Virus record (IMG/VR): IMGVR_UViG_3300048929_000143
Location: 1 to 63,715 of that record
Length of the DNA stretch: 63,715 bases
Direction: 5' to 3' (one strand)
Origin: a virus
Shown here: positions 1 through 63,715 of the stretch, piece by piece
How the letters are laid out: the number at the start of each line of letters is the position of its first letter
How positions within the stretch are numbered: the first letter of the stretch is position 1
The notes under the pieces: generated by a model
What the model was told of the DNA's origin: nothing
The model's input: only the letters and a program-made list of their open reading frames with translations
The model's database searches: none
Program-made: the position numbers and the translations under genes

Positions 1-127
1 AAAACGACGGTACCAAAACCTTCGCCGAAGCAATGGACACCACCAAAAACCCTGAGATTAAGCCGAACCAGGATAAAGCCGCGACAGAAGAAAATCGCAT
101 GGCCGACATCCTCGCGCTGATCCCGGA
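1..127. repeat. Terminal overlap: identical to 63589-63715 (contig closes on itself)
   Basis: Read directly: 1-127 (aaaacgacggtacc...gctgatcccgga) matches the last 127 nt of the window base for base. Confidence 0.95.
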
Positions 128-146
128 TGACATGAAAACCGCGTAA
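1..146 (+). CDS. 3' end of S49 protease/scaffold CDS that begins at 62385 (wraps across junction)
   Basis: Reading frame from 62385 is open to 63715 and continues in phase through the overlap to TAA at 144-146 (...ENRMADILALIPDDMKTA). Confidence 0.8.
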   Translation, partial: NDGTKTFAEAMDTTKNPEIKPNQDKAATEENRMADILALIPDDMKTA

Positions 147-180
147 GCCAACCGGTCCACTGACCTGACGGAGAAGAAAA

Positions 181-582
181 ATGGTACAAGCAATTTACGA
201 ACCGGATGATCTGGCCGGTAACTCAAACTGGGACGGCGTAAAACCGCAACAGCTTTGGGCGGGCGAATATCCGAAACACACGTCCAGCGGCGTGGCCGGT
301 GGCGCGAACACCGTGACGTATGCTAAGTACGAAGTGGTGGCGATGAACAAGACCAATGGCCAGTACATCAAATACGATCCTGCTGGTACTGGCGATGCTC
401 TGGTTCCGGTGGGCTTCACCGCGCAACCGACAGTTGGCGGTGGCCCGATTCAGGTTTATGATTCAGGCGCACCTAACCACGAAGCGCTGGTGTGGCCAGC
501 GTCCATCGACACGTTTGCGAAACGCAAAATCGCGTTCTCGTATGCAGGGTCTAACATTTTTGTCGGCCGTCTGTTAGGCTAA
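181..582 (+). CDS. Head decoration protein (lambda gpD-like)
   Basis: 133 aa between protease and major capsid genes. C-terminal ...VYDSGAPNHEALVWPASIDTFAKRKIAFSYAGSNIFVG resembles gpD (YKSGTF..VLWP...KR.AFAGTAISIV). Confidence 0.75.
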   Translation: MVQAIYEPDDLAGNSNWDGVKPQQLWAGEYPKHTSSGVAGGANTVTYAKYEVVAMNKTNGQYIKYDPAGTGDALVPVGFTAQPTVGGGPIQVYDSGAPNHEALVWPASIDTFAKRKIAFSYAGSNIFVGRLLG

Positions 583-599
583 CAGAATCATAAACATGG

Positions 600-622
600 A
601 CGCCCGATGATCGGGCGTTTTC
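600..622 (+). terminator. Rho-independent terminator/attenuator after decoration gene
   Basis: Stem acgcccga/tcgggcgt (600-607/611-618), 3-nt loop, then TTTT. Confidence 0.7.
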
Positions 623-650
623 AGATTATCGGGTAATAGGGGAATTCAGA

Positions 651-1727
651 ATGTCCGATCAAGTCGTCAACCCTTGGGATACGCAGACCGCGGGCGGCGT
701 TATTCGCAAAATCAAAGTCCCGTTCTCCCTGTTCTTAGGCTTCTATGGCCGTTCGATTTATTTCGAAACGGATAAGATTTTCTTCGAACGCGTGAACACC
801 AACTACCGCCGCGTTGCCCCGTTCGTTGCTCCGAACGTGCAAGGCTGGATTAACCGCCGCGAAGGCTACACTGCCGACTCCCTGGCTCCTGCGTACATCA
901 AGGAGAAAGACGAAGTCGACATCAACGCCCCGCTGATGCGTCTGCCTGGTGAAACTATGGTGTCCGGTTCCTACACGAACCAGCAGCGCCATGACATCAT
1001 CGTGGCCGATCTGGCCGCGCAGCAGAAACAGCGCATCTACAACCGTTTCGAATGGATGGCGTGTGAAGCCGCTAAGAAAGCGGAAGTCACCATCTCCGGC
1101 GAGAAGTATCCTACCCGTACTGTTCAGTTCCCGCGTAATGCTGGCCTGACGCTCGTTACGGACTGGACTGATGCTGCAGCCGACCCGATGGGCGACATTA
1201 GCTCGCTGCGTCGTATCGCAAACACCGAATCGGGCGCGCGCATCGTCGACGTCTACTTCGGCCGCGATGCGTATAACGCGTACTTCAAAGCGCACAAAGA
1301 ACTGCTGGTTGGCCTCGGCGGTCTGATGGATACTCGCCTCGGCGGTTCCGACACTCAGATCACCCGTCTGCTGGATCAGTTCGAAGGTCTGGAATTCGTT
1401 GGCCGCGTATCCGGTCTGAACGGCGCTGGTGAAATCCGTATCTGGATCTACGAAGCGACCTATCTGGATGCAGAAGACAACAGCCAGAAATACTTCCTGG
1501 AGCCGTCCGAAGTATTCGGCATCTCCCCGACAGTGTTTGCTGGTGTGCGTTGCTTCGGTGCAATCAAAGACGGCCGTGCTGGCTGGAAGGCCATGGAAAT
1601 CTTCTCTAAGAACTGGGTATCTCAGGAAGATCCATGGGAAGAGTTCTTCATGTCCCAGTCCGCTCCGTTGATGGTGCCTGGCGATGCGAACGCAACCTTC
1701 TTGATTAAGACCGGTACATCGTCTTAA
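651..1727 (+). CDS. Major capsid protein (lambda gpE family)
   Basis: 358 aa; N-terminal ...NTNYRRVAPFVAPNVQG... pattern typical of Phage_cap_E; lies after the gpD-like gene; GGGGAAT RBS. Confidence 0.85.
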   Translation: MSDQVVNPWDTQTAGGVIRKIKVPFSLFLGFYGRSIYFETDKIFFERVNTNYRRVAPFVAPNVQGWINRREGYTADSLAPAYIKEKDEVDINAPLMRLPGETMVSGSYTNQQRHDIIVADLAAQQKQRIYNRFEWMACEAAKKAEVTISGEKYPTRTVQFPRNAGLTLVTDWTDAAADPMGDISSLRRIANTESGARIVDVYFGRDAYNAYFKAHKELLVGLGGLMDTRLGGSDTQITRLLDQFEGLEFVGRVSGLNGAGEIRIWIYEATYLDAEDNSQKYFLEPSEVFGISPTVFAGVRCFGAIKDGRAGWKAMEIFSKNWVSQEDPWEEFFMSQSAPLMVPGDANATFLIKTGTSS

Positions 1728-1763
1728 TATGAGGTCTGCCAGACCTTAACGACTAAACTAAAA

Positions 1764-1787
1764 GGGCGGCCGGTGTGCCGCCTTTTC
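1764..1787 (+). terminator. Rho-independent terminator after major capsid gene
   Basis: ggcggc/gccgcc stem (1765-1770/1777-1782) followed by TTTT; a second small hairpin aggtct/agacct lies at 1732-1746. Confidence 0.75.
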
Positions 1788-1807
1788 ATTCACTTGAGGA
1801 AACTACT

Positions 1808-2164
1808 ATGCCGCAACGTATCACTAACATCTCTGTCGTCGTCTACCGTGATGGCAAGCGTCAACACCTGCTGCCGAACACTAAGTTCGACTTCACTGCC
1901 GAAGAAGTGAAGAACATCGAATCGGCGCACGAAGGCGCTCTGCGTAAAGCTGACAGCGATGCTGACCGCGTTCTCGATCTGACTAAGGCCGATGCGCCGA
2001 AGCCGCAGGCTCCTAAGTCGGATGAAACCGATAACAAAGAGAAGGCACCGGAAGGCGATAAGCCGCTGACTGCTGCGCAGAAGAAAAAGCAAGCCGAAGC
2101 AGAAGCGAAAGCCAAACTGGCCGACGAGCAGAAATCCTCTGACGCTGACGAAGGCGATCTGTAA
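1808..2164 (+). CDS. Hypothetical protein with Lys/Glu/Asp-rich C-terminal half
   Basis: ATG 1808 preceded by GAGGAA. The track start at 1775 lies inside the terminator hairpin, so it was rejected. Confidence 0.6.
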   Translation: MPQRITNISVVVYRDGKRQHLLPNTKFDFTAEEVKNIESAHEGALRKADSDADRVLDLTKADAPKPQAPKSDETDNKEKAPEGDKPLTAAQKKKQAEAEAKAKLADEQKSSDADEGDL

Positions 2165-2514
2165 TGGCCAAGGGCTTCGACTGGCAGACGGTCAAAGCCC
2201 GCACCCGCCGAGTGGTACACAATACCTTCGGCGGGGACGCGAAATACATGGATTCCATGCAAGCGGAAATCGCCCTTACCGTCCGCTGGCATAACAAAAT
2301 CCAAGTAGGCGGCGACCTGGAAAATGCAGGGTACGCCGAGACAATCGAAGGTATCGAACGCGTCATTTTCGACAGGGAAGAATTACTGGCCAAGGGCGTC
2401 ACGCTCCGCAACAACGGCGTGGTGATTATGGCAGACGGTACCGTCCTGACCCTCGGAACCCAGGAACCTATCGTTGGTCCTATCGAAGTAATCTGGCAGG
2501 TAGCGCGGGGGTAG
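2164..2514 (+). CDS. Head-tail joining/adaptor protein (putative, FII-like position)
   Basis: 116 aa; TAATG overlap with upstream gene; position and size fit a head completion protein. Confidence 0.5.
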   Translation: MAKGFDWQTVKARTRRVVHNTFGGDAKYMDSMQAEIALTVRWHNKIQVGGDLENAGYAETIEGIERVIFDREELLAKGVTLRNNGVVIMADGTVLTLGTQEPIVGPIEVIWQVARG

Positions 2515-2515
2515 T

Positions 2516-3139
2516 ATGCAACCGATCATTGACGTCGCCGCACTCGACGGCCTGCGAGAATACTTCCACCGATTCCCCGACAATTCTAAAGTAGCCATGC
2601 GCATTGCCATTAACGATACCGTGAAAGGCAAAGGCATGGCGCTTATCAAGAACCACATGACCGACGAGATTAACTTCAACAAAAGCTATCTCACCGGCGA
2701 CCGCCTTGGCGTGGCCAAACTGGCTACCAATGAAAATCCCGAAGCCATCATTCGTTCGCGTGACCGAGCTACCAGCCTGGCCAGATTCGCTACCAGTTCC
2801 ACCGTGGGGCGTGGTCCGGAGTCCGGTGTAACGGTGCGCGTGAAGAAGGGCAAGACGACGTTCATCAAGAAAGGCTGGCTGGTTCGACTGAATAAGGGCG
2901 CATCTAAATCGGAAGACCACTACAACCTCGGCCTGGCTGTCCGGCTGGCGCCAGGCGAAACGACACTCGCGCATAAGAAGACGACACACCAGTCCTGGCT
3001 GATTAAAGGATCGGTGGCGCTGCTGTACGGGCCATCGGTAGCGCAGGTCTTCAACGACACCCGCAACAAGGTTGTGGAGCCATTCGGCAATCTTGTTCAG
3101 GCGGAATTCTTACGACAACTTTCGAGGCTTATTGAATGA
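2516..3139 (+). CDS. Head-tail connector / tail completion protein (HK97 gp10-like, putative)
   Basis: 207 aa; N-terminus MQPIIDVAALDGLREYFHRFPDNSKVAMRIAIN resembles gp10-family starts; synteny. Confidence 0.5.
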   Translation: MQPIIDVAALDGLREYFHRFPDNSKVAMRIAINDTVKGKGMALIKNHMTDEINFNKSYLTGDRLGVAKLATNENPEAIIRSRDRATSLARFATSSTVGRGPESGVTVRVKKGKTTFIKKGWLVRLNKGASKSEDHYNLGLAVRLAPGETTLAHKKTTHQSWLIKGSVALLYGPSVAQVFNDTRNKVVEPFGNLVQAEFLRQLSRLIE

Positions 3140-3642
3140 GCGCGCTGATTAAATTGCAAATCCAGCAAAAATTAACGACAATCCTGAACGAAATCACCGT
3201 GGCGAACGGTTTCAGTACCGACAACAAAGGAACTTGGCGGGGCCGGTCGCAGTTCGGCGCAGAAACGCCGGTGCCTTTCCTCGCTCTGCTGGAGTCTCCG
3301 CGTTCGGATATTTCAGACTGGGCGACAGAAGACAACACGGTGAGCAAGGACGCATGGACGGTGCTGATCCAGGGATTCGTATCAGCGAACGGCCAGGAAC
3401 ACCCGACAGATGCGGCGTACATCTTTCTTCATGATGTAGAAACGCAACTTGGCAAAATTGCCGCGACGCGTTCTAATGGCATGAGCGGCGGGAAGTATCC
3501 GGATTACTTCATGTTGGGCGGAATGATCTCTAAGATTGAACTGGACCCTGCAGTCGTCCGCCCTGGTGGCGATGATGTTTCGCCAATGGCGTATTTTTAT
3601 CAGCCGGTCCGGCTTACAATTGTTCGTGACCTTAAATGTTGA
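3136..3642 (+). CDS. Tail terminator-like protein (putative)
   Basis: 168 aa; ATGA overlap with upstream gene; immediately upstream of the major tail gene. Confidence 0.45.
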   Translation: MSALIKLQIQQKLTTILNEITVANGFSTDNKGTWRGRSQFGAETPVPFLALLESPRSDISDWATEDNTVSKDAWTVLIQGFVSANGQEHPTDAAYIFLHDVETQLGKIAATRSNGMSGGKYPDYFMLGGMISKIELDPAVVRPGGDDVSPMAYFYQPVRLTIVRDLKC

Positions 3643-3665
3643 TCAACAAATAAAGGGGGGTCGAA

Positions 3666-4853
3666 ATGGCCACTTGCGTTAATGAGAAAAACAACCTTGT
3701 ATTAGGCCGTGGTCGACTCTTCTTCGACCGTCAGGATAACAAGGGCAATCCGACCGGCGAGCGTTACCTGGGCAACACGCCAGAACTGAACGCCACGCAG
3801 GACGTAACCACCCTGGACCACTTCTCGTCCGATTACGGCGTGAAGGAGATGGACGACCAGATGACCCTGCAGAACACCCGTTCAGGCAGCTTCATCACCG
3901 ATAACATCTCCATTGAGAACGTGGCAGCGTTCTTCGGCGGTAACAGCCAGACTATCGTTAACACTCAGCAGTCCGACGTCAAAGAAGGTCTGAACGGTGA
4001 AAACGCTGTGACTCGCGGTTACTTCTACCAGCTTGGCCAGTCAGTCGACGAGCCGCAAGGCCTGGGTAACATCGACGCAGCGAACTTCGAACTGTATTAC
4101 GCAGCGGCTAACGCCTCTATCGTGATCGGTTCCGGCGACCTGTCTGCCGTTTCCGGCCTGACCCTGCTGCCCGCTGGCAACTACGAACTGGAAGCCGATA
4201 CCGGCCGCGTGTACATCGAACCCGATGCGCCTGACCTGGTAGCGCCGTCTAAGCTGTATGCTCAGTACAACCGCAAAGCCGGTTCCACCGACATGTTCAT
4301 CACCTCCGACGACACCGTTCGCGGGGCGCTGCGCTTCATTTCGGATAACCCGAAAGGTCTGCAGATGAACTACTACTGGCCGCAGGTTAACCTGACGCCA
4401 AACGGTGACTACGCTCTGAAAGGCGACGACTGGCAGCAGCTTTCGTTCAACTTCGGCGTACTGAAAAAAGACTGCAACACGCCATCGCAGATCACCTACC
4501 GTCCTACTCCGGACGCGGGTAACGCGGGTACCGGCGCAACAGTCTCCACGATGACGCTGAACCCGACGTCTATCGCGGGCGACAACACCGCCACCTCTAC
4601 TGTGACCGTTACGGTACTGGATGCGAGCGGACAGCCTGCTAACAACCAGCAGGTAACACTGGCTCGCGGCGCGCTGCCGTCTGGCGTTACTGCGGTGACT
4701 CTGGCACAAACCACCCTGACGACTAACGCGTCCGGCGTGGCCACCACCACCGCCAAGGCTACGGCCACCGGCGCTGGTACCGTGCAGATTACGGCGACTC
4801 TGGTATCCAGCGGAGCAACGAAGACGGCGACGCTTAACGTTACCGCCCCGTAA
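3666..4853 (+). CDS. Major tail protein with C-terminal Ig-like (Big) domain
   Basis: 395 aa; AAGGGGGG RBS. C-terminal ~90 aa is a T/S/V/A-rich beta pattern (TSTVTVTVLDASGQP...VQITATLVSSGATKTATLNVTA) typical of bacterial Ig-like domains. Followed by a terminator and chaperone genes. Confidence 0.75.
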   Translation: MATCVNEKNNLVLGRGRLFFDRQDNKGNPTGERYLGNTPELNATQDVTTLDHFSSDYGVKEMDDQMTLQNTRSGSFITDNISIENVAAFFGGNSQTIVNTQQSDVKEGLNGENAVTRGYFYQLGQSVDEPQGLGNIDAANFELYYAAANASIVIGSGDLSAVSGLTLLPAGNYELEADTGRVYIEPDAPDLVAPSKLYAQYNRKAGSTDMFITSDDTVRGALRFISDNPKGLQMNYYWPQVNLTPNGDYALKGDDWQQLSFNFGVLKKDCNTPSQITYRPTPDAGNAGTGATVSTMTLNPTSIAGDNTATSTVTVTVLDASGQPANNQQVTLARGALPSGVTAVTLAQTTLTTNASGVATTTAKATATGAGTVQITATLVSSGATKTATLNVTAP

Positions 4854-4874
4854 CAGGAAATCAAAATATTCAAA

Positions 4875-4901
4875 GGTCAGGCTAACCCCTGGCCTTTTTT
4901 A
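4875..4901 (+). terminator. Rho-independent terminator after major tail gene
   Basis: ggtcagg/cctggcc stem (one mismatch), then TTTTTT at 4895-4900. Confidence 0.7.
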
Positions 4902-4942
4902 TTTGCTAGATTAGCGATGTCAATAAACAGGAGACTATAACG

Positions 4943-5425
4943 ATGGCCATTCAGAAACGCGCGGTGCCACGCCGCGAAGTAACCGATTCTCAGGGGAACA
5001 TTTACGCCGACGTCCGAGGTCTGGCGTTCTACGACCTGAACCAACTGGTCAGCCTTCATTACGACAACCTGGATAAACTGCTGACCCTGTGGGAGCATTA
5101 TCAGGAAGTGTCGGAACGCAAAGACCCAGGCGCGATGATGACTGACGCGGATTTCGCGGCGTTCATCGCCGATATCTGCGCCAGCGCCCCCGCCATTATG
5201 GCCGACGTCATCGCTATGGCTGCGGACGAACTGGGCGAAGACGGTCAGCCGGATACGGCGTCACTGGAAGAGATTCGCCGCTGGCCGATGCACATTCAGT
5301 GCCGAGCGCTTGGCCACATCTACGCTTTATCTGCAGATGACTTCGGTGGTCCGGTAAAGCTGATCGGAGCGCTGATCCAGCAGGTGAGACTGGCGGCTCC
5401 GAAACTGGGGATGATTCCAGCGTAA
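4943..5425 (+). CDS. Tail assembly chaperone (gpG-like)
   Basis: 160 aa acidic protein between the major tail and tape measure genes; AGGAG RBS. Confidence 0.65.
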   Translation: MAIQKRAVPRREVTDSQGNIYADVRGLAFYDLNQLVSLHYDNLDKLLTLWEHYQEVSERKDPGAMMTDADFAAFIADICASAPAIMADVIAMAADELGEDGQPDTASLEEIRRWPMHIQCRALGHIYALSADDFGGPVKLIGALIQQVRLAAPKLGMIPA

Positions 5426-5688
5426 CACCAGACCCGCGCCATGAAGCCGAGATATGGTTTTCCAACATTCGGGCGCATGTGGTCTACCTGCAAATGAACA
5501 ACGTCCCCGACGCAGACCGGCTCACGCTTGGCAAGTTAATAGGTACCGCCGAGATGGTACGGCGAATGAATAACCGCCAACTGGCCAGCGAAGGGATCGT
5601 GCTGCAAGCCGCCGCGTCGAGTATTATGACTAAAGAGGGCGGTAAGTTTTTCCAGAAAGTTATTAAGGGGCTTATGAGCAATGGCTGA
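5341..5688 (+). CDS. -1 frame extension of tail assembly chaperone (gpGT-like T segment)
   Basis: The -1 frame is open from 5341, overlapping the last 85 nt of the G-like ORF, and ends at 5688 just inside the tape measure start. A GGGG run at 5407-5410 is a possible slip site. Confidence 0.5.
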   Translation, partial: LRWSGKADRSADPAGETGGSETGDDSSVTPDPRHEAEIWFSNIRAHVVYLQMNNVPDADRLTLGKLIGTAEMVRRMNNRQLASEGIVLQAAASSIMTKEGGKFFQKVIKGLMSNG

Positions 5689-8600
5689 CAATAAAGATAT
5701 CACGCTAAGAATCCGCGCGAAGGACTACTCGAAACAGACCTTCGACCAGTTGACCCGGACCATGGACAAACTATCCAAGGCCATGGAAGACCAGCGCGAC
5801 GCGGCTAAGAAGGGCGACGCTTCGGTGCGTGATCTCGAAAACAGCTATAACGACCTGGAGAAAGTGGCCAAGGCGATGCTGCGACAGATCGCCGACGTCA
5901 AAGCCTACGAAAATCAAGCCCGCGCCCTGGACGAGACACGCAAACGTGCTATCGCGGCGGCGCAGGCACAAACGGCATACGCGGCTAAACTGGCGTCGCA
6001 AGATAAGGTTCTCAAGAAGGAAGAGAAGGAACTTGCCCGCCTGTCAGCAGCGCGCGAGCGTGAAGAACGTGCCGTCCTGAGACAGACAGACACCCTGACG
6101 AAACTGGGGCAGCGACTTGCCGGTTACGGCATTGCCGCCAACCAGACGCAGCAGGCAACGAAGCGTATCGAAACCGCCATGACCACCCTGAACGGCGAAC
6201 TGGCCAAGCAGGACAATGCGATCGAGAACAACGCCAAACACCTGCAGCAACTGAAAGCCGCTCAGGAGGCAGCAGCGCAGCAGGAACTGGCCGCCAACCT
6301 CAAACGTCAGCAGGACGCCCTGCGTCAACTGGCCGCCGAGCAGCGCGCCGTGGCGAACGGTTGGAACAGCACGGCCGCGTCTATGCGTACTGCAGGGACA
6401 GCAGCGGTGTCGCTGGCGCAGCAAATCCGGAACATCACCGACCCATCCCGCAACGGCGCGAAGACCCTGGACGGTCTGAATCAGGCCGTGGAAAGAGTGC
6501 GGGCCGGCGTCACCGGCACGAAGAAGCCGATCACCGACTTTGCCGGTAAAATCCGTGAACTGAAAAACGCCCGCGAAACGGTTACGGCGCTGGCGCAGAT
6601 GGTCGACCAGTTCCGCACCCAGACGCAGGAGCTGGCCCGCCTGCGCAGCGAATACAGCCAGGCTCGCGCGGAGGTCATGCGACTGACTCAGGCGCTGACG
6701 CAGACCGGCGCAGACACGGCAGCTATTAGCCAGAAACTTCGTCAGGCGCAGCAGACGCTGTCTCAGCTTTCTACCCAGTTCAGCCGGACGTCGATGTCGG
6801 CGCGTGAGATTCAGCAGCAGTTACGCGCGGCGGGCATCGACACCCGTAACCTGACGGAAGCCGAGCAGCGCCTGATTGCGGCCGCGAAGAACACGACCAC
6901 CGCGCAGAACGCGTTGACCGAAGCGTACCGCCGGAACGGTGCTGCCGCAGACCAGGCGGGCAAGAAAACCAAAGACAACTACGACCAGCAGAAAACCGCG
7001 CTGTCGTGGGCGCAGCGTTTGCGTGGCGAACTGCTGGCGCTGGCTGCTGCATACGGCGGCGTGTTCGGTGCCATCAACCTGGCGAACTCTGCAGTCGATG
7101 CGGCGATTACCCGTCAGCAGACGATGTCCGCGATTGCCGTCGTGGTCGGTAAGGACCAGAAGGCGCAGGCGAAAGAGTGGGAGTACGTCAATCAGGTGGC
7201 CGACTACTTCGGCTCTAACCTGGAAAGCATGGCCAAGTCCTACGGCAAGTTCTCCGCAGCAGCGAAGGGCAGCGGCCTTGGCCAGAAAGAATCGAAGGAA
7301 CTGTTCGAAAACGTCACCTCGATCGGTACCGCATACGGTAAGACCGCCGACCAGATGAACCTTGTCTTCCTGGCGATCGAACAGATGCTGTCGAAGGGGA
7401 ACATCTCAGCGGAAGAATTCAAGCAGCAGTTCGGCGAACAGATCCCTGGCGCGTTTGCGGCCGGTGCGAAAGCGCTTGGCCTTACCGAGCCGGAGTTTCG
7501 TAAGTACATGGAAAACGCCGTGCTGGACTCGACGGCCGTTATCTCCATCATGCGCGACTTGGCCAAGGAAACCACGGACGCTACGGAGCAGATGCGTACC
7601 GGTATCGTGGCGCAGCAGAACGCCCTGGATAACGCGAAGTTCCGCTTCAACCTGGCGCTGGCCGACTCCGGCTTCCTGGACGCGTACCGCAAACTCATTA
7701 CCTCCCTGACTCAGCTTCTGGAAAGCAACGAAGGGAAGCAACTGGCCGAAGACCTTGGCGCCGCGTTTTCTACCGTGGCGGGCGCCGCGCAGTTCCTTGT
7801 GGAGAACCTCGACCTGGTCAAATGGGCGCTGGCCAACATCGCGTTTGTCAAAGGCATCCAGTTGGCCTACTCCTTCGGCACATCGCTGAAAGACCTGGCG
7901 GGTATGGCTTCGACGGCGAACACCAGCATTCGTAACCTGCAGGCAATGATTCTGATCTTCGCCCGCAGCATGGGGACGGCGACAACGGCGACGCGCGGCC
8001 TTGCGTTGGCCATGCGACTGCTGACGCGCGCCATCCCGTACATTGGATGGATCCTGCTGGCGCTTGACATCGGGAAGGTGCTGTACGATCAGTCAGAGAC
8101 AGTCCGCAGTATCGTCGACGGAATGATCAAGTACGTCGTGGTGTCGTTCAACTACATCAAAGGCGTGATCTCCGGCAAGTACAAAGAATTCGACGAACTG
8201 AAAAAAGAGTACGAAGCGAAGAACGCGCCGATCCCGGCAAACGTCAAAGCGCAGACCGAGCAGCTTAAAAAAGACATGGATGCCGTGGCAGGCTTCCGCC
8301 GTTCGCAGACGGAAACCGCGTTTGACCGTCAGGCCGTGGACGAGAAGTCTTTCAACAAGAAACTGGATACGCTGCGTGACAATCTGGCGAAGCAGTCCAT
8401 CGCGCAGCAGAAACGCGTGGCCAAGGACGACCTGAACACCCGCATCTCGCTGGTACGCCAGTCTTACGCCGCGCAGTTGAAGGAAGCCGAGAAGTACGGC
8501 GGCGCCACGCTGAAACGCACAAAGGAACTGATTGAACAGGCGGTGGAGAACGAGCGCAAAGCGTACCAGGCTGACCATGCTGGCAGCGGGGCCGGCGCAG

Positions 8601-9814
8601 TCAACAAACGCGCCAACCTCGTTCAGTCCACCATGACGGATCTGGAACAGGCCGAAAGCCGCGCGCAGAAGAAAGCTGTATACGGCGACCCGACCTCCAG
8701 CTATGGCGAGCGTGAAGCGGCGGCCGTGAAAGCCGCGGTAGACCAGTATAAGGATCTCGAAAACCGCATTAAGAAAATCGCGGCGTTCGATAAGTCCGGC
8801 GCTGCCGCAATGCAGAAGCGACTCGATGTTCTGAAACAGACCACCAGCGAAGCCGTCAAGCAGCAGACCGCCGCGCAGGAATTGCAGCGCCTGCAGGCCA
8901 AGGTGGATTCGAACAGCAAGGAGCGCAAAGATAACGAGGCGTTAATTAACGCGAAAGCGGATGCCGGACTTATCACCGAGCAGCAGCAGGTCGAACAACT
9001 GAACGCCCTGTACGACGAGTCCAAGGTTAAAATCCTGGCGAACATTGATGCCCTGCGCCAGTTCGCTATCGCCAATCAGGCCGCCATGGATCCGGAAGCG
9101 TTTAATGCGCTCATGGTCAACCTGGACACCATGCAGGTGAAGATCGAGAACTCGCAGCGCGCCGTGGAGAAATTCTACGTCCAGTTGACGAGCGGTCTGC
9201 TTAACGGTCTGGACACGGCCTTCGACTCTATCGTGGATAACCTGACGAAAGTTTATCAGGGTACTCAGACATGGGGAGAAGCGGTACAGCAGCTTGGCGT
9301 GACGATGGGTCTGTTCTTCGCAGACCTGATGAAAGATCTTGCCATGGCCATTCTGAAAACGATGATCCTGCGCTACCTGCAGTCGTTCTCCGGCGCTGGC
9401 GGAATCATGGGGTCTATCGGGTCTGCAGCCGGTTCACTGGTCAGTGGCCAGAACCATACCGGCGGTATCGCTGGTGGCAGCGGTGGCCATAAACGTGCGC
9501 TGCCTGCCGGTTCATTCTCTGTGGCGCCACGCTACCACACTGGCGGTATTGCGGGGCAAGCGCCTAACTCCGGCCTGCGCCCTAACGAGGTGCCGAGCGT
9601 ACTGGAACGAGGCGAAGAGGTATTGACGCGGGACGACCCACGCCACATCCTTAACGGCGGCGGCAATAAGGGACCAATGGGCGTCCGTGTGATTGCCGTG
9701 GATGACCAGCGTTCAGCGCTCGCCGAAGCGATGAAGACGCCGGAAGGGCAGCAGGCGCTTATCGTTGGCCTGCGCGGTCAAATCGGTACCGTCAAGAAAA
9801 TGGTGAGGGGCTAA
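5681..9814 (+). CDS. Tail tape measure protein
   Basis: 1377 aa; long coiled-coil Q/A/K/E-rich regions, central hydrophobic segments, C-terminal HTGGIAG repeats; position after G/GT. Confidence 0.9.
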   Translation: MADNKDITLRIRAKDYSKQTFDQLTRTMDKLSKAMEDQRDAAKKGDASVRDLENSYNDLEKVAKAMLRQIADVKAYENQARALDETRKRAIAAAQAQTAYAAKLASQDKVLKKEEKELARLSAAREREERAVLRQTDTLTKLGQRLAGYGIAANQTQQATKRIETAMTTLNGELAKQDNAIENNAKHLQQLKAAQEAAAQQELAANLKRQQDALRQLAAEQRAVANGWNSTAASMRTAGTAAVSLAQQIRNITDPSRNGAKTLDGLNQAVERVRAGVTGTKKPITDFAGKIRELKNARETVTALAQMVDQFRTQTQELARLRSEYSQARAEVMRLTQALTQTGADTAAISQKLRQAQQTLSQLSTQFSRTSMSAREIQQQLRAAGIDTRNLTEAEQRLIAAAKNTTTAQNALTEAYRRNGAAADQAGKKTKDNYDQQKTALSWAQRLRGELLALAAAYGGVFGAINLANSAVDAAITRQQTMSAIAVVVGKDQKAQAKEWEYVNQVADYFGSNLESMAKSYGKFSAAAKGSGLGQKESKELFENVTSIGTAYGKTADQMNLVFLAIEQMLSKGNISAEEFKQQFGEQIPGAFAAGAKALGLTEPEFRKYMENAVLDSTAVISIMRDLAKETTDATEQMRTGIVAQQNALDNAKFRFNLALADSGFLDAYRKLITSLTQLLESNEGKQLAEDLGAAFSTVAGAAQFLVENLDLVKWALANIAFVKGIQLAYSFGTSLKDLAGMASTANTSIRNLQAMILIFARSMGTATTATRGLALAMRLLTRAIPYIGWILLALDIGKVLYDQSETVRSIVDGMIKYVVVSFNYIKGVISGKYKEFDELKKEYEAKNAPIPANVKAQTEQLKKDMDAVAGFRRSQTETAFDRQAVDEKSFNKKLDTLRDNLAKQSIAQQKRVAKDDLNTRISLVRQSYAAQLKEAEKYGGATLKRTKELIEQAVENERKAYQADHAGSGAGAVNKRANLVQSTMTDLEQAESRAQKKAVYGDPTSSYGEREAAAVKAAVDQYKDLENRIKKIAAFDKSGAAAMQKRLDVLKQTTSEAVKQQTAAQELQRLQAKVDSNSKERKDNEALINAKADAGLITEQQQVEQLNALYDESKVKILANIDALRQFAIANQAAMDPEAFNALMVNLDTMQVKIENSQRAVEKFYVQLTSGLLNGLDTAFDSIVDNLTKVYQGTQTWGEAVQQLGVTMGLFFADLMKDLAMAILKTMILRYLQSFSGAGGIMGSIGSAAGSLVSGQNHTGGIAGGSGGHKRALPAGSFSVAPRYHTGGIAGQAPNSGLRPNEVPSVLERGEEVLTRDDPRHILNGGGNKGPMGVRVIAVDDQRSALAEAMKTPEGQQALIVGLRGQIGTVKKMVRG

Positions 9815-11520
9815 TGGCCGACAAAACAGTTAAGGGGACGCGCGACGCTAACAGTGTCGTGAAGACGATGTCTCAGACGATGAATAACGCCTGGCTGCTG
9901 TACGTGCAGGACACCTTCTCCGGTGCTGCAGCCAACACGTTATACCGCCTGTCGAAGTGGACGTACTTTGACGGCGGCGTCTATACGGTGCAAATGGCGG
10001 GCGACGATAAGGTAGAGATGTTCATCGACTCGTCGAAGGTCGGCGAATCCATTTACCCGAACGTGGCCACTTACGAATATGTGACGATTGATCAGGGGTG
10101 GCACCGTGTCGACGTGTCTTACACGAACGTACCGGCGAACACCCCATCCTATGCCGGATGGGCGTTCTATCGAGACGGCAACGTCGTAGCGGAGATCATT
10201 TCCGAGCCAGACGGCACGAAGGGCAACGATTCCGAATGGCCAGACATCGGACCGAAACCGGCGGGCAACGGGAGCAACATTCTCGGTCTGCCGGTATTCC
10301 TTCCGGAACCGAACTGGGGCGACGGCATCACCGAATCGTGGGCGTGGCTGTCGACTATCCAGACGTCGGAAACCGGAGCCGAGCAGCGCCGCAAGATTCG
10401 CCGTTTCCCGCGCCGGTACGTTGAAGCGCAGTTCCGCGGATTGAAGAATAAACGCCGGACGATCGAGATGGCCATTATCGGCCTTGGCCGCGACCAGTGC
10501 CTGATCCCGTTATGGTTCGACACCCAGTTTATCGAATGGAACCTGACCGAGAAAGAAACCGTCATTCACGGCGATTTCAATTACCGGAACTTCTACGCTG
10601 GCGGCGTGGCCATCCTCCGCAACATGGACCGGTCGAAGATTTTCGATTACGAACTGGTTCCGATTCTGGAGGTTCACGAAGACCGAATCGTTCTGGCCAC
10701 CGGACTGAAAAAGGACTGGTCGAACTTCCGTCTGTTCCCGTGTCGAGTCGCGGTGATCGATGACGCGGTTAACGCGGACAACTATACCAACGCTGCAGCA
10801 GACTTTCAGGTGCGCTTCCGCGTCATCACGGCCGAATCGTTTATCCAGCCGTCGTGGATTTTCAACGATGTCGGCTGGCCGCGTAACGGGCGCGACAACC
10901 TGCCGATCATCAACCAGCGCCCGAACTGGCGGGAGAACATTTCCCACTCGTTTGACCGCATCGTGTTCTGGACAGACAACCAGACGGGCATCCCGTTTGT
11001 CATGGACGCCGGAAACCAGGAGACGCAGGACTGGTCGCTGCCGTGGTTGCTGAAAGGGAAGAAGGAGAAGTTCACCTTCATCCAGATGCTGTATGCCATG
11101 GCAGGCCAGACGCAGCCGTTCTACGCGCCTAACTGGCTGGAAGATTTTACGCTGGTGGAAGACATCAATCCGGCTGACGGGTACATCGCCGTGGAGCAGA
11201 CCGGATACTCATACTATGCCGATCTTCTGCAGGAAATCCGCCGCAACCTGTACCTGGAAAAACGCGATGGAACGGTGCTCACTGCCCGCATAGTTAGTGC
11301 GCGCGCCGAGGACGGGGTCGAATATTTATACCTCGACCAGACCATCGGCTCTATCGCCAAAGAAGACATCCGAGTGTTATGCTTCATGCCATACTGCCGT
11401 TTAGGTTCAGACTCCGTGGAAATCACACACCACGCAGACCTGACTGGCGCGGCAGAATGTGTGCTGGCGCTACACGGATTTATCGAACGACGAGATGGAG
11501 CGCCAGCCGTATTCCCATAA
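9814..11520 (+). CDS. Distal tail protein: GTA g12-like core with N-terminal carbohydrate-binding-like extension
   Basis: 568 aa; ...SETGAEQRRKIRRFPRRYVE...IPLWFD resembles the G.E.R...R..PR motif of DUF2460/g12-type proteins (recalled). The first ~150 aa look like a PA14/CBM-type beta domain. Confidence 0.6.
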   Translation: MADKTVKGTRDANSVVKTMSQTMNNAWLLYVQDTFSGAAANTLYRLSKWTYFDGGVYTVQMAGDDKVEMFIDSSKVGESIYPNVATYEYVTIDQGWHRVDVSYTNVPANTPSYAGWAFYRDGNVVAEIISEPDGTKGNDSEWPDIGPKPAGNGSNILGLPVFLPEPNWGDGITESWAWLSTIQTSETGAEQRRKIRRFPRRYVEAQFRGLKNKRRTIEMAIIGLGRDQCLIPLWFDTQFIEWNLTEKETVIHGDFNYRNFYAGGVAILRNMDRSKIFDYELVPILEVHEDRIVLATGLKKDWSNFRLFPCRVAVIDDAVNADNYTNAAADFQVRFRVITAESFIQPSWIFNDVGWPRNGRDNLPIINQRPNWRENISHSFDRIVFWTDNQTGIPFVMDAGNQETQDWSLPWLLKGKKEKFTFIQMLYAMAGQTQPFYAPNWLEDFTLVEDINPADGYIAVEQTGYSYYADLLQEIRRNLYLEKRDGTVLTARIVSARAEDGVEYLYLDQTIGSIAKEDIRVLCFMPYCRLGSDSVEITHHADLTGAAECVLALHGFIERRDGAPAVFP

Positions 11521-11530
11521 GGAGAAGGCT

Positions 11531-12355
11531 ATGGCGTACAACGAGTATGAGGCGTCGACATTTAGTGGGCGCCCCATCCACCTTTACGAATTCACTATCG
11601 ACACAAAGGCATGGTACGTGACGTCCGCGGACAGCGATATTTCTGTCGGCGGACGTCTGTACAAAACCCTTGGCATTGAGGATGACGGCGTCAGCCAGAC
11701 CGGCGAAGCGCAGACGGACTCCTTCACCATCCGGTTGCCAATCACGTTCGACCTGGTATCCCTCTACGTCAACACCCCGCCAATCAATGATGTCCTGGTC
11801 AAACGTGCTCGCGTCCACGAGAACGACAACGAGCTGGCCTATAACTACGTCGGCTTCATCAATAACGTGAACTTCACGACCCCAGGCGTGGCCGAAATCA
11901 CCTGCCAGACGCTTGGTCCCACGATGCAACGAAACGGCCTGCGCCTGACGTGGCAGCGCGGCTGTCCTTACGTTCTGTACGACCAGACCACCTGTAAGGT
12001 AAATAAAGACGCGCACAAACTGACGACCACCGTTACGAACGCGCAGGGCGGTAAAATCACCGTAGCCGCGGACATCGCAGCGTTCGGGGACAACTACTTC
12101 ACCGCCGGATTCGTTGAGTGGGTAGACCGCCGGACAGGTGGCCCGAACCGTCGCGGCATCACGTCGCAGATTGGCAACACGATCACTTTGCTCGGCCGAA
12201 GCGATGGCATTGCGAACGGCGATCCGATATACATTTACCCAGGCTGCAATCGTGTCGCTCAGACCTGCAGCAGCAAATTTAACAACATGGCCAACTATGG
12301 CGGGGAACCGCACATTCCAGGCAAGTCGCCTTTCTCCGGCGACCCAATCTTCTAA
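11531..12355 (+). CDS. Tail protein, BR0599/DUF2163 family (GTA g13-like)
   Basis: ATG 11531 after AAGGAGAAGG. C-terminal YPGCNRVAQTCSSKFNNMANYGGEPHIPGKSPF matches the family's Cys-x-x-C...F.N..N(F/Y)GG signature. Confidence 0.75.
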   Translation: MAYNEYEASTFSGRPIHLYEFTIDTKAWYVTSADSDISVGGRLYKTLGIEDDGVSQTGEAQTDSFTIRLPITFDLVSLYVNTPPINDVLVKRARVHENDNELAYNYVGFINNVNFTTPGVAEITCQTLGPTMQRNGLRLTWQRGCPYVLYDQTTCKVNKDAHKLTTTVTNAQGGKITVAADIAAFGDNYFTAGFVEWVDRRTGGPNRRGITSQIGNTITLLGRSDGIANGDPIYIYPGCNRVAQTCSSKFNNMANYGGEPHIPGKSPFSGDPIF

Positions 12356-12365
12356 GGGGGGCAAG

Positions 12366-12608
12366 ATGGAACCGATGACGTGGGTAATGCTGGCGATGAT
12401 GGTGGCCAGTATGATTCTGTCGGTGGTGCTGGCGCCGAAACCAGCGCAGCCGCAGCCAGGCACCTATGATGATATGAACATCCCGCAGATTGACGAAGGT
12501 ACGCCGCAATCCGTCATCTTCGGCGAGGTGTGGATCTCCGACTGGTTCGTTCTGGCCACCGGCAATTTCCGCACGAAGAAAGTCAAAGCGAAAAACGCGA
12601 AAAAATAA
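12366..12608 (+). CDS. Tail assembly protein I-like (C-terminal-domain type)
   Basis: 80 aa; AAGGGGGG RBS. TM helix, then APKPAQP...EGTPQSVIFGEVWIS, like the end of lambda gpI / start of GTA g15 as I recall them. Confidence 0.55.
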   Translation: MEPMTWVMLAMMVASMILSVVLAPKPAQPQPGTYDDMNIPQIDEGTPQSVIFGEVWISDWFVLATGNFRTKKVKAKNAKK

Positions 12609-12617
12609 GGGGGCGTT

Positions 12618-12833
12618 ATGCTTATCACTGTCGAACATATCCGCGCCGCGCATCTCTGCGGCCGTGGACTGGTAAACCGCATGAAACGTGTTGGCATGAC
12701 CGACGAGGAAATCATGAACGCGCTGCAGAACGGGATGCCGGAAGAACAAGTCCGAGCCTATGGCGACGCGCAAATGAACGCCGTTATCGAACTGGCACAC
12801 CGAATGGAAGCGGAGAAGAAAGCCAATGGGTAA
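12618..12833 (+). CDS. Hypothetical small protein between I-like and J-like genes
   Basis: 71 aa; AAGGGGG RBS; ATGGGTAA overlap couples it to the J-like start. Confidence 0.5.
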   Translation: MLITVEHIRAAHLCGRGLVNRMKRVGMTDEEIMNALQNGMPEEQVRAYGDAQMNAVIELAHRMEAEKKANG

Positions 12834-15800
12834 GGCGAAGAACGTAACAGTCGGCTTTAAGTATTTAATGTCGATGCAAATGGGTATGTGCCGCGGGCCG
12901 GTAGACGCGCTGCTGGAGATTCGCGTGGGCGACCGTCAGGCGTGGTCGGGCGAGATGACCGGCAACACGAAGTTCAAGATCAGCAAAGGCGAACTGTTTG
13001 GCGGCACCAAAGCGGAAGGCGGCATAGACGGGGACGCCGAGTTCTACATGGGCGGCGCGACTCAGACCGTATCCGATAAGGTGAAGAGTATTCTGCCAGG
13101 CCTGTCGCCGGAGTTCAGGGGGATTGTGACCCTGTTCTTCGACGGCATGGTCTGCGCGATGAACCCATACCCGAAACCGTGGGCGTTCAAACTTCGCCGT
13201 CTGCTGCAGGGATGGGACGGTGGTGCTTGGTATCCGGCGAAGATCCGTATCGACCAGACCACCACGTACACCGATGATGACGGGCATACGCGCGTCGGCA
13301 CCATCCAGTCGATGAACGGCGTCCACATCCTGTACGAAGCGTGTACCAACCGTGTGTGGGGGCGTGGCATCCCGCGCTCGGCGATGTACGAAGCGCAATG
13401 GCAATACGCGGCAGACCTCGCTTACGAAGAAGGGATGGGGCTTTGCCTCGCGTGGAAACGAACCGACAACCTGGACTCTTTCGCGCAGAACATTCTTGAT
13501 CACCTCGGCGCCACGATGTACGTCGATAAACAGACCGGCCTGCTGACGATTAAACTGATCCGCGACGATTACGTGTTCGAACAGTTGCCGGTCTTCACGA
13601 ACGATTCTGGCCTCGTCGCGGTAGAGGAATGTTCGGTGGCCGCGGGTACCAGCCTGATTAACGAAATCGTGGTCGGCTATCACTCGCCGCTGTCGAACGA
13701 AGACGGGAAGGTGCGCTCGCAGAACCTTGCCGGTATCCAGACTGCAGGGTCAATCGTTTCCAGCAACGTGGACTACATGGGCGCGCCGACCGCCGAGCTG
13801 GCCCAACGACTCGCTGACCGTGACCTGAACGCGCAGGCGCTGCCACTTCGCGGCTTCAAAGTGAAGGTCGACCATCGCGGCTGGAAGATTCAGCCTGGTA
13901 CCGTCTTCCGCATCCAGGACCCGAAACGCGGGGGCATCGACATCGCCATTCGCGCCGGTGCTGTGGAAGAGATGCCGATCACCGACGGCTATCTGCATAT
14001 CTCTGCAGTCGAGGACGTCTTTGCTATGCCGGTAAACGGCACCGCTGCCGTCCAGCCGCCGGTAACTAACCCGCCTGACCGTTTGCCTGCCATTGCCCGA
14101 CGTCGTGCGTATGAGGTGCCGTATGCGCTGCTGAACCGCATGTATCCGCCTGGCGAGTTCAACGCCATCCAACCGCAATGGGGTTACTATGGCATGGCCG
14201 CAGAGAAGCCTACCGGTCTGTCGATGGGTTATGATCTGGCCATGCGCGCGGGCGGCGAGTCTTCTTTCGAAATCCGTGGCCAGGGCGGCTTCGTTCCGCT
14301 CGGCGAACTGATGGAAAACATCTCCTATCTGACGACGCTTATCAAAATCAATAAGCTGAAAGACGAAGACGAGATGGTGGCGGGCGAGTGTATCTATCTC
14401 GGCGAAGAAATCATGCGCGTGGACGCTATCGACGAAAGAGCCGGAGAGTTCTGGCTGACCGTTGCCCGCGGCGTTTATGACACGGTGCCGGCCCCACAAG
14501 CAGCCGGACAACTGGCGTGGTTCTTCGAAGACGAAGTCGGCTCGGATTCCGTGGCATACGTGGGCGGGGAGACGGTCGACGGTAAAGTTCTGCCGTATAC
14601 GCTCGCTGGCCGGTACCCACTGGAAGACGCACCCATCGACACCGTGAAGATGAACTTCCGCTTCTATCGCCCGTATGCCCCTGGATATGTATGGCTGAAC
14701 GACCAGTGGCGCTGGTATGTCAAAACATCGTTAAGCAAGAATGCTCCGGTACTGACTATCTCATGGAAACACCGCGATCGTGTGGCGCAGGAAGATACCC
14801 GCGTCGATCATGAAGTCGGGAACATTGGTCCGGAACCAGGCACTTCGTATGTCCTTCGTTTCTACAATGACCAGAACGTTCTCGTCCGTCAGGAAACCGG
14901 TATTACCGGCACGTCTTATCAGTACCTGTGGACGCAGGCGATGTCCGACCTTGGCGTGACCGAGCAGGATGATGGCCGCGTGTTCGACATGTACGCGACG
15001 CTGTTCACCCGCCGGAACAATTACGAATCCTGGCAGGGCTACCGGATGCAGATTCAGGTGGAGGACATTGCGACTTACCTGCAGATGGCTCAACTGGCGC
15101 AGCAGACTTCTATGAAGGTCAGCGACACCGATGGCGGGGAAGACGACTCAACGCCGACATACGGCCTGATGATGTCGTCCCTTGGCCAGCAGACCGCTAC
15201 CGACGTCGACGACAGCGATGGCAGCAACGTTCCGGCTGACGGTCTGGCCATGGCATCACTCGGTCAGGCAGCGAGCCAGATGACGCTGATGCCGGTTGTC
15301 ATGGATGCCACGCTGTTCGAAGCGCCGTACCTGGAACTGTACCGCCTGAACCTCAGCCTGAACAACTCCCGTCCGATGGGCGTGGTTGCCCGTACTTCTG
15401 ACCGCCTGACTGATGGCTATGAGTTCTGGTCATCGGCGCTGGACGTCACCTACGACGCCAAAGGCAATCCGATCTACACACCGAAGAACTGGCAGTCTTC
15501 CGGCTCCGGCGCGTTCACTCCGTGGGCTGTGACCACCAGCAAACTCGACTACCTGGATACGCAGGTGACGTTCGGCGCGACATCCGAACAAGACGGTGTT
15601 CCGCTGGAAGGGATTTCCGTTGGCGACCTTGCGCTGATCGATAAAGAGATTGTCCGCGTCGACTCTATCGGCAACGGATTCCTGGTTCTCGGCCGAGGCG
15701 TGGCAGACACTGTTCCGGCGGTACACTACACCAACACCCCGATCTGGTTCTTCCAGAAGAAAAACGCCATCTCCGGCTATGTCTACGGCGGCCAGGAATG

Positions 15801-16626
15801 GGTGGGCGTGAAACTGAAACCGGAAACCCACACTGTCCCGTATCCGCTCGATCAGGTACCGCAGACGAACATCCAGATGAAGACGCGACCGGTCCGGCCG
15901 TATGCTCCAGGTGACGTGTTCATCGCTAACAATCGCTGGTGGGTACCGGCGCAGGCGTACACGGTTGACAGTCAGGGCATCTACCACGCGCGCGACGTCA
16001 ACATTTCGTGGAAACACCGCGACCGTCTGTCTCAGGCGGGTGACGCGATTGACCACATGGCCGGTAACATTGGTCCGGAGCCTGGCGTTAAGTACCGCGT
16101 TTGGGTCGGGTATGTGCTGCCGAACAGCAAAGGTGGCGCGGACAAGATTACCCTGCGTCAGTACGACGTCGACGGTACCGGCTTCACGTACACTGCGGCC
16201 ATGGCGGAAGCCGACGGCGCGAAAGCGGGGCCGGTGTTCAAAGCCTGCGGCAACGTGTCGATCATGATGACGCTGTTCGCGGTTAACCCAAGTGGTTTAG
16301 AATCATGGCAGGGGTACTCGTTCTACGTCGGCGTCCCGACAAACGCCTGCGCACCTGGACAACAACCTGGTGGCGGCAATCAGCCTGGCGGTGGTTCAGG
16401 TGGCGGAAGCGGGGGCGGCAATCCTGGTGATCCAGGTGGTCCTAACGAGCCAGACCCGACTGACCCGACAACGCCAGACCCGACTGACCCAGTAGATCCA
16501 GACTGGCCGCCGGAGATTCCGCCTATCATCGTTGACCCGCCGGAGCCGCCAGACCCTGACTTCGAAGGCTCATGGTCATACGACTGGGATCATGGTTGGG
16601 CTAACACTCTGCCAAAAACGCTTTAA
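12826..16626 (+). CDS. Tail tip / host specificity protein (lambda J / GTA g15-like)
   Basis: 1266 aa; starts MGKAKN... like J (MGKGSSKG...), then ...MGMCRGPVDALLEIRVGD. Internal ~200-aa duplicated module; Gly/Pro-rich C-terminus. Confidence 0.85.
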   Translation: MGKAKNVTVGFKYLMSMQMGMCRGPVDALLEIRVGDRQAWSGEMTGNTKFKISKGELFGGTKAEGGIDGDAEFYMGGATQTVSDKVKSILPGLSPEFRGIVTLFFDGMVCAMNPYPKPWAFKLRRLLQGWDGGAWYPAKIRIDQTTTYTDDDGHTRVGTIQSMNGVHILYEACTNRVWGRGIPRSAMYEAQWQYAADLAYEEGMGLCLAWKRTDNLDSFAQNILDHLGATMYVDKQTGLLTIKLIRDDYVFEQLPVFTNDSGLVAVEECSVAAGTSLINEIVVGYHSPLSNEDGKVRSQNLAGIQTAGSIVSSNVDYMGAPTAELAQRLADRDLNAQALPLRGFKVKVDHRGWKIQPGTVFRIQDPKRGGIDIAIRAGAVEEMPITDGYLHISAVEDVFAMPVNGTAAVQPPVTNPPDRLPAIARRRAYEVPYALLNRMYPPGEFNAIQPQWGYYGMAAEKPTGLSMGYDLAMRAGGESSFEIRGQGGFVPLGELMENISYLTTLIKINKLKDEDEMVAGECIYLGEEIMRVDAIDERAGEFWLTVARGVYDTVPAPQAAGQLAWFFEDEVGSDSVAYVGGETVDGKVLPYTLAGRYPLEDAPIDTVKMNFRFYRPYAPGYVWLNDQWRWYVKTSLSKNAPVLTISWKHRDRVAQEDTRVDHEVGNIGPEPGTSYVLRFYNDQNVLVRQETGITGTSYQYLWTQAMSDLGVTEQDDGRVFDMYATLFTRRNNYESWQGYRMQIQVEDIATYLQMAQLAQQTSMKVSDTDGGEDDSTPTYGLMMSSLGQQTATDVDDSDGSNVPADGLAMASLGQAASQMTLMPVVMDATLFEAPYLELYRLNLSLNNSRPMGVVARTSDRLTDGYEFWSSALDVTYDAKGNPIYTPKNWQSSGSGAFTPWAVTTSKLDYLDTQVTFGATSEQDGVPLEGISVGDLALIDKEIVRVDSIGNGFLVLGRGVADTVPAVHYTNTPIWFFQKKNAISGYVYGGQEWVGVKLKPETHTVPYPLDQVPQTNIQMKTRPVRPYAPGDVFIANNRWWVPAQAYTVDSQGIYHARDVNISWKHRDRLSQAGDAIDHMAGNIGPEPGVKYRVWVGYVLPNSKGGADKITLRQYDVDGTGFTYTAAMAEADGAKAGPVFKACGNVSIMMTLFAVNPSGLESWQGYSFYVGVPTNACAPGQQPGGGNQPGGGSGGGSGGGNPGDPGGPNEPDPTDPTTPDPTDPVDPDWPPEIPPIIVDPPEPPDPDFEGSWSYDWDHGWANTLPKTL

Positions 16627-16637
16627 GGAGAATCAAT

Positions 16638-17363
16638 ATGCCAGCAGTTACCGCGCCCCGTTTCGGGGTGCTGTACGGTTGGGCTGCAGGGGAAGACTTT
16701 TGGGGCGGTCCGATGAACCAGAACATGGTTCTGATGGACGCCCTGATTAACCCTTACATCCTGAACATGAACTTCGGGTCGCCGCCTCAGAACGTTGAGG
16801 ATGGCGATCAGTACATTGTGGCCACGCCATCTTCCGGTGACTGGGCTAACCAGGACGGCAAACTCGCCTACCGCATCGGTGGCCAGTGGGTATTCTTTGA
16901 GCCGACGCGTGGTGTGCGCGCCCGACTGGTCAACATCAACGCGTGGATCTGGTATGACGGCGTTCAGTGGGTCGACGAGACTACCGGCCAAACCCCGGGA
17001 ACTGACCCAGGCGTACTCCCGCTCTATTACGATATCGGCGGCACCGTTCCGTATTCCGTGGAAGGGAATGAGTGGATCATGTTCCTGCCGCTGGTGCAGG
17101 CGGTGTCCCTGCCAAAGAACGCCGTGGGAAGTTCATTCAGGCTGGTGGCCGGTATTCAGGGGTACGTCGAACTGGCGCTGTACCGAAATGCCACGAAGGT
17201 CGGACGCATTATGATCCCTGCTGGCTCGACCACCGGCCAGTTCGATATTCCGAGTCCGGTATCATTCGGCGCGGGCGACATCTTCGCTATTCAAGCGCCT
17301 GCTGATATCATCGCAGGATTCAAGAACTTCGGTTGGGCGTTTCGCCTGAACATCGTGACGTGA
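16638..17363 (+). CDS. DUF2793-like tail-associated protein
   Basis: 241 aa; ...NQNMVLMDALI...PPQNVEDGDQYIVA...GDWANQDGKLAYRIGGQWVFFEP fits the DUF2793 pattern (recalled); GGAG RBS. Confidence 0.6.
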   Translation: MPAVTAPRFGVLYGWAAGEDFWGGPMNQNMVLMDALINPYILNMNFGSPPQNVEDGDQYIVATPSSGDWANQDGKLAYRIGGQWVFFEPTRGVRARLVNINAWIWYDGVQWVDETTGQTPGTDPGVLPLYYDIGGTVPYSVEGNEWIMFLPLVQAVSLPKNAVGSSFRLVAGIQGYVELALYRNATKVGRIMIPAGSTTGQFDIPSPVSFGAGDIFAIQAPADIIAGFKNFGWAFRLNIVT

Positions 17364-17371
17364 GGTAGCAC

Positions 17372-18313
17372 ATGCCATTCATTGATGGATTCGAACAATT
17401 CGACAAAGCAGAGAATCCGGCGGCAGAGATGCGGTTGGCCGACTACACCATTTTGGGGAACGTGGTGACAGGGACCGGCCGCAAGGGAGGTCGTTCGCTC
17501 GTCTGCGCCAGCAGTTCCGTATCCCGCGCATGGCCATGGACGGGCGACCGCTTTGCCGTGGGCTTCGCGTTTCAGTTCGACAAAAGGGGCGCGCTGATCC
17601 AGTTCAACAACGGGGCGACAATGGCTCTCAGCACGACTACCGGCCGCCCGTACTTCGTTGGCGGTGCTGTCGGCAATGCCGGCCCTGTGAAGAATCGCTG
17701 GTACTACTGCGAGATCGAGTTACGCCGGAATGCGCGCCAGATGGTTGTCTGGTTTAACGGCCGTCAGGATTTCGTGGCCACCATGCCGGAAGAACTGGCC
17801 AGCGCGAACGTCGTTACCTGCCGCCTCAATCCGTGGAACGCGGTGACAGATGATGTCGGCTCAACGAAGAACTACGACGACTTCTACATGAACAATGGCG
17901 CGCGCATCCAGCCGATGCAGATCGTGACGCGCTTCCCGACCAAAGACGAAACGCCAAACGAGTGGGCGCCGTCCACCAGTCCAACGGCCGCACACTGGGC
18001 GATGGTTGGTCCGCTGCCGACGGATAAACTTGACCGGTACCTGATCGGCAACGTGACGGGCGCGGAAGAATCCTTCACCTCGTCGCAGACTTTGCCGGAT
18101 ACTAATAACGTTCTGGCGCTCGGTCTGGTATCGTTAGTCCGTAAAACGACTGTCGACAACCTGACCCTGACAATGAAATTCGGTGGCCGCAACGTCCCGA
18201 ACACGGATATCCCGATGGACTGGAAGTATCGGTACTCGGACGTGCCGGTGCAGGGCGACACCTCAGAGTCCATCTTAGCCGAGAAGTTCGGCGCAGTGCT
18301 GAACAGGAGTTAA
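17372..18313 (+). CDS. Paralog 1 of 5: jelly-roll (LamG-like) tail-associated protein
   Basis: 313 aa; MPFIDGFEQF..., WYYCEIEL..MVVWFNG, YDDFYMNN, RFPTKDETPNEWAP, LVSLVRKTTVDN; GAGGT RBS. Confidence 0.7.
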   Translation: MPFIDGFEQFDKAENPAAEMRLADYTILGNVVTGTGRKGGRSLVCASSSVSRAWPWTGDRFAVGFAFQFDKRGALIQFNNGATMALSTTTGRPYFVGGAVGNAGPVKNRWYYCEIELRRNARQMVVWFNGRQDFVATMPEELASANVVTCRLNPWNAVTDDVGSTKNYDDFYMNNGARIQPMQIVTRFPTKDETPNEWAPSTSPTAAHWAMVGPLPTDKLDRYLIGNVTGAEESFTSSQTLPDTNNVLALGLVSLVRKTTVDNLTLTMKFGGRNVPNTDIPMDWKYRYSDVPVQGDTSESILAEKFGAVLNRS

Positions 18314-18316
18314 CCC

Positions 18317-19285
18317 ATGCTGATCCATATGGACGGTTTCGAACAATTTTCAAACATGACGCTGTCGCAGGTGGCCGTTGAACTTCCGGCGGCCGGATAC
18401 ACGATTGCGAACACGGTGGCCATTAGCAACGGCCGCAATAGCGATACCAAAGCAGTCATGCTCGGCACGTCTAACGTAGGCGGCTCCATCAAACGCGCTT
18501 TCGTGTCTACGGCGCCGCTGACGGTTATCGGCTTTGCCTACATGGCCGAGACGCAACGTGATGACATCGTAGCCATTGCAAACGGATTCACCCTGCAGTG
18601 GCCAGATAAGATTCAGATCAACGGCGCGAAGGGGACGGTCACGCCGGTACTGGGCGTCTGGTATTACTATGAACTGGTCATCGACAAAGACCAGAACCAG
18701 ATTCAGGTCTGGATTAACAATGTTCTCGACCTGACGGTACCGCTGCCCGCCGCGATGACTGGACTAACCACCTTTGACTGTACGTGGGCGGCTCCGGTTA
18801 AAAGCGTGAAGCGCCTGGATGACATCTTCGTGCTGAACAACGGGTCTGGCGGTGCGCCGGTCAGCCGTGTTGGTCCGCAGGCCATTACGATGCGTCTGCC
18901 TACCAGCGACTTCGTGAAAGAGTGGAGTCCGGCTACCGGCGATGATCACTTTGCCATGGTGGATAACCTGCCTCCGACGGAAACCGAATTCATCAAGTCT
19001 TCCGTTAGCGGGGCGCAGGATCTGTTCAAGTCCGGCGCGACAGCCGGTACCGGAACTATCACGGCAGTCGGCGTCGTCGTGCGCGCCCGTAAGAACGACA
19101 TTGATGCCCGCCAGATGGGCGTGGTTGTCGGTCCGAAAGGTTCGACGCAGAAAGAGAACCTGGTAACGACGCTGGACGTCACACCGAAATACTTTTACTC
19201 GTTTTTCCCGCAGGCACCTGGTAATGTGGCGTGGGACAACACTAACCTGCAGGACACCCCATTCGGTGTCGTCGTCAGACCGTAA
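18317..19285 (+). CDS. Paralog 2 of 5
   Basis: 322 aa; ..HMDGFEQF, WYYYELVID..IQVWINN, LDDIFVLNN, RLPTSDFVKEWSP, VVVRARKNDIDAR, TPFGVVVRP; AGGAG RBS. Confidence 0.7.
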   Translation: MLIHMDGFEQFSNMTLSQVAVELPAAGYTIANTVAISNGRNSDTKAVMLGTSNVGGSIKRAFVSTAPLTVIGFAYMAETQRDDIVAIANGFTLQWPDKIQINGAKGTVTPVLGVWYYYELVIDKDQNQIQVWINNVLDLTVPLPAAMTGLTTFDCTWAAPVKSVKRLDDIFVLNNGSGGAPVSRVGPQAITMRLPTSDFVKEWSPATGDDHFAMVDNLPPTETEFIKSSVSGAQDLFKSGATAGTGTITAVGVVVRARKNDIDARQMGVVVGPKGSTQKENLVTTLDVTPKYFYSFFPQAPGNVAWDNTNLQDTPFGVVVRP

Positions 19286-19298
19286 CAGGAGATAAATC

Positions 19299-20333
19299 AT
19301 GCTTATGTGGATTGATGGTTTCGACCATTACACTGCCGTTGGCCAGACCGGTACCGTCGTCCAGAAGTACCTGGAAGCGGCGAACTACACCGTGCGTAAC
19401 CCAACCTCTACCACCCTGGCTATCGTTGACGGCCGCATCACTGGCCAGCGCGCCCTGCAGTTCTCGGTACCGGCCAGTTCGTCTACCGTGCCGTCTCTGT
19501 CGTGGGGTTACACTCCGGCGGTCGGGGCTACGAAGATTGTCTTCGGTTTCGCCATTAAGGCTACCGGCGCGCGTATGCGTGTCTGCCGTATCGAAGGCGG
19601 TGTTCTGGATCTCGACTGGGACGCCACGACCGGTAAGCTGAAAGTCGGTTCTACCCTGGGCGCGGCCGTTCTGATCCTGAACGCGTGGTACTTCATTGAA
19701 GTCGTGCTGGACACGCAGGCCAACACCATCACGGTGTACGCGAACGATGAACTGCAGTTAACCGTGCCGATGACTACCGCGCCGTCCAATCCGGTGACAA
19801 TCACCTGGGGGCAGACCGCTACTCAGACCGCCGCTGGCGTCCAGGTAATCGACGACCTGTATGTGCTGGACAACCAGACCGGTACCCGAATCGACCGCCT
19901 TGGTCCTTGCTCCGTGAACACGCGCTTCCCGACTGCAGACATCACGACGCAGTGGACGATTGTTCCGAATGGCGCGTCGCCGGCCCCGACCAATCATTAC
20001 GAAGTGGCCGCGCAGCTTGCACCGCTGGAAACGAACAAGCCGTACCTGCAGTCCAACGTCAATGGCAACACCGACGAGTTCCGTTCTAACGCCGTGCTGC
20101 CGAACAGCAACACGATCTACGGAGTGGGGCTGGTGGCGCTGGCGCGTAAAGGCGATCTGGATGACCGTAAACTCGGCCTTAAACTGACAGTCAACAGCAC
20201 TAGCGACGAGAAGCAGTTGTCGTTGATCGAGTCGAACAAGTATCTGCAGACTACCTACGAAACCCCTCCAGGTGGCGGTACGTGGTCACAGAACGCCGTT
20301 GAATCGGCAACCTTCGGCATCGTGACGCGCTAA
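19299..20333 (+). CDS. Paralog 3 of 5
   Basis: 344 aa; ..WIDGFDHY, WYFIEVVLD..ITVYAND, IDDLYVLDN, RFPTADITTQWT, LVALARKGDLDDR, ATFGIVTR; AGGAG RBS. Confidence 0.7.
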   Translation: MLMWIDGFDHYTAVGQTGTVVQKYLEAANYTVRNPTSTTLAIVDGRITGQRALQFSVPASSSTVPSLSWGYTPAVGATKIVFGFAIKATGARMRVCRIEGGVLDLDWDATTGKLKVGSTLGAAVLILNAWYFIEVVLDTQANTITVYANDELQLTVPMTTAPSNPVTITWGQTATQTAAGVQVIDDLYVLDNQTGTRIDRLGPCSVNTRFPTADITTQWTIVPNGASPAPTNHYEVAAQLAPLETNKPYLQSNVNGNTDEFRSNAVLPNSNTIYGVGLVALARKGDLDDRKLGLKLTVNSTSDEKQLSLIESNKYLQTTYETPPGGGTWSQNAVESATFGIVTR

Positions 20334-20342
20334 GGAGACACC

Positions 20343-21527
20343 ATGTCCGTATTACACGTGGACGGCTTTACTACCCTTGCTCGGCAGACTATCGCTTTCC
20401 CTAACGCCGTAACGACGGCGTTGGGGCAGGCGTCGCTTCTGTATAAGGCGGGCTGGCTTCCCTACAGCATCATTAACGGGACGTCGGCGGCATTCACGAA
20501 CACGCAGGCAATCATCCAGGCAGATCCGGTCTTTGCTACCCGCAACAAATTGAACCTGCGTAAAAACTCGTCCACGGCTTTTACCTGGCTGAGTGTGCTT
20601 ATGCAGGCAATCGAAACGACGCCGTATGACAAGTTTGTCATCGGCTTCATGTGCCAGTTTGTCCCGGCGGTATCCAGTGCGACGACCGGCCCATCCATTT
20701 GCGTATTCGACGGCTCAATGGTCACTGCGCCGCCAGCGAACTCAACGTCTACGCCTCCAGGTCTTCTCTGCCGGTTCTTCCTTCCAACTGACGGCGTGAC
20801 GTCTGGCATCGCGTATAGCGCGGCGGGAACGGAAACGGCGACGTCCGACCAACTGAAAGCGAACACCGACATCCACTTCGAAATCCTGGTGGAAACGGAC
20901 GTGCAGCGCTTGAGGGCATACGCTAACGGAATCCTCGTCCTGGATATCGCCTACACCGGCACGTTCAAAACGAAGAACGGTTTCGGAGTAGGCATGTGGA
21001 CTGGGAGCAACGCGAACAACGGCAACGGCGCCCACGACATGATCTTCTCAAACATGTACGTGCTTGGCGTTGATGCGGTTCATACCGGCGTTCTTGGTCC
21101 GGGCGCGCGCGTGCTGGAAGTCGCCCCGCAGACAGATTTCGCCGTGCAGTGGGATCGCCCCCTCGCCTATGCGTCAAACGCCGCTGTTCTGCAGCAGACG
21201 AATGACGTGACCAGTCCGGCCTACCTTACTGCCGGTTCGGCGGCCACCGACCTTTACGTGGGTCCGGATGCGGTAGCGGCAAACGCGGCTACGGTATACG
21301 GCGTTGCAGTAAAAGCCTACGGGATGACCATGGCCGACGGGACACATACGCTAACTGCTGCCACCCAGTATGACGGCACCAACGGGCAGAGTACGAAGAC
21401 CGGAACTCTCGTTCTCAGCACGATGACCAATTACGTGTTCGACGTTTCTCTGAACCCTAAAACCGGTTTAAAGTGGACGCCGAGCGAAGTGACCGCATCC
21501 GCAATGGGTATCAAACTTTTAAATTAA
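20343..21527 (+). CDS. Paralog 4 of 5 (more divergent)
   Basis: 394 aa; ..LHVDGFTTL, HFEILVE..LRAYANG, APQTDFAVQWDRP; AAGGAG RBS. Confidence 0.65.
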   Translation: MSVLHVDGFTTLARQTIAFPNAVTTALGQASLLYKAGWLPYSIINGTSAAFTNTQAIIQADPVFATRNKLNLRKNSSTAFTWLSVLMQAIETTPYDKFVIGFMCQFVPAVSSATTGPSICVFDGSMVTAPPANSTSTPPGLLCRFFLPTDGVTSGIAYSAAGTETATSDQLKANTDIHFEILVETDVQRLRAYANGILVLDIAYTGTFKTKNGFGVGMWTGSNANNGNGAHDMIFSNMYVLGVDAVHTGVLGPGARVLEVAPQTDFAVQWDRPLAYASNAAVLQQTNDVTSPAYLTAGSAATDLYVGPDAVAANAATVYGVAVKAYGMTMADGTHTLTAATQYDGTNGQSTKTGTLVLSTMTNYVFDVSLNPKTGLKWTPSEVTASAMGIKLLN

Positions 21528-21536
21528 GGGGCTACC

Positions 21537-22637
21537 GTGGGCGTCTATAAGATGGAAAACTTTAACGTGCCGGACATCGCGTCTCTTAATACGCGGGGTC
21601 TTAGCATCCCTGCGGATAATGGATTTGCGACAACGCAGATCGTCACGATGTCCGATACTACTCCAGCCGGAACGACCATTAACCGTCGCGGCCTTCGTAT
21701 CACCTACACCATCGGCAGTTCAGGAGGCAGTGGCCAGCTTTATGGATTGCCATTCCCTGCCAATGGTGAGGGGTATATGTCGTTTCGCCTGCGCGTTAAC
21801 AACAATGGCAGCGCCCGCATGGTGGCGTTTCGTCTGAACATGATTGCTGCAGCTACTAACGGCGTTAACACGACGTTCTGGTACATGAATAGCAACCTAT
21901 TCGGGCCAACCAGCAATGGCCAGCAGACTTCCGCGCAACCGGCGACGTTCAATTTCGCCTACGACAAGTTCTACACCGTCGAGATTTATCGATCGGCAAC
22001 CGGCGCGTACAAAGTATGGCTCGACGACTTCTTGCTGCAGGCACCCGCAGGGACATCGATCGTCACTCCAGCAACGGCAGGATTCCTGTACCTCCTTGTC
22101 AGCAACGTGACTACGGTATCCCCTCCACCGGCCATTACCGTGGACATGCTGGATTTCGTCTCCGTCGACCTTAGTAACCCAGGTCTGCAGTATCGCCCTG
22201 GAAGAACGAGCCGTATTCTTCCTGTGGCGGCAACGGCAGACGTGATTACGGAATGGACGGGAGGCGACGGCACCGCCCATTACAGCCAGCTATCCGATTT
22301 CACGAACACGGTCAATGCCACCGGATATATCACGGCCAATGTTGTCGGTAAGCGCGAGCAGTATCAGCAGGGCGGTGTCCTGGCTGGCTTTGAATCGCTG
22401 CAGCAGGTATTGTCTGTGGGGGCGGAATCCTATCTCGGAAACTTCGGCGGGGCATCACATACCCTGACCACCGAAGCGAACTTCGGGGCCGGCACCGTTT
22501 CAACAGGGGACATCATGCTGGCGCCGACCGGTTCCTATGTTTATCGCCCTCTGTATCTTGATAAAAAACCTGACGGAAGTAACTGGACGATCGCAGACCT
22601 GTCTACCGTGAAGACCGGTTTCTCCATTAAATCGTAG
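21537..22637 (+). CDS. Paralog 5 of 5 (most divergent)
   Basis: 366 aa; GTG start 6 nt after AAGGGG; FYTVEIYRS..YKVWLDD, AATADVITEWTG; same length class and position. Confidence 0.6.
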   Translation: MGVYKMENFNVPDIASLNTRGLSIPADNGFATTQIVTMSDTTPAGTTINRRGLRITYTIGSSGGSGQLYGLPFPANGEGYMSFRLRVNNNGSARMVAFRLNMIAAATNGVNTTFWYMNSNLFGPTSNGQQTSAQPATFNFAYDKFYTVEIYRSATGAYKVWLDDFLLQAPAGTSIVTPATAGFLYLLVSNVTTVSPPPAITVDMLDFVSVDLSNPGLQYRPGRTSRILPVAATADVITEWTGGDGTAHYSQLSDFTNTVNATGYITANVVGKREQYQQGGVLAGFESLQQVLSVGAESYLGNFGGASHTLTTEANFGAGTVSTGDIMLAPTGSYVYRPLYLDKKPDGSNWTIADLSTVKTGFSIKS

Positions 22638-22646
22638 GGATCGCAG

Positions 22647-24764
22647 ATGGCCGAAGATATTAACGTCGCCAGTTACCGGCTGGTGGCGCTGACGTATAAA
22701 GGGGGCGGGGTAGATATTAACGGCGCGGTCCAGTCATCGCGCCTGGCTCTTATTTATTCTGACGCACCTAACTTCCGCATGGCGAGCTATCGTCTCGTTG
22801 CGCTGACGGCCGCCACCCGAAATCCGGATCTGAAAGCCGTCGTGTCCACCGAACGCGTGGGCTTAGTATATCTTGACGCCCCGACTTTCCGGATGGCTTC
22901 GTATCGCCTCACCGCCCTGACCGCCAGTACCCGGACCCCTGATTTTGTCGGACTCGTCCAGTCTTCCAGGTTAGGATTCATCATCCGGCCGCCAGCGGGC
23001 TTCGTGTCTACCGGCCGCCTGGCGTTCATCATTAATCAGGTGGAAACCGGACCGGCCGCATACGTGCCGCAGACGGTGCAGCAAGTCCACCAGCAGACCG
23101 CATTCCCTTCGACTGCCGATACAATCTCCACGACCCGCGCCGTGCAGGTAGTCCAGCGCGCCATCCAGCAAATCATTGCCCCGATGCCGTGGTCACAGAC
23201 GCGCGTGATGTCGGAAACCCTGCAGGTCGTGCAGCAGGCGGCGTACACGCCGCCGCAAAGCCTGATTAGCGCGATGTCCGAAGTAATGCAGGTTCTGCAG
23301 TCGGATATTCACCAGCACGTTCCGGTGTCGATGGACTACGTGATGCACAACGCTATGCAGGTGCTGCAGTCCGCCCCGCTGCCTATCTGGCAGTCTCCGC
23401 ATTACGCGCTGTCGCTGGCGCAGTGGGAGCTTTACCGCACTCCGATGGGCTTCCTGCCTCGCTCGACCACCACGGCGTACCACACGTCGCTGAAAGTCCT
23501 GCAGCAGACCGAAATGGGTTACATGCCGTGGTCAGATACCGACGTCAGCCAGGTGGCCATGAAGACCCTGTTCGACTACACGTCCCCGCTGCCGGATCAG
23601 GGTACAGACGAGGTGTATCAGGAAGTCATGGTGGCGCTGCAGCACACCGACGGCGAGCCGCTTATCGTTGGTCCTAACCTTGTTGGCCAGAACGCCATGC
23701 AGGTTGTCCAGTCTACGCCGCTGCCGGTGTGGCAGTCCGACACCCGCGCGCTGACCCTTGCGGAAATGGTGCTGCAGGAAGCGCTGTACGATCCGCCGTC
23801 CGACATTGGCAAGACCAACGCCATGCAGTCGGTCATGAAAGTGGCCATTGAGGACAAGGACTACGCGAACCCCGACATCATGCAGTCGCAGACCGTCGTG
23901 CCGCAGATGGCCATGAAGGCGTTGCAGTCCGCCCCGCTTCCTATCTGGACGTCTCCGGCCATTGTTCCGCAGGCGCACCTGGAATGGCTGCAGTGGACGA
24001 GCTACCCGTCTCCTGGCGATATGATCCCGCCGGTTAACGCCGCGCTGGCTTCTCAACTGGGAATCCAGACCCTGCAGCATTCCGATGTGGAACATCCGCA
24101 GTCGACTACTCGCGCCCTGCAGATGGCGCAACTGACATCGCAATACCTGTTCTACACTCCGGCGTCCGACCTCGCTGAAAAAGGGATTTTTATCGGACAA
24201 ATGGTGGAAGCGGTAGCAAGAAATGCGGTGTATCCTGATCCTGCTGAACCGATTTCACCCGTTTATTCCGACCAGATTTCCGTGATGACCGCATATACCG
24301 ACGACACGTATCCGGACCCGACAAAAGAAGCGCAGCCAGGTGAAGCGTTCCAGGTTGTCGAAACCATCGCGTCCGAAGTGGAATACCCTGATCCTGCAGT
24401 TAGCCCGGTGTGGGCGGAAGTAACGCAAGCAGTGGTACAAAAAGCAACCAGCGATACTTTCCCTGACCCGACGGTTCCGGTATCATCCGTGACCCTAACT
24501 CAAATTTCTATTCAGGCTTCCACCAGTGCCGATTATCCAGATCCGGCGAACCTGGTATCACCTGCAGAAGTTAGTCAGGCAATTACGCAGGTGTCCAAAG
24601 CTACATCGTTCCCGAATCCAGCTAATCCGGCTTCCACTCTAACTGTCGATATGGCGTTGCAGATGGTTGCACTACCAGACCCAACGCTGTATGGGGTACC
24701 AGATTATGCGATTAAACACCGTCCAATCATTACAATCAGCATCGTGTACATTCAAACGTCTTGA
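22647..24764 (+). CDS. Internally repetitive structural (fibre-like?) protein
   Basis: 705 aa with three repeat classes: 3 x ~38 aa (ASYRL.ALT...), several MQV(L/V)QS.PLP.W.S units, and 6 x (Y/F)P(D/N)P units. Confidence 0.7.
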   Translation: MAEDINVASYRLVALTYKGGGVDINGAVQSSRLALIYSDAPNFRMASYRLVALTAATRNPDLKAVVSTERVGLVYLDAPTFRMASYRLTALTASTRTPDFVGLVQSSRLGFIIRPPAGFVSTGRLAFIINQVETGPAAYVPQTVQQVHQQTAFPSTADTISTTRAVQVVQRAIQQIIAPMPWSQTRVMSETLQVVQQAAYTPPQSLISAMSEVMQVLQSDIHQHVPVSMDYVMHNAMQVLQSAPLPIWQSPHYALSLAQWELYRTPMGFLPRSTTTAYHTSLKVLQQTEMGYMPWSDTDVSQVAMKTLFDYTSPLPDQGTDEVYQEVMVALQHTDGEPLIVGPNLVGQNAMQVVQSTPLPVWQSDTRALTLAEMVLQEALYDPPSDIGKTNAMQSVMKVAIEDKDYANPDIMQSQTVVPQMAMKALQSAPLPIWTSPAIVPQAHLEWLQWTSYPSPGDMIPPVNAALASQLGIQTLQHSDVEHPQSTTRALQMAQLTSQYLFYTPASDLAEKGIFIGQMVEAVARNAVYPDPAEPISPVYSDQISVMTAYTDDTYPDPTKEAQPGEAFQVVETIASEVEYPDPAVSPVWAEVTQAVVQKATSDTFPDPTVPVSSVTLTQISIQASTSADYPDPANLVSPAEVSQAITQVSKATSFPNPANPASTLTVDMALQMVALPDPTLYGVPDYAIKHRPIITISIVYIQTS

Positions 24765-24810
24765 GGTACTATTTAGGCGCGGACTACGCAATGCAACAGG
24801 GGGGTTATTT

Positions 24811-25089
24811 GTGAGCGACATTCCAGCGGGGGGTGCGCGCGAAAAAGTGAACTGGATTTCGTTAATCGGTGTCGTGGTTACGATTCTCAGTTTAGGCGCG
24901 GCGGGGCTGCAGTATATCGGCACCGTCAACGCTAAAGCGGATTTCGCGCTCGCGCAGATCTCAGAAATGAAAACGCAGCAGCGACAGTCTTCGGCAGATA
25001 CGCGAGATGACCTTAAAAGCATCAACGCTAAACTGGATAACCTTATCCTGACTGTCGGCCGAAATGGGACAACTAACGGGAAATACTAA
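24811..25089 (+). CDS. Single-TM membrane protein, holin candidate
   Basis: GTG 24811 after AGGGGGG; 92 aa with one TM (WISLIGVVVTILSLGAAGL) and a charged coiled tail; TAATG overlap with the next gene. Confidence 0.45.
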   Translation: MSDIPAGGAREKVNWISLIGVVVTILSLGAAGLQYIGTVNAKADFALAQISEMKTQQRQSSADTRDDLKSINAKLDNLILTVGRNGTTNGKY

Positions 25090-25790
25090 TGGCTAAAAAC
25101 TTACCGCGCGGGGTGAGAAACAATAACCCTGGGAACATTGAATGGGGATCACCATGGCAGGGCTTAGTCCCTGCGAGTCAGAAGACCGACCCACGATTCG
25201 CACAATTCGTTGACCCTGTCAGCGGCATCCGTGCAATCGCGGTGACGTTGATCACGTACTACGACAAGCGCAAGGCTAACGACGGCAGCAAGATTGACTC
25301 GGTACGCGAGGTGATCGAGCGCTGGGCGCCAGCCAAGGAAAACAACGTCACTGCTTACGCCAAGCAAGTGGCCGCGCTCCTGAACGTCGACCCGAACGCC
25401 GAAATCCTGAACATGCACGATTACAATACGCTGCGCGGGCTGGTGGAAGGCATCATTCGCCATGAAAACGGGAACGGTCCTCTGTCGAACGGAAATTCCT
25501 GGTACAAAGACGATGTCATCCAGGAAGCGCTGCGCCGTGCCGGTGTCGTGCCTTCCGAGAAGAAAGTCGTCACCACTACCACCGTGGCCGCGACAGCGAC
25601 TGCAGGTGTGGCCATCGACCAACTGGCGGGCGTTATCCCGCAGGTCACAGCGGCGATCAACAACAGCCGTGACGACCTGACCTCCGGAGACTGGATGCGC
25701 ATCACCATCGGCGTCGTAATGGTGGGGGCGGCCGTCGCGCTGGCGTACTCCCACTGGCGTCGTCAGAAACTGTCCACGGCCGAGGCTTGA
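25089..25790 (+). CDS. Endolysin candidate (RNNNPGNI-motif family) with C-terminal TM anchor
   Basis: 233 aa; N-terminal GVRNNNPGNIEWG...RWAP..ENN motif family; C-terminal WMRITIGVVMVGAAVALAYSHW; sits between the holin-like and spanin genes. Confidence 0.5.
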   Translation: MAKNLPRGVRNNNPGNIEWGSPWQGLVPASQKTDPRFAQFVDPVSGIRAIAVTLITYYDKRKANDGSKIDSVREVIERWAPAKENNVTAYAKQVAALLNVDPNAEILNMHDYNTLRGLVEGIIRHENGNGPLSNGNSWYKDDVIQEALRRAGVVPSEKKVVTTTTVAATATAGVAIDQLAGVIPQVTAAINNSRDDLTSGDWMRITIGVVMVGAAVALAYSHWRRQKLSTAEA

Positions 25791-26035
25791 TGCTGACGTT
25801 CTGGTCGAAAATTAAGGGGTGGCTCATTGTAGCCGCCCTTTTCGTTGGCGGACTGGTTATGGCGTTCTATCGGGGCCGGCGCGACGGTGTCGAAGAACAG
25901 AAACAAAACCAGATGGCCAATGACTTCCAGGTTCATGTGGACGCGGAGAAGAAGATCAATGAGGCTAAACAAAAAGTGGATTCCATGTCTGATAGCGATC
26001 TCGACAAGCGCGCTGATGACTGGATGCGGGACTAA
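25790..26035 (+). CDS. i-spanin (Rz-like)
   Basis: 81 aa; N-terminal TM (GWLIVAALFVGGLVMAF), then a charged periplasmic domain; TGATG overlap with upstream gene. Confidence 0.7.
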   Translation: MLTFWSKIKGWLIVAALFVGGLVMAFYRGRRDGVEEQKQNQMANDFQVHVDAEKKINEAKQKVDSMSDSDLDKRADDWMRD

Positions 26036-26192
26036 GGCCACACTGGCACCCGCGTTCTGTTCGGTGGCCACGCCGATATACCCCAGTCGAAAAGACGTGC
26101 TGACGGACGGGACAAAGCGCCAGATTGTCCTGCATAATGAAACCGGCGTCGGCCTCTGCGGCTGGCAACCACCTAAACGAAAGGAGAAGTGA
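25959..26192 (+). CDS. o-spanin (Rz1-like lipoprotein), overlapping the i-spanin 3' end
   Basis: MRLNKKWIPCLIAISTSALMTGCG: signal sequence plus lipobox LMTG|C; +1 frame; overlaps the i-spanin by 77 nt. Confidence 0.7.
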   Translation: MRLNKKWIPCLIAISTSALMTGCGTKATLAPAFCSVATPIYPSRKDVLTDGTKRQIVLHNETGVGLCGWQPPKRKEK

Positions 26193-26193
26193 A

Positions 26194-26775
26194 ATGGCAG
26201 TCGACATTACCTCAATCATTCAGGCCGACACACCGGCGCAACTGCAGTCGAAGGTGACTGCGGCTATCGCGGATGGCAAACAGCCGGTTGGCTACCCGTT
26301 CGCAATTGGCCAGCAGTCCGGCGTGGTCAAACTGGTGCAGATGGTCGGCACCGGTACCGGCAACGCGATCACCGCGTACAAAGTGGTTGCCGAGCAGGAG
26401 ATCGATAAGTTCGCCACGGATCTGGAAACCGCGGTCAACGTGGCCAGTTCTCAGACCTATGGCTCGCTTATGCTGATGGGCGACACCTCGGCTTTCCGTC
26501 AGTACATTCAGGTCGTCGTTACCGGCACGGTAGCGGGCGGCGGCGGTGGTGGTTCTGTAACGCTTCCGGCTACCGGTACCGCTCAGGAACTTACGGCAGG
26601 CACGGTGACGGATACCCGCCTGTGGTCGCCGAAAGTGCTGCAGGACGCCTTCGATGCGAACCCTGCTGCCGGTACCGCGGGCGACCTTTCCACTGGCACC
26701 GATACCGCCGTGAAAGGATGGTCGGCGAAACTCATTCACGACGAGATTGCCCGACAAATTGCAGCAGCGCCGTAA
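26194..26775 (+). CDS. Small fibre-like protein with duplicated tail-fibre collar-type motif
   Basis: ATG 26194 after AAAGGAGAAG. Repeats ATGTAQELTAGTVTDTRLWSPKVLQDAF / AAGTAGDLSTGTDTAVKGWSAKLIHDEI; poly-Gly linker. Confidence 0.6.
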   Translation: MAVDITSIIQADTPAQLQSKVTAAIADGKQPVGYPFAIGQQSGVVKLVQMVGTGTGNAITAYKVVAEQEIDKFATDLETAVNVASSQTYGSLMLMGDTSAFRQYIQVVVTGTVAGGGGGGSVTLPATGTAQELTAGTVTDTRLWSPKVLQDAFDANPAAGTAGDLSTGTDTAVKGWSAKLIHDEIARQIAAAP

Positions 26776-26781
26776 ATAAAG

Positions 26782-26810
26782 AACCCCGCGATATGCGGGG
26801 TTTCTTTTTA
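26782..26810. terminator. Bidirectional terminator between convergent late and early blocks
   Basis: aaccccgc/gcggggtt stem (26782-26789/26795-26802) with T-runs on both strands. Confidence 0.8.
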
Positions 26811-27419
26811 CCAGTCTACCTTTTTACCGAACTCCGGAGATACGACCCGTCCAGGGTCATCGTCGGCCACACTCCACGTCGTGGTGTCCCGCGCCTTACC
26901 GAACTCGTCCATGGCCATACTGTCCCCGAACACCTTCACCGCGAACTGTTCGATGTGCCGGATTGACGCGTCGATGATTCCGCGATGGTGTTCGCTTTCC
27001 GCATCTATGGAGTACAGGTACGCGGTGTACGCGCCTAAACCCCTGGCGGTCAACAGCAGCGCGCCGTCTGGATCAGTGGCGTCATAGAAGGTCTTGGCCA
27101 CCGGCTCGAATTGGATGTCTTTGATGGTCTTACGGCCATCGCTGACGCCAGACGGTTCGCCTTCTCCGGTCAGACCGAACTTCTTGACGATCTCTTTCAC
27201 CAGGCGGGCGTGTTCTTCCATTTGACGGGCTACCGGTATGGAAGAATCGAACACAACCTTCATGGTCCGGCCGTCGTCCAGCAGCACGTCGAAATAAGCG
27301 CTCTCCTGCGGCGTGGCGGGCCAGTACGACCCAACTGTCGTAATGACGTCAATGTCCAGCAGAACGCCGCCCATGGCCGTGCCGCGGATGCCATTCGTGT
27401 TGATGTAGTGCCTGGCCAT
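26808..27419 (-). CDS. Hypothetical protein
   Basis: 203 aa; last gene of the leftward operon; start overlaps the upstream stop by 1 nt. Confidence 0.6.
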   Translation of the reverse strand: MARHYINTNGIRGTAMGGVLLDIDVITTVGSYWPATPQESAYFDVLLDDGRTMKVVFDSSIPVARQMEEHARLVKEIVKKFGLTGEGEPSGVSDGRKTIKDIQFEPVAKTFYDATDPDGALLLTARGLGAYTAYLYSIDAESEHHRGIIDASIRHIEQFAVKVFGDSMAMDEFGKARDTTTWSVADDDPGRVVSPEFGKKVDW

Positions 27420-28582
27420 TATATGCAGTCGTCCTGATCAAAGTGGGATTCGCGCTCCGCTTCCATTTCCAGGTGCATAATAGCTGCAGCCGTGTAGACG
27501 ATGGCGCCGAGCAGTTCTTTTACATCCGATCCGTAGGTAAGTCCCATGGACTCTTCCAGTTTCTTGGCCGCCTGGCCGAGCAGGAATCCGGTGCTGAATT
27601 TGTTCGCCAGGTCGAACAGCGGCTGCTGCGCGAATGGCTTATTATTGGCGTGACGCTCTTTCCCTTTTCCGCGCGCTGCCTGATCGTATGCCAGCGCCAG
27701 GACGTGGAAGAGGTCGTCGTATCCCGGCACCGTGCGAATCCAGTTCAGCTTACCTTCGTATAGTTCGTCTTTCATCTTGCCGACGTAGCCGTCAGGAACT
27801 TCGCGGCCGTGCGTCATGGTATAGAATCCGGTATTCGGCTTCTTCGATCCGTGCAACTTAGCAGGGATAGGAGGAAGTTTGGCCGCGTTCACCGTAATCG
27901 TCTCTTCTCCCCATGGTAGTTGCGGCAGGTGACGCTTGAACAGCGTAGGGGTGATGTCCCACCCGCGGGCATTGATGAACATGAGGAAGTTCGACGCATC
28001 CGCCATGTGGCCTTTCAGGATGTTCTTGAACGCCAGATCCAGCGCGTCGCCCGCGTTAAAGGATTCATCGTCCCACTGCAGGAATTCGGTGCCGGACTGC
28101 TTCTTCTCACCGGCCACCAGACCACCGAACATCAAGTCGACGTGGACTTTGAACACTTCCTGCAGGTGGACAGGGATGCCGGTCAGGTCGATTTCTAACA
28201 CGTTCGGATTCGCAGGAACTTTCGGCAGAGGTTGGGCGTAGCCGCCGTCCAATACCACCTGTTTTACGGCATCGTGGTAAATACTCATTGAATCGTTAAG
28301 CGCGGTATACACGCGAGCCGCGAATGCTTGCGGAGATTCGGCGGTAGTCGGTGCAGATACTTTCACATACCCATGCTTGGCAAGTAACTCCAGCAGCCTT
28401 TCTTGGTCTTCTTTGTCAGATTCTCCAGCTAAACGCAGAGCTATGTTTTCGTGCAGGCGGTCGTTTGCCGCCTCACTGCATTTGCGGTATCCGTGATTAG
28501 CCAGAACCTGAATCAGCGCGTTCAAGTCTCGGTCGCCGCCGTTGCGGCACAACATGCGGTCTACATCGTTAGATAAACTCAT
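27419..28582 (-). CDS. Hypothetical protein; C-terminal region resembles phage dATP/dGTP diphosphohydrolase N-terminal-like domain
   Basis: 387 aa; ...ARGKGKERHANNKPFAQQPL...GFLLGQAAKKLEES...ELLGAIVYTAAAIMHLE (recalled family pattern, weak). N-terminal duplicated L..LLA.HGY.K motif. Confidence 0.55.
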   Translation of the reverse strand: MSLSNDVDRMLCRNGGDRDLNALIQVLANHGYRKCSEAANDRLHENIALRLAGESDKEDQERLLELLAKHGYVKVSAPTTAESPQAFAARVYTALNDSMSIYHDAVKQVVLDGGYAQPLPKVPANPNVLEIDLTGIPVHLQEVFKVHVDLMFGGLVAGEKKQSGTEFLQWDDESFNAGDALDLAFKNILKGHMADASNFLMFINARGWDITPTLFKRHLPQLPWGEETITVNAAKLPPIPAKLHGSKKPNTGFYTMTHGREVPDGYVGKMKDELYEGKLNWIRTVPGYDDLFHVLALAYDQAARGKGKERHANNKPFAQQPLFDLANKFSTGFLLGQAAKKLEESMGLTYGSDVKELLGAIVYTAAAIMHLEMEAERESHFDQDDCI

Positions 28583-28584
28583 GA

Positions 28585-29487
28585 TTAACCTTCCAGTGCG
28601 TAGTTTTCGTCGCCCGCTTCGTCAGCGGAGATGGTGTTTGTGGCGGCCGTCAGCGTGTGGCCATGGAGTTCGCAGAACGTTTTGAACGCGATTTCTGCGG
28701 AGTCTTTCTCGTCTTGCGTTTTCGCGTTGATATAATTCACGTAGAGGTGCATAGCCTGGTTGCAGTCGTCCACGTTGCTGAAATGCAGCTTCGACGGCTC
28801 GAACTCATACATGTTTCCGGTTTCATCGTTGAACATGAAGTACGGGAACACCTCGTCGTGAACCTGATACTGCCAGATGCCGTCTGCCACCGGCTCCCAC
28901 AACTGCCACTGGCGGGTACGATCTGCGTCGGCCTTATGCTGCTGGTTGTTCGACAACTGCAGGATGACGCGCAGGGTGCGGCCGCCGATCATGCGAGACA
29001 CCTTCTTCTGGTGTTTGCTGCGGGCGCGGTGCAGGTGTTCAGCTTCTGCTTTTACCCCGTCAATCGAACGGCCGCCCACGCGGCGTTTGTACTCCAGCGC
29101 GCGCTGATTGGTGAACTCGGACATGATGTTATTGCTATGCACCTGGTAGTTGAAGATCAGGTCGCCGATTACCGTGGCGCCGCGGTTGGACGGGGCCGGC
29201 AACATACGTCTTTTCGGCATTTCTTGGACATACCCGCCGGTGCGGAAGTGCATGTTCTTCTGGCGCTTGGCCGCGTCGACCTTGTCATTCCATTCCGCGA
29301 TTTCCGCGGCTTGCGCAGAAAGACGGCGGCCGCCAAACAGATTACGAAGGCGCTCGGCGTCTTTCTGACGCTTGGTCTGCCGGACTTCGGTGCGGATCTC
29401 TTTCCCCTGGCGTGGGTCGGGTACCGCGTTGGCCATGGATGCCAGGCCTAACATGGTTGCGCCTAATACTAAACGGGATTTGTTCAT
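28585..29487 (-). CDS. Secreted/periplasmic early protein (signal peptide)
   Basis: 300 aa; MNKSRLVLGATMLGLASMANA|VP looks like a Sec signal with an AxA site; first gene after promoter 29523-29552. Confidence 0.65.
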   Translation of the reverse strand: MNKSRLVLGATMLGLASMANAVPDPRQGKEIRTEVRQTKRQKDAERLRNLFGGRRLSAQAAEIAEWNDKVDAAKRQKNMHFRTGGYVQEMPKRRMLPAPSNRGATVIGDLIFNYQVHSNNIMSEFTNQRALEYKRRVGGRSIDGVKAEAEHLHRARSKHQKKVSRMIGGRTLRVILQLSNNQQHKADADRTRQWQLWEPVADGIWQYQVHDEVFPYFMFNDETGNMYEFEPSKLHFSNVDDCNQAMHLYVNYINAKTQDEKDSAEIAFKTFCELHGHTLTAATNTISADEAGDENYALEG

Positions 29488-29522
29488 TTGTTCGTCCTTA
29501 GTGACGTGTTGAAGTTAATGAC

Positions 29523-29552
29523 AAAATACACCACCGTTGTTTCGCATGTCAA
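29523..29552 (-). promoter_or_regulatory. Sigma70-like early promoter (class TTGACATGCGA...GGTGGTGTATTTTG)
   Basis: Minus strand: TTGACA (29552-29547), 18 nt, TATTTT (29528-29523). Near-identical to the 32440-32469 copy. Confidence 0.7.
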
Positions 29553-29562
29553 CAGGTTTTCA

Positions 29563-29592
29563 GGAAATAAAAAATCCGGCTCGAAAGCCGGA
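29563..29592 (-). terminator. Rho-independent terminator (leftward)
   Basis: tccggct/agccgga stem with cgaa loop; on the minus strand followed by TTTTTTATTT. Confidence 0.75.
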
Positions 29593-29617
29593 CTTCTTAT
29601 CCCATCCCTGGAGGCTA

Positions 29618-30304
29618 CTACAACGAAAACGACTGGATATGCTTCTGCCGAATCTCTGCCAGTTCTTCCGCGCGCTTGCGTCCGAATGCCAGGAGTTCCT
29701 TGCGGTGAATGTACACTGGTTCCCTGTCACGCGGCAAGTGCTTATTGAACACCAGCACGGCGCACCCGAAGAAGGCAGACTGACGGTTAACCGGTTTTTC
29801 CGGCCGAAACCATTCTGGCCGTTCGAACGCCACGCGCCCTTTGATGAAGTACGTGCGATCCGGTTCGCTGTCCGGCCACCACGTTTCACTGGTTGCCGCT
29901 TTAATCAGGAAGGCGAAGCGCCCGCCCTGTTCCCGTTCTTCCAGCGCCTTTTCCATAATCGGCGCCATACCGGTAATAATGTCTCCCTCGTCCGACTGAA
30001 TGATCGAGTATGGCGGATTAGCGAAGGCATAGTCTGGTTCCTCGGTGATGCCCTGCAGGCGACCGGTCCAGTCCTGCAGCAGCGCGTTATCCTCGGCGGT
30101 GAAGTATTCGGGACACTTCGAGTTCTGGCCATCGGTGAACAAGTCCAGCACGAACTTAGGGGCGCGGCGCTTCTCAGCGGGCAGGCAAAGCGTTTCGATG
30201 CCGTGGAAAAGCGCGTCACCGGTACGCCACTGGTCGCCGATCTCTTTCAGTTCGTGGAAACGCTGGTCCTTCACGGCCTCCAGGCGGCGCACATAACTGT
30301 TCAT
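29618..30304 (-). CDS. dam: DNA N6-adenine methyltransferase (phage Dam type)
   Basis: 228 aa; catalytic FANPPYS motif; length and layout of phage N6A-MTases. Confidence 0.75.
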   Translation of the reverse strand: MNSYVRRLEAVKDQRFHELKEIGDQWRTGDALFHGIETLCLPAEKRRAPKFVLDLFTDGQNSKCPEYFTAEDNALLQDWTGRLQGITEEPDYAFANPPYSIIQSDEGDIITGMAPIMEKALEEREQGGRFAFLIKAATSETWWPDSEPDRTYFIKGRVAFERPEWFRPEKPVNRQSAFFGCAVLVFNKHLPRDREPVYIHRKELLAFGRKRAEELAEIRQKHIQSFSL

Positions 30305-30555
30305 CGGACGACCCCCAGTGCCAGGTTACGGCATATCGCTTCCAGCAGCGCCCATTCCTCCCTCTGAACGGTGCCGTCGGCGAACTGGACAACCACGCGG
30401 CATGGTCGGGCGGCCATGGATGCCGTGACCTTCACCGCCTCGTTGCCCTCTCCGTATATCTGGACGGCTCCGGTGGACTCGACCACCTTAGTCAGCAGGC
30501 CATTGCGACTGGCCATTCGCTGAACGCGTTCCTGAAATTCGTCTTTCCGGCTCAA
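30301..30555 (-). CDS. Hypothetical protein
   Basis: 84 aa; 4-nt overlaps with both neighbours (translational coupling). Confidence 0.6.
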   Translation of the reverse strand: MSRKDEFQERVQRMASRNGLLTKVVESTGAVQIYGEGNEAVKVTASMAARPCRVVVQFADGTVQREEWALLEAICRNLALGVVR

Positions 30556-30842
30556 AACGATTCCCCCTGGTTGAGCAGTTTCCCGTCGCGCAGCCGGACA
30601 AAGTATTCCTGCGCCTTCATGGAGGCGATGTCCGCGCGCTGCTGCAGTTTCTGGTTAGCATCCGCCAGGTGCATGTTCGTTTCCTGCAGGCCGTCGATTT
30701 GTTCAAACATGAGGTCGAACAGCACGGCCATAGGCTCGCCTGCGGTCATGAGCAGCGTGATTTCCTCGGTTTTAAACGGAGTTCGCTCACTGACCTGCTG
30801 GATGACCAGTGCCTTTTTCAGATCTTTGGCTGATGAAGTCAT
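30552..30842 (-). CDS. Hypothetical protein
   Basis: 96 aa; coupled by 4-nt overlaps. Confidence 0.6.
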   Translation of the reverse strand: MTSSAKDLKKALVIQQVSERTPFKTEEITLLMTAGEPMAVLFDLMFEQIDGLQETNMHLADANQKLQQRADIASMKAQEYFVRLRDGKLLNQGESF

Positions 30843-31042
30843 AACCTCTTTACTCCTTCCAGATAGTTCTTAATGGTTCGTTCGAATCCGATGCGCATAA
30901 TGTATGACGCGTTCCGGAACCCCCGCCAGGCACCCGCGATTGTCTGCCAGGCAAAAACGAAGGGCGCGGCCGCCGTCCAACCGGCGATGACGACGGCGGC
31001 AGTTACCGTGAAGAGTAAGACAAACACTATTCGTCTAATCAT
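30839..31042 (-). CDS. Small membrane protein
   Basis: Start moved to ATG 31042 (ATGA overlap with upstream stop); MIRRIVFVLLFTVTAAVVIAGW... gives one or two TM helices. Confidence 0.55.
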   Translation of the reverse strand: MIRRIVFVLLFTVTAAVVIAGWTAAAPFVFAWQTIAGAWRGFRNASYIMRIGFERTIKNYLEGVKRL

Positions 31043-31230
31043 GTTCTCTTCCGGTACATCGTTTTGGTCTGCTTGTGAGTCCCCTTCCCTGCAGACCGCT
31101 CGCGTAATCCGACTTCGGCTTCGGTTACGCATTCAGGGACGTCAGCGTCATCGACGTCCCAACTTTTTCCACACCCTGGGCAAACGAACTGATCCGTCGT
31201 GCGGTATTTAGAGCGATGGTTGTGATTCAT
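31039..31230 (-). CDS. Small Cys-containing (zinc-ribbon-like) protein
   Basis: 63 aa; CPGC...(14)...C pattern. Confidence 0.45.
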   Translation of the reverse strand: MNHNHRSKYRTTDQFVCPGCGKSWDVDDADVPECVTEAEVGLRERSAGKGTHKQTKTMYRKRT

Positions 31231-31780
31231 CTAAAGGACTCCCGAAAATGTGCATTGTCTTCCCGACTCGATAATCGGTGGGATTCCACATAATGCGTTT
31301 AACTTGGTCTTCCACCTGCCCGTGGTATTTCTCGTCTTTCAGGTAGAACAGGAAAGCCGGAACGGAATCAAATACCGGTATCCCGCAGCGGTTCGCTTCG
31401 TACACTTCATTGCGAGTGCCGATAGACTTTTCTGCAGCATCCGGCCGCGTCAGAATAACATAACTGCAGTCCCGCATCTGGCGCATGGTACCGCGCAACC
31501 AGTAATCCGCGTCTATGCCGGAGATGCCAGGCGTGTAGTCGAACAGGGCGGTGTTCATGTGCGGGATCACAGGGAACGGCGCCTCATGCCCCATCTTCTC
31601 CAGGATACTGCGGCTCTCCGGTGCATCATCGTAGCCATGGCCACCGATAATTTCCACGACGGGCTTGTGGTGCAGGGCGCGCAGCAGGGCAACGGCCGTC
31701 TGGCGGGCAAGGCGGATATTCTCTTCAACGCCAGCCTGGTCAGCAGCGCGGTACGGGCCAGCAATATAAACGAGTTTCAT
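31208..31780 (-). CDS. Nucleoside 2-deoxyribosyltransferase-like superfamily protein (DUF4406/DUF1937-like)
   Basis: Start ATG 31780 (ATGA overlap). MKLVYIAGPYRA...NI..A...A..L...PV.PH pattern typical of this fold (recalled). Confidence 0.45.
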   Translation of the reverse strand: MKLVYIAGPYRAADQAGVEENIRLARQTAVALLRALHHKPVVEIIGGHGYDDAPESRSILEKMGHEAPFPVIPHMNTALFDYTPGISGIDADYWLRGTMRQMRDCSYVILTRPDAAEKSIGTRNEVYEANRCGIPVFDSVPAFLFYLKDEKYHGQVEDQVKRIMWNPTDYRVGKTMHIFGSPLDESQPSL

Positions 31781-32409
31781 AAGCAAAGGTTCTCCGTCTG
31801 GTCTTCGGTGGCGCGCATACTGATAGCGCCGGTTGGGGTGTAGGTTACGAAAATGTCGGTCAGCAGCGCACCGAACGTCGGGACTTTCGGCAGGGTCCGG
31901 GAAGCGAACTGGTCGGTCAGTACCGGATGGCCATGCCATTTGGCGAACTGGCGGCCGAACTGCGCGTCACAGAGGACAGGGAAGGATGGCGCTATCCAGA
32001 TGTGGCCTTTGTATTCCTGGTGCATCATCCCCGCCTGCATCATGATCCGCATCAACGATGCCCGCGCCATGCCGAGGTCGCCGCGCATCTTTTCGGTACC
32101 GGCGGCCACGCCCGCGCGCATAGCGAAACGCCCGAAGAAGTGTCCTTTGACAAGGTGGCCGTAGATAGCCAGGCCGTCGAAGTCTTTCGGGCGTACCGGA
32201 TTGAATTCTTTCGCTGCAATGGTGTAGAAGGGGTCGACCTCTTCCGCTATGTCGTCAGGCAGGTCGGACGTTTTGCCGGTGCTGCTGACGAAGAAGGGGA
32301 ACGAACCGTCGTGGATAATCAAGCCGATTTCTCCGCCGAAATCCGGTGTCGCCGAGGATGGCCATTCGACTTTCGATGGCCGGTAAGGCGCAATGTTGGG
32401 TAATTTCAT
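31777..32409 (-). CDS. Hypothetical protein
   Basis: 210 aa; first gene after promoter 32440-32469; GGAGC RBS. Confidence 0.6.
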   Translation of the reverse strand: MKLPNIAPYRPSKVEWPSSATPDFGGEIGLIIHDGSFPFFVSSTGKTSDLPDDIAEEVDPFYTIAAKEFNPVRPKDFDGLAIYGHLVKGHFFGRFAMRAGVAAGTEKMRGDLGMARASLMRIMMQAGMMHQEYKGHIWIAPSFPVLCDAQFGRQFAKWHGHPVLTDQFASRTLPKVPTFGALLTDIFVTYTPTGAISMRATEDQTENLCL

Positions 32410-32439
32410 TGAGGTAGCTCCGTTTGTAATTACGCTTAC

Positions 32440-32469
32440 AAATTACACCACCGCCGGATCGCATGTCAA
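32440..32469 (-). promoter_or_regulatory. Sigma70-like early promoter (second copy of the TTGACATGCGA...GGTGGTGTAATTTG cassette)
   Basis: Minus strand: TTGACA (32469-32464), 18 nt, TAATTT (32445-32440). Confidence 0.7.
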
Positions 32470-32481
32470 CACGTTTTACAG

Positions 32482-32509
32482 ATAAAAAGATGCCCCGACC
32501 AGCGGGGCA
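32482..32509 (-). terminator. Rho-independent terminator (leftward)
   Basis: tgccccg/cggggca stem (32491-32497/32503-32509); minus strand followed by TCTTTTTATC. Confidence 0.75.
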
Positions 32510-32535
32510 AAGACTGTCTCTCACTTTCCACTAAT

Positions 32536-32958
32536 TCAGAGCAAAGGCGCTTGCATCACAGAAGTAAGTTCATTACGGCTATTCATATTAATAGTTAGTA
32601 ACGATTCGAATGTCAAATCATCCTTTGTCCTATTGCAAAGATAGCCGTGTGTGTTCTCACCTCCGTAGGCTTTCACCAGTCGGTGGAACTCTTCCAGTCG
32701 GATCACGGTGCAGCCATTGTGACGGGGCTGCATCTTCATGACCTCCAGTAGCGGATCGCAGAACACGATTTGCTGGCCGACGTGGTGGAACAAGACCACC
32801 GCTTCGAACTCGCTGTCCCACCAGATTTCCGTCTTCTCGTCGGGCTTGTGGATGGTTTCAATGATCACGCCGGTACGCCAGTTCCGCCAGTGCTTATATA
32901 CACCCTGACGGGATGATTCGGCCGGTACGTGGAACGGGTCAGAGTTTGTCGTCTTCAC
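32536..32958 (-). CDS. Hypothetical protein
   Basis: 140 aa ORF in operon context. Confidence 0.55.
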   Translation of the reverse strand: MKTTNSDPFHVPAESSRQGVYKHWRNWRTGVIIETIHKPDEKTEIWWDSEFEAVVLFHHVGQQIVFCDPLLEVMKMQPRHNGCTVIRLEEFHRLVKAYGGENTHGYLCNRTKDDLTFESLLTINMNSRNELTSVMQAPLL

Positions 32959-33172
32959 TGTCCTGTTTCTCCTTCCAGACGCGGACGCCTGCCTGCCCCT
33001 GGTAAATCTCGTCGTTCTCTACGCGGTGGATAGAAATTTTAAAACCGGCCCGCCGCGCTACCTGTCGCAAGAAATACAGATCCTTCGGCTGTTTCCCCTC
33101 CACGAAGAAGGAATGGCCGACCTCCATGTCGGCTAACATCTTGCGGTATGATTCGTACTTCGGTGCTGCCAT
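32939..33172 (-). CDS. Hypothetical protein
   Basis: 77 aa ORF in operon context. Confidence 0.5.
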   Translation of the reverse strand: MAAPKYESYRKMLADMEVGHSFFVEGKQPKDLYFLRQVARRAGFKISIHRVENDEIYQGQAGVRVWKEKQDSEDDKL

Positions 33173-33181
33173 ACCGTCCCC

Positions 33182-34381
33182 TTACAGTTCGTCGTTCTCG
33201 TCATACTCTTCGTCGACGGTTTCCGTGTCGCCGACTTTGCCTGTGCCTTCTTCCGTGTCATCGCGCTGGTGGTCAGGCGAGAAGTGGGAGCAGACGTCTT
33301 CCAGGTAGCCGATCATGTCCCCGATGACGTCCGTAAACAGGTACATGTACGCGTTGAAGTCCAGCATCGCGTTGTCGCTTTCGACGCTGCCCCGCTCGGC
33401 CACCATGACGTCCGACAGTTTAACTCCGGAGAACACGCCCTTCGCGTTGAGCTTGAACGTGGTGTATCCGAGCGCGCTTTCGATTGGCGATTTCTGCCAG
33501 AAGCGCATGGACATGTTGTCGACTTCGTAGTCCTGTTCCAGCGCTTCGCCGACCAGCGGGTCGAATCCTTTGTCGTTGCGCAGAACCTGATCTTTAAACG
33601 AGTAAGCCGAACCGCCGGACACGCGGTCTACCAGCTTGGCCGAGGTGTGCGGCTGGAACGTCACCCATGGCTTGTCGCCTTCCTTCTCTTTCAGGATGCG
33701 CGTCAGCAGCCATTTGACCGGCAGCGTCAGGTCGTTCTCAAACGGGTACGCAGGGAACGAAGAGAAGGCGCGGCGGAACAGCACGGCATTCACGTCCTCC
33801 ACGACCTTGTGACTGCTGACGAAGTAGAACACGTCGTAGATGTCGGGGTCGTTCACGGAGCGCTGGAACAGGACCGGGATCTGACGGGTCCGGATAAGCG
33901 CTTTCGCCAGCAGACGGGCGGCCACGGCATCTTTGATTTCCGCCCACTGCTTGCGGTTCAGTTCTTCGCCCTGACGTTTGGCCAGCTTCGCCCCTTCTTT
34001 CTGGACTTCGGCGCGCAGCGTGTCACCTGGAAGGATGCGTTCTCGGCGTTCCAGGATGGCGAAGATCTGGCCGTTGTCCAGCGCATGGAACACGGTGTCG
34101 GCAGGGTCGAAGGTGCTGTCGTCCGCCCATTCGATTTCCATGAACGGCAGGGCGTCCATGATGCGGGCAAAGCCGTATTTCAGCCATGCGGATGATGCAG
34201 GGTCTTCGGCATACAGCGGGGTGGTTTCCGATGCCTCTTTGACCTGCAGGTTCATGGCGCGGGCAACCTCTTCTGCAGAGTGGCCAGACCATAAGTGTTT
34301 CAGCGGGTACGCGTCACCGACCATGGATTTCTCCAGGCGCATGACGTTAAACCCTCTCAGTTTGTTAGCGAAAGTAGCCAT
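33182..34381 (-). CDS. rdgC: RdgC-like recombination-associated protein
   Basis: 399 aa; ...ILPGDTLRAEVQKEGAKLAKRQGEELNRKQWAEIKDAVAARLLAKALIRTRQIPVLF resembles the RdgC core (recalled pattern). Confidence 0.55.
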   Translation of the reverse strand: MATFANKLRGFNVMRLEKSMVGDAYPLKHLWSGHSAEEVARAMNLQVKEASETTPLYAEDPASSAWLKYGFARIMDALPFMEIEWADDSTFDPADTVFHALDNGQIFAILERRERILPGDTLRAEVQKEGAKLAKRQGEELNRKQWAEIKDAVAARLLAKALIRTRQIPVLFQRSVNDPDIYDVFYFVSSHKVVEDVNAVLFRRAFSSFPAYPFENDLTLPVKWLLTRILKEKEGDKPWVTFQPHTSAKLVDRVSGGSAYSFKDQVLRNDKGFDPLVGEALEQDYEVDNMSMRFWQKSPIESALGYTTFKLNAKGVFSGVKLSDVMVAERGSVESDNAMLDFNAYMYLFTDVIGDMIGYLEDVCSHFSPDHQRDDTEEGTGKVGDTETVDEEYDENDEL

Positions 34382-34382
34382 A

Positions 34383-34742
34383 TTAAATACCTGTTTTAAC
34401 GCGTTCGCGGATCATGTGGATGTCGGAGTAAGACAGGTCGCGCGCGATTGCCCGAACGTTGTCCATGGCCGACAGTAAGTCCCCCAGGCGGCGGAAGATG
34501 TGTTCGGAAATGATCTCATGATCGAGGTCTGAACACGCTTCTGTCTCCGCCAGTTTGTTAATCAAATCGGTCGCAGCTTCGCGGAACATAAACGCGATGG
34601 GGGTCAGCGCGATGTCGATTTTCGAGGCGCTTCCGGAGGTGGCCATCCGGAACTCTTCTTCCAGTTGCATAAGGACGACTTTGTCCGGCTTCGGGGCCGG
34701 CGTCGGGTCGAAACGTGCGAGATCATCGGCCATGGCGATCAC
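34383..34742 (-). CDS. Hypothetical protein
   Basis: 119 aa ORF in operon context. Confidence 0.55.
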   Translation of the reverse strand: MIAMADDLARFDPTPAPKPDKVVLMQLEEEFRMATSGSASKIDIALTPIAFMFREAATDLINKLAETEACSDLDHEIISEHIFRRLGDLLSAMDNVRAIARDLSYSDIHMIRERVKTGI

Positions 34743-35118
34743 CTTTCAGCGGGCGAACCTGGTACTGCGTGGTGTGCTTGTCGACGGCCTTCACGCCAAT
34801 CTGCTGCGCACCGAAACGCGTGGTGTCCGTGATTTCGCGGCTGTCGATGGCCAGCGTTTTACGGCCGCATTTCCACATGACGAAGGCGATCAGGCTGACC
34901 TGCATCTGGTTGAACTTCTCTTCCAGGTCGTCGGACAGGCGTTCCTGTACGGCTTCCATGATTTTTATTTCACCCTGCAGGGCTTCGTTCGACTGTTTCA
35001 GCTTTTTGATGGCCGGAAGTATCGCAGTAAGGTCGTGGATATTCTCTCGGTCCCCGTCGGAGATACCGAGTTCCTTACACACTTCTATTAAAATCTGAGA
35101 TTCGTTAAGGTCTGGCAT
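34723..35118 (-). CDS. Hypothetical protein (coiled-coil)
   Basis: 131 aa; start abuts the upstream stop. Confidence 0.55.
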   Translation of the reverse strand: MPDLNESQILIEVCKELGISDGDRENIHDLTAILPAIKKLKQSNEALQGEIKIMEAVQERLSDDLEEKFNQMQVSLIAFVMWKCGRKTLAIDSREITDTTRFGAQQIGVKAVDKHTTQYQVRPLKGDRHGR

Positions 35119-35441
35119 TATTTCATCCTTTTGATGATGGCCACGGCGTACACGTTGCCGCTGGCGGTGATGGTGTGGGAAGTTTCGATCGAGAACTCAG
35201 CGCCTGACATACCATTGCGGTTTTTCGCGCCCTTAACGCTGGAGTACGCGCCGTCGGACAGACCTTTCTTGATAGTAGACAGGGATTTCAGGTCGGAGGC
35301 GTCAACGGCCACCATTTTGCAGCAGACCTCGCCTAAATCCAGCGCGGCAATCTGGCTGGTCAGGGAGGACGGTTGTTTGCGGGAGCCTTTCTGGACGCCG
35401 TCATCCGGCATCTGCATGGCAATGGAAAGCTGGTCGGTCAT
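35118..35441 (-). CDS. Early operon leader protein, paralog of 40947-41249
   Basis: Start ATG 35441 after AAAGGA. Shares SQ(I/L)A.L..G...S.V....N..G..(F/Y)(S/T)I..S.T...II(K/R) with the 40947-41249 product. Confidence 0.6.
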   Translation of the reverse strand: MTDQLSIAMQMPDDGVQKGSRKQPSSLTSQIAALDLGEVCCKMVAVDASDLKSLSTIKKGLSDGAYSSVKGAKNRNGMSGAEFSIETSHTITASGNVYAVAIIKRMK

Positions 35442-35457
35442 GATAAGATCCTTTTGG

Positions 35458-35502
35458 CTGTTTGACAGAAAGATAATTACATGCGTTCTTCCTGTCAAAC
35501 AG
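35458..35502 (-). promoter_or_regulatory. Early promoter bracketed by a perfect 11-bp inverted repeat (operator candidate)
   Basis: Minus strand: TTGACA (35499-35494), 18 nt, TATCTT (35475-35470). ctgtttgacag (35458-35468) and ctgtcaaacag (35492-35502) are exact reverse complements. Confidence 0.6.
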
Positions 35503-35515
35503 TTTTTCAGGTGGA

Positions 35516-35794
35516 CTACAGTTCTTCGTTCTCTGTCCACTCTACCGTCCACCCTGCATCCCTCGCTTTCCGGTATTCGTGGATGTCCGCCTCTTCGCAT
35601 AATCCGTCTGACAGCATGTGGAATTTCTCGAACGCATCACGATAGATCCCACCACTGCAGCTTTCGGCGTGAAGCCAGTATCCGTAAACCGGTATGTGCT
35701 GGCACCCACATGGTCCGAGGTCTTCATCCCCGTAGAAAAAGCCGGTACCGTCACACAACCGGCACGGCTCGGCGTCTTCGGTATCGTATTCCAT
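35516..35794 (-). CDS. Cys-rich (zinc-binding?) acidic protein
   Basis: 92 aa; CRLCDGTG...CGC...C..G pattern. Confidence 0.55.
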   Translation of the reverse strand: MEYDTEDAEPCRLCDGTGFFYGDEDLGPCGCQHIPVYGYWLHAESCSGGIYRDAFEKFHMLSDGLCEEADIHEYRKARDAGWTVEWTENEEL

Positions 35795-35795
35795 G

Positions 35796-36026
35796 TCAGA
35801 ACTCCCTCTGTCGTGGTTTAGCTTTCGGCTTCTCGGTGTAGACGATCTCCACGTTGCGGGTGCGGACGCCGGTGAACACCTCCGACTTTCCTGTCAGGCA
35901 GAGGGCGAAGTTTTCCGCCGTCATGGCCATGGTTATGCTGCGGCCGGTTTCCAGCTTTAACCGGATCTCGATGGTGTCCGAGTTTCCGGTGCGATTGATA
36001 TCCAGGGTTGCGTTAATCAGTGCCAT
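35796..36026 (-). CDS. Hypothetical protein
   Basis: 76 aa ORF in operon context. Confidence 0.5.
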   Translation of the reverse strand: MALINATLDINRTGNSDTIEIRLKLETGRSITMAMTAENFALCLTGKSEVFTGVRTRNVEIVYTEKPKAKPRQREF

Positions 36027-36243
36027 GGTTGCCTTCTCTCATTAACTGGGTTGCATAGTGAACCATCTTGTCCGCGATATGCTGGTGGCGTTTCAGAAGA
36101 CGGTTCAGCAGGCGGCGGGAGGGATTGTCTTCGGACATACCATACCGGTCTGCTTCGTTCAGAGCGCCGTTGATGTCGGCGATCATCTTGTTGTTCACCA
36201 GGGCAATGGCCACCATCTTAGCGGCCGTTTTGACTGCGATCAT
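36013..36243 (-). CDS. Hypothetical protein
   Basis: 76 aa ORF in operon context. Confidence 0.5.
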   Translation of the reverse strand: MIAVKTAAKMVAIALVNNKMIADINGALNEADRYGMSEDNPSRRLLNRLLKRHQHIADKMVHYATQLMREGNHGTD

Positions 36244-36255
36244 AAGAGGGCATCC

Positions 36256-37281
36256 TCAGAGTCGACTGTCGCCAATGGCGAGGACAAAGGCTCGGATGAA
36301 TTCGGCAGCGAGCGCGGGGATGATGGCGTTCCCGTAGCCTTTAAGCCGGATTGTTTTGTTACTGCGAGCCAGGCGTAATATTTCGGGCTTTCCCGGTCCC
36401 ACGATATTGGAAAACCCATTAACCAGCGGGGCAAGGCCGGGTTCAATTGGCCGCCACTTACCATCCCCGCCGCATACCCAGTCAACAACTCCCCAAGGCA
36501 TGTAATGCGGAGCATTGTTGTCTTGAATCCCTGTTCCGCAGCGAAGTCGATTCGATCCCACGTCCTGTCCTTCCCGTCCCCTCGGATGACGGTCGGCCCC
36601 GATCCCTTCACGTCCGATGCCGTGGGCGTCGGCCAGGCTGCGTAATACATCGTGAGTTGCTCGCCCAGGTTCCCAGGACTTAGCGACGTCCGGCCACTCT
36701 TCAACCTGTCCGCCTGCCGTTTGGCCAAACTCTCCGGTGAGCGTCCCCCAATTTTCGACATCACTGTCGGGGACATCCAGCCGGTGAGCGCCGAACATGA
36801 TTCGTTCCCTGCGGTGCGGCGCGCCGATGATACCGCCTGGCAGTACGGCCGATCCCACGGCGTAACCCGCCATTTCCAGTTGATCGTATAAATCGTCGAG
36901 CCAATGTTTTTTGATAGCGTTCTCAACCTGTTCGCCAAACATAATTGCAGGCTGACACTCTTTGACGAGTCGGCACCAGACTGGCGCGAGGTGGCGATCG
37001 TCGCTGCGACCTTTTTGTTTTCCGGCGTTACTGAAAGGCTGGCAGGGAGGACTGCCGGTCCATACGCGAAAGTCATCGGGGAAACCGGCCATTCGTAAGG
37101 CGAGCGGCCAGCCGCCAATTCCGGCAAAAAAGTGACAGGCGTTAAAGCCGCGAAGGTCGGATGGTTCGACATCTACGATACTCCTTCGGTCGACCACGCC
37201 GTCGGGCAGGTCGCCGGATAAAATCAGGTTTTCAAGCCAGTCAGCGGCGTTCGGGTCGAACTCGTTATAGTAAACCGTCAT
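36256..37281 (-). CDS. dcm: DNA (cytosine-5)-methyltransferase
   Basis: 341 aa; motif I FFAGIGGW, motif IV GSPPCQPFS, ENV motif (FGEQVENAI). Confidence 0.85.
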   Translation of the reverse strand: MTVYYNEFDPNAADWLENLILSGDLPDGVVDRRSIVDVEPSDLRGFNACHFFAGIGGWPLALRMAGFPDDFRVWTGSPPCQPFSNAGKQKGRSDDRHLAPVWCRLVKECQPAIMFGEQVENAIKKHWLDDLYDQLEMAGYAVGSAVLPGGIIGAPHRRERIMFGAHRLDVPDSDVENWGTLTGEFGQTAGGQVEEWPDVAKSWEPGRATHDVLRSLADAHGIGREGIGADRHPRGREGQDVGSNRLRCGTGIQDNNAPHYMPWGVVDWVCGGDGKWRPIEPGLAPLVNGFSNIVGPGKPEILRLARSNKTIRLKGYGNAIIPALAAEFIRAFVLAIGDSRL

Positions 37282-37619
37282 TTCCGGTAGACCTGTTCGT
37301 TAAAATGCTTGCGGGCGCTTTGATACTTGCAGTCCTCCCACATCGGGAACTTAGAGGGGGTGAAATCTATCATATTCCCGAACGGAGGAAGACGGAACAT
37401 TACTCGAAGCGCTGCTGACGCGTCTGCATCCTCCCACTCAACTTCCGTGGTGAACGGGTGGTTCTCGTCTTTTAGTTGGCTCGGATAACGCCATTTCCGG
37501 ACTTCGTAAATCACGGCCACCTGCAGGATCATCTTGCGGGTAAACCACTGCTTGCGGAACCGGATGTCGCCGGTCAATCCGATGCGTTTGCGATCGGTCT
37601 GCATTGCTGGCATGTGCAT
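37278..37619 (-). CDS. Hypothetical protein
   Basis: 113 aa; 4-nt overlap with the dcm start. Confidence 0.55.
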   Translation of the reverse strand: MHMPAMQTDRKRIGLTGDIRFRKQWFTRKMILQVAVIYEVRKWRYPSQLKDENHPFTTEVEWEDADASAALRVMFRLPPFGNMIDFTPSKFPMWEDCKYQSARKHFNEQVYRK

Positions 37620-37620
37620 A

Positions 37621-37890
37621 TCAATGCTCCATTAAAAAGAATACGACGGTGATGACGATTAAAAATATCACGGTGACGATAACCATGGCCAGGTGGCCGG
37701 TAGCGCCATTGAAGTGATCATCCAGATCTCGCTTGAACAGTTCGAAGTTTTGTTCCCCGTGTTGGCGTCCCTCTTCCCATGCGTCAGCGAGATCAGTACC
37801 CAGGAATGGGTTGTGCTCGCGCCTTACCCCGATCTCTCCGGCAAGGCGCCCCTCCTGGAATACTTCTACATAGCGTTCAGGTGTGTGCAT
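37621..37890 (-). CDS. Membrane-anchored small protein with Rmf/CrpP-like N-terminal motif (tentative)
   Basis: 89 aa; EGRLAGEIGVRREHNPF...AWEEG resembles the G..AG..G....NP....W..G Rmf-fold motif; C-terminal TM LAMVIVTVIFLIVITVVFFL. Confidence 0.45.
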   Translation of the reverse strand: MHTPERYVEVFQEGRLAGEIGVRREHNPFLGTDLADAWEEGRQHGEQNFELFKRDLDDHFNGATGHLAMVIVTVIFLIVITVVFFLMEH

Positions 37891-37918
37891 GTTATCCCCT
37901 TAGTTGTACCTAAGATGA

Positions 37919-37948
37919 AAACTAGCACACACCTGTCACGAAGGTCAA
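37919..37948 (-). promoter_or_regulatory. Sigma70-like early promoter (class TTGACCTTCGTG)
   Basis: Minus strand: TTGACC (37948-37943), 18 nt, TAGTTT (37924-37919); the -35 box overlaps the stop of the upstream gene. Confidence 0.55.
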
Positions 37949-38301
37949 TCGTTTTTGTCGCGGGTACCGATAATTTCTGTCTTTTTGTGAGACAGGGCAG
38001 GATCGTGAGTCCAGTCGGCGCGCGGCGGGATCTGAATGGCGTAAACCTCCACCGCTTCATCTCCGAAATGCTTGTGAGCCATCCACTTCTTTTTGACGCC
38101 GGCCCACGGCATTTCAATGCGGCGCTTGCCGTCCGTTTTGCTCGGATACCCCCACGTCAGGATCAGCTTATCGAACTCCTTCCCCTCCAGGCGACGCGCC
38201 CAGTAGGTGTTCTGCAACCGATATTCCTCGGTCTTATCGCCGTCCAGGATGGCCTGGAAGTATTCGCCCTCAATGGCCAACTGCAGCACACGATTACTCA
38301 T
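37945..38301 (-). CDS. ASCH domain protein
   Basis: Start ATG 38301 (8-nt overlap with upstream gene). MSNRVLQLAIEGEYFQAILDGDKTEEYR is a typical ASCH N-terminus. Confidence 0.6.
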   Translation of the reverse strand: MSNRVLQLAIEGEYFQAILDGDKTEEYRLQNTYWARRLEGKEFDKLILTWGYPSKTDGKRRIEMPWAGVKKKWMAHKHFGDEAVEVYAIQIPPRADWTHDPALSHKKTEIIGTRDKND

Positions 38302-38509
38302 TGTTTGGCGCCTCTTTAAGTTTTTCGAATGCGTCCGAATTAACGAAATACATTTTGCAGGAACCGCTAATATTCGGGTCATACTTGCTGCAACGATGGC
38401 CGTCGAAGAACGCGTCACGGTGGAAGTCCTGCAGTTGTTCCGCGGTCATGGTGATCGATTTCCCCGCCTGTTCCGCGATGATCTCGTCGTAGGTTCTACC
38501 CATTGTCAT
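38294..38509 (-). CDS. Hypothetical protein
   Basis: 71 aa ORF in operon context. Confidence 0.5.
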   Translation of the reverse strand: MTMGRTYDEIIAEQAGKSITMTAEQLQDFHRDAFFDGHRCSKYDPNISGSCKMYFVNSDAFEKLKEAPNNE

Positions 38510-38891
38510 CCCCTTTCACGACGAGGTAATAGAAGTCCGGATACCGGAAGTCGTGGCCTTCGCGGTTCCAGTTCGGGTTATCCAGTTGGAAATCTATGCG
38601 CCACTTCATCGCCCCTTCGTGGCCGAGGTACCCGCGATTGGAAGCATCCGGATAGACGCCGATCACTTTCTTGATAGAGCCACCCACACGCCCGACAATC
38701 AGGTCGCCAGGTTTCAGGTCGCGTACACGGCGCATGGTCAGCCGGACTTTCACCGGCGTACTGAACTCGGCGTAGTTCAGCATTGCCGAATAGATGACCT
38801 CCAGATCGTGATCGTCGAGGTCGACTCCAGGAAGGCAGCGGTAGACGGCCGCCTTCTGGAACTGGTTAAGTTTCTCGTTGATAAGCGCCAT
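38496..38891 (-). CDS. Hypothetical protein
   Basis: Start moved to ATG 38891 (1 nt after upstream stop); 131 aa. Confidence 0.5.
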   Translation of the reverse strand: MALINEKLNQFQKAAVYRCLPGVDLDDHDLEVIYSAMLNYAEFSTPVKVRLTMRRVRDLKPGDLIVGRVGGSIKKVIGVYPDASNRGYLGHEGAMKWRIDFQLDNPNWNREGHDFRYPDFYYLVVKGDDNG

Positions 38892-38892
38892 A

Positions 38893-39648
38893 TCACACGT
38901 CCGCGTTCTTGTGTTCGATGGACTTCCCGCAGTATTTGCACTGCATCTCGCCGTTCCGACCGTCCGGTGCATACTCACACGACTGTCCGGTGGCCACGCA
39001 CTCGTCCGGAACCAGCACTTCCTCTTTTGGTCGGCTACCGGTACTCAGCGACTTATTGATCTGCTGGCTTTCCGTATCGGAACCAGGGAAGTGTTTGCGC
39101 AGCGCTTCGGCCAGCGTGCGGCCGTGCTCCATCTTCTCGCCGGTCTTCACTACCCAGGCCCGCGTGGCGTCTTCCTGGAACAGTGTGACGACCTGATCGC
39201 TGCCGTCTTCCACATGGCCAAGGAGATTGACGATGGCCGCTTGTTCGTTCAGACGGCGCACACGCTCCGGATCATTCACCTGCGTCTGCAGCGCACCCAG
39301 TTGTTCTTCCAGCAGCCGGATGTGCTCGGCAATCAGGTTGCCATGGCCACGCGACAGCGAGATGTGCGAGCAGTCCCGCGCCCGCGCATCGTCCAGTTGC
39401 GCATAGAACGCACCGACCGGTCCATGGCCGTGCGGGATGGTCGTCGGGGCTGGCAGCGTGAAGTGATCCACCAGCGCTTCCACCAGGACAAACGCTTCGT
39501 CGCGGGTGATGGTTGTCTCGATCATCGTCAGCAGGTGGCGCTGTACGATGAACTTCTGGTCGCCGTTAGACAGTTCGGCCAGTGTTACCCAACCAGGAAG
39601 ACCATTGAGGTCGGGCATACGTTTTTGCGTTTTGCGTAATTTATCCAT
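38893..39648 (-). CDS. Hypothetical protein with C-terminal zinc-ribbon-like Cys pairs
   Basis: 251 aa; C-terminal ECVATGQSCEYAPDGRNGEMQCKYCG. Confidence 0.55.
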   Translation of the reverse strand: MDKLRKTQKRMPDLNGLPGWVTLAELSNGDQKFIVQRHLLTMIETTITRDEAFVLVEALVDHFTLPAPTTIPHGHGPVGAFYAQLDDARARDCSHISLSRGHGNLIAEHIRLLEEQLGALQTQVNDPERVRRLNEQAAIVNLLGHVEDGSDQVVTLFQEDATRAWVVKTGEKMEHGRTLAEALRKHFPGSDTESQQINKSLSTGSRPKEEVLVPDECVATGQSCEYAPDGRNGEMQCKYCGKSIEHKNADV

Positions 39649-39650
39649 GG

Positions 39651-40019
39651 TTAAATCGCCCCGCTTTTGATGGTGGACATTACTTCGTCATAGTCGAACA
39701 CTCCGGCAAAGAGTGTCGGGAAATGACGGCTCATGGCGTACTCTACGTGACGCGCTTCGGCGCAGGTCAGGATCAGTACGCGCCCAGGCTGAGTCAGCGC
39801 CTGTCGCATCTGGCTCTGCAGACTCTTCATGTTGTGCATGTGCGGACGATGGAAGATACCGGCGCCCACGTCGTCCACGATATGCTCACACTGGAAGAAG
39901 CGCGCCAGCACGTCCTTATCGCGTGTCTTCCCGCACCCCTGCTTCCCGCGTACTACGACGATCCCGTTCGGGTTGTTGGTTTTGCCCGCGCCCTGCGGTA
40001 TTTCTACTTGCGTCGTCAT
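39651..40019 (-). CDS. Small P-loop NTPase/kinase-like protein
   Basis: 122 aa; Walker A VVRGKQGCGKT. Confidence 0.6.
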   Translation of the reverse strand: MTTQVEIPQGAGKTNNPNGIVVVRGKQGCGKTRDKDVLARFFQCEHIVDDVGAGIFHRPHMHNMKSLQSQMRQALTQPGRVLILTCAEARHVEYAMSRHFPTLFAGVFDYDEVMSTIKSGAI

Positions 40020-40170
40020 TCTCTTTAGCCCATTCAGTTAGTGGTGGATAGTTATTACCGGCGTACCGGTCAACGAGGTGAACCATTTCGCGTTTGTAGC
40101 GAGGCTCGGCCGCAAACAGCAGTACCGCCGATACCACGACCGCGCCGAATACTGCTGTCATCGGCTTCAT
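39916..40170 (-). CDS. Small membrane protein (3' 104 nt overlap the P-loop gene)
   Basis: 84 aa; N-terminal TM AVFGAVVVSAVLLFAA. The low-complexity C-terminus is read from the alternate frame of the next gene. Confidence 0.4.
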   Translation of the reverse strand: MKPMTAVFGAVVVSAVLLFAAEPRYKREMVHLVDRYAGNNYPPLTEWAKENDDASRNTAGRGQNQQPERDRRSTREAGVREDTR

Positions 40171-40937
40171 TACTCTTCGGCGTCCTCGTCCGTGTGGATG
40201 TTAACCAGGTTCAGCGGAGAGAAATCATCCAGGTCGAGCCATGTCCCGTCCTTCTGCAGCGCCACATTACGCAGGTCCGGATCGGCAAGGTCGATGGCAC
40301 GGATGATGGCGAACAGCTTGCGGGCCTGGTTGCAGCAGTCGTCGATACCGACGTGCAGGGTGCCTTCACTGGCCACGCCCTCTTTCACTTTGTAGAAGGT
40401 GGACAGGAAGGACCGGGCGCAGCGAACTCCCCAAAATGGCCATGCCATCTTCGTAACAGGGATCATGTTGTGCCACGCGTTTTCCAGCCAGTTCTGATCC
40501 TGCATTGGTCCGCATGACCACAATTCGACGCGATCGTATGGCAGGCCATACAGGTTGCACATGTCGCGCACCCAGTCGCCGAAGTGACGCAATACACTTT
40601 CCAGCATAACTGCTTCTCCCTGGCCTTTTACCTGATCCATGCGGGCGGCTTCACTCTGCCCGAACCACCACATGATCGTCTGCGGGTCGATGTGGCCACC
40701 GAAATTTCGTGCGTAGTCGAAGGCCGAGTTGATCTGGACGTACATGTTAAAGCGGTTCAACAGGGACTCCTGGGGAGACTTCGCATCGAAGTTCATTACA
40801 ACCGCACTCAGGGAAATGAATGCCGCATTCGGCTTAGTCGACAGGCTTTCCTTGTCGATCATGATGCGCAGGCGGGACAACTTCTGCGGGGCGTGTGCCG
40901 GACGGCTGCGTTCTAACAAAGTGAGTTCGTGTTTCAT
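40170..40937 (-). CDS. 3'-5' exonuclease (DEDD, Rv2179c-like fold)
   Basis: 255 aa; IMIDKESLS (D.E), IDPQTIMWWFGQSEAAR, ELWSCGP..D, HVGIDDCCNQARKLF motifs. Confidence 0.6.
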   Translation of the reverse strand: MKHELTLLERSRPAHAPQKLSRLRIMIDKESLSTKPNAAFISLSAVVMNFDAKSPQESLLNRFNMYVQINSAFDYARNFGGHIDPQTIMWWFGQSEAARMDQVKGQGEAVMLESVLRHFGDWVRDMCNLYGLPYDRVELWSCGPMQDQNWLENAWHNMIPVTKMAWPFWGVRCARSFLSTFYKVKEGVASEGTLHVGIDDCCNQARKLFAIIRAIDLADPDLRNVALQKDGTWLDLDDFSPLNLVNIHTDEDAEE

Positions 40938-40946
40938 GTCGGTTCC

Positions 40947-41249
40947 TTACGCTATACGGATGATTTGAAGGTGGCAGGTGAACGCGTTGTTCTCCCAGGT
41001 TCTTGAACTGCTGATGGTGTACTTCTGGCCGGTCTTGTTACGGACGTCAGTGACTGACCGGCTGTTATTGCTGCGTAACTTCTGGCTGGTACGGATAGCC
41101 GCGGTGATTGCCGCTTCACCTTTTTCCGGCACCGATACTTCGCTGATCGTTACGCTTTGTCCTACCTGCAGGGAGGCCAGTTGGCTGCGTAATCCGGTGC
41201 GGGCCGGCTTACTGACTGAGGTGGTGTCGACGGTTAATTTCTTCGGCAT
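40947..41249 (-). CDS. Early operon leader protein, paralog of 35118-35441
   Basis: Start ATG 41249 after AGGAG; 100 aa; first gene after promoter 41279-41308. Confidence 0.6.
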   Translation of the reverse strand: MPKKLTVDTTSVSKPARTGLRSQLASLQVGQSVTISEVSVPEKGEAAITAAIRTSQKLRSNNSRSVTDVRNKTGQKYTISSSRTWENNAFTCHLQIIRIA

Positions 41250-41278
41250 TTTGTTGCTCCTGTTTGCTGGTGGATTGA

Positions 41279-41308
41279 AATATAAACGACACACGCCACG
41301 AAGGTCAA
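41279..41308 (-). promoter_or_regulatory. Sigma70-like early promoter (class TTGACCTTCGTG)
   Basis: Minus strand: aaaacgtgTTGACC (41308-41303), 18 nt, TATATT (41284-41279). Confidence 0.65.
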
Positions 41309-41336
41309 CACGTTTTCACGATTATTTTTCAATCGC

Positions 41337-41512
41337 TCAGAAAATGCAGCCAGAATTGATCCGCTCATGGGGTTGCCGAAGTGATAGCGCGAAAGAGTCA
41401 GAACGCGTGGCCAAAATTGATCCGCTCACGGGGTTGCTGAAGTGATATAGCGCGCGGGAAACGCTCAGAACGCGTGGCCAAAATTGATCCGCTCATGGGC
41501 TTTTTGAAGTGA
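41337..41512. repeat. Three direct 48-bp iteron-like repeats
   Basis: TCAGAA..G..GCCA(G/A)AATTGATCCGCTCA(T/C)GGG..T...GAAGTGA at 41337-41384, 41398-41445 and 41465-41512 (spacing 61 and 67 bp). Confidence 0.85.
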
Positions 41513-41639
41513 GTAAGGGAGTTCGACCTCTTTTCAGATACCGGAGAAAAAGTTGGCCCGATAGGGGTATTCACGTTTGTCGGTTTTTAAGTGAAATTTT
41601 TGTAAGTCGTTGATTTTCGGGATTTATTTCGAGCTTTTC

Positions 41640-41795
41640 GGGGGTGGATCGGCTGGAAGCCGCGCCGCGCCTGGCCTGGCGGGCTGTCGGGGTGGCGCTG
41701 GTGGTGATCGCCTGGCGTTTTCGTGCTGTCTACAGATACCGCGAAGCCAGGCGGGGCGCGGGTTTAGGCCGCTGTCGGTGGTGGTGATCGTCCGC
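41640..41795. other. GC-rich repeat island (inverted plus direct repeats) inside an AT-rich intergenic region
   Basis: 16-nt arms 41660-41675 / 41746-41761 are complementary at 15 of 16 positions. Direct repeats GCTGTCGG...TGGTGGTGATCG lie at 41683-41710 and 41771-41790. Confidence 0.7.
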
Positions 41796-41822
41796 AAAAG
41801 TGAAATAAATTTTGATAGGTGG

Positions 41823-41851
41823 TTGACCTTCACGGCGTAGGTCATTAATAA
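41823..41851 (+). promoter_or_regulatory. Sigma70-like promoter for the rightward accessory island
   Basis: TTGACC (41823-41828), 17 nt, TAATAA (41846-41851); same TTGACCTTC.CGGCG core as the leftward promoters. Confidence 0.6.
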
Positions 41852-41897
41852 TTAGCGGGCACCACCAAACAACGACACGAATCAACGAGGCAACAAG

Positions 41898-42353
41898 ATG
41901 AATACACCAGTTTTATTTACTCATTCATATTTCGCGGGCGGCGGCGCTGTCCAGAATCCGGCGGCGGCTTATATCAGCGCGGCGGTTATCTGCAAAGGTA
42001 AAGAGTTTTCCGAAACCGTGGAGATCGACGGCGTCCGCTATGTGTATTCTTTCTGGCTGGATATCAGCGCGGATCAGCTCGTTGCCGTCCGTCCTTCCGA
42101 CGAGGTGATCGCGGGCTGGCTTGCTTCACACGGCGGCCTGTTAACCGCGCTCATGGTTGAACCTTGCCACGGCAACGAGATCGCCAGGGTCAAAGCGAGT
42201 ATGCGCGAAGCGTCCAGCCGTAGCGGCTTTACGTGGGACGCGATAGCGGGCGACGTCCTTTGCGCGGATATGGCTGAACACCTGATCGGCCTGTTAGGGG
42301 AAGAACACCGCACCGCTGTAGAAAAGCATTTCATCCGTAAATCTAACCGTTAA
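41898..42353 (+). CDS. Hypothetical protein
   Basis: 151 aa; GAGG RBS; first gene of the island. Confidence 0.6.
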   Translation: MNTPVLFTHSYFAGGGAVQNPAAAYISAAVICKGKEFSETVEIDGVRYVYSFWLDISADQLVAVRPSDEVIAGWLASHGGLLTALMVEPCHGNEIARVKASMREASSRSGFTWDAIAGDVLCADMAEHLIGLLGEEHRTAVEKHFIRKSNR

Positions 42354-42366
42354 TAAGGGGAACATC

Positions 42367-42894
42367 ATGCAAACTATCACCACGCTGTATAAAGCAGGCG
42401 CAAGCGGACAGGGGCGCGTCCAGGTTAAAAGCCAGTATGGCACTAAACGTGTTTTGTGGGACGACGCGCTGAACAGTGAACAGAATCACCGCGCCGCCGT
42501 GGTTGCCACGTTGGATCAGATTAACGCGGCGCGTGGTACTCGTTTTACTATCGTGAACAGCGCCCCGCACCATGCGGATAATGGCGGTTGGGTATTCCTG
42601 ATTAACCAGGCACCGGAGATCGCGCCGTGCTATATGTCTATAACCGTGCGTTTCATGCCAGGCACGAACACGCGCCCCGCTTATATGAAAGTTCATTCGT
42701 GGGTATTCCCGAAAGGAACGACGGTTAATTATTCCCGTGAAACCGCCCCCGGCGACGTACAAGGCGCGGCGTTTTATGCGGCGCGGGTCATGCTGGATAT
42801 GATCAACGATGAAGTAAAGGACGCCGGAATTAGTTATTCCCTGGGGGACTATATTCAGACCTACGATCAGGATCGTGTTTTCTCTTTACGCTGA
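42367..42894 (+). CDS. Hypothetical protein
   Basis: 175 aa; AAGGGG RBS. Confidence 0.6.
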   Translation: MQTITTLYKAGASGQGRVQVKSQYGTKRVLWDDALNSEQNHRAAVVATLDQINAARGTRFTIVNSAPHHADNGGWVFLINQAPEIAPCYMSITVRFMPGTNTRPAYMKVHSWVFPKGTTVNYSRETAPGDVQGAAFYAARVMLDMINDEVKDAGISYSLGDYIQTYDQDRVFSLR

Positions 42895-42952
42895 TTTGTT
42901 TTATTGCCCGACGATAGCCGAAACCATAACGACGATATAACGAGGATCTACC

Positions 42953-43588
42953 ATGCGCACATTAACGATTGACCTGTTTTCTTTCTCTGAACTGAACGAC
43001 GCCGCGAAAAAGATCGCGCTTCAATCCGTTCGCAATAACATTTTAAAACACCACGATTTTGATTATTCCGAATATAAAGCCAGCTTAAAAGCGTTTGCCG
43101 CTGATATCGGGATGGAGATTAAAGATTGGTCCTATGGCCTGGACGGTTGCCGCGTAGATCTCGACTTTGACGATCTGCCCGCTGAATATGTGAGCGGGGC
43201 GCGGCTGTATACGTGGATCGTGAATAACCTTAAGGGGCTGCAACCAGGGCCGCGCGTTTATACCGTCCCGCGTGACGTCGTCCGCTACGGTTTCAAGCAA
43301 ACCGATCACGTTGTTAAGCGTATGAGCGGCGTTTACCGTGCGGCAGACTGCTGCAACTATACCGGCGTATGCCACGATGAAACGCTTTTACAGCCTTTTC
43401 GTGAATTCCTGAAAGCGCCCACGGATGAAACGCAATTAGGCGATCTTGTTCGTGCTGCAATTGATGCTTATTGCGTCGCTATGGCTGAGGATCTGGAATA
43501 TCAGGAAAGCGACGAATACACCGCCGAATATATTGAATGCAACGGCGACGATTTAGAATTCACCGCTTACGGCAAAATCCACGAATAA
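42953..43588 (+). CDS. Hypothetical protein
   Basis: 211 aa; GAGGA RBS; acidic C-terminus ...EDLEYQESDEYTAEYIECNGDDLEFTAYG. Confidence 0.6.
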   Translation: MRTLTIDLFSFSELNDAAKKIALQSVRNNILKHHDFDYSEYKASLKAFAADIGMEIKDWSYGLDGCRVDLDFDDLPAEYVSGARLYTWIVNNLKGLQPGPRVYTVPRDVVRYGFKQTDHVVKRMSGVYRAADCCNYTGVCHDETLLQPFREFLKAPTDETQLGDLVRAAIDAYCVAMAEDLEYQESDEYTAEYIECNGDDLEFTAYGKIHE

Positions 43589-43598
43589 GGGGATCACC

Positions 43599-43892
43599 AT
43601 GACCATTAAAATTTTAACTACTGAGTCAATCCCCGTTGTTTATTTCCATGAACTGACTGAAGAACAGCAGAAGGAACAGATCGAAAATTACGATTATGAA
43701 ACCGCCGATCAATCCCTGTACTTTATTTATCAGGATGAAGTTTATGCAATGGTTGATTGTATGCGCGAAGAGTCGCACACGGAAGCGGGCGCGGCTGGCT
43801 GGCATGGATCATTCAGCGAAACCGCGTTTAGCCGTCTCCTGGTTAAGCTGGTGGACGATAACGAGGCCGTGATCCTGGGGCGTGAATCATGA
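43599..43892 (+). CDS. Hypothetical acidic protein
   Basis: 97 aa; AAGGGG RBS. Confidence 0.55.
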   Translation: MTIKILTTESIPVVYFHELTEEQQKEQIENYDYETADQSLYFIYQDEVYAMVDCMREESHTEAGAAGWHGSFSETAFSRLLVKLVDDNEAVILGRES

Positions 43893-44089
43893 TCCTGTTA
43901 TTCCTGATTTGCGGTTATGCCTTCATCGGCTTTTATATCGGGCGTGACTTGTTGCGGGTGCATCGCCGTTGCCGTGTTGAATTCCGTCAATGTTTCGGGC
44001 GTCGCATGGTCTATTTGCGTGAACGTAAAACGGGACGCCTGATCGGCTGTTCAAACAATCCATTTACCTTAATTTTACAGGTGGCCTGA
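43889..44089 (+). CDS. Hypothetical small protein (N-terminal TM)
   Basis: 66 aa; ATGA overlap; MILLFLICGYAFIGFYI. Confidence 0.5.
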   Translation: MILLFLICGYAFIGFYIGRDLLRVHRRCRVEFRQCFGRRMVYLRERKTGRLIGCSNNPFTLILQVA

Positions 44090-44090
44090 T

Positions 44091-44267
44091 ATGCCTTTAA
44101 TCCGTTGTCTCTTTGCCCTGGTCATGGTGTTATTTGCCGCGCTGGTGGTGTTCAATCTGCCTTATCCGTACCTTTCGCCGCGCTGGTTTTTCACGGCGGC
44201 GGGCGTGGCGTTTATTGCCGCCGCTTTCGTGGGCTTCATCCTGCCGGAAAAGCCGAAACGTGATTAA
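44091..44267 (+). CDS. Small two-TM membrane protein (below the ORF-track cutoff)
   Basis: Translated by eye: MPLIRCLFALVMVLFAALVVFNLPYPYLSPRWFFTAAGVAFIAAAFVGFILPEKPKRD, 58 aa; TGATATG junction with upstream gene. Confidence 0.5.
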   Translation: MPLIRCLFALVMVLFAALVVFNLPYPYLSPRWFFTAAGVAFIAAAFVGFILPEKPKRD

Positions 44268-44305
44268 GTTCACATAATCCGCATAACGCGAAAAATAATT
44301 TTTCG

Positions 44306-44345
44306 GGCTGCAATCCCCTGTTTATGCGGGGTTGCGGCCTTTTGT
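44306..44345 (+). terminator. Rho-independent terminator inside the accessory island
   Basis: ggctgcaatcccc / ggggttgcggcc stem followed by TTTTGT. Confidence 0.65.
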
Positions 44346-44369
44346 CGTCTGGCTTACGGTGAAAAACGG

Positions 44370-44397
44370 TTGACCTTCGCCGCGTATGTGTTATTTT
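44370..44397 (+). promoter_or_regulatory. Sigma70-like promoter (class TTGACCTTCGC)
   Basis: aaaaacggTTGACC (44370-44375), 16 nt, TATTTT (44392-44397). Confidence 0.55.
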
Positions 44398-44451
44398 TAT
44401 GGTGCAGTACCAAAAACGATAACGAAACGACAGATTAACGAGGAAAACAGA

Positions 44452-45111
44452 ATGAGCAAATCAGCACTTAAAGCCCTGGCAAACGCGGACGCAATGATCA
44501 AGACCGCTGGCATTATGAACGCCGCGCCGCTGGTGGAATACCTGAACGACGGCAAAGGCCGCACGGTGAACGGTAAAAAATTGTGGCGTAATGCGGACGT
44601 GTTAGCGAGTCTGCTGATCTGCGCCGCCGCTGATTGTCTGCAAACTGAAACGCCGGAAACGCTGGAAGAAAACGGTTTCGATGATATGTCGGAAGCCGTT
44701 GATCGCTACGTTGCGAGCGCCTTAGATGTCTGGTCCCAGGTTGAATGGATGGACTGTAAAAAAGGCGCAACCAAACCGGAATTAGATCGCCTGGCTGAAA
44801 TGGTTAACGGTCATCTTGAATATCTGAAACGCGCCGCATTAAAAGCGGACGACAACGAAAGCGCGTCAATCTGCAACCTTTGCGCAAGCCTGATCGTTAA
44901 TGACGACGCAACCGGATTCGACTATTCAGACGACGGCGAAAAACGCGAAAATAACGCGCGTATCGGGATCGCGTCCTGGCGTGCTGAATGGCTAACGTTA
45001 GCCGTTGACCTGGATAACGCTGAAAATGATATTTCGTTTGGCTGTGAGTGTTGCGGGGCGCGTGTCCACGGTTGGCGCGGTCGCTTAGTCTTCGCAAACT
45101 TCCGTAATTAA
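44452..45111 (+). CDS. Hypothetical protein
   Basis: Start ATG 44452 after GAGGAA (the track start at 44386 sits on the promoter); 219 aa; C-terminal CECCG...H Cys cluster. Confidence 0.6.
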   Translation: MSKSALKALANADAMIKTAGIMNAAPLVEYLNDGKGRTVNGKKLWRNADVLASLLICAAADCLQTETPETLEENGFDDMSEAVDRYVASALDVWSQVEWMDCKKGATKPELDRLAEMVNGHLEYLKRAALKADDNESASICNLCASLIVNDDATGFDYSDDGEKRENNARIGIASWRAEWLTLAVDLDNAENDISFGCECCGARVHGWRGRLVFANFRN

Positions 45112-45121
45112 GGGGTAAATC

Positions 45122-45361
45122 ATGATCGGTATCTGTGAACGTAGATCGGTTGTTCAGGCTTGCGCGGAATTCAGCAGAACACGCCGCCACCTGGCCGGAT
45201 GGAAAACCCGCGATGGGTTGACGTTCGACCGTGACGGATACCGGATTGAATTTACGGACGGGCGCTGGATGTTATTTAAAAACTCTCTTTCGTGCCGTCA
45301 TGCTGTTTATGTTTCGTCTTACTTGATCGCCGTGGTGGACGCGGCAAAGGAAATTAAATAA
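45122..45361 (+). CDS. Hypothetical protein
   Basis: 79 aa; AAGGGG RBS. Confidence 0.5.
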   Translation: MIGICERRSVVQACAEFSRTRRHLAGWKTRDGLTFDRDGYRIEFTDGRWMLFKNSLSCRHAVYVSSYLIAVVDAAKEIK

Positions 45362-45624
45362 TGAGTATCGGCCTTATTTTATCTGTATGTATGCCGCTGT
45401 TATCTGGCGGTGACGATTGCAAGGATTACATTGTGGACGTGTACGACGCTGTGATCCCGTGCGTGGTTGAGATGGAGAAAAACGCGCAGACCTTAGATGA
45501 TCGCTATCTGTCGTGCGGCGCGGTAGATCACACCGTGCTGATTGATACCCGCGATCACCGTACCGCCGCGCAAATCATCGCGGATCTGAATGCTGAACTG
45601 CCTTACATGGGGACTACCAAATGA
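45361..45624 (+). CDS. Hypothetical protein
   Basis: 87 aa; TAATG overlap. Confidence 0.5.
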   Translation: MSIGLILSVCMPLLSGGDDCKDYIVDVYDAVIPCVVEMEKNAQTLDDRYLSCGAVDHTVLIDTRDHRTAAQIIADLNAELPYMGTTK

Positions 45625-46430
45625 ATATTAAAATCAACAATGTGCGTGAGTTAGCACATAGGGCAATTGATACCATCAACGACGGCGGCAACTGGCGCGG
45701 CGCGGCGCTGTTAATCACTAAACAGGCGGCGGACGGGCGGACGGCTTGCGCGGCTGTACTGGCGACCATGCTGGAATTGTGGGATCGGGATATGCCCGCC
45801 TATAACCGCGCACACTTCGCGGAAGCCGTGTTGACCTATGCGATCAGCGGGAACAGTAACCCGCGCCGCCATAAGGAATGGATCAGGGGGTTTTATTGGT
45901 TGCGCGATGGCACGGACGGCGTCACGGCGGATTATGCGCAACTGGTCACGCTTCGCTTTTGTAATACCAACGTGTACGCCGGGTTAAACGCGGCTTATCA
46001 GTTATGCGGGGCGCTTCACGGACGTGAACTGGAACACTCACGGATCACCAGTGAGAACGGGGAAAGGGGTGTACATAACCGCTTGCGCTTACTGGTGGAC
46101 GCGATGATCGGCAAAGAACAGCCGGACGCGCCGCAAACTAAACCGTTTACCGTGTGGATTGCCGATCAGGTGTTAGGCGATAAGGGATACACTGAACGCC
46201 CTTTCATCTGCCATATCAACGTAGAAAACGCGGCGGCAATCGTTGCGGAGGCGTTAACGGTCTACCGTAGATCATTCGGGCTTCCGGCTGAGGGCTGGTT
46301 AGAATTTGCCGCCGAAAATGGCGCGTATGTGTTCCAGGTTATCGCGGGGCATATTCCGTTTGAGTGCATCACCAACAACTACGACGGCGTAAGTGAAGAC
46401 GATACAAAATGGATATGGGGCGCAAAATGA
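45621..46430 (+). CDS. Hypothetical protein
   Basis: 269 aa; ATGA overlap. Confidence 0.6.
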   Translation: MNIKINNVRELAHRAIDTINDGGNWRGAALLITKQAADGRTACAAVLATMLELWDRDMPAYNRAHFAEAVLTYAISGNSNPRRHKEWIRGFYWLRDGTDGVTADYAQLVTLRFCNTNVYAGLNAAYQLCGALHGRELEHSRITSENGERGVHNRLRLLVDAMIGKEQPDAPQTKPFTVWIADQVLGDKGYTERPFICHINVENAAAIVAEALTVYRRSFGLPAEGWLEFAAENGAYVFQVIAGHIPFECITNNYDGVSEDDTKWIWGAK

Positions 46431-47176
46431 TCACTCTGAACGGCAACCGCACAAAACCAACATTAGACGACGTATTAACCGAATTAGACGCTTTCGAGGC
46501 CATTGCTATGACTACCGCTAAAAAGTTTACCGCTTTCATCCTGGATATCGACCGCGAAGAGAATGATCCGTTGATCGTGCATTTCGAAACCACCAGCGGC
46601 GAAATGATGCACGGCGACATTGAAACGGCCTACTTTTACGCGCTGGATTGCGGCGCTAACGTGGAAGGGTTCGATCCTGAATTCGTGCAATCTGACAGTA
46701 TCGGATCGCTATGGTGTGCCCAGGGCGCGGCTGTTATGGGGGTGATCGCGGGTCATCATGATGCAGTCTGGAACATTGACGGCATGGTTAACGAGGATTA
46801 TCCCGCCGCTTTCGACCTTGCCAGAAAGGCAGAAGAAAAGGCCGCCGCCGCTGATCCGTTTAAAGAGACATACCGATCCGCGTGGTTGTCTACTTGCCAC
46901 CTCACCCCCGCCACGCTGAAAGGGCTTAACGACATCACCAGCAACAGGGCGCTACCTTTCTGGATTCATAGCACGGCCTACGGCTGGATCATCCGCTTTG
47001 ATGCGCTGGACGCTTTCGGGACGATTGAAGCGGAGAACGTAACAGCACATTGGATCGCTAATCAGCCAGATATCCAGGCCATTAAACAGGCGCTTTATAA
47101 ACACGGGTACGAGGCCGCACACCTGGACGCTGATGGTCCTGCTATTGAGGGGCTGGAAGAGTACGATCACGAATAG
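46427..47176 (+). CDS. Hypothetical protein
   Basis: Start ATG 46427 (ATGA overlap) preferred over 46409; 249 aa. Confidence 0.6.
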   Translation: MITLNGNRTKPTLDDVLTELDAFEAIAMTTAKKFTAFILDIDREENDPLIVHFETTSGEMMHGDIETAYFYALDCGANVEGFDPEFVQSDSIGSLWCAQGAAVMGVIAGHHDAVWNIDGMVNEDYPAAFDLARKAEEKAAAADPFKETYRSAWLSTCHLTPATLKGLNDITSNRALPFWIHSTAYGWIIRFDALDAFGTIEAENVTAHWIANQPDIQAIKQALYKHGYEAAHLDADGPAIEGLEEYDHE

Positions 47177-47208
47177 TAAATAAACCTCGTTTATCTGGCT
47201 TCACGATT

Positions 47209-47236
47209 GCCCGTCTATCATGGACGGGCTTTTTTA
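47209..47236 (+). terminator. Rho-independent terminator ending the accessory island
   Basis: gcccgtc/gacgggc stem (47209-47215/47223-47229), then TTTTTT. Confidence 0.8.
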
Positions 47237-47582
47237 TTTCCTTTGGTTGGCTATCCCATAGGCCGCTTTCAGGGTTGCCGCGTACAACGTGGTGATCTTG
47301 ATACTGGTCCCGCCTGTTTTATCTCATTCCCTGCATTCAGAGATCACCCCATTCAGAACACCGCCGCACACCAGGATCACCCCGATCATGGTGAATATCT
47401 GCATATCACGCATAACATGTATATTTGAATACCGATTTTAGCGCCGCTATGGGGGCTAGACGAGGCGATCACATAGTAAGTAATGCGATGGTACTGCATA
47501 GGACGTTGCGAGGCGTGGCGGGGCGATTGCGGAAGAATTCTTGATGGGGGTCAAAAGGTACTCCCCCGACCTCATTCGAATG

Positions 47583-47604
47583 CCGCGGGGGCGCAGAGCC
47601 GCGG
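47583..47604. other. Palindrome-flanked GC-rich site, candidate cohesive-end (cosN-like) site
   Basis: CCGCGG-GGGCGCAGAG-CCGCGG read directly. The cos assignment rests on recalled similarity only. Confidence 0.3.
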
Positions 47605-47681
47605 TTTACGGAAATCTGCGGGATCGGCCATGGCTCCACTGCCACTTTTCCATGGAAGTTCTGGCACATCTGGAACAATTC

Positions 47682-47782
47682 TTTCTGGTACGGTTTCTGG
47701 TACGGTTTCTGGTACAACAAAATTCCTTTATATTTCGATAACTTATAGTTTAGTTGTACCAGAAGTACCAGAAGTACCAGAA
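47682..47782. repeat. 3+3 inverted array of TTCTGGTAC around an AT-rich 40-bp core (origin / DNA-binding-protein array candidate)
   Basis: TTTCTGGTAC at 47682, 47694, 47706 (12-bp period); GTACCAGAA at 47756, 47765, 47774 (9-bp period). Extra single copies at 47872-47881 and 47947-47955. Confidence 0.85.
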
Positions 47783-48019
47783 GTTTATAAGGTTCCATTA
47801 AGGCTCCACTGTTAGTAAGTACCGATCACACACTACATAATGATCTCTCATATATAACGCGTAACTGAACCTTTCTGGTACACTCGGCACGAAGCCGAAT
47901 TCCTTTTATAGATCATGTGCTTAACCCTGTACCGGAAGTTTTCGTGTTCTGGTACTTTTGCGAAAATTCCCTGGAAAATGGCCAGAAAAATGGCCGAAAA
48001 ACGCGAATTTTCACGTCTA

Positions 48020-48053
48020 CTGAAAACGAAAATCCCCGGATTTCTCCAGGGAT
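48020..48053 (-). terminator. Probable terminator of the leftward primase operon
   Basis: atccccgga/tccagggat imperfect stem (48032-48040/48045-48053); minus strand followed by TTTCGTTTTC. Confidence 0.5.
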
Positions 48054-48087
48054 CTGATTTCAAAAATTGGCCAATTTCAGAAAATCG

Positions 48088-50712
48088 TTAAAGCATGTCA
48101 TCTTCGTCGAATTCGTCTTCCTCCTGTACATTCGCTTCATTGTGGCGATCGAGCCATGCACGAATTTCATCGGCATCCGGGGCGCCATCGGGGCGTTCGA
48201 AATGCTTCGGTTGCGGTGAGTAGCAGCGCCCTAGTTTTCCGTCGATACGAACTTTACCGGAGTGTGTTGATGCCACCCGATAGAATCCCGCTGCTTCCAT
48301 TTTTCTGGAAATAGAACGGGAGTTCGGCGCTTTGAAGTTGTCAATTTCGCGTTCGAGATAGGCCATCAAATCCGGCATGAAGATGATGTCTCGGCAGACG
48401 TTGCGGGTGCAGTTTTCGCTTACGCAGGTCATCACAGAATCCGTGAAATCATCCTTCGACAACGCCATCATTCGTTCGCGCGCCATGGTGTCCATCGGCG
48501 CATGGCCACCGGAAGGATTAAAGTCTTTGCGGAACTGGAATTCGCTGAACCATTTACGCAGCGCGCCAGCGGACTGGCGGAATGCGCGGTCGAATCGTTT
48601 GAAGAAATTCGGCTCGGATTTCAGGAACGGGATCAGGTCGCGCTTCTTATCCTGGAACTGGCTGGCCACCACCAGATAACGGCGGTCGTTGTCGTCGATC
48701 GGCAGCGCTGCAGGGTCGTTCGTCACCATGATGTAACTGGCGGTGTTACGCACTTTCAGACTGTCTTCGCGCATACGGCGAACCGAAATTATCGGGTTAG
48801 TGATGAACGGTTTAATGTTGTTCAGCACGTCATATCCATGGCCAACCACGGACACTTCTTCCACGAATTTCACGATGTCGGACTCAGCCCACTTCGTAAA
48901 GTTACTCTGCAGATCGGAGTTACTTACCTCGCCGACGTTCGCGTCACCCAGGATGCAGCGGAACATCTCACGGATGATGGTCTTACCGGAACCAGGGCAA
49001 CCGTGAATGATCAGGGCGTAGTTGATGCGCTTCCCTGGGTTTTTGATAGCCCACGCGAAGTATTCCATCACGTACTCGCGCTCTTTGTGGTCCGGGAACT
49101 GAACCATGAAAAAGTCCTTCATGATCTGGATGTTTTTCAGGTCGCGCTGGCTGTAGTCTTCCGGCATATCGACCATCGTGTCCGGATGGAAGGTGTTCAG
49201 GAAGATGCGGCCATTGTCGGCGGAGTATGCCAGGTTGTCGGATTCGAAGAAACGGAAGAACTCAGGCCGGCCCGCACATTCGCGTACTGGCTTCCACTCG
49301 CTGTTCGGCGTTTCGCCGTGCGCCAGCGGGTTATACATCACCCCGTCGACCACCGGCACCTGATAGATATCCATGGCCAGTTTCGCAGGCGTGGTGTCAG
49401 GGTCTTCGTCAACCATGTACCGGCGCATGGCCAGGTCGAACGCCTGAACGCTACTGGAAGAACCGTTTCGGATGTTAACGAAAAGGCCGGTCTGGCGGTT
49501 GAAGCACCACTGCATGAGCCAACCTGGCAGGTCATCGGGGTCAATACGGTATGACAGGTTTTTCTTGATCTCTGCCGGAGACAGCTTACGCCCCATGAGT
49601 TCGTTGTATTTGTCGCAGGCGACTTTCACAACGTCCATTCGCGCCATGCCGAACATCTTCACTTTGCGGAAATGGCTGGCGGCTTCCACCCATTCGTCAC
49701 GGTTTGTAGCGCCGGAGAATTTCGGGATAAGCGTTTCAACGGCTTCCGCGCGCTGGCGGTCTTCGATTTCGTTGGCTTCCAGCAGCAGCGAACGGAAGGA
49801 GATCAGGCGCTTTTTATCGTGCTTGAAACCCTCGTCCCACTTCTGGTCGAAAGAGTCCTGATCGAAGTTGTTGGCCTGCGCTGACCATTTCAGGGCGATG
49901 TCGTATGCCCGGTCCTGGTCTTCCACGCCGGTCTGCAGCGCGGCGATGACACGAATCCACTGCTGGTAATCTTCCGCACCTGGCAGCAGCATGACTTTGC
50001 GCTCCAGTTCGTCGTAATCACCATCATACTGGCTGTACTGGTCGACGGCGGAGTTCACCCAGTCGTCTTCTTCGTACTCTTCGTCCTCGTCATCCCATCC
50101 CAGGGTCTGGCCACGCACGGCCATCGTGTGTTTCCATCCACGTTTGGCACACTCGCGGTCGAACTCGGCGATGATGTCGAATGCCTGCGCTTCGGTCAGC
50201 GTTGGCAGGTCGTCTCGGTCTACTTCTGTCGGGTCGCCGTTGGCCACCCACTTGTACGGCTTGTTGGTATCAGGGTGAACACCGAATGCGATGAACTGCT
50301 GGCCATCCCCAAGGATCTGGACTTCGTGTTTCATTGAAGTTTTCGGGTCGCCTTCGTGCCAGACCGATTTCATGGTCGGGAACTTGGCGCCGGAGAGGCG
50401 GAACAGCAGCAGACGTTTCGGTTCCAGGCCTACGCGGGTAGGCGCGCTGCCGTAAACCAGTTCGACGTAATCGGACATGTGTTCGACGAGGTCTTCGTCG
50501 CGGATATCCAGGTCGACAGCCGGATTTTTGGCAGTAAGGATGCCGGCCCCGCAATCTCCATGTTGCAGAACCCAGTTTTCCCAGTTTCCTTCGAAGTCGT
50601 TCGTCGTCCAGTTTTTGAATAACGGCGCTTTCGATTTCCGCCGGATCGGCGTAAAGATGTAGCCATTAACGGCCAGGTCTTCGCCGACTTGATGAAGCGA
50701 AGTTTTAGCCAT
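48088..50712 (-). CDS. Bifunctional primase-polymerase / superfamily-3 helicase (P4 alpha / D5-like)
   Basis: Prim-pol N-terminus (YIFTPI...KAP..KNW, AVDLDIRD), PriCT-like middle, Walker A IIHGCPGSGKT. Start ATG 50712 (TAATG overlap) preferred over 50739. Confidence 0.85.
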   Translation of the reverse strand: MAKTSLHQVGEDLAVNGYIFTPIRRKSKAPLFKNWTTNDFEGNWENWVLQHGDCGAGILTAKNPAVDLDIRDEDLVEHMSDYVELVYGSAPTRVGLEPKRLLLFRLSGAKFPTMKSVWHEGDPKTSMKHEVQILGDGQQFIAFGVHPDTNKPYKWVANGDPTEVDRDDLPTLTEAQAFDIIAEFDRECAKRGWKHTMAVRGQTLGWDDEDEEYEEDDWVNSAVDQYSQYDGDYDELERKVMLLPGAEDYQQWIRVIAALQTGVEDQDRAYDIALKWSAQANNFDQDSFDQKWDEGFKHDKKRLISFRSLLLEANEIEDRQRAEAVETLIPKFSGATNRDEWVEAASHFRKVKMFGMARMDVVKVACDKYNELMGRKLSPAEIKKNLSYRIDPDDLPGWLMQWCFNRQTGLFVNIRNGSSSSVQAFDLAMRRYMVDEDPDTTPAKLAMDIYQVPVVDGVMYNPLAHGETPNSEWKPVRECAGRPEFFRFFESDNLAYSADNGRIFLNTFHPDTMVDMPEDYSQRDLKNIQIMKDFFMVQFPDHKEREYVMEYFAWAIKNPGKRINYALIIHGCPGSGKTIIREMFRCILGDANVGEVSNSDLQSNFTKWAESDIVKFVEEVSVVGHGYDVLNNIKPFITNPIISVRRMREDSLKVRNTASYIMVTNDPAALPIDDNDRRYLVVASQFQDKKRDLIPFLKSEPNFFKRFDRAFRQSAGALRKWFSEFQFRKDFNPSGGHAPMDTMARERMMALSKDDFTDSVMTCVSENCTRNVCRDIIFMPDLMAYLEREIDNFKAPNSRSISRKMEAAGFYRVASTHSGKVRIDGKLGRCYSPQPKHFERPDGAPDADEIRAWLDRHNEANVQEEDEFDEDDML

Positions 50713-50996
50713 TAGATCAGACTCCCGTTCCGGACGCACTCGACTGGGTTAACCAGCCATTCCCACTGGATGAATTCACGGCCTAAACCGTTTTCCACCA
50801 TCATCGCGGCGCGAGTCGTAAAACGCCCCTCGCGCATAAAGCGGGAAAGTACATCCGGACGGAAATCACAAATCTCGGCGATCTCGCGTACAAGGACGCG
50901 ATTTTTCGACAGCAGACCGGCGCGGGCAACGATGAACCGAACGATTTGTTCAGGGTCTTCGCGGTCAACGCAGGTCGGGATTTCAGGTAATGACAT
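50712..50996 (-). CDS. Small helix-turn-helix DNA-binding protein (putative regulator)
   Basis: 94 aa; VLVREIAEICDFRPDVLSRFMREG looks like an HTH; first gene of the leftward primase operon. Confidence 0.45.
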   Translation of the reverse strand: MSLPEIPTCVDREDPEQIVRFIVARAGLLSKNRVLVREIAEICDFRPDVLSRFMREGRFTTRAAMMVENGLGREFIQWEWLVNPVECVRNGSLI

Positions 50997-51042
50997 ACAA
51001 ACGTCCTCTTCTTGTGTTTATTGATCCACGCGATAATGGCCT

Positions 51043-51140
51043 ATCTGGTACACAAAGGCAAGTTTTGTTCCGTTTGTCCCAAATGTACCAGAAGTCTAGG
51101 CAGCATTTGCCTCCGGTACCGCCAGTATTCGTCGGTACCC
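51043..51140. promoter_or_regulatory. Divergent control region carrying the TTCTGGTAC-type motif
   Basis: ATCTGGTAC 51043-51051 and GTACCAGAA 51085-51093 form an inverted pair; GGTACC-containing half sites lie at 51111-51120 and 51131-51140. Confidence 0.6.
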
Positions 51141-51174
51141 AAGACAGAAATTTAAAATTATTTGAAAAAAGTAG

Positions 51175-51203
51175 TTGACGGATTTTTCGGGTAGGCGTAT
51201 CTT
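51175..51203 (+). promoter_or_regulatory. Sigma70-like promoter of the rightward replication operon
   Basis: TTGACG (51175-51180), 17 nt, TATCTT (51198-51203), preceded by an A/T-rich UP-like tract. Confidence 0.6.
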
Positions 51204-51268
51204 TCAATCACCGGCAGCAAACACGCCGCCGGATAAACCGAAAATTAACCGAACAGAAGGAATACCGA

Positions 51269-51676
51269 ATGTCTCTCGAACAAGCTCTGCAAGAAAACAC
51301 CGCTGCTGTAATCGCTCTGACTGCAGCACTGAAAGCGGGCGGCTCCGTAGGTGGCTCAACTGATGCTGGCTCCGAAAAGACCACCGAAAAAGCAACTGGC
51401 GGCGCGAAAGGCGGTAAAGCTACCGGCGGCGCGAAAGCAACCGGCAAAGCGAAAGTCGAAGTAGTTGATCCTGATACGCTGAAAGCGAAACTGGTCGAGT
51501 ACAAAAACGCGACCGACATGAAAGCGGCCAAGGCGCTGACCAAAGAACTGGGTTACGACGCGATCGCTGACGTGCCGGAAGACAAGTCCAAAGAAGTGTA
51601 CGACGCAATCTGCGCCGCAATCGCTGACCTGGACAACGGCAACACCGCTGATGACAACGGCGAAGAAGAACTGTAA
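51269..51676 (+). CDS. Hypothetical protein (Gly/Lys/Ala-rich linker, acidic C-terminus)
   Basis: 135 aa; AAGGAA RBS. Confidence 0.6.
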   Translation: MSLEQALQENTAAVIALTAALKAGGSVGGSTDAGSEKTTEKATGGAKGGKATGGAKATGKAKVEVVDPDTLKAKLVEYKNATDMKAAKALTKELGYDAIADVPEDKSKEVYDAICAAIADLDNGNTADDNGEEEL

Positions 51677-52985
51677 TACGCTAAGTCTGCAGGCCATCTA
51701 CGAACGATTTGCGGACGGGGACCATTCGATATTCTCCCCGTCCGCTTCGTCCAGGTGGATGAATTGTCCCGGTTCGTTAATCCCCAACATTTTGGCGCCT
51801 GACGATACTGGGATTTTTGCTGCCGAAGGAACGGTGGCGCATGAGTTGGCGGAACAATGGCTAACCACCGGCCGGAAGCCGAAAGAACGGCTAGGCGAGT
51901 GGGTCTGGATCGAGAACGGTACCGACTGGTTCGAGATACAGATAACGCGCGGGATGTTCATCTATGTCGAAGAGTATGTCGACGTGTGCATGATGACACC
52001 TGGCGAAAAGTTCATAGAAAGCCGCGTAGACTTTTCGATGTTAACGCCGGTGCCTGGCCAAAAAGGGACACTGGATTTTTGTGCAATCGACGGTGACACG
52101 CTTTATATCCGTGACCTGAAATACGGGAAAGGGGTAAAAGTCGACGCCATCAAAAACACGCAGTTATTGATCTACGCGTATGCGAAGTACATGGAAATTC
52201 GTGACTTCTACTACATCAAGAGGATCATAATCTGCATCGTGCAACCCCGACTCGACCACTTCGAAGAGTGGGAATGCACCGTCGAAGAACTGATGGGCTT
52301 CGGCGAACTGGTTAAACGCAAGGCAGCAGAGGCGTGGAAATTAGACGCCCCGCTGGTGGCCGGTGTGAAACAGTGTGGTTTCTGCCGCATCCGCCAAACC
52401 TGCCCCGCTCGACTGGCCATGGCAAGACAGGTTCTTGAACTGCGTTTCCCGGAAGACGGGCAATTCCCCATCACCGACACGCAGATTAAGACACTGAAAG
52501 AAGATCTGGACGAGGACTTGTTTTACCTGCAGTTCCAGACGCCTCAATCGTTGACGAGTGCGCAGTTAGCCAACGTCCTGAAATACCGGACGACGATAGA
52601 AAACTGGTTCAAGTCACTACAGACTGAACTGACCAGACGGGCATTAGCTGGCGGTGAAGTCCCTGGATACAAACTGGTGGATGGCCGTAACTTCCGACAG
52701 TTTGCAGACCAGGATAAAGCCGTTAAGATATTGCTTGATGCCGGACTAAGTGAAGAAGACATCTGGAAAACGGAGATGATTTCTCCGAACCAGGCGGAAG
52801 AAGCGCTGATGTCCACCGGATTGAAGAGAAAGGAACTTCCGAAGATCCTCAGTCCGATAGTAAAATCGACGAAAGGCGCGCCTACACTGGTGCCACTAAG
52901 CGATAAACGACCTGAAATCGGCGGCGATACAAAATCCGCCATGAACGACGAAGAAGACGATTTCTACTTCCCGTCACAACGATGA
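51651..52985 (+). CDS. PD-(D/E)XK nuclease, DUF2800 / Cas4-like
   Basis: 444 aa; FSPSASSRWMNCPGS, IRDLKYGKG, C-terminal Cys cluster CGFCRIRQTC. Confidence 0.7.
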   Translation: MTTAKKNCNTLSLQAIYERFADGDHSIFSPSASSRWMNCPGSLIPNILAPDDTGIFAAEGTVAHELAEQWLTTGRKPKERLGEWVWIENGTDWFEIQITRGMFIYVEEYVDVCMMTPGEKFIESRVDFSMLTPVPGQKGTLDFCAIDGDTLYIRDLKYGKGVKVDAIKNTQLLIYAYAKYMEIRDFYYIKRIIICIVQPRLDHFEEWECTVEELMGFGELVKRKAAEAWKLDAPLVAGVKQCGFCRIRQTCPARLAMARQVLELRFPEDGQFPITDTQIKTLKEDLDEDLFYLQFQTPQSLTSAQLANVLKYRTTIENWFKSLQTELTRRALAGGEVPGYKLVDGRNFRQFADQDKAVKILLDAGLSEEDIWKTEMISPNQAEEALMSTGLKRKELPKILSPIVKSTKGAPTLVPLSDKRPEIGGDTKSAMNDEEDDFYFPSQR

Positions 52986-53000
52986 TACCGGAGAAATAGC

Positions 53001-53681
53001 ATGGCCCGTAAACTTACAGTTGAGAAAAAATTCCCGAAAGAAGGCGTGATTTTCTACAAAGAAGGCTACGTCAAGTTTCTGGATGTGAAGTGCTCCTACC
53101 CGCACTTCGATAAACCGCAGAAGTTCACCCGTGACGACGGCGGCGAAGTCGAAAAGTACGGCATGGAAGGTCTGATCGAGTCCGAGCGTTTCCAGGAATC
53201 GAAAAAGTACCTGGTTGACATGATTAAGAAAATCATGGAAGACCGCGACTGCAAATGCGGTAAAGACAAGTGGTTCGTTGTCGAAGGTGACGAAGATTTG
53301 CGTCCTGAACTGGCTGGTATGTACCAGATTAAGGCCAGCGAATCCCGTAAGCCGACCTTCCTGTCTGTCGATGGTGATGAAATCGACTCAGCGAAAGAAC
53401 TGCGCGACCTGTTCTACCCTGGCGTCCGCTGCGACATGCTGATTCGCCCATGGGGCCAGAACTACCGCGACCAGAAAAAAGGCACGACGGCCAAGCGTGT
53501 GAACGCCGGTCTGGTGTCAGTGAAGTGGCGCCGTGACGATACCCGCCTGGGTGAAGAACCGATCGACACCGATGGCGCGTGGGACGATGACGAAGATGAT
53601 GAATACTTCGAGAAGCAGCAGCCGAAAACATCCGGCAGCCGTCAGTCCAGCAGCAACGACGATGACGAAGACGCTTTATAA
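53001..53681 (+). CDS. DUF2815-like protein (putative ssDNA-binding), acidic tail
   Basis: 226 aa; canonical position between the DUF2800 nuclease and PolA; C-terminal DDDEDDEYF...NDDDEDAL. Confidence 0.55.
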   Translation: MARKLTVEKKFPKEGVIFYKEGYVKFLDVKCSYPHFDKPQKFTRDDGGEVEKYGMEGLIESERFQESKKYLVDMIKKIMEDRDCKCGKDKWFVVEGDEDLRPELAGMYQIKASESRKPTFLSVDGDEIDSAKELRDLFYPGVRCDMLIRPWGQNYRDQKKGTTAKRVNAGLVSVKWRRDDTRLGEEPIDTDGAWDDDEDDEYFEKQQPKTSGSRQSSSNDDDEDAL

Positions 53682-53695
53682 TCTGACCACCAGCA

Positions 53696-53722
53696 AAGCC
53701 GTCCTTCGGGGCGGCTTTTTTA
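53696..53722 (+). terminator. Rho-independent terminator/attenuator
   Basis: aagccgtcc/gggcggctt stem with ttcg loop, then TTTTTT. Confidence 0.7.
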
Positions 53723-53735
53723 TCGGAGACGGCTA

Positions 53736-55943
53736 ATGATTGTTGGCGAAATGACCCTGGAGATAGCGAAGAAACTTGCTGTTCTTCCCGCTAAACGACA
53801 GGACTATCACAACTGCGAAAACCTGCCGAGCGATATCTATATCGACTATGAAACGCGCTCAGAAGAAGACCTGAAAAAGTTCGGGCAGGACAGATACGCA
53901 AACCACCCGTCGACACACCCGCTCATGGCCACATGGTGCGAAATCCGGCCGGACGGCAATCACTGGTTCCACTGGAATGTGGAAATGGGGAAGTTCCCAA
54001 GTCGCTTAATTGCGATTTTTTGTGATCCTAACGTTCTGAAACACGCGTTCAACGCGCAGTTCGAGCGCACTATCACGAAATTCGCCATGGGCCTGGGCGA
54101 CAACATCGGCTACAAAGACTGGCGCTGTACGATGGTGCTGGCGTACATGATGGGATTCGGCGGTACGCTGGCGCAGATCGGCGCTGCTGTCGGCCTGAAA
54201 GAGCAGGCGAAACTGGACATCGGTAAAGACCTGATTAAGTTCTTCTCGGTGCCGGTGCCGGAGCGCCAGCGAAAGAACGTGGGCGGAATGTTCCGCGACC
54301 CCGCGAAGTATCCGGAAGAGTGGTTCGCATACTGCGTCTATAACGTCATGGATGTCGCGGCCGAGATGGGTATCGCCTCGCGCCTGGACCGGCCGGACAA
54401 ATACCCGATCCCACCGTCCGAGTGGTCGACCTACGCTATCGACCAGGAAATCAACGACCGCGGGGTGCCAATCGACTTGCGCATGGCCGAAAACGCCATC
54501 GTGCTGAAAGACCGCCGCAAGGAAGAACTGGTCAACGAACTGCGCGAGATCACCGGACTGGCCAACCCGAACTCCACGACGCAGTTGCTGCCATGGCTGA
54601 CCGCGCGCGGCTACCCGTTCCCCGATTGTAAAGCGGCTTCCGTTAAAACCGCGCTCAACCGCTTCTCTCACAAGATGACGGAAGACTGTATCGTCGTCCT
54701 GAAAAAGCGTAAGTGGGCGGCGTCCACCAGCCATGGAAAGTACACGACAATCGCCAACGCCTCTCGCGCTGGCCGTTTCCGTTATGCGTTCCAGATGGCG
54801 GGCGCGCAGCGCACACAACGCTGGGCCGGTCGCAAGGTGCAGGCGCAGAACCTGCCCCGCACCCCGAAGTGCCTGGAGCCGAAAGACGGCGACATCCGTA
54901 AGCTAAACACCACCACCGAAATCATCCGCGCGGGCAAGTACGACGAATTATCGCTGTGGATGAAAGAGCCAATGGAAGCCATCGTCGGCTGCATCCGCTC
55001 TACGTTCCGCGCCGAGGAAGACCACGAATTCCGCGTGTGCGACCTTGCGTCGATTGAATCGGTCGTGATCGGCTGGCTGTCGGACTGCAAATGGTTCCAG
55101 GAAGTGCTGTCCAGCGGGCGTGACATCTACAAATCGTTTGCTATGCACCTGTATGACAAGGCATACGACGAGGTCACGAAGGCAGAACGCTCCATGGCCA
55201 AACCGGCGACGCTCGGCTGCGGCTACCGTCTCGGCGGCGGCATGGAGACAGAAACCTTCACCCGTACCGGCCTGTGGGGCTACGCGGAGAACATGGGCGT
55301 CGAGATGACCCAGGCAGAGGCCGCCGAACACGTTAAGGTGTTCCGTGAACTCTGTCCGGAGATTGTCGATCTGTGGTTCGAACTGGAACAGGCTGCGATG
55401 AAGTGCCTGAAAACGAAACAGCCGGTGAAGTGTGGCCGCGTGACGTTCGAATATCGCAAACCGTTCCTGGCGATCCGCCTGCCGTCCGGCCGCCGCCTGT
55501 GGTACTTCGACCCGAAAGTGTTGCCGGTAAAACGCACCTTCCGCAACAAGGTCGAAAAAATCGTCCGCGACGGGAACGGGCAGCGTGTTAAAGCGACGGT
55601 GTGGGAAGAAGAGTCATACACGAAATACCAGTTGTCCTACATGGGTATGGACCAGAAGACCCGTAAGTGGTCGCGTCAGTACACCCACGGCGGAAAACTG
55701 GTGGAAAACATCGTTCAGGCGATTGCCCGCGACGTACTGAAAGCCGGTATCATCCGCGCCACCCGCGACGGCTTCAAAATCGTCATGCACATCCACGATG
55801 AAATCGTCTGCCACGAAAAACGCACGGACACGTACCATACGCTGCCCCGCCTTCAGGAGCATATGACCGCCCCGCTGTCATGGGCGCCAGGAATGCACCT
55901 TGGCGGCGCGGGATGGACTGGCCCGTTCTACATGAAGGACTAA
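53736..55943 (+). CDS. DNA polymerase, family A (3'-5' exo plus pol domains)
   Basis: 735 aa; Exo I IDYETRSE, Exo II NAQFE, motif A CDLASIESVV, motif B RSMAKPATLGCGY, motif C HIHDEIV. Confidence 0.9.
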   Translation: MIVGEMTLEIAKKLAVLPAKRQDYHNCENLPSDIYIDYETRSEEDLKKFGQDRYANHPSTHPLMATWCEIRPDGNHWFHWNVEMGKFPSRLIAIFCDPNVLKHAFNAQFERTITKFAMGLGDNIGYKDWRCTMVLAYMMGFGGTLAQIGAAVGLKEQAKLDIGKDLIKFFSVPVPERQRKNVGGMFRDPAKYPEEWFAYCVYNVMDVAAEMGIASRLDRPDKYPIPPSEWSTYAIDQEINDRGVPIDLRMAENAIVLKDRRKEELVNELREITGLANPNSTTQLLPWLTARGYPFPDCKAASVKTALNRFSHKMTEDCIVVLKKRKWAASTSHGKYTTIANASRAGRFRYAFQMAGAQRTQRWAGRKVQAQNLPRTPKCLEPKDGDIRKLNTTTEIIRAGKYDELSLWMKEPMEAIVGCIRSTFRAEEDHEFRVCDLASIESVVIGWLSDCKWFQEVLSSGRDIYKSFAMHLYDKAYDEVTKAERSMAKPATLGCGYRLGGGMETETFTRTGLWGYAENMGVEMTQAEAAEHVKVFRELCPEIVDLWFELEQAAMKCLKTKQPVKCGRVTFEYRKPFLAIRLPSGRRLWYFDPKVLPVKRTFRNKVEKIVRDGNGQRVKATVWEEESYTKYQLSYMGMDQKTRKWSRQYTHGGKLVENIVQAIARDVLKAGIIRATRDGFKIVMHIHDEIVCHEKRTDTYHTLPRLQEHMTAPLSWAPGMHLGGAGWTGPFYMKD

Positions 55944-55947
55944 CGAT

Positions 55948-56262
55948 ATGCCGAGAAAAGATCCGTTTGCCAAGGCCGCCGCCATCCGCGAATCGAAAGT
56001 GGAAAAAAGCATTTGTGAGTTTGCTGAGTATTACGGCTGGATGCAGTTCAAAGTCACCAGTCCGGCCTTCAACGGGATGCCAGACCGCGGCTTCGTCCGG
56101 AAGACAGGAGACAAAAGCGAGTTCATCCTGGCCGAGATAAAGCAACTGGGTAAGAAGCCGGAACCGTTGCAGAAAGTCCGCGCGCGGGAACTCGCTAAAC
56201 ACGGTGTAGACGTACACTGGTTCGACAGCCTGGAGGATGCGAAAAATGTATTTCGACGCTAA
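55948..56262 (+). CDS. VRR-NUC domain nuclease
   Basis: 104 aa; ...GMPDRGF...FILAEIKQLGKKPEPLQ (D...E.K) pattern. Confidence 0.75.
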   Translation: MPRKDPFAKAAAIRESKVEKSICEFAEYYGWMQFKVTSPAFNGMPDRGFVRKTGDKSEFILAEIKQLGKKPEPLQKVRARELAKHGVDVHWFDSLEDAKNVFRR

Positions 56263-57772
56263 CGCCCGCGCTGCTGCAGCCGAACTGACGCGGGAACACC
56301 AGCACGACTATCAGCTAATGGCCATCGACTTCGCTATGCGCGTGAAGAAATGTGGTCTGTGGATGGCGCTCGGCCTTGGGAAATCGACAGTGGCCGGTAC
56401 CGTCCTGTTCGACACACTGGCCAACATGGAGATCAACCGCTGGCTGATTATCGCCCCGCTGCGAGTCTCCCGCGTGACGTGGCCAGAAACGTTCGCCGAA
56501 TGGCGCCACCTGGCGATGCTGGATTACACGGTGCTGTCCGACGAGCCGGAAACGTCGAAGGAAACCAAAACGCAGGCGGTTATTCGCCGTTCGCGCACCA
56601 GCAAAACGTCGGTGGACATGGTCAACATGGAGATGGTGCCGGCCCTGGTCGACTACTGGCGCAGAGACTGGCCATACGACGGCGTGATCATCGACGAGTC
56701 CAGTAAATTTAAAGACCACAAGTCGCAACGCTTCAAAAAACTGCTGCTGGAGTTTAAGAACATTGAGCGTCTTATCGAACTGACGGCCACACCGGCGTCA
56801 GAGGGGTACGAAAGCCTGTTCGCGCAGATTGCCCTGCTGGATGCGGGCGATCGCCTTGGGACGCACATCACGCACTACCGGAACGACTATTTCAAACAGA
56901 ACTACTACACCAGAAAGTGGGAGGTCATCGAAGCGTTGAAACCGGAAATCGACGCGAAGATCTCGGATATCACTCTCGTCATGGGGCCGGAATACCTGCC
57001 TAACAAGAACGACGAGCCGCACTTCGTCGAACACAACCTGCCGATGTCGGCTAAGTTCGAAGAACAGTACAAGCAACTGGAAAAAACCAGCGTCCTGGAA
57101 CTCGGCGATGTCGAGATCGTGGCGGACAATGCGGCGGCCGTGTGGGGCAAACTGCTGCAGATGGCCAGCGGCATGATCTATGAAACGTGGAAGGAACCGC
57201 ACCCGACGCGCGAAGGGAAAATGGTGCTGAAACGCCGGCCCCATCTTCTGCATGACGAAAAGCTCGACGAACTGGAAGAACTGATCGACCAGCTTGACGG
57301 AAAGCCATTGCTGGTGGCGTACCACTGGGACGAATCACTGGAACGCCTGAAAAAACGCTTCCCATGGGCTACAGTTCTGGACAAGGAAGGGACGTACAAG
57401 AAGAAATGGGATGCAGGAAAAATCAAGATGCTGATCGCACACCCGCAATCAGCCGCACACGGTCTTAACCTGCAGAAGCCGACGAACCAGATGTGTTTCT
57501 TCGACCTCCACCCATCGCTCGAAAACTTCCTGCAGTTCGTTGGCCGACTCGACCGACAAGGGCAGAAAGAACGTGTGTTCGTTCACCTTATGCTTTCCAA
57601 AGGCACCTATGATCTGCGAGTATGGGAGTCATTGAAACAGAAGAAGGACGGCGAAGAAGCGCTGCTTAACAGGCTCCGGTACCTGCAGCGCAAAGTCAGG
57701 GAAGCGACGATGAAACGAGTGGAGGCAGCAGCGCGGGCGACGGCCATGGCCGACGAAGACGATCTGCTGTAA
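56237..57772 (+). CDS. SNF2-family helicase
   Basis: 511 aa; motif I LGLGKST, motif II IIDESSKF, motif III LTATPA, C-terminal helicase motifs AHPQSAAHGLNLQ. Confidence 0.85.
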   Translation: MRKMYFDANARAAAAELTREHQHDYQLMAIDFAMRVKKCGLWMALGLGKSTVAGTVLFDTLANMEINRWLIIAPLRVSRVTWPETFAEWRHLAMLDYTVLSDEPETSKETKTQAVIRRSRTSKTSVDMVNMEMVPALVDYWRRDWPYDGVIIDESSKFKDHKSQRFKKLLLEFKNIERLIELTATPASEGYESLFAQIALLDAGDRLGTHITHYRNDYFKQNYYTRKWEVIEALKPEIDAKISDITLVMGPEYLPNKNDEPHFVEHNLPMSAKFEEQYKQLEKTSVLELGDVEIVADNAAAVWGKLLQMASGMIYETWKEPHPTREGKMVLKRRPHLLHDEKLDELEELIDQLDGKPLLVAYHWDESLERLKKRFPWATVLDKEGTYKKKWDAGKIKMLIAHPQSAAHGLNLQKPTNQMCFFDLHPSLENFLQFVGRLDRQGQKERVFVHLMLSKGTYDLRVWESLKQKKDGEEALLNRLRYLQRKVREATMKRVEAAARATAMADEDDLL

Positions 57773-57792
57773 ACACCCGTTGCAAATACAAA

Positions 57793-57828
57793 GACGTTCG
57801 CCGTAAATTATCGGCAGCGTCTTTTTTC
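57793..57828 (+). terminator. Rho-independent terminator between replication and packaging genes
   Basis: gacgttcgccg / cggcagcgtc bulged stem, then TTTTTT. Confidence 0.6.
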
Positions 57829-57843
57829 ATTTTAAGGACTGAC

Positions 57844-58416
57844 ATGGCAGACAATCGCAAAGACATTAAGAACGCCGGCCCCGACGAAAAGACGCGGTCG
57901 ATGATCCACGAAGGCTGTTCGATCTCGCAACTGGCCGACATCTTCGACCGTGACCGCCGGACGGTGACGCGCTATATCCACGATGCCGGAGTGAAACCAT
58001 GCGCCAACCGAAACGGAAATCCTATCTACAAATTGCGCGACGTCGCCGGATATCTCTGCGACATCGATCCGGTGTTTATCGAAGAACGTCTTCGCACGAT
58101 GAACCCGCAAGACCTGCCGCCGCTGCTGTCGAAGGAATTCTGGAACGGTAAGCGCGCCCGCCTGACCTATTTACGCGAGGAAGGCGAATTGTGGGAAACC
58201 TCTCAGATTCAGATGCTGCTGGGCGTTTGGGTAAAGAACTTCGTTACCGGCGTCCGCCAGGTGCAGGACACCATAGACCGTCGTGAAATTCTGAGTGAGC
58301 AGCAGCGCGAAGCATTGGTTCAGGAGATGGACAGCCTGATTAACATGACACGCGAAACGCTCGGTGGCGCCTTCCAGCGGTTAAAGGACGAAGACGATGA
58401 AAACGAACAACTCTAA
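57844..58416 (+). CDS. terS: Terminase small subunit (putative)
   Basis: 190 aa; N-terminal HTH (CSISQLADIFDRDRRTVTRYIHDAG); overlaps the large-subunit start by 20 nt. Confidence 0.6.
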   Translation: MADNRKDIKNAGPDEKTRSMIHEGCSISQLADIFDRDRRTVTRYIHDAGVKPCANRNGNPIYKLRDVAGYLCDIDPVFIEERLRTMNPQDLPPLLSKEFWNGKRARLTYLREEGELWETSQIQMLLGVWVKNFVTGVRQVQDTIDRREILSEQQREALVQEMDSLINMTRETLGGAFQRLKDEDDENEQL

Positions 58417-60475
58417 GACGTTCGACTCGCTGTACGACGTCTTTCTGGACCTGGTAGACACCATTCGAGCGCCGGAGCGTATTTCCGTTTCTCAGGCTGC
58501 GATGAAGTACCGCTACGTCTACCAGCCAGGTGCGTACATCGGTCCGTGGAAGAACTCGGAAACTCCGTACATGGTCGAGCCGATGGACATGTTTACCAGC
58601 AGGACGAAAATTGCCATGGCGCTGATGATGTCCGCGCAGACCGGTAAAACGGACTCCATGATCCTGAACACCACTCTGTACACCACCATCGTCGACCCGA
58701 TGGACATGATTATCTACAACCCGACGCATAACCTTGCGCGCGACTTCTCCATTCGTCGTATCGACCGTCTGATGCTGCATTCGAAGAAAGTCGGTGAGCA
58801 GCTTCTGAAAGGGCGAGACGCAGATAACGTGTTCGACAAACACTTCAAAAACGGCACCATCCTGTCGCTGTCACATCCGGCGCCAGGCGAACTGGCCGGT
58901 CGTCCAATCGGACGAGTTTTGATGACCGACTACGATCGATTCCCGATGGACGTGGGCGGCGAAGGTTCTCCGTTCGACCTCGGCTCAAAACGTACCACCA
59001 CGTTCGGCTCCATGGCCATGTGCATGGCGGAGTCATCGCCGTCTATGCCGATCATCGACCCGAAGTGGATTGCCCGAAGCCCACATGAAGCGCCACCGTG
59101 CGATGGCATTGCCAACCTGTATAACCGAGGCGATCGCCGCCTGTGGTTCTGGCCATGCCCGCACTGCGAGGAATATTTCGAAGGCCGGTTCGAACTGCTG
59201 ACGTGGGACAAGACGAAGCCGACCAACCTGGAAAAAGCGCGCACCGTGCAGATGATCTGTCCGGAGTGCGGGAGCCTTATCGACTACAAAGAACGCCGCG
59301 AGATGCAGCAGTGGGGGATATGGGTGCCGGAAGGTATGCGCATCGAAAACGGCGAACTGGTCGGCGAGGTGCCGGATAACCTGATTGCATCTTACTGGCT
59401 GAAAGGCGTGGCCGCAGCATTCGTGACGTGGGAAAAGCTGGTGTTCTACTACCTGAACGCCGAAGATGAATACCAGCGCACGATGTCCGAAGAGGCGTTG
59501 AAGAAGTTCTGGAATACCGACATGGGTATGCCGTATTTGCCGAAGTCGATGCGGTCGGTCCGGTCGCCGGACAGCATTAAGGCCATGGCCATCTCGCTGC
59601 CCGTCAAGCAGGTACCGAATGACGTTCGCTTCCTGATGGGTACCGTCGACGTCCAGAAATCAAAATTTGTGGTTCAGGTGTGGGGCATTCGTCCAGGGCA
59701 ACCATTCGATCAGGTGCTGATTGACCGGTTCGACATCGTAAAGAACGACCAACGCCTCGACGAGAACGGAGATCCAGAACCGCTGGACCCCGCCGGATAC
59801 CTGGAAGACTGGCACACCATCACGCGCCAGATAATCCGCGCTAAGTACCCACTGGAAGGCGGCATAGGCCACATGGGCGTCAAACTGACAGTCTGTGACT
59901 CCGGTGGCCGCGCGGGCGTGACGGCTAACGCGTATAATTACTACCGGCAACTGAACAGTGCCGACTACGGACTGGGCGGGCGCTTCCTGCTGATCAAAGG
60001 GCGCAACACCCCGAACACCCCGCGCGTGGCACTGACGTATCCGGACTCCACCCGTAAGGACCGATACGCCAACGCCCGCGGGGAAATTCCGGTGCTGCTG
60101 ATTAACACCAACCTGGTTAAAGACATGTTCGATGGCAGACTGGGCGTCCTTACACCAGGAAAAGGAATGGTGGTGCATCCGGATTGGCTGTCAGACGATT
60201 ACTACCGTGAACTTTGCGTGGAGGTCAGAACACCGAAGGGGTGGGAGAACCCGAACAGCGAACGAAACGAGGCATGGGACTTAGGCGTATACTGCATCGC
60301 CGGTGCCATCTCCCCGTACATTGGAATTGAACATATCCAGTGGGACAGACCGCCGTTGTGGGCGGAAGAGTGGGAGAAAAATATCATGGTCGAACTCATA
60401 ACCGAGAAAGGCACGATTGTTCGCGCGCCCGCTTCCCGCTATGATTTCGCTAAATTCGGTTCGGAAATGGCTTAG
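58397..60475 (+). CDS. terL: Terminase large subunit (lambda gpA type)
   Basis: 692 aa; Walker A MMSAQTGKT; zinc-ribbon CPHCEEYF...CPECG; size and layout of gpA. Confidence 0.9.
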   Translation: MKTNNSKTFDSLYDVFLDLVDTIRAPERISVSQAAMKYRYVYQPGAYIGPWKNSETPYMVEPMDMFTSRTKIAMALMMSAQTGKTDSMILNTTLYTTIVDPMDMIIYNPTHNLARDFSIRRIDRLMLHSKKVGEQLLKGRDADNVFDKHFKNGTILSLSHPAPGELAGRPIGRVLMTDYDRFPMDVGGEGSPFDLGSKRTTTFGSMAMCMAESSPSMPIIDPKWIARSPHEAPPCDGIANLYNRGDRRLWFWPCPHCEEYFEGRFELLTWDKTKPTNLEKARTVQMICPECGSLIDYKERREMQQWGIWVPEGMRIENGELVGEVPDNLIASYWLKGVAAAFVTWEKLVFYYLNAEDEYQRTMSEEALKKFWNTDMGMPYLPKSMRSVRSPDSIKAMAISLPVKQVPNDVRFLMGTVDVQKSKFVVQVWGIRPGQPFDQVLIDRFDIVKNDQRLDENGDPEPLDPAGYLEDWHTITRQIIRAKYPLEGGIGHMGVKLTVCDSGGRAGVTANAYNYYRQLNSADYGLGGRFLLIKGRNTPNTPRVALTYPDSTRKDRYANARGEIPVLLINTNLVKDMFDGRLGVLTPGKGMVVHPDWLSDDYYRELCVEVRTPKGWENPNSERNEAWDLGVYCIAGAISPYIGIEHIQWDRPPLWAEEWEKNIMVELITEKGTIVRAPASRYDFAKFGSEMA

Positions 60476-60483
60476 GGGGATTT

Positions 60484-60741
60484 ATGTTTGATTGTTCTGG
60501 ACTTACCTGCGAAGAACTGCAGGACATGCTGGCGGAAGCCCGAAAGGCGTATAACCAGCTAGTTTTAGGCGGCGCGGTGCGTGTCGTGGTTGACCAGAAC
60601 GGCGAGCGTGTGGAATTCACCGCGGCAAACCGTCAGGCGCTTAACCAGTACATTCAAACCATTCTGTCGTACATGCGCGAAAATGGTTGCCTATGTGCGC
60701 CGGCCCCGCAGCCGCAGAAAGCCTTCCGATTCATCTTCTAA
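60484..60741 (+). CDS. Head-tail joining protein (lambda gpW-like)
   Basis: 85 aa between terL and portal; ...LQDMLAEARKAYNQLVLGGAVRVVVDQNGERVEFTAANRQALNQYI fits the gpW pattern. Confidence 0.7.
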   Translation: MFDCSGLTCEELQDMLAEARKAYNQLVLGGAVRVVVDQNGERVEFTAANRQALNQYIQTILSYMRENGCLCAPAPQPQKAFRFIF

Positions 60742-60751
60742 GGGGAAGACA

Positions 60752-62398
60752 GTGAAAAAATTATCTCTCGCCGAGTCGAACGCGCTGGTGCCAATGGCGC
60801 TGGGCGGCGGCGGCCTGGAAGGCGCTAAAATCATGTCCCGTGAGATGGCGCGCTGGCAACCATACAGCGGATCTCCGGATACGCTGGTGAACGGTGCCAA
60901 GAAGATCACGGACGACCGCAGCCGCGACGCCATGATGAACGACGGCTATCTGTCCGGTGTGTTGCATTCCACCCGCGACAGTATCGTCGGCGCCAGCTAC
61001 ATGATGATCGCCCAACCGAACGTGGACGTTCTGAAAACCATCGACAAGCGCTTTGACGACGCATGGGAAGAAGAATTCTCCATGGCCGTCGAAGGTCGAT
61101 TCAACCTGATTTCCGAATCCCGCGCGAACTTCCTGGATGCCACACGCCGTGACACACTTTCAAGCCTCATTAGACTGGGTCTGGCGTCTCACGTTTATTC
61201 CGGCGAGATCATCATGTCGGCGGAGTGGATTCGGCAGAATGACCGCCCGTTTAACACGGCCATCCAGTTGATCGCCCCGGACCGACTCTGCAATCCTGAT
61301 AACGGGCCGGATACGCTTCGCCTGCGTCGTGGTGTCGAGATTGACATGTACGAACGTCCGATTGCGTATCACATCCGCAACGGATACATGGGCGACCCGT
61401 ATAGCACGACTCAGCAGGTAACATGGCAGCGCGTCGAAGCGGAGAAGCCGTGGGGACGAAAAATGATCGTCCATATCTGCGAACGCGACCTTCCTGGCCA
61501 GACTCGCGGTCTGTCCGAAATGGTGGCCGCGCTGAAACAGATGCGAATGACCCGCCGCTTCCAGGACATCACGCTGCAGAACGCCGTTATCAAAGCCAGC
61601 TACGCGGCCACGATGGAATCCGAACTGCCAATGGAAATGCTGGCTGGCGCCATGGGCGGAAACTCGCTCGGCATGGAAGAGTATCTCGGACAGTTCATGT
61701 CCCGCCTGCAGGAGTACATGGGCGGCGCGAACAACCTGACGATCGATGGTGCCAGTATTCCGGTGCTGTTCCCGAATACCAAACTGAACATGCAACAGTT
61801 AGGTACACCAGGTGGAGTTGGTACGGAATTCGAAATCTCCCTGATCCGCCACATCGCGGCATCGCTCGGCTATTCGTATGAAGAGTTCGCCCGCGACTTC
61901 TCGAAGACGAACTACTCTTCTGCCCGCGCTGCGATGAACCTGACACACAAGCGTATGCAGGCGAAGAAGAAAACAATCGCTGACCGCATGGCAGGTGAGA
62001 CTTACGATCTGTGGTTAGAAGAAGACTGGAATGCGGGCAACCTGCCTATGCCAGTGGGAATGAAGCCATCGATCCTGTATGCTCCGCTCGTTAAGCAAGC
62101 GCTGTCAGGTTGTCTCTGGATTGGTGCCGGACGTGGACAGATTGACGAGGTCAAAGAAACGCAGGCGGCTATCATGCGTGTCGCTGCCGGTTTCTCTACC
62201 TACGACAAAGAAGCGGCTAACCTCGGCATGTACTTCAAAGACGTGGTGCGCCAGCGCCAGAAAGAAGAAAAATTGATTAAGGCCGCTGGCCTGACATTCT
62301 CCAGTGAAGCAACGAAGCCTGGGGCAAATGACCGTCAGCAGACAATGAGTAACAACGACACCCAGGACCGGGAGGAAAACGCAGATGCCTCAAATTAA
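60752..62398 (+). CDS. Portal protein (lambda gpB type)
   Basis: GTG 60752 after AAGGGGAAG (the track start at 60581 lies inside the gpW-like gene); 548 aa; position after W. Confidence 0.8.
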   Translation: MKKLSLAESNALVPMALGGGGLEGAKIMSREMARWQPYSGSPDTLVNGAKKITDDRSRDAMMNDGYLSGVLHSTRDSIVGASYMMIAQPNVDVLKTIDKRFDDAWEEEFSMAVEGRFNLISESRANFLDATRRDTLSSLIRLGLASHVYSGEIIMSAEWIRQNDRPFNTAIQLIAPDRLCNPDNGPDTLRLRRGVEIDMYERPIAYHIRNGYMGDPYSTTQQVTWQRVEAEKPWGRKMIVHICERDLPGQTRGLSEMVAALKQMRMTRRFQDITLQNAVIKASYAATMESELPMEMLAGAMGGNSLGMEEYLGQFMSRLQEYMGGANNLTIDGASIPVLFPNTKLNMQQLGTPGGVGTEFEISLIRHIAASLGYSYEEFARDFSKTNYSSARAAMNLTHKRMQAKKKTIADRMAGETYDLWLEEDWNAGNLPMPVGMKPSILYAPLVKQALSGCLWIGAGRGQIDEVKETQAAIMRVAAGFSTYDKEAANLGMYFKDVVRQRQKEEKLIKAAGLTFSSEATKPGANDRQQTMSNNDTQDREENADASN

Positions 62399-63715
62399 TC
62401 ACACCGTCGCTCAGGCCGTCGCACGACGCCTTAGTCTGCAGCCGCTGCTGGCGGTACCAGAAGCGTCAATGGACATCGACATGGGACGATTCCTGTCCAT
62501 GTCTCCGGAAGAACGCGCCGACGAAGAATCCCTGTATGCAACATGGAAGGCCGAAGTAGTGGCCGCCTACGGAATGCAGCCAGCAGCAAACGAAAAGCCG
62601 TATGCCTTTGCCGAAGGCGTGGCCATCATCCCTATCCATGGCATGTTGATTAACCGTTTTGGTGGTTCATGGTCGTGGGTGACTGGGTATCAATACATCT
62701 CGCGTATGACCATGGCCGCAGATGCCGATCCTGACGTACAGCTGATCGTATACGACATCAATTCCGGCGGCGGCGAGGTAGCTGGCTGCGCGGAAGCAGG
62801 CATGATTATTCAGTCGGCGCAGACCCCGACGATGGGTATCATAGACTCTCGATGCTACTCGGCAGCCTACTGGCTCGGCTCTCAGGTAGACCGTCTGGTG
62901 TCGACTCAGAGTGGCGGGGCCGGCTCTGTGGGTGCGATGACCATGCACATCGACGTGTCCGAACTGATGGACTCCATCGGCATGAAAGTTACGCTCATGT
63001 ACGCGGGCAAACACAAAGTGGACGGCAACCAATTCGAAAAACTGGGCGCCGACGTCAAAGAGAAAACAGAAGCACGACTGGAAGAGATTCGACAGGATTT
63101 CGCTGAAACCGTTGCAGAAGGTCGTGGTATCACACTAGAATCTGTCCTGGCTACCGAGGCGGATTGCTACACGGCAGAACAAGCGGTAGAGTTAAAACTG
63201 ATTGACGCAATTAACGATCCATCGGCAGAGATTCTTACCGCGATGTCGAGAATGGCCGACGGGTACGATCCCTTCGACGAAATTGATGATGACGAGGAAG
63301 ACGATATGTCTAATGCAGCAAAAGTAACCAACAAGCCAACGACCGAGGCGCAAGCCGAAGCGCCAGTCGATGCTAAAACCATCGAACTGGAATCGCGCGC
63401 CCGCATGAAGGCGATTAACACCCATGCGAATGCGTCAGCACAAAGCGACTTAGCGTCGTTCCTCGCATACGATACTGACCTGTCGTCCGAGATGTGCTGC
63501 GCTATCCTGGACAAAGTGACCGCACCGGCGGCACCGGCACCAGTTGAAAAAGCGGAAACCGACCCGACCAAAAACGGAACCAAAGCTGAAAACGACGGTA
63601 CCAAAACCTTCGCCGAAGCAATGGACACCACCAAAAACCCTGAGATTAAGCCGAACCAGGATAAAGCCGCGACAGAAGAAAATCGCATGGCCGACATCCT
63701 CGCGCTGATCCCGGA
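62385..63715 (+). CDS. S49 (SppA/ClpP-like) head-maturation protease fused to scaffold-like C-terminus (lambda gpC/Nu3 arrangement); continues to 146
   Basis: Absent from the ORF track because there is no stop before the window end. Translated by eye: ...DINSGGGEVAG...CYSAAYWLGS...GGAGSVGAM...; Ala/Lys/Glu-rich tail. Confidence 0.8.
   Translation, partial: MPQINHTVAQAVARRLSLQPLLAVPEASMDIDMGRFLSMSPEERADEESLYATWKAEVVAAYGMQPAANEKPYAFAEGVAIIPIHGMLINRFGGSWSWVTGYQYISRMTMAADADPDVQLIVYDINSGGGEVAGCAEAGMIIQSAQTPTMGIIDSRCYSAAYWLGSQVDRLVSTQSGGAGSVGAMTMHIDVSELMDSIGMKVTLMYAGKHKVDGNQFEKLGADVKEKTEARLEEIRQDFAETVAEGRGITLESVLATEADCYTAEQAVELKLIDAINDPSAEILTAMSRMADGYDPFDEIDDDEEDDMSNAAKVTNKPTTEAQAEAPVDAKTIELESRARMKAINTHANASAQSDLASFLAYDTDLSSEMCCAILDKVTAPAAPAPVEKAETDPTKNGTKAENDGTKTFAEAMDTTKNPEIKPNQDKAATEENRMADILALIP
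63589..63715. repeat. Terminal overlap: identical to 1-127
   Basis: Direct comparison of both window ends. Confidence 0.95.

Follow-up and report, generated by a model that had tools for sequence, protein, structure and literature searches.

In the window, the whole 63,715-nucleotide stretch of DNA that was analysed, the five consecutive genes p1 to p5 are paralogues that have diverged within a single family of phage structural modules. This family is widespread but uncharacterised; Chi gp32-gp35 belong to it, as do PHROGs 2448 and 10924. The window represents the complete genome of a Chi-like (flagellum-riding) phage of the Casjensviridae, and its nearest isolate is Erwinia phage pEp_SNUABM_08. 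An exact terminal repeat of 127 bp was found in it, and the closed genome therefore measures 63,588 bp, which bears out the 63.6 kb given by an earlier reading of the sequence alone (hereafter the sequence-only reading). The array belongs to the late tail operon, in which genes for a J-like hub/central-fibre protein and a DUF2793 side-fibre protein come right before it (Table 1). The five open reading frames, 17372-22637, all on the + strand, were confirmed exactly where that reading had placed them, with intergenic gaps of 3, 13, 9, and 9 nt against its 3-13 nt. Its assignment of an AGGAG-type ribosome-binding site to each gene was slightly overstated: AGGAG precedes p2, p3, and p4, while p1 has GAGG and p5 AGGGG. 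For p5, an alternative ATG start at 21552 gives 361 aa, which is the JGI gene call.

Table 1. Genes of the array and its neighbours, with positions in the window
Feature	Position	Strand	Relationship
J-like baseplate hub 2 / central tail-fibre protein, 1266 aa	12826..16626	+	orthologue of Chi gp30, YSD1_29
DUF2793 short side-fibre protein, 241 aa	16638..17363	+	orthologue of Chi gp31
p1, conserved member 1, 313 aa	17372..18313	+	orthologue of Chi gp32
p2, conserved member 2, 322 aa	18317..19285	+	orthologue of Chi gp33
p3, conserved member 3, 344 aa	19299..20333	+	orthologue of Chi gp34
p4, variable-slot member, 394 aa	20343..21527	+	distant orthologue of Chi gp35; exchangeable module
p5, second variable-slot member, 366 aa, GTG start	21537..22637	+	without Chi orthologue; exchangeable module
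p6, 705 aa, conserved array neighbour, outside family	22647..24764	+	orthologue of Chi gp36

Judged by sequence similarity, the paralogy of p1-p3 goes far beyond chance, with pairwise BLASTP E-values of 2e-26, 1e-19, and 2e-39 and ~ 30% identity over the full length. BLASTP of p4 and p5 against every sibling was not significant (E 0.4-7). They belong to the same superfamily as p1-p3 by remote homology: in hhalign comparisons, the p4 family matched the p5 family (95.5%, E 1.4e-8, 344 columns) and the p1-3 family (94.9%, E 4.7e-8), and the p5 family matched the p1-3 family (97.2%, E 4.3e-11). Both are also tied to p1-p3 by HMM cross-matches through Chi gp34, Chi gp35, AchV4_0026, and L016/L022 intermediates, with the p4-family HMM reaching Chi gp35 at E 1e-13 and the p5-family HMM reaching Chi gp34 at E 6e-10. 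AlphaFold models of p3 and p4 retrieved an identical set of viral proteins from BFVD, where the p4 model matched p1/p2-type proteins at E 7e-14 to 2e-15. The paralogy of all five, proposed earlier with an all-vs-all alignment as its check, was thus upheld, by BLASTP for p1-p3 and, for p4 and p5, only by profile-profile comparison and a common predicted fold.

The motifs listed in the sequence-only reading are loose consensus strings. Taken literally, the N-terminal DGF motif occurs in four of the five proteins (p5 has MENF), RxPTxD in p1-p3 and not in p4 or p5, DD(F/I/L)(Y/F)(V/M)(L/N)N in p1 and p2 and not in p3, p4, or p5, and ARKxDxD and FG(V/I)V in p2 and p3 and not in p1, p4, or p5. The central W(Y/F)(Y/F) pattern as written matches none of the five because its spacing is two residues off.

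Full-length HMM matches to phrog_2448 were obtained for p1 (5e-63), p2 (4e-79), and p3 (5.5e-93). There was no direct match to it for p4 or p5; p4 matched phrog_10924 (E 1.8e-10), and the PHROG search with p5 gave no match. Pfam-A at E<=0.1 returned nothing for p1-p4 and just a sub-threshold DUF4124 for p5, NCBIfam had no match for p1-p5, and no family relative was found among PDB chains, though the Chi tip protein gp30 is deposited there as 8VJH_A. The PHROGs of the family are annotated as function unknown, the GenBank label is 'hypothetical', and no description was found in the literature, so the earlier remark that this is not a described module holds as far as checked. The family comprises about 12,900 clusters at 50% identity and is also present in N4-like, podovirus-type, and other contigs.

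Structure prediction indicates that each protein consists of an N-terminal ConA/LamG-type jelly roll followed by a C-terminal beta domain. In the AF2 model of p3 (pLDDT 91.4, pTM 0.90), the jelly roll spans residues 1 to about 191 and the beta domain 213-344; the p4 model has a pLDDT of 91.9. The p3 model had 170 Foldseek matches in the PDB at E<=1e-3, the best being BoNT/NTNH HCN, sialidase CBM40, GH43 CBM, PL7, and GH131 (E 5e-7 to 1e-4), together with a legume lectin. This agrees with the LamG-like jelly roll guessed from the sequence, for the N-terminal ~ 200 residues of the model. Over that part, the likeness to BoNT/NTNHA HCN, CBM40, and the GH43 AbnA CBM is one of fold (Foldseek E 5e-7 to 3e-5; TM 0.5-0.6, normalised to single-domain targets), whereas sequence identity is 8-18%. 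The C-terminal beta domain is extra, with no counterpart found. A PDB profile search gave a weak NTNHA match (E 0.07-0.12), and p1-p5 had no sequence match to Pfam Laminin_G or CBM families (e.g. Laminin_G_3). The jelly-roll fold also serves enzymes (PL7, GH131, GH16-like) and purely structural proteins.

The array is not peculiar to the window genome and corresponds to the Chi gp32-gp35 locus (YSD1_31 to YSD1_34) plus one extra member. In both, it follows the hub/fibre and DUF2793 genes (gp30 and gp31 in Chi) and precedes gp36 or its orthologue; Chi has four members, whereas the window genome has five. BLASTP matched p1 to Chi gp32 at 2.5e-51 and p2 to Chi gp33 at 2.5e-75, and the two are 90% and 87% identical to pEp_SNUABM_08 gp31 and gp32, respectively. 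With 93% identity to pEp gp33 and 51% to Chi gp34, p3 is the most conserved tail-tip protein among the comparisons made. This one-to-one correspondence of p1, p2, and p3 with Chi gp32, gp33, and gp34, together with the match of p4 to gp35, fits the earlier description of old, maintained duplicates. Across about 50 Casjensviridae loci, the gene order was invariant (J-like hub, DUF2793 fibre, three conserved members, one or two variable members, p6-like protein). Homologues of gp32-gp35 occur in >160 sequenced Chi-like phages, annotated as 'hypothetical' or with spurious names, and no functional study of them was found in the literature. Among isolates, p5 and the five-gene form were observed only in pEp_SNUABM_08, Cronobacter JC01, and Serratia JS26.

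Among the neighbours of the array, the J-like hub matched 8VJH_A (the Chi 'minor tail protein') over its full length (phmmer against the PDB, E=0, 1022 bits) and 8rk3_o, a J-domain protein, at E 1e-126, and it was assigned to Pfam Phage-tail_3 and phrog_6284 (tail). The side-fibre product has Pfam DUF2793 (9e-22), falls in phrog_7049 (tail fiber), and is similar to the roseophage R4C tail fibre (PDB 8gtc_S, E 2e-6); among these genes, it alone has this similarity, which is absent from p1-p5. Its pEp_SNUABM_08 counterpart, gp30, was detected in virions through 5 peptides (PMC8310351). Downstream, p6 falls in phrog_7226 (function unknown), had no match in Pfam and PDB searches, is 69% identical to pEp gp36, and lies 3' of the array in nearly all loci.

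Compared with the remaining tail genes, p4 and p5 are hypervariable and horizontally exchanged, and p1-p3 are not. In the close relatives pEp_SNUABM_08 and L006, identity is 85-93% for p1-p3 and the remaining tail proteins, but 42-43% for p4 and 30-33% for p5. The pattern reverses in distant relatives: p4 is 42% identical in pEp but 84% in L055, and p5 is 33% in pEp but 81% in L054, against a background in these two of 43% for the hub and 36% for p1. Nucleotide homology to the close relatives ends at 20351, at the p3/p4 border, and resumes only at 22977, inside p6, whose N-terminal ~ 110-130 aa move together with the variable block; the block shared with L054 runs from 21023 to 23044. The shared blocks are just about 70-73% identical at the nucleotide level, and therefore either the exchanges are old or selection keeps the proteins similar. 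One or two genes, encoding 376-740 aa, occupy the slot, and the 700-aa forms carry a ~ 335-aa insertion ahead of the last strand. The identity of p1-p3 follows that of the core tip proteins (33-51% against Chi, where DTP, BH1P, and BH2P have 35-45%). Host-recognition parts are usually swapped between distant phages, and the earlier idea of a host-range cassette survives for the independently exchanged p4 and p5, but not for p1-p3, which co-evolve with the tail-tip core.

On balance, we lean towards these proteins being peripheral tail-tip adhesins made up of a constant trio and two exchangeable specificity modules. The analysis shows that the genes are paralogous, share a predicted fold, keep their gene order, form part of a large family, and are exchanged in a mosaic manner; we infer the tip location, ligand binding, and division of labour between trio and pair. 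Published virion incorporation of family members was found only for Achromobacter phage vB_AchrS_AchV4 (PMC7996906), whose gp25 and gp26 ('virion structural proteins') likewise follow J-like and DUF2793 genes. AchV4_0025, the nearest AchV4 relative of p2, and AchV4_0026 are family members by HMM (E 7e-95 and 1e-25), and AchV4_0026 matched the p3 and p4 models at TM 0.82 and 0.70 (Foldseek). Both were detected in purified virions by LC-MS/MS, with 22 and 14 peptides and 75% and 35.5% coverage, whereas neither AchV4_0028 nor the phage's third family member, AchV4_0027, was detected (PMC7996906 Table 1). AchV4 differs in that one of its three members is of the p1-3 type and the other two are divergent, and in that its J-like protein is short (888 aa). 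In pEp_SNUABM_08, LC-MS/MS listed 12 virion proteins, including gp29 and gp30 and none of gp31-36 (PMC8310351 Table 2). The list is probably incomplete, since gp26, presumably a hub protein because it aligns with the window's BH1P-like ORF, is missing from it too. The evidence on virion membership, which the tail-module idea of the sequence-only reading calls for, is mixed, with support from the two AchV4 homologues and none from the pEp list or from any PDB chain.

These absences, the lack of a PDB match despite 8VJH_A among them, would also be expected of morphogenetic factors that do not remain in the virion, such as scaffolds or chaperones that help the tip complex or the long central fibre to fold or attach. 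We consider this unlikely, given the peptide coverage of the two AchV4 proteins and given that chaperones are usually small and single, while here there are five 35-43 kDa proteins of predicted two-domain lectin fold. The independent exchange of p4 and p5 is also typical of receptor-contacting parts, even if chaperones dedicated to a fibre do vary together with its tip. Alternatively, the proteins might be stacked or polymerised past the J-like C-terminus, as serial units of the long fibre (~ 200 nm) that wraps around the flagellum. The array co-occurs with flagellotropic Chi-like phages and is absent from PIN2, which reportedly has no long fibre, and in YSD1_29/Chi BH2P the C-terminal region escaped structural resolution because of its flexibility (PMC12264135). 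This role appears highly improbable: the p3 and p4 models are compact, two-domain, and globular (pTM about 0.9) rather than fibrous repeats, immunogold work that PMC12264135 cites named YSD1_29 as the fibre, AchV4 keeps three members with its short J-like protein, and the family extends to N4-like, podovirus-type, and other contigs.

A role as virion-borne lyases or hydrolases of jelly-roll fold, clearing capsule, LPS, or flagellar glycans, would fit the Foldseek matches to PL7 alginate lyase, PL7A glucuronan lyase, and GH131. In the related tail module of Klebsiella phages PIN1/PIN2 (Yonseivirus), the slot right behind DUF2793 is also filled by a virion-detected protein, named a tail spike by its authors (PMC12264135), that is hypervariable between close relatives. 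That protein is unrelated, single, and large (851 aa), and PIN2, which is not flagellotropic, has no member of the array family; the presence of such a protein in this slot counts in favour of the adhesin reading as well. Since no Pfam or NCBIfam enzyme family was matched even at E 0.1 and the best fold matches came from binding domains that are not catalytic (BoNT/NTNH HCN, CBM40, GH43 CBM), we regard an enzymatic role as very unlikely.

For the adhesin reading, a close analogy may be the roseophage R4C / RcGTA tip, in which a megatron protein carries three trimeric lectin-footed fibres (nine copies of the fibre protein; PMC10276861). Just 5' of the array, the window encodes homologues of both the megatron/J protein and the R4C fibre, and the proposed role would be similar, with carbohydrate-binding modules around a C3 hub. 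In R4C, the lectin modules are domains inside the hub, megatron, and fibre proteins, whereas those of the window would be separate proteins; 12 structural protein components are described for R4C, with no such array among those named (PMC10276861). Against the adhesin reading, a paper on another phage describes the Chi tip as being without large appendages (PMC12724387). As peripheral tail-tip subunits, p1-p5 would bind a cell-surface carbohydrate or another envelope ligand after the long fibre has brought the phage down the flagellum. The fixed trio of p1, p2, and p3 would co-evolve with the hub as a scaffold or constant adhesin, and p4, p5, and the N-terminus of p6 would act as plug-in specificity modules, whose exchange between phages by recombination may retarget the host.

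We found that the five tandem reading frames behind the DUF2793 side-fibre gene (p1 to p5, hereafter the array) are old, maintained paralogues, which was the central claim of the sequence-only reading; its description of the open reading frames, their strand and their 3-13-nt spacers also holds. The paralogy of p1 to p3 is unmistakable by BLASTP, with mutual matches at E 1e-19 to 2e-39 and about 30% identity over the full length. For p4 and p5, BLASTP returned nothing significant, and their kinship was established with profiles from family alignments of database homologues (p4 n=44, p5 n=12, p2 n=58). Compared profile to profile, p4 and p5 matched each other over the full length (95.5%, E 1.4e-8), and the p1-3 family was matched by p4 at 94.9% and by p5 at 97.2%. 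HMM cross-hits connect p4 and p5 to their siblings via Chi gp34 and gp35, the Achromobacter phage protein AchV4_0026, and metagenomic intermediates. An assembly artefact or recent duplication was ruled out by the ~30% identity between copies, the one-to-one orthologues in Salmonella phage Chi, and the closed genome. The motif strings first proposed for the five proteins are right only loosely, and of the AGGAG-type ribosome-binding sites ascribed to each gene, only three of five are canonical. The start of p5 is ambiguous, being either a GTG with AGGGG upstream or a downstream ATG (the JGI gene call, 361 aa).

Coordinates of the array and of related features in the window
Feature	Coordinates	Strand	Product, match or remark
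Terminal direct repeat, exact, 127 bp	1-127 and 63589-63715		
Hub/fibre (J-like) protein	12826-16626	+	1266 aa; Chi gp30 orthologue; PDB 8VJH_A, E=0
DUF2793 side-fibre protein	16638-17363	+	PDB 8gtc_S, E 2e-6
p1	17372-18313	+	Chi gp32; phrog_2448
p2	18317-19285	+	Chi gp33; phrog_2448
p3	19299-20333	+	Chi gp34; phrog_2448
p4	20343-21527	+	Chi gp35 (more distant); phrog_10924
p5	21537-22637	+	GTG start at 21537; alternative ATG at 21552
p6	22647-24764	+	705 aa; Chi gp36 orthologue
First ~110-130 codons of p6	22647-23044	+	
Likely virion-borne cell-wall hydrolase	25089-25790		233 aa; phrog_873 at 9e-72; endolysin and transglycosylase PHROGs

AlphaFold2 models of p3 (pLDDT 91.4, pTM 0.90) and p4 (pLDDT 91.9, pTM 0.89), with the family alignments as input, are all-beta with two domains. 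A large N-terminal sandwich (residues 1 to about 191 in p3, 1 to about 243 in p4) is followed by a loop and a C-terminal beta domain of ~130 residues, with a short helix and a final strand at its end. When the p3 model was searched against the PDB with Foldseek, its N-terminal domain matched ConA/LamG-type jelly rolls at E 5e-7 to 1e-4, including the HCN domains of botulinum neurotoxin and NTNH, sialidase CBM40, the binding domain of GH43 AbnA, PL7 lyases, GH131, and a legume lectin. A weak sequence-profile match to NTNHA agrees with the fold search, and the early guess of a LamG/ConA jelly roll is thus borne out at the level of predicted structure. No phage structure was among the best 50 PDB matches, so these offered no solved homologue for placement in the virion. 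Against predicted viral structures, the p3 and p4 models had their matches in common, extending over both domains and reaching TM 0.86. These came from Serratia JS26, Providencia Kokobel1/Stilesk, Cronobacter JC01, Achromobacter AchV4/Motura, Proteus Saba, Sphingomonas Kharn, Roseovarius sp. 217 phage 1, and Vibrio VpV262, and runs of near-consecutive accessions suggest several members in some of these phages.

The window genome was assigned to the Casjensviridae, the Chi-like flagellotropic siphophages. Chi-like phages are the textbook flagellotropic phages. Because of the exact terminal repeat, the window is a circularly closed assembly with a genome of 63,588 bp, of which the array takes up about 8%; no tRNA genes were found in the window. 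Among isolates, Erwinia phage pEp_SNUABM_08 (Gwanakrovirus) is the closest, at 84-86% nucleotide identity through most of the tail module, and the IMG/VR contig L004 is nearer still (88% across the whole region). Upstream of the array, the hub/fibre protein is the counterpart of YSD1_29, which was identified as the long fibre by immunogold, as cited in PMC12264135. The DUF2793 match is to the roseophage R4C tail fibre, which has a lectin-like foot and is present in nine copies, as three trimers on the megatron protein (PMC10276861); this match links proteins of the Chi gp31 type with the RcGTA/R4C class of side fibres. In the PDB, the matched chain goes by the misleading name 'Ribonuclease III'. 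These two identities place the array directly behind two known adsorption components of a C3 tail tip. Just 3' of the array, the product of 25089-25790 is likely a virion-borne cell-wall hydrolase; its orthologue, pEp_SNUABM_08 gp38, gave 106 peptides in virions (PMC8310351).

In Chi, the locus runs gp30 (hub/fibre), gp31 (DUF2793), gp32, gp33, gp34, gp35, gp36, and p1 to p3 have one-to-one orthologues. p5 has no Chi counterpart; among isolates, it is present only in pEp_SNUABM_08, Cronobacter JC01, and Serratia JS26. The five-gene form of the window is a variant of the four-gene Chi form. We classified the open reading frames in 47 IMG/VR loci and the reference phages, and the order was constant in all of them: J-like, DUF2793, three conserved members, a variable slot, and a p6-like gene, followed in most loci of sufficient length by a virion transglycosylase-like protein. 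The array locus is kept in every Chi-like phage examined. The variable slot, which p4 and p5 occupy in the window, contains either one gene or two, of 376-740 aa. In one clade of 61-68 kb contigs (L021, L026-L033, L041, L043, L046, L047), member 2 is enlarged to about 625-680 aa by an insertion of ~265 aa behind its first ~65 residues, and the slot-4 protein, usually about 710-740 aa, has ~335 aa inserted immediately ahead of the last strand. We considered whether the latter was a fusion of p4 and p5 and rejected this, since it is a single member with the insertion. The J-like protein of this clade is split into three open reading frames (about 340, 600, and 810 aa), and L030 has a 411-aa slot-4 form.

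AchV4-type phages differ in having one p1-3-type member and two divergent members. A strict link of the array to a long C-terminal extension of the J-like protein was rejected, as the AchV4 J-like protein is short, yet three members are present. Outside the Casjensviridae, the 71-kb contig L049 (IMGVR_UViG_3300023281_001121) has four tandem members at 5605-9711, between head genes (major head protein phrog_334, structural protein phrog_399) and large tail proteins. This genome is of a non-Chi type, N4-like or podovirus-like in appearance, so the tandem habit of the family is not confined to the Casjensviridae; other contigs outside that family have one or two members. Klebsiella phage PIN2, a related phage of immotile hosts, is without the long fibre (PMC12264135). 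It shares the tail module with the window as far as the N-terminal portion of the DUF2793 gene, and in place of the array and p6 it has a virion-detected 851-aa protein, called a 'tail spike' by its authors. This replacement marks the slot as an exchangeable adsorption module.

Amino acid identities to pEp_SNUABM_08 are 85% for the TMP, 87% and 91% for the tip proteins DTP and BH1P, 90% for the hub, and 90% for the DUF2793 protein. Within the array, they are 90% (p1), 87% (p2), 93% (p3), 42% (p4), and 33% (p5), then 69% for p6 and 93% for the next virion protein. Collinear nucleotide homology runs from 3376 to 20351, ending no more than 9 nt from the p4 start codon, and restarts at 22977 inside p6; the contig L006 shows the same pattern. 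The reverse was observed in two distant relatives, L054 and L055, whose hub, DUF2793, and p1 to p3 proteins are only 36-54% identical, while p5 of L054 is 81% identical and p4 of L055 is 84% identical. In L054, the common nucleotide block spans 21023-23044 and takes in the end of p4, then p5, and ~130 codons at the start of p6; in L055, it spans 19440-21598 (p3 and p4). These opposite patterns indicate that p4 and p5 were exchanged independently of each other between distant phages, though not recently, as the blocks are only about 70-73% identical. By the same sequence comparisons, p1 to p3 co-evolve with the tip core. Exchange independent of the core is the usual signature of receptor-specificity modules. 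The first codons of p6 also diverge or move with p4 and p5, and the rest of p6 belongs to the backbone, which points to a contact between the p6 N-terminus and p5, or to recombination junctions within p6.

The p1-3 family, as judged by profile matching, is large and stand-alone. A HMMER scan of 1.84 billion cluster representatives (50% identity clusters) gave 12,904 clusters at E<=1e-3 and 6,638 at E<=1e-10; the best 150 matches listed were mostly about 310-350 aa and aligned from residue 2-3 to the end. With tblastn, relatives of p3 were found in 165 phage records, typically at three places per record. Searches of Pfam, NCBIfam, and PDB sequences gave no family assignment for the array proteins, p5 had no PHROG match, and the PHROGs of p1 to p4 are both function-unknown. 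A match of p5 to DUF4124 (E 0.032, below cutoff) was set aside as noise. The array genes have been in GenBank as 'hypothetical proteins' since the Chi genome. Orthologues of Chi gp34 in Salmonella phages 35, sal3, and HMD-P1 are named 'putative short transient receptor potential channel 6 isoform X1', and 'Histone-lysine N-methyltransferase' is the label of a truncated relative (250 aa) from Salmonella phage 35; both are clearly spurious. Chi-type gp34 orthologues were also observed in records whose names point to Gram-positive hosts, such as OR844949 'Enterococcus phage Efm 3-10', OR849445 'Listeria phage LM 4-14-1', and OR850005 and GU169904 'Staphylococcus phage'. Their identity to p3 is 50.7%, practically the value for Salmonella Chi-like phages, and they probably reflect contamination or mislabelling.

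The array proteins are best read as peripheral tail-tip proteins with a lectin-type binding domain, where we infer both the tip location and the ligand binding. If they were assembly-only factors, fewer of the observations would be accommodated, and the published proteomes bear on both sides of this question. Purified virions of AchV4, itself in the Casjensviridae, yielded 22 peptides of AchV4_0025 (75% coverage) and 14 of AchV4_0026 (35.5% coverage) by LC-MS/MS (PMC7996906 Table 1), and both are family members (HMM E 7e-95 and 1e-25; TM 0.82 between the p3 model and AchV4_0026). That experiment did not detect AchV4_0027, the third member, or the p6-like AchV4_0028 (PMC7996906). The virion proteome of pEp_SNUABM_08 lists 12 proteins, including gp29 and gp30 (5 peptides), with none of gp31-36 among them (PMC8310351 Table 2); this list is not exhaustive, because gp26, which aligns with the window BH1P-like open reading frame, is missing too. 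No PDB chain matched the family, although Chi gp30 is deposited. The virion evidence is mixed, with incorporation supported by one published proteome of a homologous phage. Fewer observations are likewise covered by a role as serial components of the long fibre, the part assigned to the hub counterpart, or as jelly-roll glycanases.

As peripheral adhesins, p1 to p3 would form a conserved trio tied to the hub and side-fibre architecture. Specificity would lie with the one or two exchangeable members p4/p5, perhaps aided by the N-terminal part of p6; the ligand recognised would be one on the cell surface, encountered after transport along the flagellum by the long fibre. The paralogy, synteny, family size, and mosaicism described here are observed, as is the predicted fold; we infer the split into scaffold and specificity parts. 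A bolder proposal, which we regard as rather unlikely, is that the family constitutes a major class of modular phage adhesins that has gone unrecognised. Under it, p1 to p3 of Chi-like phages would assemble into a hetero-oligomeric lectin collar, seated on the C3 tip or the DUF2793 fibres, and one or two plug-ins (p4/p5) would be the long-sought secondary (cell-body) receptor determinants after flagellar capture, combinatorially swappable to retarget hosts.

Lectin-type accessory adhesins and swappable host-range modules are well-known types of phage parts, and the array is a well-populated new variant of these rather than a new category. In the literature covered, outside the Chi cryo-EM and YSD1 proteome papers, no published account of the array as a paralogous lectin-fold module was found, and YSD1_30 to YSD1_35 are not mentioned in the Hardy 2020 supplements. 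For Chi-like phages, the transfer from flagellum to cell-surface receptor and the basis of host range are still considered open in reviews (PMC9266447). The predicted lectin fold, together with the independent exchange of the last two members, offers concrete candidates for engineering of host range and for targeted study by cryo-EM or MS. Since the family is large and has no Pfam model, assigning it a function would give an annotation to thousands of phage proteins now called 'hypothetical'.
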